NCBI RefSeq assembly: GCF_000018105.1
Contig: NC_009933.1
Location: 30,001 to 62,000, forward strand
Source of the DNA: Acaryochloris marina MBIC11017
GTDB lineage: Bacteria; Cyanobacteriota; Cyanobacteriia; Thermosynechococcales; Thermosynechococcaceae
Direction: 5' to 3'
Length of the DNA: 32,000 bases
Part shown: positions 1-32,000 of the stretch, piece after piece
Numbering within the stretch: the first letter of the stretch is position 1
Layout: every line of letters begins with the position of its first letter
Translations under genes and position numbers: made by a program
The notes under the pieces: model-generated
Database searches by the model: none
The model's input: only the letters and a program-made list of their open reading frames with translations
Told to the model about the DNA's origin: nothing

Positions 1-44
1 TCCCACACCACACATACCCACTCGCTACACAGGGGCTAAATACC

Positions 45-422
45 ATGATTACCGCTGAAGATCTTCAGGCTGAACTCGCGCATTGTCATTGCAGTGAATC
101 TCACTATCAGCATTGGCTGGGCATCCGATACACAGAAGGCGTCAAAACACTCGCAGAGAAAGGGGAATGTTTCTGGCTCCTCGACGCGATCGCAAGTTAT
201 CAACGGGTGCGACTCATCAAGTGCAATCCCAACCTCCAAGAATTCCAGCTTTGGTTGCTGACCGTAAACGACGGCCATAGCGCTGTCTTAGCCTGCTACG
301 AAGACAGCCCCAGCACTTGTAGCCCTGTCATTACCCAAGATATTCCTTTCACTGATTTCGTCCTGCCAGAAATCAAGCTGTATGTGGAATACGGCGTTGT
401 GCTGCTGCCGTCAGAGCATTAA
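45..422 (+). CDS. hypothetical protein, DUF6876-like (mobile-element associated)
   Basis: ATG-initiated 125-aa ORF. The core ...HYQHWLGIRYTEGVKTLAEKGECFWLLDAIASYQ... resembles the conserved core I recall for DUF6876 proteins of plasmids/ICEs. The family call is from memory only. Confidence 0.55.
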   Translation: MITAEDLQAELAHCHCSESHYQHWLGIRYTEGVKTLAEKGECFWLLDAIASYQRVRLIKCNPNLQEFQLWLLTVNDGHSAVLACYEDSPSTCSPVITQDIPFTDFVLPEIKLYVEYGVVLLPSEH

Positions 423-487
423 TCTCCCTGGCCTGGGTGGTGCCTAACCACCCGCCGCTACATTCCAACTTCAACGAGATTTCAACA

Positions 488-1471
488 ATGAACCCTAAAG
501 ACTATGATCGGACGATCATCATGTTCTCTGGTGGCAAAGATTCTTTGGCCTGCATCCTCTGGGCCATCGAGAACAACTGCCCCAAAATTGAGCTTTGGCA
601 TCACCTTGTAGACGGGTTGCCCGTGCAAGGCCAGACCGCTTCCACCCTAATGGATTGGCCGATCACATCAGGCTACTGCAAGGCTGTGGCCCGTTTGCTT
701 TCTCTCCCAATATATTTTTCTTGGCTGGAAGGTGGTTTTGAGCGTGAGATGAATCGCTCCAACCAAGCCAAAGCAAAAACTTGGTTTGAAACGCCTGATG
801 GACTGCACTCTGCTGGGGGCAATGGTGGTAAGCAATCTACTCGCCAGAAATTTCCTCAAATCTCCGCTGATTTAAGCGTCCGTTGGTGTTCGGCATATCT
901 CAAGGTTGATGTCGGTGCGATCGCAATCCGAAACCAATCCCGATTCAACGATTCCAAAACTTTGGTGATTACTGGGGAACGGGCCGAGGAATCACCCGCA
1001 CGAGCCAATTATGCAGAGTTTGAGCCAGACCGCACAGACAACCGTGATGGTAAATCCAATCGCCATGTGGATCGATTTCGCCCGATCCATGGCTGGAAGG
1101 AATCGGAGGTCTGGGCCATCATCCAACGACATGGCATCATCCCCCATCCTGCCTATCATCTCGGCTGGGGCCGATTGTCCTGTATGAGCTGCATCTTTGG
1201 TAGTCCTAACCAGTGGGCGACCATTCGCAAGATTGCGCCAGCGCATTTTGAGCGGATTGCCAACTATGAGCAGAGATTTTGCACCACGATTCAACGCAAG
1301 CGTTCAGTGCATGAGCTGGCTAATCTGGGCACACCTTACGCCGAAGCCAATAATAGCCAACTCGTGAAAATGGCTCTCTCTAGTGAGTGGGGGGATTATC
1401 CCATCTGGACCCATCCCCAAGCATGGGCTTTGCCTGCCGGGGCTTATGGCGAGAGCAATGGACCGACTTAA
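488..1471 (+). CDS. phosphoadenosine phosphosulfate (PAPS) reductase-like / PP-loop ATP pyrophosphatase family protein
   Basis: PP-loop motif FSGGKDSLA sits near the N-terminus and a Cys pair (SCMSC) in the C-terminal half. I prefer ATG 488 (MNPKDY...) to the GTG at 437 used in the ORF track. Confidence 0.8.
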   Translation: MNPKDYDRTIIMFSGGKDSLACILWAIENNCPKIELWHHLVDGLPVQGQTASTLMDWPITSGYCKAVARLLSLPIYFSWLEGGFEREMNRSNQAKAKTWFETPDGLHSAGGNGGKQSTRQKFPQISADLSVRWCSAYLKVDVGAIAIRNQSRFNDSKTLVITGERAEESPARANYAEFEPDRTDNRDGKSNRHVDRFRPIHGWKESEVWAIIQRHGIIPHPAYHLGWGRLSCMSCIFGSPNQWATIRKIAPAHFERIANYEQRFCTTIQRKRSVHELANLGTPYAEANNSQLVKMALSSEWGDYPIWTHPQAWALPAGAYGESNGPT

Positions 1472-1578
1472 AGGGCAGCTTTGAACGCTTACACAATTCT
1501 CTATTGCCTGATCGGGCAATCCATCTATTTCTCACTCTTTCTCTATTTCTTCATCCCATTCGCTTCAGAGGGCCAATC

Positions 1579-1908
1579 ATGAACAAACCAACCACGCGAT
1601 ACCAACTCATTCCACGAGTCCAGTTCACCACAACGATTGAACTCCACGACCAGCAGACGGCAATCCTTAACCGCCTGGTGCTGAGTAGCAAAGATTTGAC
1701 CGATGACGAAGCTCTAGACCTGTGGCTGTCAATTAACCCCTATGTCCACACCTTCCAACATTCCACCCCCAGAGATATCTTTTCTTCTTTGAGATATGCA
1801 GCCCTCGCTGCTCTACCAAATAATCCCAAGCCTTCTTACCCCGTGGAGCTACTGAACTCAGTTCGTTCAGAGATTGAGGCCGATGGTCAGGACTTCATTT
1901 GCTGCTAA
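1579..1908 (+). CDS. hypothetical protein
   Basis: This is the ATG-initiated part (MNKPTTRYQ...) of the 1387..1908 ORF. The upstream part overlaps the previous gene. No recognisable domain. Confidence 0.45.
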   Translation: MNKPTTRYQLIPRVQFTTTIELHDQQTAILNRLVLSSKDLTDDEALDLWLSINPYVHTFQHSTPRDIFSSLRYAALAALPNNPKPSYPVELLNSVRSEIEADGQDFICC

Positions 1909-1930
1909 GGGTCAATCTGCCTACGTTTCT

Positions 1931-2230
1931 TATAGAACCCATTTGAGATCTTTTTATGATGTCGTCAATCCTCTAAAGCCCAGCTAGGAAAGGCATGGAA
2001 ACAATTTAGCTTTGGCCTAGATTTAGGGCTCGTTGAAAAACTCTTTTATCTTTCTCTACCATCGTTAGAACCCTGAATCCCCCTTCACCGTGGATGATTT
2101 TCGACGATTGGTCTATTTGATTTGAGGTAACGGCAGTTTTATTAAGGGTCATCCTAAATCCTTGGAGTTGTTGCTGTAAAAGGTTCTTAGGCTACAACGA
2201 AAATCACTAAGATCTCAAATGGGTTCTATA
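1931..2230. mobile_element. MITE copy A, 300 bp with 22-bp perfect terminal inverted repeats
   Basis: The element starts TATAGAACCCATTTGAGATCTT and ends AAGATCTCAAATGGGTTCTATA, which is the exact reverse complement. It has no ORF. Copy B at 10018..10317 is 299/300 identical in the same orientation, the only difference being A2156 vs G10243. Both copies read TA-TAGAACCC...GGGTTCTA-TA, which is compatible with a TA target duplication. Confidence 0.85.
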
Positions 2231-2265
2231 ACCACTCAAACCTCATTCACTTTTTGGAGAAAATC

Positions 2266-2904
2266 ATGACCGCCACTCTAGACAACAACGCCACTCGCAA
2301 CGCTCTAACCAAAGCCATCAAAGAGCATATCGATCCTGCTAAGCCTGAGAAGGTCAACATCAAAAAATACATCGTCAAACAGTACAAACCTGATGACCCC
2401 ACAGGACAAGACAAGCTGGCTAAGTTTGCCTGGGAATTACACCATGGCAATCGCAATCTGCGCAACCGGGATCATGTCCTTGAACTCTTCGGATTGCTAA
2501 CCCTGGAAGCGACGGGACTAGAACAGCGAAAAACCAATAAGGCCAAATGCTCTCCCCTGAAAGAGGCTGTATTCAAAGTGCTTAAACAGGTTGCAGGCCA
2601 AGACATTTTAATGATCGTTGCCCTGAATGAACTGATGGATCAACTCACGGTCACTCGCATCAATAGCTGGGAGACCTTCTTTAAGCAACTGGCTATTAAG
2701 CGAACTGAACTCGAATCTCTGGCTGATACCGTGTATGAACTCTCGGGGGTTTCTCCTGGTGCGGTTGAAGACCTCGACGCTGTGATTGTGCCCCTCTACA
2801 ACGAGGCGAAAGGCCAAGACATTAAAGCCATTAACTGGGAACGCCGCTCTTGGTGGGACTGGGCACATACCCATTTACTTGAGCGGGTTAGCAAAGCAGC
2901 TTAA
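2266..2904 (+). CDS. hypothetical protein
   Basis: 212-aa ORF. ATG 2266 is preceded by GGAGAAAATC (SD-like). No recognisable domain. Confidence 0.6.
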   Translation: MTATLDNNATRNALTKAIKEHIDPAKPEKVNIKKYIVKQYKPDDPTGQDKLAKFAWELHHGNRNLRNRDHVLELFGLLTLEATGLEQRKTNKAKCSPLKEAVFKVLKQVAGQDILMIVALNELMDQLTVTRINSWETFFKQLAIKRTELESLADTVYELSGVSPGAVEDLDAVIVPLYNEAKGQDIKAINWERRSWWDWAHTHLLERVSKAA

Positions 2905-3002
2905 TCCTCTCCCCCTGTATGTACCTGGGTCAGCCCTGTGGCGATATCCCCCCAACCATCGGGGCTGGCTTTTCCTTATTCCTATTCCCTTGGAGAAATC
3001 CC

Positions 3003-3383
3003 ATGCAAGCTCATCACCTTAACTTGGCAGAATTTCTGCTCAACCCGCCTACGGTTAACTTGGCCTATTCTCCGGTGGCCGTTATGACGGTAGCGACGGC
3101 AAAAAACTTGATGCAATCCCAGGAATTATTACTCAGTGGTGCCCAGAAACTGTTTAATCCAGCAGTCTGGCCCCAGCTAGAACCAGAGATTGAGCGGATT
3201 CCTTTTGACCGACAGAAAGCCCAATGCTTCCGTGATTGTGTCGCCTATCTGATGGCTGAGGCGACGACGCTGAGGTCGGAGCGGCGACATGTCGATGCCC
3301 TCAAACATATGGAGGCGGCGTTGATGCTGGAGGCACTGACCCATAGCGGTTATGACGAGGGGCCATTTGTTTCAGAACAGTAA
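3003..3383 (+). CDS. hypothetical protein
   Basis: ATG 3003 is preceded by GGAGAAATCCC. This is the internal start of the 2919..3383 ORF, and using it avoids overlap with the previous gene. Confidence 0.5.
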   Translation: MQAHHLNLAEFLLNPPTVNLAYSPVAVMTVATAKNLMQSQELLLSGAQKLFNPAVWPQLEPEIERIPFDRQKAQCFRDCVAYLMAEATTLRSERRHVDALKHMEAALMLEALTHSGYDEGPFVSEQ

Positions 3384-3456
3384 AAGGCATCGCCAAATTC
3401 GGGACAAGTCAAACGATGCCTTTCATTGAACGAACCATTCAACGAGGTTATTCAAA

Positions 3457-3789
3457 ATGAATCATACAACTCTTCCCCGACTAGTTATCGACAGCATTGA
3501 TCTGCCTTACTATGAACTCCACACTAGATCCACTGCTGATAATGACCGCAAGCTCAATGTGTTCTTCGGCAGTCGGCTGATCGGGTATGTCTACATCAAC
3601 TTTATCCAGGGCCAATCCAATTACGTCGGCACCACTCTCCGACATCAGTCCTTCGGCCCCTTCTCTCGCAGGATGGAAGCGGCTGAAGCAGTCCTAGAAG
3701 CGTTCAATGCAGGACTCACGGATGAGCAACGGTTGAGGGTCGCTCTTGCTCATGAGATGGCCGAGAACTTGACCGTCATTGCTTGCTAA
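3457..3789 (+). CDS. hypothetical protein
   Basis: 110-aa ATG ORF, co-oriented and closely spaced with its neighbours. No domain recognised. Confidence 0.5.
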   Translation: MNHTTLPRLVIDSIDLPYYELHTRSTADNDRKLNVFFGSRLIGYVYINFIQGQSNYVGTTLRHQSFGPFSRRMEAAEAVLEAFNAGLTDEQRLRVALAHEMAENLTVIAC

Positions 3790-3821
3790 TTCGTAACTGC
3801 TAGAGATTTGGAGTATTCATC

Positions 3822-4232
3822 ATGCCTACTATCCACATTGCCAATCTGAGAAAGTCCCGGCAGCTTCAACCCGGTGTTCGATGTGATCGGGGGACTCCTT
3901 TGGGCAATCCTTTTCATATGTTCGCTGAATCAGAGCGAGATCGCTGCATTGCGGCTTTCCGAGTCTTCTTGTATGAGGTTGCCATTCTTGGAAATGAACC
4001 TAGCCAAGACTTGATTCGCAGGATTGCTGAGCAGCACAAGATTATGCCCAGCGGTAGTTATAAACCATTCGGTCGAGGTGCAATGATGGCGGTGCTGGAG
4101 GCTCTGGGTCAGAAGTCTGAAGTAACGTTGCTGTGCTGGTGTCATCCCAAGCCCTGTCACTGTGATGTGATCAAGGCTTTCCTTGAATGGAAGTGCCCAG
4201 CCCCCCAGCAACAAACATTGGAGGTTCTGTGA
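3822..4232 (+). CDS. DUF4326-like protein
   Basis: The motifs ...CDRGTPLGNPF... and ...LLCWCHPKPCHCDVI... match the pattern I recall for DUF4326 proteins of phages and plasmids. The stop overlaps the next start (TGATG). Confidence 0.65.
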   Translation: MPTIHIANLRKSRQLQPGVRCDRGTPLGNPFHMFAESERDRCIAAFRVFLYEVAILGNEPSQDLIRRIAEQHKIMPSGSYKPFGRGAMMAVLEALGQKSEVTLLCWCHPKPCHCDVIKAFLEWKCPAPQQQTLEVL

Positions 4233-4618
4233 TGCCGATGATCCGGGAACGTTACCCCGATAACTGGGACGAGATTGCGTTGCAGGTCAAGGAAGCGGCC
4301 AACTGGTGCTGTACCGAGTGCGGTAAACCTTGTCGCAAACCGGGTGTTGAGTGGTTGCACTTCGCTTTCTGGCTGATGATTATCCACCCTGAATGGTTCC
4401 CGAACACTTCAGAGGGAGAGGAACAGAAGCCTCAGCGATTCACCCTCACGGTGGCCCACCTTGACCAAGATCCTCAGAACAATCACCCAGACAATCTCAA
4501 GGCCCTGTGTGCGCCCTGCCACTTGAAATTTGATGCGCCGTTCCGAAAAGCCAATGCGTACACAAAGCAGGAATGGTTTGGGCAGTTAACTTTAGATGGA
4601 TTGAGAAACGAAGAGTAA
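4232..4618 (+). CDS. HNH endonuclease
   Basis: The protein has CxxC (CCTECGKPC), AHLDQDPQNNHPDNL (His-Asn core) and CAPCH, which together make an HNH/zinc-finger nuclease signature. GGAGG lies 8 nt upstream. ATG 4232 overlaps the DUF4326-like stop codon. Confidence 0.75.
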   Translation: MPMIRERYPDNWDEIALQVKEAANWCCTECGKPCRKPGVEWLHFAFWLMIIHPEWFPNTSEGEEQKPQRFTLTVAHLDQDPQNNHPDNLKALCAPCHLKFDAPFRKANAYTKQEWFGQLTLDGLRNEE

Positions 4619-4650
4619 AAGGGCATATTGGAGTGCTGATATACCTGAAC

Positions 4651-4968
4651 TTAAGAATCAAACTTCATCCAGCCAAGACATAGCTTTTTCATACAATTCC
4701 CCCAAACTAGCAAGCCAATACCCATCCACTCGACTTTTTTGCCATCAATAGAACCACCATCTCTAAGGTTAATACCGGCATTCCAATCAATCGCTAACTC
4801 TTCACGCATTTCATCAGTGACCATTTCATGATCAATGAATTCTTGAGCCATACAATCACACATTTCTGAGGCCATCGATTCACTCATGAATTTTAATGAG
4901 TGATCCATACAGGATTGGGATAATTTCGACTTCATTGATGGATCGTCGGAAAATGATGATTCATTCAT
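4651..4968 (-). CDS. hypothetical protein (weak)
   Basis: 105-aa ATG ORF, Met/Cys/acidic-rich, with no homology recognised. It lies directly 3' of the nuclease gene fragment. Confidence 0.3.
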   Translation of the reverse strand: MNESSFSDDPSMKSKLSQSCMDHSLKFMSESMASEMCDCMAQEFIDHEMVTDEMREELAIDWNAGINLRDGGSIDGKKVEWMGIGLLVWGNCMKKLCLGWMKFDS

Positions 4969-4994
4969 TTCATTCTTAAGAATGCAGCAAGGGT

Positions 4995-5235
4995 TTAGAT
5001 CCCAAAAACTAACTGAACCTGTCGCCCCTCCCTAGCCCCTTCCGGTAGAGGTTCTGGTTTCTCCGTCTTGGCGGGACAGTAACGCTGATACCCACAGCGA
5101 TCGCAATGTTGTCCCACCTCCGGTTCCCCTTCTTGATCCACCCTGAGCTTCCCTGCTAAGTCCCCAATCAGCTCCTGACCCCGCTAGCGATGCGGTGAAG
5201 TGACTTCAAACGTGATTTTTGGGCCATATCACAAA
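4995..5235 (-). pseudogene. 3'-terminal fragment of a PD-(D/E)XK (Cas4-like) nuclease gene, paralogous to 8780..9568
   Basis: The - strand reads ...PKITFEVTSPHR*RGQELIGDLAGKLRVDQEGEPEVGQHCDRCGYQRYCPAKTEKPEPLPEGAREGRQVQLVFGI*. The intact gene ends ...KLIYEVTPDHHQQAQSLIEDMAMKLRCDQEWKPVAGQHCDRCGYQKYCPAKNTRPEPLPQEAKEVTQVQLALGL*. The fragment has an in-frame TAG and no N-terminal ~190 codons. Confidence 0.8.
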
Positions 5236-5485
5236 TAAATCAGACTCAATCTTCGAAGGTCCTGGTAATTAGCTCTAAAACCTAAGATCACCCTCTAAAT
5301 CACCGATTATCACGCCTAGCTTGTGATCCAGCTTAGAGAAAATCTTTGACAGAGCCGATAGTTTACTTACAGAGAGAAAAACAAATCCAAAACAAGCAAT
5401 CTAATTCATTAGAAAGTTTGAAATGATTCTCTCTTATCAGTACCGATCAACGTTCATTTTCTTATCAATTGCAGGATAATCCATC

Positions 5486-5797
5486 ATGCTAAAGCCAATC
5501 AAAGTAACGCTGCTAGGCATTATGGCAGCAACGACAGCAACAATTGCCATCCCCCAAGCAAACGCTTACTCTTCTTTGGTTGGGCAACAGTCTGAAGCCA
5601 TAGAGCAGAATGATAGTTCACTCGTTGCCTCTCATCGCCGTTTCCGCAGAGGTCGTAGAGTTCGACGAATTCGCTGGCGCAGAAAGTGGGTTTGCTATCG
5701 ACGCCCCCATGTGTTCTATCGTCATGGACGTAAAATCGTGAAGTTCAAGCGTCATTGCTTCTGGAAAAAGTATCGCCATTCTGGCCATCATTTCTAA
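5486..5797 (+). CDS. small secreted, extremely Arg/Lys/His-rich protein
   Basis: The N-terminus looks like a signal peptide (MLKPIKVTLLGIMAATTATIAIPQANA|YSS). The C-terminal ~55 aa is RRFRRGRRVRRIRWRRKWVCYRRPHVFYRHGRKIVKFKRHCFWKKYRHSGHHF, with 2 Cys. Confidence 0.5.
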   Translation: MLKPIKVTLLGIMAATTATIAIPQANAYSSLVGQQSEAIEQNDSSLVASHRRFRRGRRVRRIRWRRKWVCYRRPHVFYRHGRKIVKFKRHCFWKKYRHSGHHF

Positions 5798-6778
5798 GTA
5801 GATACGGACTGAATTTACACCTTAGCTACGATTAACCCGCACTCCTCCCATATAGCGATCTGTGGACTGATCTAAAGGACTAACCCTGAAAGGGCAGTTC
5901 ATCGATTTTGGAGTGAAGATTTTGGATCGCTAGATTGAAGAAACAGGTGGCGGCTATGAACAGAACCAATCAGGACTTTAAAGAATTTCTATGGTCCTTC
6001 ATTTGAGTATTCGTTGCTATCCCCCAGTAAGATGAGCGCTCATCGGGTGATACCACTGCTCCAATCCCGTCTCATCCCCCACTACAGGATCAAAGAATGC
6101 ACGAATGACTGAAATTATCGTGTATTTGTGCCAGGGGAAACAGCATGTTTGCCACTCTAAATCGGACCGAGCTTGCCGAGGTGGCCGCAATATCCAACTG
6201 TAAGTCTTTGCAACATTGGACTTTAATGATCCTACAAATGAGGTGGTATGAGCCTTGGCTTTCAGTTGTGTTGAGCATTTGAGCTATTTCCCATCACCAC
6301 TGACGATTCATTACAGAAAGTTGGAGAAGTCATCGCCACACAACCATCAACAGTTTGTGGAGAATTTCTATGTTTAAAAACCCACCAGAACTCAATCTTG
6401 AGTACGGCATACTCTGTATAGGACTTCGAGCAGTGGTAAAACCTTTATTACTTTGAATTTTTTTACTGAACTTTCCACTGAATAAATCTGAACTTTTCAG
6501 GATTTTATCTGCCAAGAATATTGGCGATATTGAGGGCATCAAAGTTAAAGGAAACAAGCTAAACCATTAAATCTACTGGGTTACAGAGTTTACAACTTAG
6601 TTGTTGCCTCCTGGCAAACAACTCTTACCACCAAGCTTAGCCCTGACTTCAGTACTCAGTACTTACTCATCCAGATAACATTTCTGGTTTTCAAATGGCA
6701 GATGAGAAATGGTCTGCAAGCTTGTCATGCCTAATTTTTGATTTTTCACTCACATGTTGACTCAAATACTAAACTCCG

Positions 6779-7366
6779 ATGCTATTAGAAACATCTTCTT
6801 CAGCTCAAGAAATCATTGTCATCAATCTAGGCTTTGCATTTTGTGGTGGAGCAATAAAATACATTGATGATGCTTTTGATTCTAGTGATCATGGAAAAAC
6901 TTTAGCGATGATTTTTGCTCCAATTACAGGAGTTATATGTTATTTGCTCATAGCAACTGATATTGCAGCAGCGACAATTCTATTAGCTATTATGCTAGGA
7001 GTCGCCCTCAAAGGGAAAATCGATACAGTAGGTCATTTACTAGCATTAGCCATTGTTCTTTTACTTTTATATGTAAATCCTCCTGAAATCATGTTACTTC
7101 CCTGGCTAGTTTTAGGTCTCGCGGGTTTCGCTGATGAAATAGGGAACGATTTTGTTGACTCTCGGCCTAATCTCTTAAAAAGAGCTTCTTTTTGGAGTGG
7201 AACGAAATTCACCTACTTTTTTCTTGAATACCGTTGCTTCATGAAGGTGATGATGATAATTCTCTTCTTTATGAATATATTAAGCTGGCACTATTTAGTC
7301 GCTTTCCTGTTCTTTGATCTTGCATATCATCTTACGGGTACTTGGTCAGAACACTGGATAGCCTAA
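6779..7366 (+). CDS. polytopic membrane protein, unknown family
   Basis: 195-aa ORF with several long hydrophobic segments, in an AT-rich segment. Confidence 0.55.
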   Translation: MLLETSSSAQEIIVINLGFAFCGGAIKYIDDAFDSSDHGKTLAMIFAPITGVICYLLIATDIAAATILLAIMLGVALKGKIDTVGHLLALAIVLLLLYVNPPEIMLLPWLVLGLAGFADEIGNDFVDSRPNLLKRASFWSGTKFTYFFLEYRCFMKVMMIILFFMNILSWHYLVAFLFFDLAYHLTGTWSEHWIA

Positions 7367-7644
7367 GCCAATATTTACTTGGAACATATTTTGTTCCAGT
7401 AAAACTCTAAGTTATGCAATGAGAAGTAAGGACATCTAGAATACCTATTTCTCTAAATGTCCTTTAAAAAAACCGAAGCAACGTGATATTGCATAAAAGA
7501 CAATGACAACTATCAAAAAATTAGTTAATACATGAATAAAGACAACTGCAATAGTGAGCTATTAGTCATGCTCAACCATGAACTCTAAAGATAAGAATTT
7601 GGATTATAAATCTACTTTTTATATCACCAACCACATCATGCTTT

Positions 7645-8589
7645 ATGTCTAGAAATATAACGATTGAAGAGCAAGGTATAAGGTTAAGCATATTGGGCAA
7701 CTTCTTCATGGCAACCCTTGGCCTTTGTTTTGCTAGCTTATCCCACTCAGAAATGATTCTTCTAGATGGAGTATTTTCTTTAATTAATCTAGTTATTGCT
7801 TATCTATCTCTCAAGATATTAAGACGATCCAAACAGTCAAACGATTACTATAATTCTATTCCCCCAATTTATTTTGAACCATTGATAAACTTAGTAAAAG
7901 GCGTCATCTTAACTATTGTCTGCCTCTTAGCTTTTGGGTCTTCAGTAATTATTATCCTAAACGGTGGTCATGCTATATCTACAGGAAAAGCCATTTGGTA
8001 TGCACTATTGGCAACATTAGTCTGTATGACTATTGCGATCAAGCAAGGAAAAAGAGCAAACGCATGTAGTTCTTCACTCATTGAAGTAGATGCCAAAAGT
8101 TGGTTCATCGATGGTTTGTTGAGCGGAGTTGTAGTCTTAGTTTTTACAATTGTGTTTTTCTTGCAAAATACAACATTAGCAATATTCTTACCTTACGCTG
8201 ATCCTATTCTAGTTATTTTCTTGTGTTTAATAGTAGCTCCTATTCCTGTGGAGATTATAAAGGAGAACTGGCCTAAATTAGTAGGGGAAAAATATGATGT
8301 CCAGCTTGAATATAAAATCATTGATATTATAGACAAACATATTCCAAAGACAACAATACAAGACTACTATGTTAGTCATGGATACTTAGGTGATAAGCTT
8401 TACGTGCAATGTCATCTTTTAGTAATTGAAGAAATAAGTCAGAAGTTAAGTTTAGCCGAGCAGGATAAAATTCGTGCTTTTCTTTATCAGAAGCTAAGAG
8501 ATGACTTTCCTAGCCTAGCCATTGATATAAATTTCATATGTGATCCAATATGGGTTGAAAGAAGGATATTGCATGTGAGTAAAGCTTGA
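7645..8589 (+). CDS. cation-diffusion-facilitator-like membrane transporter (divergent)
   Basis: The layout is about six hydrophobic helices followed by a soluble ~90-aa C-terminal domain, as in CDF proteins. Helix 2 (SEMILLDGVFSLINL) and helix 5 (SWFIDGLLSG) keep only the Asp of the usual HxxxD metal sites. Confidence 0.55.
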   Translation: MSRNITIEEQGIRLSILGNFFMATLGLCFASLSHSEMILLDGVFSLINLVIAYLSLKILRRSKQSNDYYNSIPPIYFEPLINLVKGVILTIVCLLAFGSSVIIILNGGHAISTGKAIWYALLATLVCMTIAIKQGKRANACSSSLIEVDAKSWFIDGLLSGVVVLVFTIVFFLQNTTLAIFLPYADPILVIFLCLIVAPIPVEIIKENWPKLVGEKYDVQLEYKIIDIIDKHIPKTTIQDYYVSHGYLGDKLYVQCHLLVIEEISQKLSLAEQDKIRAFLYQKLRDDFPSLAIDINFICDPIWVERRILHVSKA

Positions 8590-8779
8590 CTGATCCAAAT
8601 ATCTTTATAATGAAGTTCTCTAGTATCTCATTGGATAAGTCAAGATATCTCGACCATGAAGCCGGCACACGATGTCCTGGTATCCACTGAATATGTTTCA
8701 TCAGAACCCAGCGTTATGCAACCGTGTCAGCAATAAGCATCTGAAACTGTTCGTACTGAAACTTATAAATTCAAAAAAA

Positions 8780-9568
8780 TCACAATCCCAAAGCCAACTG
8801 CACTTGCGTAACCTCCTTAGCCTCTTGCGGTAGGGGTTCTGGTCTAGTATTTTTCGCGGGGCAATATTTCTGATACCCGCAGCGATCGCAATGCTGTCCC
8901 GCCACGGGTTTCCATTCCTGATCACATCTGAGCTTCATCGCCATATCTTCAATCAGAGACTGGGCTTGCTGGTGATGGTCAGGTGTGACCTCATAGATCA
9001 GTTTCTCATTAGAACGCAAGTAGATTAGACTCAGACGTTTGAGCGCTTTCTTGTAGATCTGTTCCAGTATCAGATAATAAAAACCCAATTGGATATCCAC
9101 GGATGGAGGAGGATTGACGGATTTACTGGTCTTGTAATCAATCAATTCCAGACCATCATCAATATAATCCAAGCGGTCATACCGACCAGACAGGGTAAAT
9201 TCGATGTTGCGGACTTGGAGGGTTGCCCTGACTTTTGTCTCTATCCCCAGCGGTTTACGGATTTGAGGAAGTGGGGCAATGTACCGCTCGTAGTAAAGCT
9301 GCAATGCTGCCCACCCCTCATGGATCTGCGTCGGAGTCAATTCACTGGTATGGTGCTGCCAACAAACAGCAAACCAGTCCAGGGAAGGAAGAGGGTAAGC
9401 GTAGTTCCAATCCTTGTAGACATTGGCTAACGCTGCATGGAGAGCATTGCCAAGCTTGGTGGAGCCGAATATGGTTGGTGAAGGTAATTTATGCTCATAC
9501 CTAAATTGATAGGATTTTGGGCACTGTCCGTAGGTTTTGAGCTTGGTGGCTGACAGGGAATAGGACAT
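8780..9568 (-). CDS. PD-(D/E)XK nuclease family protein, Cas4/AddB-like with 4-Cys cluster
   Basis: The protein has an N-terminal Cys (YGQCPKSY), the nuclease core GRYDRLDY...LELIDYKTSK, and C-terminal CDRCGYQKYC. Confidence 0.8.
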   Translation of the reverse strand: MSYSLSATKLKTYGQCPKSYQFRYEHKLPSPTIFGSTKLGNALHAALANVYKDWNYAYPLPSLDWFAVCWQHHTSELTPTQIHEGWAALQLYYERYIAPLPQIRKPLGIETKVRATLQVRNIEFTLSGRYDRLDYIDDGLELIDYKTSKSVNPPPSVDIQLGFYYLILEQIYKKALKRLSLIYLRSNEKLIYEVTPDHHQQAQSLIEDMAMKLRCDQEWKPVAGQHCDRCGYQKYCPAKNTRPEPLPQEAKEVTQVQLALGL

Positions 9569-9805
9569 GGGCGTGTGTTAGCGCATGAACCTATGGTAGA
9601 TCAGATGTATTAAGTCTCAATCATCGATTCAGTTTTATCGTCTCTTCCTCAGCGGCAATATACTGATCTGCTGCCGCTGAAAAGCCATAAAGTAACGGTG
9701 ACTAAACTTGCCAAAACTCTTTAGGGATTTCCGATCTTGGCTCTCCCTGAACTGTCTTGCTAGCATGGTTCACTGAACACCATTTATTCATCCTTTCCAC
9801 GCTTA

Positions 9806-10015
9806 ATGTCAGAGCAAGATAAATACGCCCCAGCCCCCACTCGAAATACGGAGGAGATTCAGAAGAACTACAACAGCGATGCCAAGGCAATGCGGGCTAA
9901 AGCTGCTAGGGCCAGGATTGCTGCTCGACAGAAAGCGGAACGAGATGCACGGCAGAGAGCGGCGATTGAGAAGATTCCGCTAGAGCATCGATACGTGCCT
10001 GATCAGGCTAGTTAG
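9806..10015 (+). CDS. small Ala/Arg/Lys-rich hypothetical protein
   Basis: 69-aa ATG ORF divergent from the nuclease gene. Its low complexity (AKAMRAKAARARIAARQKAERDARQRAA) makes coding status uncertain. Confidence 0.3.
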   Translation: MSEQDKYAPAPTRNTEEIQKNYNSDAKAMRAKAARARIAARQKAERDARQRAAIEKIPLEHRYVPDQAS

Positions 10016-10017
10016 CA

Positions 10018-10317
10018 TATAGAACCCATTTGAGATCTTTTTATGATGTCGTCAATCCTCTAAAGCCCAGCTAGGAAAGGCATGGAAACAATTTAGCTTT
10101 GGCCTAGATTTAGGGCTCGTTGAAAAACTCTTTTATCTTTCTCTACCATCGTTAGAACCCTGAATCCCCCTTCACCGTGGATGATTTTCGACGATTGGTC
10201 TATTTGATTTGAGGTAACGGCAGTTTTATTAAGGGTCATCCTGAATCCTTGGAGTTGTTGCTGTAAAAGGTTCTTAGGCTACAACGAAAATCACTAAGAT
10301 CTCAAATGGGTTCTATA
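10018..10317. mobile_element. MITE copy B
   Basis: It is 299/300 identical to 1931..2230, with the same orientation and the same 22-bp TIRs. It begins 2 nt after the stop of the 9806..10015 ORF. Confidence 0.85.
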
Positions 10318-10509
10318 GGACTTTCTTTATCAATACTGAGGTAGATCTGCTTTGTGCTAATGTTTACAGCCATTCTGAATGTTCTGGTGTAGAGAGGGTA
10401 CCGAAAAGTTCAACTTATCTGAATCCTGGCCAAAGCCTTTAGGCTCGTAGTTTAGAACCCATTCTCAACATCAATTACAGTTGTAATTTTAAATTTTGCT
10501 CTACGTTCA

Positions 10510-11628
10510 TCAAACTGTGGAATCTGTTTCTATCCAATCGGGTAAATATTCAGAGTGCAGATTGTCATAAGTTGATAAGGTCTCATGATCATGAATAGAT
10601 GGGAGCTGAAGGAAAGGAAGCTTTCCAGAAGATGGCATAGTATTTTTTGCAGATACCAAAGGCAAAGCCTTTTTCTTCGGGGGTAAAGGCTCTGCGACTT
10701 CGTCAGCAGCTTTGTTTAATCGCTCCTGTCCATATCTCTGGGAAGATAGCTTCGATGGGTAGGCAGCATCTACAGTTTTTTTAGCCAAAGTTCGCTGGGG
10801 TAGAATCACATTTTGAAATACGAATTCAACCGTTTCAAATTTGAGCCAGCCCCGAGACACCAAGATTTCTCCAAATCGCATTTCCGTAGAATCTTGATCC
10901 GATAAGACAACTTCTACTTGAGCCAAGGACAATAAGCCTGCGTCAACTAGGTAACTACCAATGCGTTTAATGCCAGGATAGCGGGATGCATCTGTCCGAC
11001 GATGTACTGTTTGTTTTTGTCTCAAACGGTTTTGGCGTTTTTTTGACTGAGTTTTATTAAAGTGCTTTTTCGGTTTGGAGGGTGTGGTGAGAGAGGGTTT
11101 TTCTGTACTTTTCAGCCAACTCAACATATTCAATGGGTTTAATCGCATCCAATGGCCCGAAATTTGAATCGCGATGATACCTCGCTCACAGGCCAAGTTT
11201 TGGATAGGATATAAAACACCTCGATAGAGGATAAGTAAACTCATTAAAGAGCGCTGTTTATTCTCTTTTTCATACCTCCACCAGGCTTGTAATAAGTCTA
11301 GGGAATTAGTAAAGTGAACACTATAGTTTTTAGGAATATCAATAGGTTCATATTCATAAAAACCTGAAATGTTTGACTGGCGGATGGGCAAACATTTTTG
11401 CTTGGCCATAGATTCATGCAACTGTGACCAAAAGCTAGACTTATAACGAATTGAGCTAAAGCGTCGTTTACCAGATAATTTAGCTGTAGCAATTAATCCT
11501 TCAGATTTAGCTAATAGTTGCAAAGTATCTCCAATTGGCTCAAACCTAAGCTCAGCATTGCTCTCAAATGCTGAGTAGCCTGAAAGATAACTTGATACAA
11601 ATACTTTTAAAAGTTCGGCATTGTTCAT
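10510..11628 (-). CDS. hypothetical protein with a C-terminal-half segment resembling the T2SS-E N-terminal (MshEN-like) module
   Basis: 372-aa ORF. YLVDAGLLSLAQVEVVLSDQDSTEMRFGEILVSRGWLKFETVEF matches the LvxaGlit..Ql..aL..Q.....lGeiLv..G pattern of GspE/MshE N-domains. The N-terminal ~200 aa are unassigned, and a basic linker (KKHFNKTQSKKRQNRLRQK) follows. Confidence 0.6.
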   Translation of the reverse strand: MNNAELLKVFVSSYLSGYSAFESNAELRFEPIGDTLQLLAKSEGLIATAKLSGKRRFSSIRYKSSFWSQLHESMAKQKCLPIRQSNISGFYEYEPIDIPKNYSVHFTNSLDLLQAWWRYEKENKQRSLMSLLILYRGVLYPIQNLACERGIIAIQISGHWMRLNPLNMLSWLKSTEKPSLTTPSKPKKHFNKTQSKKRQNRLRQKQTVHRRTDASRYPGIKRIGSYLVDAGLLSLAQVEVVLSDQDSTEMRFGEILVSRGWLKFETVEFVFQNVILPQRTLAKKTVDAAYPSKLSSQRYGQERLNKAADEVAEPLPPKKKALPLVSAKNTMPSSGKLPFLQLPSIHDHETLSTYDNLHSEYLPDWIETDSTV

Positions 11629-11859
11629 AAGGGTAAAGTATGAACTTTAGTTAAGATAATAGAAGCCATTCCATCATACGATTGTTCTCAAACGGGTTGA
11701 GTGATCTATATCAGTGACTGTTATAGATTTTATCTCTCGTGAAATATATTAGGGAAACCACTCAATAAAATTCTCAGATTTCAAACTAAATAGCAGAACG
11801 CTTAAGATCATGGAATAGCTTGATAAAAATGAGAAATAATTAATTTAACCCCAGCGACA

Positions 11860-11915
11860 CCCCTATAATCTCTCCCTGAAGATTCTTCCAATTATTGTCG
11901 TATCTAAGCACCGTT
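11860..11915 (+). repeat. 56-bp direct repeat, copy 1 (pairs with 13813..13868)
   Basis: CCCCTATAATCTCTCCCTGAAGATTCTTCCAATTATTGTCGTATCTAAGCACCGTT vs CCCCCATAACCTCTTCCTGAAGATCCTTCCAGTTATCGTCGTACTACATCACCGTT. By my hand alignment 45/56 positions are identical, and the differences are mostly transitions. Confidence 0.7.
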
Positions 11916-11944
11916 TTAGATTCGTTAAAACACCAGCCATGCAA

Positions 11945-12305
11945 TCACCCTCTCCACCTATCGGTGACCTCAAGATACCCCTACAATGCGGCCAGCGTCC
12001 TGTGCCTTGAGATTCGCTGAATATTCTTCGTCGGCATTCAAGCGTTATGCATCCGCACCAAAGCTGTGCATCTGAGGGAAAATAGGTGCGAGTTGGAAAA
12101 GGGCATAAGCCACTAAATAGTCATGTAGCTGAGGATGCATCGGCACTTCTCGCGTATCCCGCTAGCCATTCATCTGATGCCAGTGAAACAACACCGTGGA
12201 CTCGGGACCACTGGTGTTGACCACATCACTGGTGAGTAATATACAGACTTCACAGATCCTGAATCCGGTATAGAGGCAGACACCGAGCAAGGCTGATAAT
12301 CTCAC
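11945..12305 (-). pseudogene. decayed tyrosine recombinase (phage integrase family) catalytic-domain fragment
   Basis: The - strand translation gives LSALLGVCLYTGFRICEVCIL (Arg-I box), then an in-frame TAG, then ..REVPMHPQLHDYLVAY..MHSF.. and, after a frame change, AL*GYLEVTD (compare the ALQRYLEVT C-termini of cyanobacterial integrases). It has several stops and frame changes and no N-terminal domain. Confidence 0.7.
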
Positions 12306-12567
12306 TTAAATTCAAGATCAAAGCACTCTTGAACATGGGAATAATGGCGAAAGAGTTTCACAAAATATCTACATCGCACTGCCATTTAAACCCCGTTTCA
12401 TATTGACCATAAATCGTCCACTGATGTTGATCTCAGTACGATGTTTTCAGTTCGAAATTACTTGAGAAACCCTTTATTGTTATTTGCCTAAGAAAGTAAA
12501 TAATTAGGCTACTCATAACTAAGGAAAATCATCTTTCATTTAGTAACTTGAAACCAAGATGTAAACC

Positions 12568-13752
12568 ATGAAGTCCTCTAACATTGAGAGTATAAAATCC
12601 TCCCATTGCTGGAAAATAATTGTTGTTGATGATAAAGAACAAGTTCATGCCGTTACTCGTCTGGCACTCCAAAATTTTCAATATAAGCACAAATCTCTAG
12701 AGCTTATTTCAGCCTATTCTAGTAGTGAAGGGCAACAACTATTAGAGCAAAATCCAGATACAGCCGTGCTGTTGCTGGATATAGTCATGGAAAGAGAAGA
12801 TGCTGGTTTAGATCTAGTTAAATATACTCGTGAGAAACTCCATAATCGGTTTATTCGTATAATTCTACGGACAGGTCAACCATGGATTGCTCCCGAACAG
12901 TCCATTATTGAAGAATATGACATCAATGGGTATATTTTAAAGACTGAATTAACCCAGCACAAACTCTTTTGTTTTCTATTAACAGCAATCCGAAACTATC
13001 ACAACTTACTAACTGTAGAAGAGGCTCGTCAGCATATATCTGCCCAAAACCAAGAACTAGAGAACTCTAATCTCATTTTGGAAAAGAAAGTGCAAGAGTA
13101 TACCCAGATATTACAAAAACAAACTTTAGCACTTGTAGAAAATAATAAAAAGCTCGAATTAGAAGTTCAGGCTAAGCTCCATGCTCAACAAAATCTAGAA
13201 ATAATCAATGAAAAGCTTTTTGAGGCGAATAAGAAGCTCTCCTTACTTGCCAACCAAGATGCATTGACAGGTTTGGCTAATCGTCGTTATTTCGATGTGT
13301 ATTTGCAACAAGTTTGGGAATCTGCTCAAGAAAACAAGCATCCATTGAGTATATTGATTTGTGATATTGATTTTTTTAAGGGTTATAACGATAGTTATGG
13401 ACATCCAGAGGGTGATCATTGCCTTCAAAGAGTCTCCCAAATCATTCACCGAGTTGCTGGGAAATCCGAGGGCTTTGCTGCACGTTTTGGTGGTGAAGAG
13501 TTTGCTATAGTTCTACCCAATACCAACCTCATAGACAGTCAAACAATAGCTGATATGTTAAGGTCAGAGATTCATAACGCTCGTCTCCCTCATCGAGCTT
13601 CAACAGTTAGTGAGTATGTAACAGTGAGTATTGGTGTGACCTCGATACAATTTCAGTCAGATGGATCAATAAATGACTTGATCCTTCGGGCCGATCAGGC
13701 CCTCTATGAAGCTAAAAAACTAGGACGTAATCAGTTCGTTACCCTTCACTAG
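12568..13752 (+). CDS. response-regulator receiver / coiled-coil / GGDEF diguanylate cyclase
   Basis: REC features are VVDD, LLLDIVM (phospho-acceptor Asp), LRTGQ and YILK. A long coiled-coil linker follows. The GGDEF domain has the RFGGEEF active site and no RxxD I-site at the usual position upstream. Confidence 0.9.
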   Translation: MKSSNIESIKSSHCWKIIVVDDKEQVHAVTRLALQNFQYKHKSLELISAYSSSEGQQLLEQNPDTAVLLLDIVMEREDAGLDLVKYTREKLHNRFIRIILRTGQPWIAPEQSIIEEYDINGYILKTELTQHKLFCFLLTAIRNYHNLLTVEEARQHISAQNQELENSNLILEKKVQEYTQILQKQTLALVENNKKLELEVQAKLHAQQNLEIINEKLFEANKKLSLLANQDALTGLANRRYFDVYLQQVWESAQENKHPLSILICDIDFFKGYNDSYGHPEGDHCLQRVSQIIHRVAGKSEGFAARFGGEEFAIVLPNTNLIDSQTIADMLRSEIHNARLPHRASTVSEYVTVSIGVTSIQFQSDGSINDLILRADQALYEAKKLGRNQFVTLH

Positions 13753-13812
13753 AATCTATAAGGTTACCCAATTGAAAAGTTACTAACTGAATCTCCTTGT
13801 TTAACAACCCTG

Positions 13813-13868
13813 CCCCCATAACCTCTTCCTGAAGATCCTTCCAGTTATCGTCGTACTACATCACCGTT
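13813..13868 (+). repeat. 56-bp direct repeat, copy 2
   Basis: See 11860..11915. This copy lies 36-91 nt 3' of the stop of the intact recombinase gene, at the same relative position as copy 1 to the recombinase pseudogene. Confidence 0.7.
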
Positions 13869-13903
13869 GCTGCTTTCACTTGGCGTGAAAGCTGCTGAAA
13901 CGT

Positions 13904-14917
13904 TCAAATATCTTCGCCACTTGGTACTTCATCATGCACCTCATAGAATTCCTGCTCTGCCTTCAGCTCAATTCCTCGATCTGAATACCGGACAAAAGAC
14001 TGTTCCGAAGCATGACAGGTAATCCGCCGAGCCAGAACTGAATCCATGTCCTTCATCACCAGCTGAGTCGCTAGGGTATGCCGTCCCCGGTGCGGATGGG
14101 CATTCTCCACCTCGGCAATCTCTGCTATCGCCTTAAAGATCTTGTAGATGCCCCAGTACTGTAATCGCTGACCCTTACTGTTGTTGGAGTGAGAGACAAA
14201 CAACGGTGAATCATTTTCCAGAACATCCCCCTGTTGCTCTCGCCATTGCTTGTACTGGTCAATCGCTTTTCGAGCTTTCTTCAGCAGTGGCACGGTGCCC
14301 ACACTGTCTGCTTTAGCGACTCGAATGGTGATGCGCTGCCCGTCATAGTCCCCGACGTTTAGCCTGTGAATCTCCGATGCCCTCAGCCCATGATCAATCA
14401 GGTGCAGCAAGGCCCGATCTCGGAAGGCATGGAAGCCGCGATCGCAAATGGCTTGATATAGTTTATCCACTTCATCCTGGCTGAATTCTTGGGGCAGCAC
14501 TGGATCGGCCTTAAGCTTTTCTAGTAGCAAAGTTGGGTCTTTGGGGATGTAGTCTCGGACGGTCAGCCATTTGAAGAAGCTCTGTAATGCGGCCAAGTTG
14601 CGGTTAATGGTCGCGTTCCTTCGGAGTTGGCCCCGTTGATTGGGTTCCGTCTTCAGATGATTCTTGTACCGATCCAAATCCCTGGCTGTTATCTCATGCC
14701 ATCCCTTATCCGTCCAGTCCATGAACTGCTTCAAGTCTCGCTCGTATGCTTTGCGGGTGTTGGAGCTAATCTCGCGAGACCTCATAAACTCTCCCACTCG
14801 CATCCATAGCAGATCTGCTGGGGTGGTTTGAGGGGGGTGAGTCCGGGACCGGGCAGTATCGATGGGGGTAATGGCCTGGTCTGCCAATACAATGAGTTTT
14901 ACTTCGGGGACGGTCAT
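13904..14917 (-). CDS. tyrosine recombinase / site-specific integrase
   Basis: It has a SAM-like N-domain (NTRKAYERDLKQFMDW), the Arg-I box DHGLRASEI, HPHRGRHTLAT (H-x-x-R) and a C-terminal H..VRYS (catalytic Tyr region). Confidence 0.9.
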   Translation of the reverse strand: MTVPEVKLIVLADQAITPIDTARSRTHPPQTTPADLLWMRVGEFMRSREISSNTRKAYERDLKQFMDWTDKGWHEITARDLDRYKNHLKTEPNQRGQLRRNATINRNLAALQSFFKWLTVRDYIPKDPTLLLEKLKADPVLPQEFSQDEVDKLYQAICDRGFHAFRDRALLHLIDHGLRASEIHRLNVGDYDGQRITIRVAKADSVGTVPLLKKARKAIDQYKQWREQQGDVLENDSPLFVSHSNNSKGQRLQYWGIYKIFKAIAEIAEVENAHPHRGRHTLATQLVMKDMDSVLARRITCHASEQSFVRYSDRGIELKAEQEFYEVHDEVPSGEDI

Positions 14918-15207
14918 GAGGAGAAGCCTAGGAGCGAGACGCTGTGATGGTTAAGGATGCCATCAATGGAGATTCTACTCCAGATAAATGAGCGGTTGTT
15001 TCGCACCAACATAAGATATGGCCCCAATATCTTTTATTGATTCCATTAGGTTCAAAGGACAAGAGCCATTTTAGTCTGTATCGATGAAAGGATATGCAGT
15101 GAAAGGGTTTTAGATAATTAGACCCATGGAATAAAACCCGAAATGAGTGTATGGGAAGACAAGTGCAATAAAGTTGGGAATAGCTTTACATACGAGATTT
15201 CATATTG

Positions 15208-16266
15208 CTATCCCTTAGCATTGATAGTAATTGTTGACCAGATTTTAATGGTTGCGTCACTGCCTGAGCTAATCAACTTTTTTCCATCAGGGCTAAATTG
15301 AATAGATCTTACAGATTTAGTATGTCCAATTAAATTACCTAAAGGCTTACCCGATAGGGGTTGCCAGAGCTTAATAGATCGGTCATAACTGCCACTTGCC
15401 AAGCTACGTCCATCTGGACTAAAGGCAACAGATAAAACTGGCTCAGTATGCCCCTTTAAAATCTTTAATAGCTTCCCTTGATGGCGTTGCCAGACCTTTA
15501 CACTTTGGTCTTGACTTCCACTAGCTAAATATTGACCATCAGGACTGAAGGAGACAGATTTTACAGCACTTTTATGTCCCTCTAAAGAAAAAGTTAGAGC
15601 AAGCTGTTCTCTCTGCCAAAAGCGAATAACACCATCTCGACTTCCGCTAGCTAACGTCTGGCCATCAGGGCTAAAAGCGAGAGATAGAACATCTTCAGGG
15701 GTAGGCTGAATACGAATCAGTTCACCAGTCTTTAAATTCCAAAGCCTCAAATTTTTATCAGCAGCACTCGCTGCCAAATACTTACCATCAGGAGTTAGGG
15801 CAATTGCACTGACATCATCTTCAGCTTCATCAAGGGTATGAAGATGTTCTCCAGTCTGCAAGTTCCATAAATCAATGCGATTATCCCAACTACCGCTGAC
15901 CAACGTCTGGCCATCCGAACTGATGGCTAATGACGACACCGCATCTTCATGGGCATTCAGAGTAGCTCTTAATTTCCCCGTCTGTAGATTCCAGAGATTA
16001 ATTTTGCCATCATAGCTTCCGCTGGCTAAAGTTTCACCATCCGGACTAATAGAGATGGCATAGACCCATTTATTATGACTCTTTAAAGTCTGCATAGCCA
16101 TGTGAGTGGTGATACCCGCTAATAAAGGATCATGGGGATATGTAGAACTCACTCCTAATTGTTCATGAGCATTAAGGGCATATAAAGCCGCTGTAGTGGA
16201 TAAGATTAGGAACATAACCCAGTTGCGTTTCTGAGGTATTTTGGCCATTCTATTTTTCCTTTTCAT
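15208..16266 (-). CDS. exported/membrane-anchored seven-bladed WD40 repeat protein
   Basis: The N-terminal hydrophobic segment WVMFLILSTTAALYALNA is followed by seven units of the H..V.S..FSPDGQ.LASGS.D..I.LW type. Confidence 0.85.
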   Translation of the reverse strand: MKRKNRMAKIPQKRNWVMFLILSTTAALYALNAHEQLGVSSTYPHDPLLAGITTHMAMQTLKSHNKWVYAISISPDGETLASGSYDGKINLWNLQTGKLRATLNAHEDAVSSLAISSDGQTLVSGSWDNRIDLWNLQTGEHLHTLDEAEDDVSAIALTPDGKYLAASAADKNLRLWNLKTGELIRIQPTPEDVLSLAFSPDGQTLASGSRDGVIRFWQREQLALTFSLEGHKSAVKSVSFSPDGQYLASGSQDQSVKVWQRHQGKLLKILKGHTEPVLSVAFSPDGRSLASGSYDRSIKLWQPLSGKPLGNLIGHTKSVRSIQFSPDGKKLISSGSDATIKIWSTITINAKG

Positions 16267-16309
16267 TGAAGTTGACTAAAGTAATGAGAACTGGGAGTGC
16301 TATTCCTCA

Positions 16310-16891
16310 TCAATTCTTATTTGAAGGTTCTGGAGATTTTGGCTTTTCAGGTGCTTGTTTTGGTGCCTTTTTCAATAAATTGTTTTCATACAATATTCGA
16401 ATTAGAAATAAAAAAGTCACAATTCCTATCATTAATAAAGAAGGGGGTGTTAACCATGTCCAATGCCCCCACATCTTGTCAATGATGTGCCAAAGTAACA
16501 AAAACATTGCCAAGTAAGTCAATTGGTGTAGCTTTTTCCAATTCTTTTTTAGTTTTTTTACGCTCCAATCATTCGATGTGAAAGCTAGTAACAAGAAAAT
16601 AGTGAACGTAAAAATTCCTTGACTATAGATCCAATAGGTTTGAATATCTAGAAAGTCAATTTCTCTTTTTATAATCATCAAATATCCATGAACAATGGAT
16701 AGTATGAATGCAACTAAACCTAATAGACGGCGCTGCAAAAGAAGTTTTTTAGGGATGCCTGTTTCTTTTAGAGATGGAAAGACAATCCTTAAAATTGTAG
16801 GTAATAGGGTAACAACATAAAGCAATGCAGCCCCAAAACCTAGCCAATTTGCATAAGGTGGAGAATCAAGTATAGACATAGAAATGACCAC
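16310..16891 (-). CDS. ferric-reductase-like (MsrQ/YedZ-type) transmembrane haem-binding domain protein
   Basis: The protein has about six hydrophobic helices with conserved His in helices (SIVHGYLMI, KLHQLTY, LLLWHII), as in PF01794-type domains, and a Pro/Lys-rich tail. It lies 43 nt upstream of the WD40 gene on the same strand. Confidence 0.55.
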   Translation of the reverse strand: MVISMSILDSPPYANWLGFGAALLYVVTLLPTILRIVFPSLKETGIPKKLLLQRRLLGLVAFILSIVHGYLMIIKREIDFLDIQTYWIYSQGIFTFTIFLLLAFTSNDWSVKKLKKNWKKLHQLTYLAMFLLLWHIIDKMWGHWTWLTPPSLLMIGIVTFLFLIRILYENNLLKKAPKQAPEKPKSPEPSNKN

Positions 16892-17608
16892 ATAGAAATA
16901 TTTAAGATAAAAAAGCCGATGATTACCGCTATTTATCTCTTTTTCTACTACTATTTTTTTAGTTTGATCTTCTGATAGTTATAAAGCTAGGTTTATTACG
17001 AAAGTGTCTTTCTCTAAAGTAATATTGTTCTCACCACAGAACTTATTGATAAGCATCTTTAGAATAGAAAATTAATCTCTTTAGAAAATAAATACAGAGC
17101 TTTGAATACTGCTATAGGTAAGAGAGTATCGACTAGGCTATGGCTTTTACGAAATTTATAAATCCTCTTACTTATATATCTGAACAAATCAGTATAAATA
17201 CGCGCCTCAACTAAACTTTTTTCAAAAAAACTTAAGCTATTAGTTTACTAATATCTAGTAGATTTATATGTAAATAAAATATTTTTTGGTAAATTAAAAA
17301 ACTTAAATTCAATGTATGTATATATTGTGGAGATTTTGCAAATCTATTCAAGGCATAGTTTGAAAGAAATAAATCTTTTAGAAAAAAATCATATTTGATT
17401 TATTTAATGTATTTTAAATCACGAAAAACATGTGTTACGTTAATCATTAAGCCAGTAGTATTTTTCCTATTTATCTACAAATTTAAATGCATAATTTTTA
17501 TCACGATTACAGATAGATATATACATGGAGTAACTAGTTATTTCCAAACGGCGAATATCAGAATTTCGCAAAATGTACAAATTTTTTAGATATATTCTAG
17601 GGAAAATT

Positions 17609-19282
17609 ATGACAGCCTACCCACCTGTACGAGATTTTGCTGAACGTTTGAATCAAGCTAATGAGATTCGAGATCTTACTCGCGATGATGCCTCAAATGA
17701 TTTTTCAACTGAACAACCGCCGACGAATGATGATGAAGCTAGATTCAAGCAACTTGGATTGCCAGGTTTCGCCTCTTTTACTAAAGCTTTAGGTCATCAA
17801 GATAATGGATTGGTTCAAGAGCAGTCCTTTAACTCGTTACTAACAGCAATTCAGGAAGGTACCCAAATAGCATTCGAAGGTGTTCAGTTGGGAGGTGGCA
17901 TCCGAAAACTTGCGAATCCTCTGAATGCTTTTTCGTTCCAATTGATTGGAAATGATTCTCATGGAGCAAGAATGGCTGCAGCACCATCCTTCTCTAGCAG
18001 GAACTCAGCAGTTGATTTGGTAGAGCGATATTGGATGGCGCTCTGTCGTGATATCCCTTTTGATCAGTATTTTTTAAGTCCGTTGATTGCTGATGCTTGT
18101 GAAGATCTGAACAACCTCGGATTTGAACAGGAATTTGGATTTACCTGTACCCCTCAGACTATCTTCAGAGGCCCATATACTGGATGTGACATAGGTCCTC
18201 ACGTTTCCCAGTTTCTCCTCCAAGATTTTGATTTCGGAAATCAACCTATTCGGCAGCTTCAACGCTATCCGCAAGAGGGGCTTGATTACCTCACTGACTT
18301 TGATGGTTGGTTTCAGGTGAATAATGGCAATATTGATCCCACTGGAACTGATTTCTTAGTGGGTGAACGCCGCATCATCACCCTGAGAGATGCTGGTCAA
18401 TGGGTTCACATCGATTTCCCTTACCAATCAGCTCTTTGGTCTACTATTATTTTGCTTGGATTAGGTGCTGAAATATCCGAGGCGAGTCCCTACGCCAATG
18501 GGGATATTCGTTCTTCTGAACCTTTTGGTAGCTTGGGTGGTCCAGATGTGACTATTCAGCCTGCTTTAGCAGCGGTATATGCTCTAAAACATGCATGGTT
18601 CCAAAAGTGGTGTGTTCATCGTCGTCTCAGGCCAGAAGTTTATGCCCAACGCTTAGAGCTGTTCCGTAGAGGTCTATTAGAACCCACTGCCAGTGATCCG
18701 CTTAACAACGGTTTATTTAATCAACTATTTGGTGCTGGAGCAGATGTATGGAGACAGACTCAAGTATTAGAACGCATCTTGGAGCACAACAAGATGCAGA
18801 ATCAGGTTAATTTTAGAACTGATCCAGAGGGAACCTGGTTGCTACCTATTGCTTTTCCGGAGGGCTCTCCAACTCATCCAGCTTATCCAGGTGGGCATTC
18901 TGCATTTGTTGCTGCTGCGGCAACCACTGCAAAAGCTTTGTTTCAAGATGCTCCTTTCCCTAATCCAGTGATCCCAACGAGCAATGGTCAAGGATTAGTT
19001 CCTTACACTGGACCAGCTTTAACGATTCATGGTGAGCTGAATAAGCTAATTGCTAATATCACTCTTTTCCGTGATGGAGCTGGAATGCATTGGCGAACTG
19101 ACGGTACTGCATCAGGTATTAATACTCCACCAGATCGAATGGGTGTAGGAATTCCAACTGGTGGGAATCTATTGGGCGAAATGCTAGCAGTCAGTATGCT
19201 CAGGGATATCAAACGTACATATCGTGAAGAACTTGGTCTCTTTAAGTTTCAAGGACTTGATGGTGGCCCGATTGAGATTTAG
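17609..19282 (+). CDS. vanadium-dependent haloperoxidase-like enzyme (PAP2/acid-phosphatase superfamily)
   Basis: All three vanadate/phosphate-site motifs are present: K-x7-RP (KWCVHRRLRP), HPAYPGGHS (Ser-Gly-His) and R-x5-H..D (RDGAGMHWRTD). I prefer ATG 17609 (MTAYPP..., preceded by AGGGAAAATT) to ATG 17573. Confidence 0.85.
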   Translation: MTAYPPVRDFAERLNQANEIRDLTRDDASNDFSTEQPPTNDDEARFKQLGLPGFASFTKALGHQDNGLVQEQSFNSLLTAIQEGTQIAFEGVQLGGGIRKLANPLNAFSFQLIGNDSHGARMAAAPSFSSRNSAVDLVERYWMALCRDIPFDQYFLSPLIADACEDLNNLGFEQEFGFTCTPQTIFRGPYTGCDIGPHVSQFLLQDFDFGNQPIRQLQRYPQEGLDYLTDFDGWFQVNNGNIDPTGTDFLVGERRIITLRDAGQWVHIDFPYQSALWSTIILLGLGAEISEASPYANGDIRSSEPFGSLGGPDVTIQPALAAVYALKHAWFQKWCVHRRLRPEVYAQRLELFRRGLLEPTASDPLNNGLFNQLFGAGADVWRQTQVLERILEHNKMQNQVNFRTDPEGTWLLPIAFPEGSPTHPAYPGGHSAFVAAAATTAKALFQDAPFPNPVIPTSNGQGLVPYTGPALTIHGELNKLIANITLFRDGAGMHWRTDGTASGINTPPDRMGVGIPTGGNLLGEMLAVSMLRDIKRTYREELGLFKFQGLDGGPIEI

Positions 19283-19365
19283 TTCTATTGCTAGCCTTCC
19301 AAAAGTAATCAATAGAATCAAATAAATGCCAACTTGCTCCCCATAATCTCAAAACCGAGTTTCAA

Positions 19366-19394
19366 ACCCCTTCACCTGACTGAAGGGGTATTTT
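19366..19394. terminator. candidate bidirectional intrinsic terminator between convergent genes
   Basis: There is a perfect 8-bp stem CCCCTTCA (19366-19373) / TGAAGGGG (19380-19387) with a 6-nt loop. TATTTTA follows on the + strand and TTTGA on the - strand. It lies 84 nt after the haloperoxidase stop. Confidence 0.5.
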
Positions 19395-19531
19395 AGGAGT
19401 TATTTCTACTCCAAATAATACTCATTATCTGTATTACACGAAAACTTACACTAAAAAAAGACTGTTTCACTCTAGACTCTGGAATTCTTGCTACGACTGA
19501 CTTTTGGATTTCTGATGTTTGCTGGGGCTAG

Positions 19532-21547
19532 CTAGAGCAATGACTCTAAGTTATTCCGGATAACCAAAGTGGTAGGATGCTCAGGACCCAAGGCGACCTC
19601 TGCGATACTTAAAGCTTGCTGAAAGTCAGAAATAGCTTCTTCATAACGCCCTTGGTTGTCGTAGAGGAATGCCAAGTTATTGAGGCTACGAGCGACATCG
19701 GGGTGTTCGCTGCCCAAGAGCTTCTGACTCATTTCTAACGCTTGCACATAGAGCGGTTCGGCTTCTGTGTATCGTCCTTGCTCGTAGTAGAGGAATGCCA
19801 GGTTATTGAGGCTAGTGGCAACAGAGGGGTGTTCGCTACCCAAGAGCTTCTGTCTCATCTCCAACGCTTGCACATAAAGCGGTTCGGCTTCGCTGTACCG
19901 TCCTTGGTTTTTGTAGAGTACTGCCAAGTTATTGAGGCTCGTTGCGACTAAGGGGTGTTCGCTGCCCAAGAGCTTCTGACTCATCTCCAACGCCTGCACA
20001 TAAAGCGGTTCGGCTTCGCTGTACCGTCCTTGTTTTTTGTATAGTAATGCCAGGTTATTGAGGCTAAGAGCGACATCGGAGTGTTCGCTACCCAAGAGCT
20101 TCTGTCTCATCTCCAACGCTTGCACATAGAGGGGTTTGGCTTCTGTGTATCGTCCTTGGTTGTCGTAGAGTGCTGCCAGGTTATTGAGGCTACGAGCGAC
20201 ATCGGGGTGTTCGCTGCCCAAGAGCTTCTTTTGCATCTCCAACGCTTGCACATAGAGCGGTTCTGCTTCTGTGTAGCGCCCTTGCTCGTCGTAGAGGAAT
20301 GCCAGGTTATTGAGGCTACGAGCGACATCGGGGTGTTCGCTGCCCAATCTCTGTCGAGTTTGTTCTAAGCACTTTTGTCTCCAGGGCAGAGCTAATCCAT
20401 AGTTCCCCTGCCCTTCATAGAATCGACTGATGCCAACATAGGGCCATGTCAATTCACCGTCATTTAGTGAGTCAATCCGTTGATTGATCAGTTCCTCTAA
20501 GTGAGGAATTTTTGCAGTCATCTGGGCAATCACTTCAGTCGTTAGACTGTAATCAATCTCTTGAGCTGCAACTACCATTCCTCTGCAATAGGCTGCTTTA
20601 AGAGATTCCCCCTGATCAGGACGCTGATGTAATTGAATCCGAAAGTACTCCTGAACAATTTGATGGAGCTGGTAAGTACCCTGGTCTACTCGTTTGAGTA
20701 AGTTTCTAGCGATTAAACCTTTATCTCTGGTGTCTTCTAAGTCATCTGGATCCTGTTCAGATAGGCAGCTTTCAACCAAGGTCCAAGGAATAGGAGCAAC
20801 CGCAAACATCCCTAGAAAGCAGGCCAGTTCTTCTTCTGTCTCACTCAACTCTACCCAGCTTAATTCCAACGCAGCAGCGACTCCAAACTGTGCGGTCATT
20901 CCTGATTCTCTTTCTGTCAGTGCTTTAGCATCAAGCCGCTTGGATTCAAGTCGCTTAATCAATTTATGGAGGGACCAGTCGGGCTTATTGGCTAGATACC
21001 GCCCCACTAACTCTAGTCCCAAGGGCAAGTTCCCCACCCATCTGCATAAGGCTTGGGCATCGTCGAGCTGAGGATCAATGCGCTTGGCTCCAACTAAGGT
21101 TCTCAGTAGGAATAAGGCACTGGTATCATTCAGTTCGGTGATGGAGAGGGGATTTACGGATAGACCTAAATTCTGACGGGTAGTGATTAGAACTTTATAC
21201 CGTGGGTCTGATGGCGGTAAATACGGTTCGATGGTCTCAAGGTCCATCACGTCATCAAAAATGATCAGCACTTTTCCAGCCGGCCATTGCCCCCAGATAT
21301 AACTCACTTGTTGGTCTTCATCGAGTCCATCCGGTAGAGCCAGTGCCAACTTGGTCCGGGCAAATTCGATAATTTGGGCAGCTAGCTCCTGGCCTTTCAC
21401 TCGCAGCCAGCAGAGTCCACCCAAATAATGACCCAGATTGAGCTGGGAGATGGCATATTGCAGGGCAAGTTCTGTCTTTCCGATCCCACCCATGCCTGCT
21501 AAGGCGGTGAGGGCTACCGGGTTGTTCTTTTGGAGGAGCTGGTGCAA
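19532..21547 (-). CDS. NB-ARC (AP-ATPase/STAND) NTPase with C-terminal TPR array; N-terminally incomplete as an independent ORF
   Basis: Motifs seen are Walker A GMGGIGKT, Walker B LIIFDDV, LITTRQ, GNLPLGL, then at least 7 kinesin-light-chain-type TPRs. The only candidate initiator is TTG 21547, directly before the P-loop lead-in. The frame stays open upstream to 21757 with no ATG/GTG/TTG (see findings). Confidence 0.85.
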   Translation of the reverse strand: MHQLLQKNNPVALTALAGMGGIGKTELALQYAISQLNLGHYLGGLCWLRVKGQELAAQIIEFARTKLALALPDGLDEDQQVSYIWGQWPAGKVLIIFDDVMDLETIEPYLPPSDPRYKVLITTRQNLGLSVNPLSITELNDTSALFLLRTLVGAKRIDPQLDDAQALCRWVGNLPLGLELVGRYLANKPDWSLHKLIKRLESKRLDAKALTERESGMTAQFGVAAALELSWVELSETEEELACFLGMFAVAPIPWTLVESCLSEQDPDDLEDTRDKGLIARNLLKRVDQGTYQLHQIVQEYFRIQLHQRPDQGESLKAAYCRGMVVAAQEIDYSLTTEVIAQMTAKIPHLEELINQRIDSLNDGELTWPYVGISRFYEGQGNYGLALPWRQKCLEQTRQRLGSEHPDVARSLNNLAFLYDEQGRYTEAEPLYVQALEMQKKLLGSEHPDVARSLNNLAALYDNQGRYTEAKPLYVQALEMRQKLLGSEHSDVALSLNNLALLYKKQGRYSEAEPLYVQALEMSQKLLGSEHPLVATSLNNLAVLYKNQGRYSEAEPLYVQALEMRQKLLGSEHPSVATSLNNLAFLYYEQGRYTEAEPLYVQALEMSQKLLGSEHPDVARSLNNLAFLYDNQGRYEEAISDFQQALSIAEVALGPEHPTTLVIRNNLESLL
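19592..20347 (-). repeat. six tandem 126-bp (42-codon) TPR-encoding units, highly similar at nucleotide level
   Basis: The unit is LGSEHPDVARSLNNLAFLYDEQGRYTEAEPLYVQALEMQKKL. Differences among the five full near-identical units cluster at unit positions 6, 7, 10, 17, 20 and 21, with minor changes at 26, 29 and 39-40. Confidence 0.85.
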
Positions 21548-21696
21548 TTCCAGCAGCGTTTGGTCACGACCGACAAATTCAACGACACCGCTGCGAGGGA
21601 GGTTATGAGGAGGACTTGCCTGCCGGGATGATGGTGCTTCTTGTCCCTGATATGGATGACTCTCCGTTGGTGGACTGTGCCCTGACGAAGAGGTGT

Positions 21697-21706
21697 CTAC
21701 TTTTTT
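21697..21706 (-). other. candidate -1 frameshift / homopolymer slippage site A_AAA_AAG followed by TAG
   Basis: The - strand reads ACA AAA AAG TAG. The + strand has CTTTTTT at 21700-21706 and CTA at 21697-21699. The NB-ARC-TPR frame is exactly -1 relative to the CHAT-TIR frame here. Confidence 0.5.
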
Positions 21707-22794
21707 GTCAGGGTCTCTACCGCCCTCCGTATTCCATTGACAACATCCAAGAATGCTTCATCGCGATTGGTCCATTGCGTTACAGGTTTCGCATTTTTCG
21801 GCAATCCCTGAAGTTTACTGAAGGGGGAACCTAACCAATCACAAGGACGCAAAATAATAGGAATGACTTGGGCTGTACCTTCATCATGGCGGGCAATCGC
21901 TCTTTGCATCTCAATGTCGTAGCAATAGTCAGACGCGATAAAGTCCGGGCTGACCAGTAGCAAAATCATTTGAGCGGATTCTAGCTTGCTGTCGATTTGA
22001 GATTTCCATTCCTCCCCTGCTTCAATCGCCCGATCATGCCAAGCTGCAATTTTCCCCTGGCGTTTCAGATTGGCAAGATGGGTGACTAACTCTTCTCGCA
22101 AATCATCGTCTTTATGGGAATAGGAAATAAAGACCTTTAAGGGGTCATCGGCGTCTGGAATCATGGGAGAAGGTGCGGGTGTTGGAGGCGTTTGAGCCTT
22201 GGGTTGATCCTGATCCTTAGTTTCCTCTGTAGTGGGCTTTTTGATCAGAATGGGGGTGAGATGTTCTTCAATGCCTTCCAAGCGGATGGCAGCACAACCC
22301 AACTTGAAGGCAAACTCCACATCTCGTCCAGAACCGAGGGCATCATAGAATCCCACGGCAAAGGAGATCGCCGCTTTATCCTGGATCGCCCGTTTCATCC
22401 CGATCACATAGGGAATATGTTCTGAGATGGCCTTTGCCTGCACCTCGGTATAGCAACCATTGAGGACCACACAGCGCAGTTGATCGGCAAACAGACTAAA
22501 CAGGTCTGCAATTGCTTCACCACTGACCAACTGGGTGTTGCCACTGACATCCTCAAAGACCAAGCCCTCATCCCCTTCCCCATGCCCTGAGAAATGAACG
22601 ATCTGGGGATTTAGATCCAGCATGGCCCGCTGAATATCACGGGGGCGAACTGCCAGGCGCTGTTCAAGCTGGAACTCATCTCGATGTTGTGCCCGCTTCA
22701 AACCCTCATCAATATCCCTCAACTCCTGATCCAATCGAAGAGGCTGAGTATCTTTGGGATTCGCAGCGAGAAAGAGAATGGTTTGGGCAGTCAT
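21697..22794 (-). CDS. CHAT-like (caspase-fold) domain + TIR domain protein
   Basis: The N-terminal ~190 aa has the His/Cys dyad context IVHFSGHG ... VVLNGCYT and a CHAT-like tail (YVIGM..I.D.AAI.FA.GFY.AL). A Pro-rich linker follows. The TIR domain reads KVFISYSHKDD...LLLVSPDFIASDYCYDIEMQRA. I prefer ATG 22794 (MTAQTILFLAANP), which aligns with the N-terminus of the paralogue at 26810; the ORF-track start is 22887. Confidence 0.85.
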   Translation of the reverse strand: MTAQTILFLAANPKDTQPLRLDQELRDIDEGLKRAQHRDEFQLEQRLAVRPRDIQRAMLDLNPQIVHFSGHGEGDEGLVFEDVSGNTQLVSGEAIADLFSLFADQLRCVVLNGCYTEVQAKAISEHIPYVIGMKRAIQDKAAISFAVGFYDALGSGRDVEFAFKLGCAAIRLEGIEEHLTPILIKKPTTEETKDQDQPKAQTPPTPAPSPMIPDADDPLKVFISYSHKDDDLREELVTHLANLKRQGKIAAWHDRAIEAGEEWKSQIDSKLESAQMILLLVSPDFIASDYCYDIEMQRAIARHDEGTAQVIPIILRPCDWLGSPFSKLQGLPKNAKPVTQWTNRDEAFLDVVNGIRRAVETLTKK

Positions 22795-22928
22795 GATGGC
22801 AGGGCAGATACATTCGGGCAGGGATAGTGGAACGCTCAATGATTGAAATGCGACGTGGATAGCCTGCGGTTCTGGAGAACACCCCAAACTTTGAGGCAGG
22901 AATTGAAGGGAGATTAGAACGGTTTAAG

Positions 22929-25900
22929 TCATGAGATGACCTCCCCACCGCCTGAAAAGCTGGGTCCTTCTAGCCGCAGAAAGTAAAGCTGTCCCCCAGC
23001 ATCTCCAGCAATGATGGTGCGACCATCTAGGGCAATCTCACAACATTGAAATCCGCCTTCTCCGGTGAAACTCATCACTTCCATGCCCGTCGCCAGGTCC
23101 CACACCTTCAGGGTCTTGTCCCAAGACCCGGAGACCACGGTTTGGCCATCCGGGCTGATGCTCACGCCAGTGACAGAGTCAGTATGGCCTGTGAGGGTGT
23201 GCTGCTCCTCGCCCGTCGCCAGGTCCCACACCTTCAGGGTCTTGTCCCAAAACCCGGAGACCACGGTTTGGCCATCCGGGCTGATGCTCACACTCCTGAC
23301 AGAGACAGTATGTCCTGTGAGGGTGCGCTGCTCCTCGCCCGTCGCCAGGTCCCACACCTTCAGGGTCTTGTCACTAGACCCGGAGACCACGGTTTGGCCA
23401 TCCGGGCTGATGCTCACGCCATAGACAGAGTTAGTATGTCCTGTGAGGGTGCGCTGCTCCTCGCCCGTCGCCAGGTCCCACACCTTCAGGGTCTTGTCCC
23501 AAGACCCGGAGACCACGGTTTGGCCATCCGGGCTGATGCTCACGCCCTCGACAGGGGAAGTATGTCCTGTGAGGGTGCGCTGCTCCTCGCCCGTCGCCAG
23601 GTCCCACACCTTCAGGGTCTTGTCCAAAGACCCGGAGACCACGGTTTGGCCATCCGGGCTGATGCTCACGCCATAGACAGAGTTAGTATGTCCTGTGAGG
23701 GTGCGCTGCTCCTCGCCCGTCGCCAGGTCCCACACCTTCAGGGTCTTGTCACTAGACCCGGAGACCACGGTTTGGCCATCCGGGCTGATGCTCACGCCAT
23801 AGACAGAGTTAGTATGTCCTGTGAGGGTGCGCTGCTCCTCGCCCGTCGCCAGGTCCCACACCTTCAGGGTCTTGCCCCAAGACGCGGAGACCACGGTTTG
23901 GCCATCGGGGCTGATGCTCACGCCAGTGACAGTGGATGTATGTCCTGTGAGGGTGCGCTGCTCCTCGCCCGTCGCCAGGTCCCACACCTTCAGGGTATGG
24001 TCATAAGACGCGGAGACCACGGTTTGGCCATCCGGGCTGATGCTCACGCCAGTGACAGAGTCAGTATGGCCTGTGAGGGTGTGCTGCTCCTCGCCCGTCG
24101 CCAGGTCCCACACCTTCAGGGTATGGTCATAAGACGCGGAGACCACGGTTTGGCCATCCGGGCTGATGCTCACGCCCTCGACAGGGGAAGTATGTCCTGT
24201 GAGGGTGCGCTGCTCCTGGCCCGTCGCCAGGTCCCACACCTTCAGGGTATTGTCCAAAGACCCGGAGACCACGGTTTGGCCATCGGGGCTGATGCTCACG
24301 CCATAGACAGAGTTAGTATGTCCTGTGAGGGTGCGCTGCTCCTCGCCCGTCGCCAGGTCCCACACCTTCAGGGTCTTGTCCCAAGACCCGGAGACCACGG
24401 TTTGGCCATCCGGGCTGATGCTCACGCCCTCGACAGGGGAAGTATGTCCTGTGAGGGTGCGCTGCTCCTCGCCCGTCGCCAGGTCCCACACCTTCAGGGT
24501 ATTGTCCAAAGACCCGGAGACCACGGTTTGGCCATCCGGGCTGATGCTCACGCCCTCGACAGGGGAAGTATGTCCTGTGAGGGTGCGCTGCTCCTCGCCC
24601 GTCGCCAGGTCCCACACCTTCAGGGTATGGTCATAAGACGCGGAGACCACGGTTTGGCCATCGGGGCTGATGCTCACGCCCCTGACATTGGATGTATGTC
24701 CGCTGAGGGTGCGCACTAATGCTCCCCCCGCTTGGTTGAGGTGGGGGAATAGACACCGTATCCAGCACTCTTCCGGTCCCTGAGCTAAAGATTGAGTCAA
24801 AGCGGTCACATCCGGTGAGTCTTGACTCAACAAACGCCCATAGAGCTGACTGCGAAGCTGCTCAGGATGCTGATTTAAGACATGGCTAGATAACCGCAAC
24901 CCACTTTGGACGATGTTTAGGTCTTTGTCCTTGGGTAACGTTTCATAGTCCAATAGCAGCGCATTGATATCGGTGATTCTCAACTTGCGTTGCATCCAGC
25001 GATAATCCAAAAGTAATTGGCGTAACTCATCGGTGCGTTCTGCCTGCTTGAGGTGATGGGCCAAATGTTCATAGAAATATCCATCCTTCGGTCCCTTATG
25101 CCACCCTTCTAAACAGCTCTGCTGATAAGCCTCCAAAAGTTGCTGATGCAATGCCCCCTTGTTGGCCCGCTGGGCTTGTAAATAATCCTGCTGTAAGTCA
25201 TGGAGGCTGACTTGCCGCTGGGGATAGTCCCCCTCTAGCCGCAGCATGCCTTTCCTCGATAAGGTTGTTAGGATTTTGCCCGCATCTCGCTCCTTTAATG
25301 CTCCGGTATATTGCCATAGACGAACAATGACTGCTTCAGGAATCAATTCATCGGCTGGAAACACTGCCAGTTCTTGATACCGTTCTGCAGCGATGGGGTT
25401 GGTTTCTGCTAAGACCGTTGCACTGATATGCAGGGCTTTGAAAACATCGGGGTAGGGATAATGACTGAATTGTTCTTGGATAAATTCAAGATCTGAATCT
25501 TGTAAAGCACTGAGAACATGAGGCCAAGGGGTTAAATCCCGCACCATTGCACCGCATTGGGCTAGGGCTAAGGGCAAATTTCCACATTCTTTCGCTACCG
25601 CCTGGGCTTGGGAAGGCAAATCTGAGATGGGGACACCCACCCAGGCAGCTAATAACTCTAACGCCTGGTCATCGTTGAGTACCGACAGGGAAAAGTCAGT
25701 GGCCCCTAATCTTGTGATTAATCCTGAGTCACGGGTTGTTACCACCAAGGTACTTTGATGTCCCAGAACATTGAAGACTTCAGCATCAGCGATGCGCCAG
25801 ACATCATCTAGAATCAATAGACTTTGGCGTCCTTGCCATAGGATTTGAAGTCGATTTTTTCCTTCATTGATATCTTCAAATACCTGGCGTTCTCCACAGA

Positions 25901-26810
25901 GGGCTTCTGCTAGATCAGTTTGCTGGGCTAGCAGGTTTGGGTCTATCCCCACGGTCAGCCAGTAAATCCCATCCGGGAAGGCTGCTTGGGCTTGGGGGTC
26001 ATAGGCTAGGGCTGCGGCTAACACCGATTTGCCAATACCGCCCATGCCCTGGACACCAATGCGTTGCTGGTGCCCCGTCATTACTACGGGCTGGGCTAGA
26101 TTGTTGAGGACTTTCTCTCTCAGGGCTTTTAGGGTCTGAGGACGAGGTAAAAAGTAGGGGGGTAACTCTGGCACTCTCCAGAGTTTTTCAGGAGGGTGTT
26201 GTTCTGAAAAGGGTTGGATGGGTTCGGTATGAATACTGGATTTCTGGACTAAGACTGGGGTGTGGGATTCAGGGAAGCCCTCGATTTGAATGGCACTGAA
26301 TCCTAATTTAAAAGCAAATTCAATGTCTCGGCCTGCACCCAAAGCATCGTAGAAACCCACGGCAAAGGCCAGGGCCGCTTCATTGCTGATGGCTTGCTGC
26401 ATACCCACCACATAGTCAATATGTTGAGCAATGGCTTGAGCTTGCGCCTGGGTATAACACCCATTCAGAATTACGCAGTGGATATCTTCAGCAAACAGAG
26501 CAAACAGTCCGGCTAGGGCTGCACCTGTGACGAGTTGGGAGTTGCCTGCTTGATCTTCAAAGACGAGTCCTGCTTCTCTTTTGCCACTGCCAGCAAAGTG
26601 AATAATCTGAGGCGTTTCATCCAGTAAGGCCCGTTGAATATCTCTTACCCTTACAGCCAGGGAGGATTTGAGTTTGAATTGTTTTCGATGCTTTGACCGC
26701 TGTATCCCGTCTTCAATATCGCGTAATTCTTGGGCTGCTTGGCGCAATCCATCTGGGTTGCTGGCAAGGAATAGAATGGTTTGCTGTTCTGGTGGATTCT
26801 GACTCGTCAT
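22929..26810 (-). CDS. NLR-type STAND protein: CHAT-like domain - NB-ARC NTPase - helical domain - 14 WD40 repeats
   Basis: The N-terminal domain is paralogous to that of 21697..22794. NB-ARC motifs are GMGGIGKS, LLILDDVW, VVTTRD and GNLPLAL. There are 13 near-identical 42-aa WD40 units plus one divergent unit, enough for two 7-bladed propellers. Confidence 0.9.
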   Translation of the reverse strand: MTSQNPPEQQTILFLASNPDGLRQAAQELRDIEDGIQRSKHRKQFKLKSSLAVRVRDIQRALLDETPQIIHFAGSGKREAGLVFEDQAGNSQLVTGAALAGLFALFAEDIHCVILNGCYTQAQAQAIAQHIDYVVGMQQAISNEAALAFAVGFYDALGAGRDIEFAFKLGFSAIQIEGFPESHTPVLVQKSSIHTEPIQPFSEQHPPEKLWRVPELPPYFLPRPQTLKALREKVLNNLAQPVVMTGHQQRIGVQGMGGIGKSVLAAALAYDPQAQAAFPDGIYWLTVGIDPNLLAQQTDLAEALCGERQVFEDINEGKNRLQILWQGRQSLLILDDVWRIADAEVFNVLGHQSTLVVTTRDSGLITRLGATDFSLSVLNDDQALELLAAWVGVPISDLPSQAQAVAKECGNLPLALAQCGAMVRDLTPWPHVLSALQDSDLEFIQEQFSHYPYPDVFKALHISATVLAETNPIAAERYQELAVFPADELIPEAVIVRLWQYTGALKERDAGKILTTLSRKGMLRLEGDYPQRQVSLHDLQQDYLQAQRANKGALHQQLLEAYQQSCLEGWHKGPKDGYFYEHLAHHLKQAERTDELRQLLLDYRWMQRKLRITDINALLLDYETLPKDKDLNIVQSGLRLSSHVLNQHPEQLRSQLYGRLLSQDSPDVTALTQSLAQGPEECWIRCLFPHLNQAGGALVRTLSGHTSNVRGVSISPDGQTVVSASYDHTLKVWDLATGEEQRTLTGHTSPVEGVSISPDGQTVVSGSLDNTLKVWDLATGEEQRTLTGHTSPVEGVSISPDGQTVVSGSWDKTLKVWDLATGEEQRTLTGHTNSVYGVSISPDGQTVVSGSLDNTLKVWDLATGQEQRTLTGHTSPVEGVSISPDGQTVVSASYDHTLKVWDLATGEEQHTLTGHTDSVTGVSISPDGQTVVSASYDHTLKVWDLATGEEQRTLTGHTSTVTGVSISPDGQTVVSASWGKTLKVWDLATGEEQRTLTGHTNSVYGVSISPDGQTVVSGSSDKTLKVWDLATGEEQRTLTGHTNSVYGVSISPDGQTVVSGSLDKTLKVWDLATGEEQRTLTGHTSPVEGVSISPDGQTVVSGSWDKTLKVWDLATGEEQRTLTGHTNSVYGVSISPDGQTVVSGSSDKTLKVWDLATGEEQRTLTGHTVSVRSVSISPDGQTVVSGFWDKTLKVWDLATGEEQHTLTGHTDSVTGVSISPDGQTVVSGSWDKTLKVWDLATGMEVMSFTGEGGFQCCEIALDGRTIIAGDAGGQLYFLRLEGPSFSGGGEVIS
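23070..24707 (-). repeat. 13 tandem 126-bp WD40-encoding units, near-identical at nucleotide level
   Basis: The unit is LTGHT[SNDV][PSTN]V[EYTR][GS]VSISPDGQTVVS[GA][SF][LWYS][DG][NKH]TLKVWDLATG[EQ]EQ[RH]T. The rest of each unit is almost invariant. Confidence 0.9.
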
Positions 26811-27124
26811 TCAGCGTTAATCTAAGGGATATTTTGGTGTCTTTTTTCCATTGGGTTGAGCGTTTAAAACTGACAGCCTGCGATAGATTGCTAATGACGA
26901 TGGAGACGTTATTTTGAAATTTAATTTAATCGCATCTAAAATTATCGGCACTTTTGATATGCTTTACGCAATTATTAAGGATATTTCTGTAATCTAGGAC
27001 GTTGGTGGGGATGGAAATAATTGCCTTTTTAAGGGCTTTTTAATGGCTCACAGATTTGATTGAGTCCTATCAGCCCCTCGATTTTGATGATCTATCACGA
27101 GTTTTGATCTAAAAAGAACGAACC

Positions 27125-27652
27125 ATGCCACTGCCCCCGAACCCAATCTGTCTTCAATGCATCGACTATTCCCGAGGGGAAGCAAAGCGGATTCATGGGC
27201 CGCAAGGGGATGGTTGCTGGACGGATAATCGGTGCGATCGCAAACGACATCACTACCGCTACCGCAAGGAAAGCAATGCTAAGCGCCGAGGAGAATACGC
27301 TAGTCAGAAAGCAATAACAACCTCAACAGAAACGACTGAAACCTTCTCGATTCCCGTCCAAACCCCAGCCGTGGCGTTGCTCTATCTCTACAAAGATAAG
27401 CCCAAGGATGCCCATCTCCATGCTCTGGCTGTCAGTGTCTGGCAGGGGAGTGAGAAGTTAGCGGAAATTGAGGCCGTCCACTGCATGGGCATGACCAATA
27501 CTCAGGTGAATCGGTATTTGAAAGAGGTGCTGAGGGTACTAAAAGTAAGGTACGGCATCACAGAGTTTGAGCCGCCGATTCGCATGGAGCCTTCTGAGTG
27601 CGAAATTGCTGACTGTCCCCTGAAGGATAAGCGCCATGTTCAAACAGCTTGA
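27125..27652 (+). CDS. hypothetical protein with N-terminal Cys-rich (zinc-ribbon-like) segment
   Basis: 175-aa ATG ORF. It has CLQC-x19-C-x6-C followed by a basic stretch. Its 3' end overlaps the next ORF by 17 nt. Confidence 0.6.
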   Translation: MPLPPNPICLQCIDYSRGEAKRIHGPQGDGCWTDNRCDRKRHHYRYRKESNAKRRGEYASQKAITTSTETTETFSIPVQTPAVALLYLYKDKPKDAHLHALAVSVWQGSEKLAEIEAVHCMGMTNTQVNRYLKEVLRVLKVRYGITEFEPPIRMEPSECEIADCPLKDKRHVQTA

Positions 27653-28280
27653 GCTAGATTTTGCTAGTGCTTTGGCTTCTGCTTTAAATGAACCGGAGCA
27701 GGCTGATATTTCTCTGATGTGTGCATCGTTGGATCAACATTTACAGGGTCGTTCTCCTCATGAACAGCTTCGAGTAGCTGGGGATGCGATCAAGGATATG
27801 GCTGAGGTTTGTCTTCAACGGGCAGAGCTAATGATCCAGGGTTGGGAAGAACGATACAACTCTGAAGGTCCAGTGCTGGATGAGGATTTTTTAGCTGGGA
27901 TGGTGCAGCAGACCATGTTTTTGGATATCTCTGATCTTTGTCGTCAGCCGAAATCACGGAAAAGTCGCCAGGGGTTCACGGGGGAGCCTGTTGAGTCAGT
28001 TGTGGGTGATGTTAGCAAGGAATCAGTGCTGGAGTTTGTGGATGAACTGGAGAGTGGGAAGGAAGTGGCACTGAAGGTCAGTCACGTCGATGATGTTGGA
28101 GCATGGGTGAATGCGATCGCACAGTATTTGGAGAGGGCTTCGGAGGCGTTGTCGTTTGCGGAATTGGTGAAGGGGCTGGGGATGCCTACTGTTGTTGTGC
28201 TGATCGGGGTGCTTTTAGGGGGCTTTCAGATCGAGCAAACCAGAGATTTTTATGGGAGTAGCATTTGGATTAAAATTTGA
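27636..28280 (+). CDS. acidic hypothetical protein
   Basis: 214-aa ATG ORF that overlaps the previous stop, suggesting translational coupling and an operon. No confident domain. Confidence 0.6.
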   Translation: MFKQLELDFASALASALNEPEQADISLMCASLDQHLQGRSPHEQLRVAGDAIKDMAEVCLQRAELMIQGWEERYNSEGPVLDEDFLAGMVQQTMFLDISDLCRQPKSRKSRQGFTGEPVESVVGDVSKESVLEFVDELESGKEVALKVSHVDDVGAWVNAIAQYLERASEALSFAELVKGLGMPTVVVLIGVLLGGFQIEQTRDFYGSSIWIKI

Positions 28281-28349
28281 AATTTTTGAAAATGCAAGTG
28301 GGTCAAGACAAAGCAAGTTGGGACTGGTCGTATGGATGCATTCAAATAT

Positions 28350-31300
28350 TTAGGCTGCTGCTGGAGGGCGCAGGGCAATTAATTCTGATGCTCTTTTCTT
28401 ACCCAAGATGCTGGAAAGTTGGAGTTCTGAACAAGTCCAAACATCCTGACTTGACTTAACACCATTGTTTAAGAGGGCAAGATATTCACCACGGTACAGA
28501 CGCAAAGGAACCGACAGAAGCCCAAGAGCCTCTGTTGGGAGACCTACCTCAAGCTGCTGCTGCATTCTGTCTACCTCCTCATCAGAAGGATTATTCCCAA
28601 TATGTATCAGAGCAGCTAGCTGATGTGCTGAGCGTAAATAAAGCCGAGTTGCATCGGCAAATTTTTGGATATCACCATACCCAATTTTTCCTTGATATGG
28701 ATTAGGGGTATATAGCCGTTCTATCTCCTCGATGGCTACTCCATGCACCCAGTCCCAAAGCAATGAAGCACGTTTACACCTTGCAAAATAGTCAAGCTCT
28801 CCTTGTGCTAGGTGTTGCAGAAGTCTAACAACTTCAGTTCCATAGCGCTCTGAAGCTTGTTGAGGGCGGATAGATTCACTTCTGCCTTTCTTCATCATTG
28901 GAGTATAGCCACCATCTGACTCTGGAAGCTGCTGCAGAAGAGCGACCAATGTAATTACAGATAAATCATCAGTTTGAATACTACGCACTAAGCGGATTAG
29001 GCGCATGGCTGAGTCAAACGACAGAGCAGACTCACCAACGGCCCGACCGAGAAGAGTCAACTGAATATAAACATCCTCTTCTTCGATCAAGTCCTGTTCC
29101 ATCATTAACTCAATCAGTTCCTCCAGATGTTGTTTCATACGATCTCGCCAACTGGGATCTGAACGATTGGCAAGATACCCTCCATAGGTATTGGAAAGAA
29201 CAGCCACAATCTCAGCTCTTTGAACTCTCTCCATCTGTGCTAGCAATCTGACAAGCCACGTCTTTAGACTTTGTGAATCTAACGAAGATCGGATAGGCTC
29301 CAACTGCCCTTGAACGTATTGCCGGAACAAGCTCTGCCTTTCGTAGCTGTTGTCAGCCAGTAGAATGGCTTGCCCTCGTGAATTACTTGTATGTCCCGGT
29401 CTACCAGCACGCCCTGCCATATTCTTGTATTCAGCCACAGTGAATTGTCGTCCATCTTGGCCAACGAATTCATGTTCAGCCAATATTACAGTTGAGGCAG
29501 GGGTATTAATCCCTGCTGCAACAGTTGTTGTGGCCGATAGTACTCTGACCTGTCCATCTAGACTTCTGAAAGCTTGCTCAACGACTTCTTTCTCTTCCCG
29601 TGTCAAGTTGCGATTATGAAATGCAGTGCCCCCATGTAGGCATTCCCGGAGAGCTTGAGACGTTGTAGGAAGGTCATATTGGGGTAGGACTGAGATCGCT
29701 TCGGTTGCAGGAGACAACCCTAACTCTTTCGCCAGATAATTGGCACATCCTTGTGCTGGCCCTTTCTGATTACGAAAAACAATAACGTTCTCTCCCTGCT
29801 GCACTAACTTCTGGACCAATGGCACGATGACATCTTGACTACTCGCTTTTTTTCTTCTGACCTGTATTTCACTGGGAGAGAGAAGCTGAGTGACCTGCTC
29901 ATTTCCATCGGTATCAACAAACTGGAATATACCTGACCGATCTAGGGCACCCTCAACCAGCGGTACTGGCCGCTCTTGAGAAATTAATTTGTCACAGTCT
30001 AGCCATTCATCAAAATGGTTAACATCACCCACTACTGCAGAAAGAGTGATGAGCTGTATCTGAAAACCTCGCTGCTTGGCAGATAGAAGATATGTGAGCA
30101 GAAGTTCCACGCTTATTCCACGAGTTGGATCCGTTATAAACTGAGCCTCATCAAGGACGACTAGACCAAGCTGATTAAGCACCCCAGTATTGCTCACAAC
30201 CAAGTTCAGAAACATTTCGTAAGTCAGTAAGGCTAAATCGTATTTGCCTCGAACAAAGAGATCGGTTTGATCTACATAATCACCACAGCAGCGGATAACC
30301 CGCATTCCGAGGCCATCACCATACACTTGAGAGAACTGCTCATATTTTTCATTTGTGAGCGCTCGGTATGGAAGTAAAAATACAGCCTTACGGCCTTCGC
30401 ATATTGCCTGGATTGCAGCCAGCTCACCCACAAATGTTTTCCCCGAACCAGTGGGTGCGATCGCTAATAGTGATGAACCATCAAGAATTCGATAATCATT
30501 GATCGCTTGAAGCTGGAGGTCATTCAGGGTGGGAAACTGCTTGGCCCACTGGTTCAAGATTGTTAGGGGAAGGCCAAACCCGGCTAATTCTTGAATATCA
30601 GCATCTACTCTTAACCCCCCTTTTTGAGGGAACTTAGTATAGAAATGCGGCCCCGGTTTAATGGGTGGAAGAACCAGCCCTCCAGTAACATGGCCAAAGA
30701 GGACCGGAGTTTGCGCGATTCTCATCTTAATCGCAACGCTTCTGGCCTTCTCAACGACCTGGGCACTCATTTCTACTAAATCAATGGTCGGGGATGTTGT
30801 TTCTATGAACGTATCAATCAATGCCTTGGTGAGTAACCCATGCCCTTCACCAGGAACCTCATAAGCCTCTTCACTCTCCCTAGATGCCGCAAGTAATATT
30901 CTTCCCTCTCCAGCCAAGGTAGAAACGGACATGCTGATGCTCCTTGATACTGGGATATCTCCTAAAACTTTTGCTGGTGCCCCTCCACTAAAACAACAGT
31001 CAAGGATAAACAGCACTGCTTTAGCTTGAGTTTCCCGAAAATAGTGTGCTAGCTCCTCCATCGGGATTGTGGTGTCTGCTGGATCAGTGCGGCTCGTGTC
31101 ATGAGCCACGATTTGATGATTGGAAGTACCATGCCCCGAGAAAGAAAGGATCACGGTATCGTCTGAAGTTGCCGCTCCCAAAGTGGACTGCAGCAGTTGA
31201 CGAATTCCATGTAAAGAAGCGTCCTTATCGGTGATGAGTTTTGCTTGAATGTCAGGGATGGAGTCACTGAACAAGGCCCACAGTGCCTCAGCATCTCGTC

Positions 31301-31373
31301 TAGCACCTGTCAATTCAGGAATTGTGATGTCTGCGAAGCGATCTACACCGATAAATCCAGCCAGAAGAGCCAT
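28350..31373 (-). CDS. caspase (peptidase C14-like) domain fused to a Ski2/Hel308-like superfamily-2 helicase
   Basis: The N-terminal ~230 aa has ILSFSGHG (His) and FILDCCFSGG (Cys), the caspase dyad. Helicase motifs follow: I APTGSGKT, Ia LPYRALT, II VVLDEAQ, III LSAV, V ATTTVAAGINTP and VI YKNMAGRAGRPG. The C-terminus looks like a winged-helix/ratchet region (..IQLTLLGRAVGESALSFDSA..). Confidence 0.9.
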   Translation of the reverse strand: MALLAGFIGVDRFADITIPELTGARRDAEALWALFSDSIPDIQAKLITDKDASLHGIRQLLQSTLGAATSDDTVILSFSGHGTSNHQIVAHDTSRTDPADTTIPMEELAHYFRETQAKAVLFILDCCFSGGAPAKVLGDIPVSRSISMSVSTLAGEGRILLAASRESEEAYEVPGEGHGLLTKALIDTFIETTSPTIDLVEMSAQVVEKARSVAIKMRIAQTPVLFGHVTGGLVLPPIKPGPHFYTKFPQKGGLRVDADIQELAGFGLPLTILNQWAKQFPTLNDLQLQAINDYRILDGSSLLAIAPTGSGKTFVGELAAIQAICEGRKAVFLLPYRALTNEKYEQFSQVYGDGLGMRVIRCCGDYVDQTDLFVRGKYDLALLTYEMFLNLVVSNTGVLNQLGLVVLDEAQFITDPTRGISVELLLTYLLSAKQRGFQIQLITLSAVVGDVNHFDEWLDCDKLISQERPVPLVEGALDRSGIFQFVDTDGNEQVTQLLSPSEIQVRRKKASSQDVIVPLVQKLVQQGENVIVFRNQKGPAQGCANYLAKELGLSPATEAISVLPQYDLPTTSQALRECLHGGTAFHNRNLTREEKEVVEQAFRSLDGQVRVLSATTTVAAGINTPASTVILAEHEFVGQDGRQFTVAEYKNMAGRAGRPGHTSNSRGQAILLADNSYERQSLFRQYVQGQLEPIRSSLDSQSLKTWLVRLLAQMERVQRAEIVAVLSNTYGGYLANRSDPSWRDRMKQHLEELIELMMEQDLIEEEDVYIQLTLLGRAVGESALSFDSAMRLIRLVRSIQTDDLSVITLVALLQQLPESDGGYTPMMKKGRSESIRPQQASERYGTEVVRLLQHLAQGELDYFARCKRASLLWDWVHGVAIEEIERLYTPNPYQGKIGYGDIQKFADATRLYLRSAHQLAALIHIGNNPSDEEVDRMQQQLEVGLPTEALGLLSVPLRLYRGEYLALLNNGVKSSQDVWTCSELQLSSILGKKRASELIALRPPAAA

Positions 31374-31804
31374 TTTGATGAACCAAGCAATGCGAACCTA
31401 TATATAGTAGTCAAAAATAATTTATTCTGCCTTCAAACACTATATATGGACTAAATAATTCTTGCTATCATCAAATCTGTCTCCTGTGACTAACTCCGGC
31501 ATAGCTCGCCGGAAACTCAGATTGATGGGAAATGGCAATCAGTATTTTTTTGCTTTTGATTCGAGCTGACACAGGCAAAGCCGGAATAACAGTCTGACTA
31601 TGGGTACCATATACCTGAAGTAACCCACTATTCTTTAATGCCCAGCCTTACCAAAGTCGCTGAACTCACTGAGATCGCAACCTCAACCCTTGGTGAGTTC
31701 GCAACTGTGAAGTCATGATTATGCAGCAAAATCAATGATGGAAACGTAACAGATATGCCTGCTTATGCTGCAACTCCGAGGGCAGTCATCACCGTGGGTT
31801 GCCA

Positions 31805-32000
31805 TTATTGTGAAGATACATATTTCATCCAAGCCTGAAGCAGTTCATCTTCAGATATACCTCTGAGTTGATCTGTGTGTTCCAGCATTGCAGCAATAGC
31901 AACCCGAATTAGTGTATTTTCTGTAATCCTCTCCCCAGAGTTTTTTCTGGCCCTATTGAGCTGCCTTGCAAGCATTGTCAATTGATCTAAGTGCTCTTGA
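31805..32000 (-). CDS. 3' end of an ORF running off the window (hypothetical)
   Basis: The - strand is open from the window edge to TAA (31805-31807) and encodes ...QEHLDQLTMLARQLNRARKNSGERITENTLIRVAIAAMLEHTDQLRGISEDELLQAWMKYVSSQ*. It is not in the ORF track because its start lies outside the window. No family assigned. Confidence 0.35.
   Translation of the reverse strand, partial: QEHLDQLTMLARQLNRARKNSGERITENTLIRVAIAAMLEHTDQLRGISEDELLQAWMKYVSSQ

Follow-up and report, generated by a model that had tools for sequence, protein, structure and literature searches.

The region at positions 19532-22794 (minus strand) of the window, a 32,000-nucleotide stretch of a plasmid of Acaryochloris marina MBIC11017, is probably, as judged from its sequence, a single translational unit that relies on an IS3/dnaX-type programmed -1 ribosomal frameshift. 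A ribosome on the first ORF, which encodes a CHAT-TIR effector, would reach the heptamer A_AAA_AAG, where its P-site tRNA-Lys would be paired with AAA and its A-site tRNA-Lys with AAG. A UAG follows immediately, and a stable hairpin is predicted 7 nt past the heptamer. Ribosomes staying in frame would stop, releasing a free 365-aa CHAT-TIR effector. A fraction would slip by -1, both tRNAs would re-pair on AAA AAA, and GUA GAC... would be read next. The slipped ribosomes would then cross a 32-residue disordered linker and translate an NB-ARC NTPase and a TPR array, giving a 1,087-aa CHAT-TIR-NB-ARC-TPR protein. The slipperiness of A_AAA_AAG is governed by the tRNA-Lys repertoire. We infer the slippage, its efficiency and the role of each product. 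The original prediction had proposed this -1 slip, with a free CHAT-TIR protein and a fusion as its products, and it is supported by the conserved junction, by apparent nucleotide-level selection, by the hairpin, by selection on both ORFs and by the lack of an independent start. Among the explanations considered, it agrees best with the comparative evidence as a whole. No earlier report of it was found.

The CHAT-TIR ORF (21697-22794, minus strand) extends from an ATG at 22794 to a TAG at 21699-21697. Its 3' end reads ACA AAA AAG TAG (C-terminus ...ETLTKK), and it is annotated as 'TIR domain-containing protein' (ABW33414.1). A CHAT-like, caspase-fold domain was located at 22318-22773 (minus strand; Pfam CHAT 5e-9, partial match to profile positions 82-255 of 289; PADLOC 'chat' 9e-26), with a candidate His/Cys pair within HFSGHG...LNGCY. 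This domain shares 59% identity with the N-terminus of the adjacent upstream gene product (22929-26810, minus strand), a 1,293-aa in-frame CHAT-like-NB-ARC-WD40 sensor whose paralogous domain carries Ser where the His would be. The tandem order of the two genes is kept in the Acaryochloris plasmid loci L001-L004. The TIR domain lies at 21817-22134 (minus strand; Pfam TIR_2 2e-17, TIR 1.6e-8; PADLOC ThsB1-type TIR 1e-61), and a candidate for the catalytic Glu that TIR effectors carry in a WxxxE-like motif was picked, by eye only, in SDYCYDIEMQ.

The NB-ARC-TPR ORF lies in the -1 frame with respect to CHAT-TIR and is open on the minus strand from 21757 to a stop at 19534-19532. It encodes an NB-ARC (STAND) NTPase domain (20927-21559, minus strand; Pfam NB-ARC 4.6e-14) with the Walker A motif GMGGIGKT at 21473-21496. 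An array of ~6-7 TPR_12/TPR_10 units (19535-20320, minus strand; Pfam TPR_12 1e-120) extends to the stop codon and is presumed to be the sensor. This order, in which a Walker A-bearing NB-ARC domain precedes a repeat sensor, fits a STAND NTPase of the NB-ARC clade. The conceptual -1 product, ...TLTKK-VDTSSSGH..., has 1,087 aa (365 + 722), close to the ~1,090 aa first estimated, and its junction peptide is VDTSSSGHSPPTESHPYQGQEAPSSR. The coordinates, the 365-aa ORF, the heptamer at 21700-21706, the -1 frame and the absence of start codons, all put forward in the original prediction, match the sequence.

A codon scan found no ATG, GTG or TTG in the NB-ARC-TPR frame between 21757 and a TTG at 21547. 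The stretch before this TTG encodes a Ser/Pro/Gln-rich linker VDTSSSGHSPPTESHPYQGQEAPSSRQASPPH (21605-21700, minus strand), which would be translatable in the -1 frame only after slippage, followed by the conserved NTPase lead-in NLPRSGVVEFVGRDQTLLE (21548-21604, minus strand). The linker is open and equal in length in 6/6 Acaryochloris copies. The lead-in motif recurs at the matching position of P0002, P0004 and P0009, which are in-frame fused homologues, and of loci L006-L012. No start codon precedes the conserved lead-in NLPRSGVVEFVGR in the -1 ORF of the Acaryochloris and L012 group. TTG 21547 is not conserved: L003 has TTA in its place, L012 lacks it, and no Shine-Dalgarno sequence was found for it. 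The next start, the annotated ATG 21493, falls inside the Walker A motif, and initiation there would cut off the beta-strand together with the P-loop's first Gly. The first start codon in L012 is likewise a Met within Walker A. The non-Acaryochloris groups have in-frame GTG or TTG codons, and separate initiation of their downstream ORF is possible on this evidence.

The slippery heptamer (21700-21706, minus strand; CTTTTTT on the plus strand) is in the X_XXY_YYZ phase of the CHAT-TIR frame, and the zero-frame TAG (21697-21699, minus strand) abuts it directly. The heptamer is invariant in seven Acaryochloridaceae loci and at least eight metagenomic loci. A stop (TAG, TAA or TGA) adjoins it in every junction-type locus but L061, whose stop comes one codon later. 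The related Acaryochloridaceae loci examined were the window, two of A. marina S15, two of Acaryochloris 'Moss Beach', one of Acaryochloris sp. IP29b_bin.148 and one of Acaryochloridaceae SU_2_1. Asked whether orthologues keep A6 and the stop or carry an in-frame A7, these loci showed the A6-G-stop junction in 7/7 cases. In SU_2_1 the junction is identical, although its NB-ARC is only 62% identical and its linker is unalignable. Divergence was 0% for the heptamer and stop, compared with 17.8% for the TIR 3' end and 16.3% for the distal linker. The codon just ahead of the heptamer varies in its amino acid (T, P, L, A or S) but always has A at its third base, with usages of 0.09-0.30 for these NNA codons and a product of about 1e-4. 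Lys-Lys is written AAA-AAG in 15/15 loci, at an AAA usage of 0.45. With 11 copies of AAAAAAG in the window, where 9.6 are expected, the heptamer alone is not unusual, and its significance rests on exact position, phase and conservation. Selection on the junction at the nucleotide level is supported by these sequence comparisons.

Folding of the region 3' of the heptamer, suggested at the outset, gave a predicted stimulatory hairpin at 21660-21692 (minus strand). It begins 7 nt 3' of the heptamer and has a lower stem CUCUUCGU/ACGGAGAG and an upper stem GGGC/GUCC. Its energy is within the top 5% of local 45-nt windows (top 0.4-5% in orthologues), and its divergence is 7.7%, versus 16.3% for the remaining linker. 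Sites of the IS3/dnaX type have their stable RNA structure some 5-9 nt past the heptamer. Here every lineage has a predicted hairpin of -14 to -32 kcal/mol that starts 3-7 nt past the heptamer, and its sequence is unrelated between the Acaryochloris type, L012, L016, L036 and L042/L061/L092. Most of these hairpins rank in the top 0.4-5% of local windows by energy, but some are only moderately unusual, and the energy was not significant in L015 and L019. One group showed limited compensatory change, and there was no covariation in the Acaryochloris hairpin, which is invariant. Upstream Shine-Dalgarno-like stimulators are present in dnaX and some IS elements and are not universal. At these loci none was found at a fixed upstream distance, with neither position nor sequence conserved (GGAGG 17 nt upstream in Acaryochloris, GGAG 8 nt upstream in L012 and L015).

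The same signal was found in homologous metagenomic TIR ORFs, in which A_AAA_AAG or A_AAC_CCT, a stop and a hairpin join the TIR to other STAND NTPases (AAA_16 ATPase, NB-ARC-WD40 and NB-ARC). A_AAC_CCT with its stop is a second formal heptamer, non-homopolymeric and in the same place in sister loci; we know of no proof that A_AAC_CCU is an efficient heptamer in bacteria. Uninterrupted CHAT-TIR-NB-ARC-TPR proteins of other cyanobacteria covering 100% of the query are P0002 (Leptolyngbya sp. BL-A-14, 1,125 aa) and P0004 (1,132 aa), and P0009 is an in-frame TIR-NB-ARC-TPR protein. Since such uninterrupted fusions exist elsewhere, the fused architecture is functional. Uninterrupted orthologues had been named as a finding that would speak against recoding. 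Those found are distant homologues (46-55% identity over the whole length of the conceptual fusion) with a different junction sequence, and they show a functional fusion architecture rather than a broken locus.

The arrangement could instead result from an old fission, with an inherited A7 to A6 mutation after which only CHAT-TIR is functional, or NB-ARC-TPR is made separately from TTG 21547 or a non-canonical start. The in-frame fused homologues, the tendency of poly-A tracts to be indel hot spots and the two genes called by current annotations all fit such a history, as do further lesions: a second frameshift in L003, a truncated TPR array in L002, loss of the NTPase in L094 and lesions in L012, whose source is a metagenome-assembled genome at 2.3x coverage. 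These extra lesions mean that the family decays or that some assemblies hold errors. However, dN/dS is 0.14-0.24 for CHAT-TIR and 0.11-0.33 for NB-ARC, at dS of up to 0.3-0.5, and on these ratios purifying selection is acting on both ORFs. The downstream ORF is intact (722-890 aa) in four lineages (the window, L001, L004 and L005). The proposal of a recent pseudogene is contradicted by the dS of 0.3-0.5 between copies whose ORFs are still intact and selected. A separate start would also leave the conserved lead-in untranslated, whether at the unconserved TTG, which lacks a Shine-Dalgarno sequence, or at the annotated ATG, with its cost to the P-loop. Moreover, an invariant heptamer and stop, wobble conservation and hairpins in unrelated lineages are not expected for a neutral lesion. 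Altogether, we regard fission as improbable.

Slightly less probable still is transcriptional slippage, in which RNA polymerase would add one A at the A6 tract and the A7 mRNAs would encode the fusion. The protein products would be as with ribosomal frameshifting, including the same fusion sequence TKKVD, and the slip site is homopolymeric in most loci. Known cases of RNA polymerase slippage include Thermus dnaX (A9) and Shigella mxiE, and six A's are short for productive slippage of this kind. The conserved X_XXY_YYZ phase with its terminal G, the hairpin at a spacing typical of ribosomal frameshifting and the non-homopolymeric A_AAC_CCT at the equivalent place in sister loci fit tandem tRNA slippage, and not slippage of RNA polymerase. 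Homopolymers are also a classic source of sequencing or assembly errors and of phase switching by replication slippage, and an A7 tract would here be in frame. Both had been raised as alternatives, and they are extremely unlikely: the tract is A6 in 15/15 A-type junctions, with A5 or A7 in none, across independent isolates, metagenome-assembled genomes and metagenomes from different projects. Genomes sequenced independently of one another have an identical junction, and phase variation is driven by tracts longer than A6.

Under programmed ribosomal frameshifting, the locus would, on the basis of its domain families, be a STAND/NLR-like conflict system. When the TPR array senses a ligand, the NB-ARC domain would oligomerise, and the TIR (as NADase or in signalling) and the caspase-like CHAT domain would thereby be clustered and activated. 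The recoding signal would determine in what ratio the effector is made free and tethered to the sensor. Free CHAT-TIR may join the oligomer by CHAT-CHAT or TIR-TIR contacts, and it may also serve the adjacent CHAT-like-NB-ARC-WD40 sensor. More tentatively, and with slightly more doubt than belief, we suggest that bacterial NLR-like (STAND) conflict systems might in general use recoding at the effector/NTPase boundary as a modular device that fixes the free to tethered stoichiometry. Recoding would take the form of a -1 shift at A_AAA_AAG or A_AAC_CCU with stop and hairpin, and in sister lineages apparently that of readthrough of a conserved in-frame UAG/UGA followed by CUGGAGUCG. If so, recoding would be a third coupling route beside gene fusion and EAD/death-like adaptors, and free CHAT-TIR would be recruited into, or shared among, oligomerised sensors, including the adjacent one.

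The IS3-family elements IS911, IS150 and IS3 produce the transposase forms OrfA and OrfAB by programmed slippage into the -1 frame at the heptamer A_AAA_AAG (Atkins et al. 2016, PMC5009743). The locus shares with them the heptamer, the direction, a downstream RNA structure and a zero-frame ORF ending near the site; in both, normal decoding would give a short N-terminal protein and frameshifting would add a large C-terminal module. Unlike them, it combines a TIR/CHAT effector with a STAND NTPase sensor, has no transposase, mobile element or sequence homology to them, and lacks a detectable conserved upstream Shine-Dalgarno stimulator. Escherichia coli dnaX uses A_AAA_AAG and a hairpin ~6 nt downstream to make tau and gamma in a set ratio (PMC3711429). 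The locus has the same heptamer with a predicted downstream hairpin, and it would likewise give two products in a set ratio. However, the dnaX frameshift leads to the shorter product, whereas that of the locus would lead to the longer one, and the upstream Shine-Dalgarno-like stimulator of dnaX has no evident counterpart. The in-frame proteins P0002, P0004 and P0009 have the same domain order and the lead-in NLPRSGVVxFVGR after a disordered linker. They differ in being uninterrupted, without a KK-stop junction or heptamer at the TIR/linker boundary.

Kaur, Burroughs, Iyer and Aravind reportedly described, in 2020, two-gene systems in which effector-associated domains (EADs) couple an effector to an NTPase. 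These systems resemble the locus in having homologous CHAT-TIR effectors and NB-ARC-TPR NTPases, and in that a separate effector must reach its sensor. An example is given by P0033 (CHAT-EAD1-TIR) and P0043 (EAD1-NB-ARC-TPR), which probably lie on one contig, both contigs being 17,202 bp long. Neither ORF of the pair had a Pfam match to an EAD (EAD1 is Pfam family PF19955), and an EAD-adaptor system was not supported; coupling here would be covalent, via recoding, and not by a homotypic adaptor. Thoeris (ThsA/ThsB) was not supported either: the TIR resembles ThsB1, but no SIR2 or SLOG domain, as expected of a ThsA partner (SIR2 or Macro plus SLOG), was present in the 14 larger ORFs of the window that were searched against Pfam. 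The phage tail assembly chaperones G and GT are short and extended forms made in a fixed ratio, by a -1 frameshift that is conserved close to where a short ORF ends, and they cooperate in assembly; their proteins and biology are unrelated to those of the locus. Plant TNL receptors and bacterial STAND/NLR-like defence proteins (Avs, bNACHT) share with the conceptual fusion a TIR effector at the N-terminus, a STAND NTPase in the middle and a repeat sensor at the C-terminus, with activation presumably by oligomerisation. The locus differs from them in its TPR instead of LRR repeats, in its extra CHAT-like domain and in a full-length form that would need recoding.

The CHAT-TIR ORF ran on the minus strand from ATG 22794 to a TAG at 21699-21697 (365 aa, C-terminus ...ETLTKK), with Pfam matches to a partial CHAT domain (5e-9) and TIR_2 (2e-17). 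The slippery heptamer A_AAA_AAG occupied 21700-21706 (CTTTTTT on the plus strand) in the phase X_XXY_YYZ. The NB-ARC-TPR ORF, in the -1 frame of the same strand, was open from position 21757 down to its stop codon (19534-19532) and matched NB-ARC (4.6e-14) and a TPR array (TPR_12, 1e-120). Its first ATG, GTG or TTG codon was TTG 21547, and the next was ATG 21493, within the Walker A motif GMGGIGKT. On re-examination, everything the original prediction had stated about ORFs, heptamer phase, frame and start codons was correct. A conceptual -1 slip gave a product of 1,087 aa with the junction ...TLTKK-VDTSSSGH...; its tryptic peptide VDTSSSGHSPPTESHPYQGQEAPSSR could not be produced from any start codon. 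AAAAAAG occurred 11 times in the window (9.6 expected). The heptamer alone is not rare; what counts is where it lies, its phase and its conservation.

On the 120,693 bp plasmid contig, the CHAT-TIR ORF is annotated as ABW33414.1 (365 aa, "TIR domain-containing protein"). The NB-ARC-TPR ORF is ABW33413.1 (653 aa, "TPR repeat domain protein"), beginning at the P-loop Met; RefSeq places its start at the TTG instead, giving 671 aa. Current annotation treats these loci as two unrelated genes.

Homologous loci were retrieved via PLSDB and a genome scan. They came from two plasmids of A. marina S15 (L001 and L004), two plasmids of Acaryochloris 'Moss Beach' (L002 and L003), Acaryochloris sp. IP29b_bin.148 (L005) and Acaryochloridaceae SU_2_1 (L012). 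The window's own plasmid was absent among the PLSDB matches. Alignment of these orthologues, proposed as a check on the A6 tract, showed A6 and TAG kept in 7/7 Acaryochloridaceae loci including the window: the TIR ORF always ended in AAA AAG TAG, with the NB-ARC ORF at -1. Across heptamer and stop, mean pairwise divergence among the six Acaryochloris copies was 0.000, compared with 0.178 for the final 150 nt of the TIR ORF and 0.163 for the distal linker. In L012, the NB-ARC was only 62% identical and the linker was unrelated (KKVESPQPEPEPRVEGDK...NNLPRSGVKEF), and the junction CTG ACA AAA AAG TAG was identical despite the diverged flanks. The codon preceding the heptamer was ACA, CCA or CTA, and also GCA or TCA in metagenomic relatives; the residue was thus T, P, L, A or S, and the third base was A without exception. 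Usage of those NNA codons in these genes is 0.09-0.30 (product ~1e-4). Lys-Lys was encoded by AAA-AAG in every case, at an AAA usage of 0.45. The constant wobble A and the AAA-AAG choice argue for selection on the nucleotides, not on the peptide.

The downstream ORF was intact past the slip point for 722 codons in the window, 890 in L001, 764 in L004 and 814 in L005. Pairwise dN/dS (Nei-Gojobori) was 0.14-0.24 for CHAT-TIR and 0.11-0.33 for NB-ARC; dS between copies reached 0.3-0.5. For the 51 codons of linker and lead-in, where the disordered linker overlaps with the RNA structure, dN/dS was 0.3-1.35. The intact frame and the values for CHAT-TIR and NB-ARC lead us to infer that each ORF is translated and subject to selection. 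The conserved lead-in that precedes Walker A in STAND NTPases (NLPRSGVVEFVGR, 21548-21604, minus strand) sits upstream of TTG 21547, and it occupies the equivalent place in the uninterrupted fused homologues P0002 (...ENLPRSGVVSFVGR), P0004 (...ENLPRSGVVEFVGR) and P0009. TTG 21547 is TTA in L003 and missing in L012, where the earliest in-frame start is the Walker A Met. An own start was therefore rejected both at TTG 21547, which is not conserved, and at ATG 21493, which lies within Walker A; the lead-in precedes both. This agrees with the earlier claim that the NB-ARC ORF has no plausible independent start, and indicates that the NTPase cannot initiate by itself. In the groups outside Acaryochloris, the NTPase may initiate independently.

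The putative stimulatory structure looked for 3' of the heptamer was predicted as a hairpin at 21660-21692 (minus strand), with stem arms CUCUUCGU/ACGGAGAG, beginning 7 nt past the heptamer (6 nt in orthologues). Divergence was 7.7% in the hairpin versus 16.3% in the remainder of the linker that encodes it. Hairpin energies ranked in the top 0.4-5% among local 45-nt windows. L012 had an unrelated predicted hairpin of 11 bp (GUCCUCAACCU/GGGUUGAGGGC), 6 nt past the heptamer and in the top 1.3%. The Acaryochloris stem gave no covariation signal because all its pairs are essentially invariant, and some of the predicted hairpins are only moderately unusual in energy. No upstream Shine-Dalgarno stimulator was conserved among the loci compared. 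An Rfam search of the junction returned sub-threshold noise and no matching RNA family, and no tRNA genes, sought to judge tRNA-Lys, were found within the window.

With the TIR domain as its anchor, a metagenome scan gave 80 loci, at least 20 of which were in-frame TIR-NTPase fusions. In seven, the TIR ORF ended in NNA AAA AAG followed by TAG or TAA. L015-L019 and L044 had a -1 ORF with an AAA_16/nSTAND-like ATPase where the contig was long enough; the L018 contig ended ~80 nt past the junction, and the -1 frame of L016 and L044 closed after ~60 codons, ahead of any P-loop. In L036, the junction was followed by a 1,084-aa NB-ARC-WD40 ORF. All seven had a predicted hairpin 3-6 nt downstream, with perfect stems of 12 bp in L016 and 10 bp in L036 (both top 0.4%); hairpin energy was not significant in L015 and L019. 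One locus pair showed a compensatory C-G to U-A change. Three further loci (L092, L042 and L061) carried A_AAC_CCT in phase after an NNA codon, with strong hairpins (top 0.6-2%). The stop was directly adjacent except in L061, where it came one codon further on. A -1 NB-ARC ORF was present in L092 and L061, and the L042 contig ended 40 codons on.

Proteins P0013 and P0024 likewise ended in ...SLTKK and ...SLSKK. The locus encoding P0024 (L094, 5240-5420) still had TCA AAA AAG TAG together with the hairpin's 5' arm. Its -1 ORF had just 55 codons, the NTPase was gone and an IS1 transposase lay nearby, which suggests a recent loss of the sensor half. In L024 and L025 (~4367-4400), the TIR ORF stopped at a TAA nine nt ahead of the relic CAAAAAAGTAGA; this looks like a former frameshift junction severed by a premature stop. 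Within the AAA_16 group, a second junction was seen in the L015 operon, where a 305-aa -1 ORF (2324-3238) overlapped by ~28 nt a ~900-aa ORF with an nSTAND1-type NTPase (3211-5928); L017 was alike. Further disruptions occurred in 'Moss Beach'. L003 had a second frameshift within NB-ARC (5708-6007 and 5961-7922) and a split upstream CHAT/NB-ARC-WD40 gene (396-1076 and 1124-4270), and the downstream ORF of L002 was truncated in the TPR array. These reflect either decaying paralogues or assembly indels. Some family members (L002, L003, L012 and L094) are decaying or carry assembly errors.

The comparative sequence evidence best supports a programmed -1 ribosomal frameshift of the IS3/dnaX type, with the slip on A_AAA_AAG giving a free and a fused product, as the original prediction proposed. 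Termination at UAG would release free CHAT-TIR, and tandem slippage of two tRNA-Lys on A_AAA_AAG would produce a CHAT-TIR-linker-NB-ARC-TPR fusion. The hairpin probably promotes slippage, and the adjoining stop perhaps does so too. Transcriptional slippage would yield identical proteins, but four features weigh against it: the shortness of the A6 tract, the phasing of the heptamer with a G at its end, the spacing of the hairpin, and the A_AAC_CCT variants. A_AAC_CCT, a candidate heptamer, is not a homopolymer, which argues for tRNA slippage over polymerase slippage.

A fixed pseudogene or gene fission, such as an A7 tract that lost one A, conflicts with the selection seen on the downstream ORF, with its lack of an own start and with the nucleotide-level conservation of the junction. 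A phase switch or a homopolymer sequencing error is contradicted by the A-tract, which was A6 in 15/15 A-type junctions. The identical junction in independent genomes rules out sequencing error, and its conservation means that it is neither an error nor a recent lesion. Under programmed frameshifting, the families point to an NLR-like sensor whose effector would exist in a free and a tethered form, made at a set ratio. Free CHAT-TIR might join the sensor oligomer, and might also serve the adjacent CHAT-like-NB-ARC-WD40 sensor.

Other relatives were either fused in frame or split into two genes with EAD1 adaptors, for example P0033 (CHAT-EAD1-TIR) with P0043 (EAD1-NB-ARC-TPR). A second kind of junction was found in L009 (~100-110), L010 (~539-550), L011 (~6019-6030) and L063 (~964-975). 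Here, the ORF (TIR-bearing in L011 and L063) ended at an in-frame TAG (TGA in L010) followed by CTG(G/A)AGTCG, with the motif UAG/UGA-CUGGAGUCG. In L009-L011, the same frame stayed open past the stop and reached ...IPHNLPRSGVVKF and NB-ARC-TPR with no start codon in between; the contig of L063 ended ~10 codons past the stop. These stops may be sites of programmed readthrough in a leaky stop-C context, the counterpart of the frameshift.

The neighbourhood is a plasmid conflict-system island. Directly upstream lies an in-frame CHAT-like-NB-ARC-WD40 gene (22929-26810, minus strand; 1,293 aa; 13-14 nearly identical WD40 repeats), and this tandem is kept in the four plasmid loci of Acaryochloris (L001-L004). 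Across the CHAT-like N-terminus, this gene shares 59% identity with CHAT-TIR but reads HFAGSG for HFSGHG, with Ser replacing the putative catalytic His. Also on the minus strand are a conflict-system-like protein with an N-terminal caspase (Peptidase_C14) and a DEAD/DEAH helicase (28350-31373, 1,007 aa), a PD-(D/E)XK/Cas4-like nuclease (8780-9568) and a tyrosine recombinase (13904-14917); a GGDEF diguanylate cyclase (12568-13752) is on the plus strand. Plus-strand ORFs of up to 557 aa opposite the WD40 and TPR arrays (23046-24719, 20081-20368 and 19742-19951) look like by-products of repeat periodicity, not genes. A 193-aa ORF (16310-16891), considered as a second split STAND gene, was rejected as an unrelated ferric-reductase-like membrane protein.

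To our knowledge, conserved programmed frameshifts are few in bacterial cellular genes beyond mobile elements and phages (dnaX, copA, csoS2, cdd and prfB). If true, our reading would add a whole class of immune and conflict genes to the recoded bacterial genes. The literature searched, which took in the Atkins 2016 review of recoding, the GeneTack survey and recent papers on STAND/Avs, showed nothing relevant on frameshifting in TIR, STAND, NLR or anti-phage genes, nor any bacterial NLR-like gene recoded where effector and NTPase meet. Such recoding would represent a design principle of NLR-like systems, in which a single mRNA yields TIR/caspase-like effector both free and tethered to the sensor, the ratio being hard-wired. 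Whether untethered effector is required for activation bears on how TIR/caspase-like effectors are activated in apoptosome- or resistosome-like assemblies. Because such loci are annotated as two genes, with the NTPase starting inside the P-loop, domain-architecture surveys undercount TIR-STAND fusions. The TIR-STAND (TNL-like) architecture of the predicted fusion is known elsewhere as in-frame fusions, and the signal would operate here as it does in IS3-family OrfA/OrfAB and in dnaX.

Follow-up and report, generated by a model that had tools for sequence, protein, structure and literature searches.

Features of the locus

The window analysed here (32,000 nt of Acaryochloris marina MBIC11017, contig NC_009933.1, positions 30,001 to 62,000) contains an intact ORF of 1007 aa, with an ATG start and a TAA stop (28350-28352), in which a caspase-like protease is joined by a linker to a Hel308-like helicase. 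The ORF lies at exactly 28350-31373, as given in the original prediction, which left out the strand (minus), and every caspase and SF2 helicase motif quoted there was found in the translation and assigned residue positions. A promoter/terminator scan was uninformative (3 promoter-like sites found versus 7 expected).

13904-14917, minus strand: tyrosine integrase
19532-21547, minus strand: NB-ARC-TPR protein
21697-22887, minus strand: CHAT-TIR protein
22929-26810, minus strand: CHAT-NB-ARC-APAF1_C-WD40x13 protein
28350-31373, minus strand: caspase-Hel308-like helicase fusion, whole gene (1007 aa; ORF list and translation)
30519-30683, minus strand: linker between protease and helicase, residues 231-285

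The NLR-type neighbours and mobile-element hallmarks described originally are present, in the form of the NB-ARC genes, the tyrosine integrase and a GC content that ranges from 0.32 to 0.62 along the window; no tRNA marking an island boundary was found in it. The CHAT-TIR gene, ~5.5 kb from the fusion gene, encodes a ThsB-like TIR domain (1.2e-61). A ParA partition module is located directly upstream of the fusion gene, and the 430-bp upstream spacer contains no ORF of ≥70 aa. The ORFs adjoining the fusion gene have no Pfam or PADLOC match, and the downstream one is convergent.

The AF2 model of the full-length protein (pLDDT 87.4, pTM 0.85) is confident over the whole chain, which implies a fixed arrangement of protease and helicase, at least as modelled. 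Linker residues 231-285 are predicted to pack as helices (pLDDT 81-92), and P236, G241 and N284 are largely kept in the deep family.

The caspase-like protease domain

30684-31373, minus strand: caspase-like protease (Peptidase_C14, clan CD), residues 1-230 (Pfam PF00656, 1.9e-13)
31131-31133, minus strand: catalytic His81, in SFSGHG (residues 77-82, 31128-31145)
30993-30995, minus strand: catalytic Cys127, in LDCCFSGG (residues 124-131, 30981-31004)
31293-31295, 30999-31001 and 30858-30860, minus strand: D27, D125 and E172, candidate acidic S1 pocket residues (conservation)
30939-30980, minus strand: predicted disordered loop after the catalytic Cys, residues 132-145 (low model confidence)

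Residues 5-226 match positions 4-224 of the 233-position PF00656 profile (51 bits, cut-off 21.4) and both H81 and C127 are present, in agreement with the N-terminal caspase domain and His/Cys dyad of the original prediction; profile and model together place the domain in Peptidase family C14, with a predicted caspase-hemoglobinase fold. For the protease-domain model (pLDDT 88) the MALT1 paracaspase is the best PDB fold (E 2e-12), followed by caspases-7/3/6/8/9 and bacterial GSU0716, and MALT1/caspase matches span E 2e-12 to 1e-9. A phmmer search of the domain against the PDB matched no solved caspase by sequence. In the AF2 models H81 closes strand 73-79/82 and C127 closes strand 119-125/127.

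Both catalytic residues are invariant in 54 close homologues (54-78% identity) and kept in 60/60 caspase-retaining fusion representatives, down to ~26% identity, so that the loss of the dyad that would have refuted the defence role originally proposed was not seen; the sole deep representative with a degenerate N-terminus is P0171. Besides C127 (60/60), the deep fusion representatives retain D27 (60/60), D125 (59/60) and E172 (58/60). A D-x-C motif is common to metacaspases and paracaspases and is the basis for proposing an S1 pocket here: the near-invariance of D27, D125 and E172 suggests an acidic pocket and a basic P1 residue, and by analogy the protease probably cuts after Arg or Lys.

Loop 132-145, the only long low-confidence stretch in the full-length and domain models, sits where caspases have the inter-subunit linker. 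It includes K135 and R144 and is 24-50 residues long in different family members; of 60 representatives, 38 have K/R at position 135 and 27 at position 144. That the loop is processed there is a speculative idea. The highest-scoring protease profile is NCBIfam caspase_w_EACC1 (NF047832; 91.8 bits, cut-off 140), making the EACC1-associated caspases the nearest named subfamily by profile score, to which the fusion protein does not belong.

The helicase half

29979-30518, minus strand: RecA1 ATPase, residues 286-465 (Pfam DEAD, 5e-24), with Q-motif Q287
30435-30458, minus strand: Walker A (motif I) APTGSGKT, residues 306-313
30348-30371, minus strand: motif Ia PYRALTNE, residues 335-342
30141-30158, minus strand: motif II VLDEAQ, residues 406-411
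30033-30041, minus strand: motif III SAV, residues 445-447
29289-29978, minus strand: RecA2, residues 466-695 (Pfam Helicase_C, 7e-8)
29496-29531, minus strand: motif V TTTVAAGINTPA, residues 615-626
29400-29420, minus strand: motif VI MAGRAGR, residues 652-658
28353-29288, minus strand: Hel308-type C-terminal domains, residues 696-1007 (winged helix, ratchet or domain 4, HhH-like domain 5)

All six SF2 motifs claimed at the outset (I, Ia, II, III, V and VI) were located, and the Q-motif is also intact. All 64 deep representatives have G311, K312, D408, E409, R655, G657 and R658, and K312, D408/E409 and GRAGR are invariant in the 54 homologues at 54-78% identity; the DEAQ form of motif II is shared by the window protein and 45/64 deep representatives. 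NCBIfam Hel308-type models cover residues 281-999 (for PRK02362, residues 287-999 against model positions 28-700 of 739), and residues 263-998 align with residues 11-705 of PDB Hel308 2va8 (264 bits). Foldseek comparison of the model with archaeal Hel308/Hjm gave target-normalised TM scores of 0.80-0.85 over ~750 columns, which bears out the winged-helix/ratchet C-terminus of the original prediction and adds an HhH domain; Pfam Helicase_dom4_arc is weak in the window protein (0.0023) and recorded for many homologues. From profile coverage and predicted fold, the helicase half is a complete five-domain Hel308/PolQ-type SF2 ring.

Against solved structures this half scores 264 bits for Hel308, 171 for PolQ and 71 for HamB (8vx9), the last on RecA1 only. 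This ranking, with a TM score of up to 0.85, favours an alternative that seems distinctly unlikely overall, namely that the protein is a repair or replicon-maintenance enzyme whose motor, working on stalled forks or conjugative intermediates, would bring the protease to proteins stuck on DNA (DNA-protein crosslinks, trapped topoisomerases, relaxases, terminal proteins), as in helicase-assisted crosslink proteolysis. The apparently rigid protease-helicase arrangement would also suit a protease carried along DNA. However, scores for the Hel308 equivalogs NF040935 (251 bits, cut-off 1200) and NF002654 (308 bits, cut-off 887) are far below threshold, and the fusion protein is thus not a Hel308 orthologue.

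Family, distribution and co-evolution

An exhaustive search gave a fusion family of ~60 clusters at 50% identity, aligned end to end, that includes full-length homologues of the window protein at 54-78% identity. An alignment-based metagenome scan returned at least 586 confirmed relatives, from which 80 loci were kept; it supersedes a single-protein genome scan that yielded 3 loci only, because its peptide patterns were too specific. Members occur in at least eight bacterial phyla, with between-phyla identities of 50-60%. Pairwise identities of the protease and helicase halves are correlated (Mantel r 0.74, 0/999 permutations as high); the fusion is a single stable lineage in which the two halves co-evolve, and strong constraint acts on the two active sites, which are essentially invariant to ~26% identity.

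The distribution is patchy and mobile. Full-length copies were found on 16 plasmids, and the plasmid carriers, which come from several phyla, include conjugative and mobilisable ones. Related Acaryochloris plasmids have the neighbouring NLR genes, at 87%, but not the fusion gene. Such presence or absence between related plasmids counts against the repair reading, as a housekeeping repair factor should have stable synteny and vertical inheritance. The plasmid copies, the partition module directly upstream of the window gene and the integrases, IS elements and recombinases beside several fusion loci would all fit a mobile-element weapon or addiction factor, destroying proteins of a competitor plasmid, a phage or the host defence on meeting their DNA. 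Many copies lie, however, on chromosomal-looking contigs of 0.35-1.8 Mb and the fusion is absent from phage genomes, so this explanation is held to be improbable, although its mechanism overlaps that of a defence module and the two are hard to tell apart by sequence.

Phage carriage was considered and rejected: tblastn against phage genomes gave helicase-only matches, in archaeal viruses only, and a viral-contig scan gave a single helicase-only match (28%). The nearest caspase-less relatives are ~900-aa Hel308-like helicases with HhH and unassigned C-terminal extensions, one with a GHKL ATPase; evidence for modular effector swapping is weak. No E. coli member was found by blastn in 5,426 genomes, a DNA-level search that misses proteins of 30-50% identity, and neither the fusion nor a close protease domain was found in Enterobacteriaceae plasmids.

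Neighbours of the homologues

No conserved partner gene was identified. All-against-all BLAST of the ±6 genes around 76 distinct loci gave no neighbour family in more than five, at most 3 of 131 immediate neighbours share a Pfam family, and inspection of the -1/+1 genes was negative. These results led us to set aside, as the main interpretation, a multi-gene system in which the fusion is the sensor-protease half and a separate latent effector (a pore-former or pro-nuclease, of EACC1, Pepco or MBL type) is variable or not always adjacent. That arrangement, which we regard as quite unlikely, would agree with the EACC1-associated caspase being the top protease profile, although below its cut-off, and with a close co-directional gene in about half of the loci (upstream in 30/63, downstream in 29/69), some of which encode small proteins of unassigned function (DUF3892, DUF2188, DUF2158). 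It would also agree with the characterised protease-effector modules, all of which have their substrate encoded by the neighbouring gene (PMC12642450; PMC12799240). Yet no recurrent family corresponding to the adjacent latent effectors of the MBL, EACC1, Pepco or alpha/beta-hydrolase modules was seen (BLAST, 76 loci; Pfam, 131 neighbours), the window gene has only a convergent downstream neighbour and an upstream spacer free of ORFs of the length sought, and the recurring neighbours PDC-S54 and QatA are separate systems, each restricted to subclades of the fusion family.

As proposed for the window, homologues are found on plasmids and beside known defence systems, the latter in about 9 of 12 annotated contexts, a count of individual examples. 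These contexts include type I R-M with Abi_C at one locus and with nSTAND1 at another, Mrr with an Rpn-like PDDEXK_2 protein, PIN with HEPN, HicA with DUF499/DUF1156/SNF2, nSTAND_NTPase5, ABC-3C, and VapBC with a UvrD-type helicase and multiubiquitin/ThiF/DUF6527. QatA (1071 bits), a Ppl-like protein and PDC-S54 directly adjoin homologues. Type IV Thoeris pairs a caspase effector with a TIR gene that makes its signal; the window has the ThsB-like TIR noted above, and no TIR genes recur near homologues (76 loci; 131 immediate neighbours).

The repair reading draws further support from the closest homologue (P0001, 78%), which has topoisomerase and HU genes on either side, a context unlike that of the window, and from the ParA module of the window and the 16 plasmid copies. 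Against it, no repair genes recur beside the fusion in the 76 loci, where R-M, Qat, Ppl-like, ABC-3C, STAND and toxin-antitoxin genes are found instead.

Interpretation and proposed mechanism

None of the computational outcomes that the original prediction named as refuting it was seen. The interpretation that we favour, and hold to be somewhat probable, is that this one gene works by itself as a conflict or anti-phage module, with a helicase that senses DNA and so gates a MALT1-like protease. The sensor would be the C-terminal 720 residues, a putative Hel308/PolQ-type 3'-to-5' DNA helicase ring. It would load on forks, single-stranded 3' tails and similar intermediates of replication and recombination, which phage or plasmid replication or DNA damage could produce. 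DNA binding and ATP hydrolysis may alter how the helicase holds the N-terminal caspase-like domain; alternatively, several molecules on one DNA might bring their protease domains into contact. MALT1 itself is activated by scaffold-driven proximity. Either route would give an active MALT1/metacaspase-like protease, probably cutting after Arg or Lys, and since no dedicated substrate gene is linked, it most likely cleaves host or invader proteins directly. Infection would then fail because the cell stops growing or dies, or because a phage protein is inactivated.

In a more specific version, to which we attach only limited credence, the protease would be DNA-guided, with the motor on invader or damaged DNA either assembling caspase domains or carrying the protease to DNA-bound proteins. 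Substrates in the latter case would be the proteins on that DNA (SSB, recombinases, terminal proteins, relaxases), while the DNA-scaffold form would amount to a one-protein bacterial short-cut of the eukaryotic pathway from nucleic-acid-sensing helicase to caspase. Counting against a defence role in general are the helicase, which resembles Hel308 and PolQ, both of them repair enzymes, more than it does HamB, and the non-defence contexts (topoisomerase/HU at P0001, ParA in the window and the mostly hypothetical neighbours of L098).

If the single-gene defence reading is true, the family would represent a widespread one-gene immunity joining a nucleic-acid-sensing SF2 helicase with a caspase/paracaspase, both of which have a central place in the innate immunity of eukaryotes. 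A protease would join the effectors driven directly by helicase sensors, sharpening the question raised by effector-less bacterial caspases of which cut stops the phage. The DNA-guided version, if true, would be the first immune effector with protease substrates chosen by the DNA they occupy, and a protease that is gated by DNA and ATP and specific for Arg/Lys could serve as a tool. The family is large and conserved with clear catalytic residues, and homologues occur in culturable Agrobacterium, Bradyrhizobium, Ralstonia, Hymenobacter, Streptomyces and Ferroacidibacillus.

Comparison with known systems

Searches with PADLOC, Pfam and NCBIfam assigned the fusion to neither a characterised system nor a housekeeping family, and the novelty originally claimed stands to the extent that none of these profiles ties the protein to a named defence system. 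It does not extend to the architecture as such or to the concept. Metacaspase censuses (PMC3501461; PMC8283722), the only searchable literature in which the fusion was found, had already tallied Caspase+DEAD/Helicase_C architectures but did not study their function, and the protease-coupled Hachiman described in 2025 (PMC12799240; 10.1101/2025.09.03.673762) provides a precedent for helicase-gated proteolysis, lowering conceptual novelty.

PADLOC gave partial helicase matches only, the best to PDC-M23B (113 bits against a 1060-position model; two partial stretches, the better at residues 496-699) and HamB (≤106 bits; mostly partial stretches, 1e-31 or weaker). No full-length match to component B of PDC-M23 was obtained and no conserved component A-type partner was seen in 76 loci, so the fusion is not placed in that system. 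Likewise for Hachiman, the helicase is not of HamB type and no HamA (DUF1837) neighbour was found in the 76 loci or the window. With the helicase nearer to Hel308/PolQ than to HamB, the Hachiman parallel drawn originally holds as an analogy of logic but not as a relationship. Canonical HamAB has the same logic of helicase sensor and effector held in check as that proposed here (PMC12278908), but its effector is a separate nuclease, HamA, and the fusion matches HamB in the generic SF2 core only.

In protease-coupled Hachiman, DNA sensing and ATP hydrolysis by HamB free a fused trypsin-like protease, giving abortive-infection-type defence (10.1101/2025.09.03.673762; PMC12799240). This system (HamMAB, also called trypsin-HamAB-MBL) resembles the fusion in combining a Ski2-like SF2 helicase with a covalently attached protease, with sensing also proposed here. 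However, its trypsin-like protease is carried by HamA, with HamB as a separate gene, whereas here a caspase-fold protease is on the helicase itself, and it has a dedicated MBL pro-nuclease substrate encoded upstream, whereas no conserved substrate or partner gene accompanies the fusion.

Among bacterial immune caspases, the available parts of the sources report that the catalytic Cys is required for anti-phage defence, including in type IV Thoeris and CanA of Canu (PMC12642450; PMC12799240), and that the E. coli 27-18K caspase-like protease, with its catalytic Cys at position 131 (127 in the fusion), protects against phage without a linked effector (PMC12642450). Where described, activation there is by a TIR-made signal or partner proteins, and none is described as helicase-fused in those parts. 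The fusion resembles MALT1, metacaspases and cyanobacterial orthocaspases in its predicted caspase-hemoglobinase fold, His/Cys dyad, D-x-C motif and conserved acidic residues, but is without death, Ig or p10-type accessory domains and is tethered to a helicase. With archaeal Hel308/Hjm and PolQ/HelQ it has in common RecA1, RecA2, winged helix, ratchet and HhH domains and all SF2 motifs; identity is only ~22-25%, the fusion family occurs patchily in bacteria and on plasmids, and characterised Hel308s do not have the N-terminal protease. Cas3, Hhe, Nhi/Hna and type II Mokosh each combine, in one gene, an SF1/SF2 motor as sensor with a destructive enzymatic domain; these carry nuclease effectors, whereas the fusion carries a protease.

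Domain architecture of the fusion protein

The gene at 28350-31373 is a single intact ORF (ORF list and translation; minus strand, start ATG, stop TAA) encoding 1007 aa. Pfam matches to both halves (Peptidase_C14, 1.9e-13, over nearly the whole profile; DEAD, 5e-24; Helicase_C, 7e-8) bear out the original prediction of a caspase and a helicase in one polypeptide, and every motif quoted there was located in the protein:

residues 77-82, minus strand: SFSGHG, caspase His motif
residues 124-131, minus strand: LDCCFSGG, caspase Cys motif
residues 306-313, minus strand: APTGSGKT, helicase motif I
residues 335-342, minus strand: PYRALTNE, helicase motif Ia
residues 406-411, minus strand: VLDEAQ, helicase motif II
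residues 445-447, minus strand: SAV, helicase motif III
residues 615-626, minus strand: TTTVAAGINTPA, helicase motif V
residues 652-658, minus strand: MAGRAGR, helicase motif VI

Broadly defined, peptidase family C14 includes the protein, whose helicase half belongs by architecture to the Hel308/PolQ-type branch of Ski2-like helicases. Profile searches, which bear on the claimed novelty, gave no narrower named assignment. Hel308-type NCBIfam models cover residues 281-999, with equivalog scores far under their cut-offs for a Hel308 orthologue (308 vs 887; 251 vs 1200), and the top protease subfamily, ‘caspase, EACC1-associated type’ (91.8 bits), does not reach its cut-off of 140. PADLOC PDC-M23 was matched only partially, a Hachiman system was rejected (no HamB-level match, HamA absent), as was a protease-effector module (no linked effector).

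A full-length AlphaFold2 model, with an alignment of 54 homologues as input, was confident (pLDDT 87.4, pTM 0.85), and the protease and helicase halves are therefore predicted to lie in a fixed arrangement. Its sole long disordered stretch, residues 132-145, is right behind the catalytic Cys, at the position matching the inter-subunit linker of caspases. Residues ~260-1000 superpose on archaeal Hel308/Hjm (Foldseek; TM 0.80-0.85, about 750 columns), followed by the PolQ helicase domain and Brr2; profile search of PDB sequences matched Hel308 2va8 end to end (264 bits), the PolQ helicase domain (171 bits) and HamB of Hachiman (71 bits, confined to RecA1). Residues 1-262, modelled separately (pLDDT 88), have MALT1 paracaspase as nearest fold (E 2e-12), then caspases-7/3/6/8/9 and bacterial GSU0716, while sequence search of the PDB with the protease domain alone detected no solved caspase.

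Conservation and distribution of the family

Among the matches listed by a word-indexed search are 120 proteins of about 1000-1045 aa (54-78% identity), labelled in their sources just ‘DEAD/DEAH box helicase’; the precomputed Pfam architecture is the same in nearly all of them. An exhaustive search across 1.84 billion protein representatives identified 1106 proteins at E<=1e-30; 61 clusters (50% identity) are of fusion length and aligned from residue ~1-7 to ~1000, with identity down to ~26-30%. A metagenome scan confirmed at least 586 relatives. The caspase-helicase fusion is thus a recurring family and no one-off, with named hosts in Cyanobacteria, Acidobacteriota, Gemmatimonadota, Planctomycetota, Bacteroidota, Nitrospirota, Bacillota, Actinomycetota and Alpha-, Beta- and Gammaproteobacteria. 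Culturable bacteria with a homologue include Agrobacterium pusense (WP_022557080), Bradyrhizobium (BAR63598, on pNK6d), Ralstonia, Hymenobacter and Ferroacidibacillus.

H81, C127, G311-K312-T313, D408-E409-Q411 and G654-R658 are invariant in 54 close members, so that the catalytic dyad is intact in all 54. In a deep set of family representatives (down to ~26% identity), the His/Cys dyad is retained in 60/60 with a caspase domain, and the Walker A Lys, motif II DE pair and motif VI arginines in 64/64. The single exception in this set, P0171 (1020 aa, a relative from the exhaustive search), has a degenerate N-terminus: the helicase is kept, and the 245 N-terminal residues, without the dyad, form a pseudo-caspase or stem from domain replacement. 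D27, D125 and E172 are near-invariant in the deep set and, with the D-x-C motif, may form a candidate acidic S1 pocket like that with which metacaspases and paracaspases bind Arg/Lys.

Pairwise identities of the protease and helicase halves are correlated (Mantel r 0.74; 0/999 permutations as high), which points to a single ancient fusion whose halves have co-evolved ever since. The closest caspase-less relatives are Hel308-like helicases of about 900 aa (~30% identity); P0258 (1068 aa), a caspase-less relative from the exhaustive search, carries a C-terminal GHKL (HATPase_c) domain.

Genomic context in A. marina

The NLR-type neighbours and mobile-element hallmarks of the original prediction were identified as CHAT-NB-ARC-WD40, CHAT-TIR and NB-ARC-TPR genes and a tyrosine integrase. 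Features of the window are:

437-1471: PAPS-reductase-like protein
3822-4232: DUF4326
8780-9568, minus strand: PD-(D/E)XK/Cas4-like nuclease
13904-14917, minus strand: tyrosine integrase
19532-21547, minus strand: NB-ARC-TPR, the ORF starting right at the P-loop
21697-22887, minus strand: CHAT-TIR, TIR ThsB-like (PADLOC 1.2e-61)
22929-26810, minus strand: CHAT-NB-ARC-APAF1_C-WD40x13, a 1293-aa Apaf-1-like STAND protein with N-terminal CHAT (caspase-like) protease
27125-27652 and 27636-28280, plus strand: an overlapping pair of ORFs in the same orientation (175 and 214 aa), just downstream of and convergent with the caspase-helicase gene

The last two ORFs have no match in Pfam or PADLOC and are not conserved beside homologues of the caspase-helicase gene. 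The WD40 region of the STAND gene reaches a GC content of 0.59-0.62 and produces a spurious long antisense ORF (23046-24719, plus strand). The CHAT-TIR and NB-ARC-TPR ORFs are separated by 150 bp, with linker-like sequence upstream in another frame, and 19532-22887 is either one frameshift-split CHAT-TIR-NB-ARC-TPR gene or a two-gene NLR system; in related Acaryochloris plasmids (87% identity) the two parts are annotated separately. A 569-aa ORF (17573-19282, plus strand; no Pfam/PADLOC match) adjoins the part of the window where GC is lowest (0.32-0.35, 16-18 kb). Small genes in one orientation make up a block at positions 1-9568, across which GC drops from 0.50 to 0.35; it looks like phage or mobile-element cargo.

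All DNA matches to 12000-32000 lie on Acaryochloris plasmids. A plasmid of A. marina MBIC10699 shares the GGDEF response regulator/integrase region at 95% identity, and the NLR-type genes match others at ~87%; these differing matches indicate that the window belongs to a mosaic accessory replicon. The plasmids sharing the NLR-type genes at ~87% contain nothing matching the caspase-helicase gene, which is therefore a variable accessory gene. On short contigs, the gene for an identical protein comes right after a VirC1/CbiA-type ParA gene and a gene for a 135-aa protein, a partition module that suggests a plasmid origin of the window. The C-terminal part of the 135-aa protein lies at the window edge (31805-32000, minus strand; compare 3737-4779 of L100, one of those contigs), and a second ParA-like gene (462 aa) is found further upstream on contigs with the identical caspase-helicase.

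Neighbourhoods of homologues

Clustering of the homologues at 95% identity gave 76 distinct loci, in which ORFs were called and +/-6 genes compared. No neighbour family recurs in more than 5/76 loci within this range, nor any Pfam family in more than 3/131 immediate neighbours; the caspase-helicase gene therefore travels alone. This census argues against the rival reading that the gene supplies only one part of a two-part protease-effector system whose substrate varies. Neighbours differ widely from locus to locus and can often be recognised as defence genes or mobile elements, for example:

one locus: type I R-M and Abi_C
one locus: type I R-M, nSTAND1 and IS element
one locus: Mrr, Rpn-like PDDEXK_2, serine recombinase and IS110
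one locus: PIN toxin-antitoxin pair and HEPN
one locus: HicA and DUF499/DUF1156/SNF2 cluster
one locus: trypsin-like protease and nSTAND_NTPase5
Hymenobacter plasmid: ABC-three-component system, integrase and IS5
Agrobacterium plasmid: VapBC, UvrD-type helicase and multiubiquitin/ThiF/DUF6527

QatA (1071 bits), a Ppl-like protein and candidate PDC-S54 are each directly adjacent in different subclades. PDC-S54, a PADLOC single-gene candidate (up to 3.3e-158), adjoins the fusion gene in one subclade at loci L009 (11104-11730), L022 (7604-8221), L020 (3653-4948) and L028 (12930-13682; assigned by sequence similarity alone); L009 and L022 have the N-terminal half alone of the 410-position model. 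In another subclade, full-length QatA or a Ppl-like protein is encoded immediately downstream (L066, 13037-14971, with the 1071-bit QatA; L068, 7363-9306, QatA by sequence similarity; L047, 13038-16133), and a conserved protein of 298 aa that PADLOC does not match immediately upstream, in L047, L052, L066 and L068.

Not all contexts are defence-like: a 78% homologue is flanked by topoisomerase and HU genes, and locus L098 consists mostly of hypothetical genes. A few such contexts, with the likeness to Hel308/PolQ, favour a repair or replicon-maintenance enzyme that would carry a protease to DNA-bound proteins, a reading opposed by the patchy distribution, the absence of synteny and the defence neighbours. 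Full-length copies are present on sixteen plasmids, and none was found in the phage genomes and viral contigs searched. A weapon benefiting the plasmid, not the host, is a further rival explanation.

Proposed function and comparison with known systems

A stand-alone defence module is the best-supported reading, and the defence role originally proposed is upheld as a candidate. The analysis establishes the architecture, intact and conserved catalytic centres, co-evolution of the halves, lack of a conserved partner and a context of defence genes and plasmids. For trigger, activation mode, specificity, substrates and outcome we infer that the Hel308-type ring would sense single-stranded 3′ tails, forks or damaged DNA, and that its DNA-/ATP-driven conformational cycle, or alternatively the gathering of several copies of the protein on one DNA molecule, would activate the caspase-like domain, which may then cleave proteins of the host or the invader on the C-terminal side of basic residues. 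A caspase-like protease without a linked effector protects E. coli, and requires its catalytic Cys (PMC12642450).

In the searchable literature, the only mentions of caspase plus helicase architectures are tallies in metacaspase censuses (helicase function in 12/671 prokaryotic metacaspases, PMC3501461; DEAD+Helicase_C in three cyanobacterial orthocaspases, PMC8283722), and conflict-system surveys defining EACC1-type caspases do not mention the fusion. No functional description of a caspase-helicase, a Hel308-protease anti-phage system or a Hachiman-caspase was found there. Studies of protease-Hachiman and immune caspases published in 2025 take away some of the conceptual novelty of the original proposal.

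Destructive effectors driven by a helicase sensor, and helicase-gated proteolysis in particular, are already known. Canonical HamAB has been described (PMC12278908), and in the protease-coupled form of Hachiman, DNA sensing and ATP hydrolysis by HamB release a trypsin-like domain that cuts an MBL pro-nuclease (10.1101/2025.09.03.673762; PMC12799240). The gating proposed here would be shared with that system, whereas the new features are a caspase fold in place of a trypsin-like one, direct fusion of the protease to a Hel308-type motor, and the lack of a dedicated substrate such as the MBL pro-nuclease of Hachiman.
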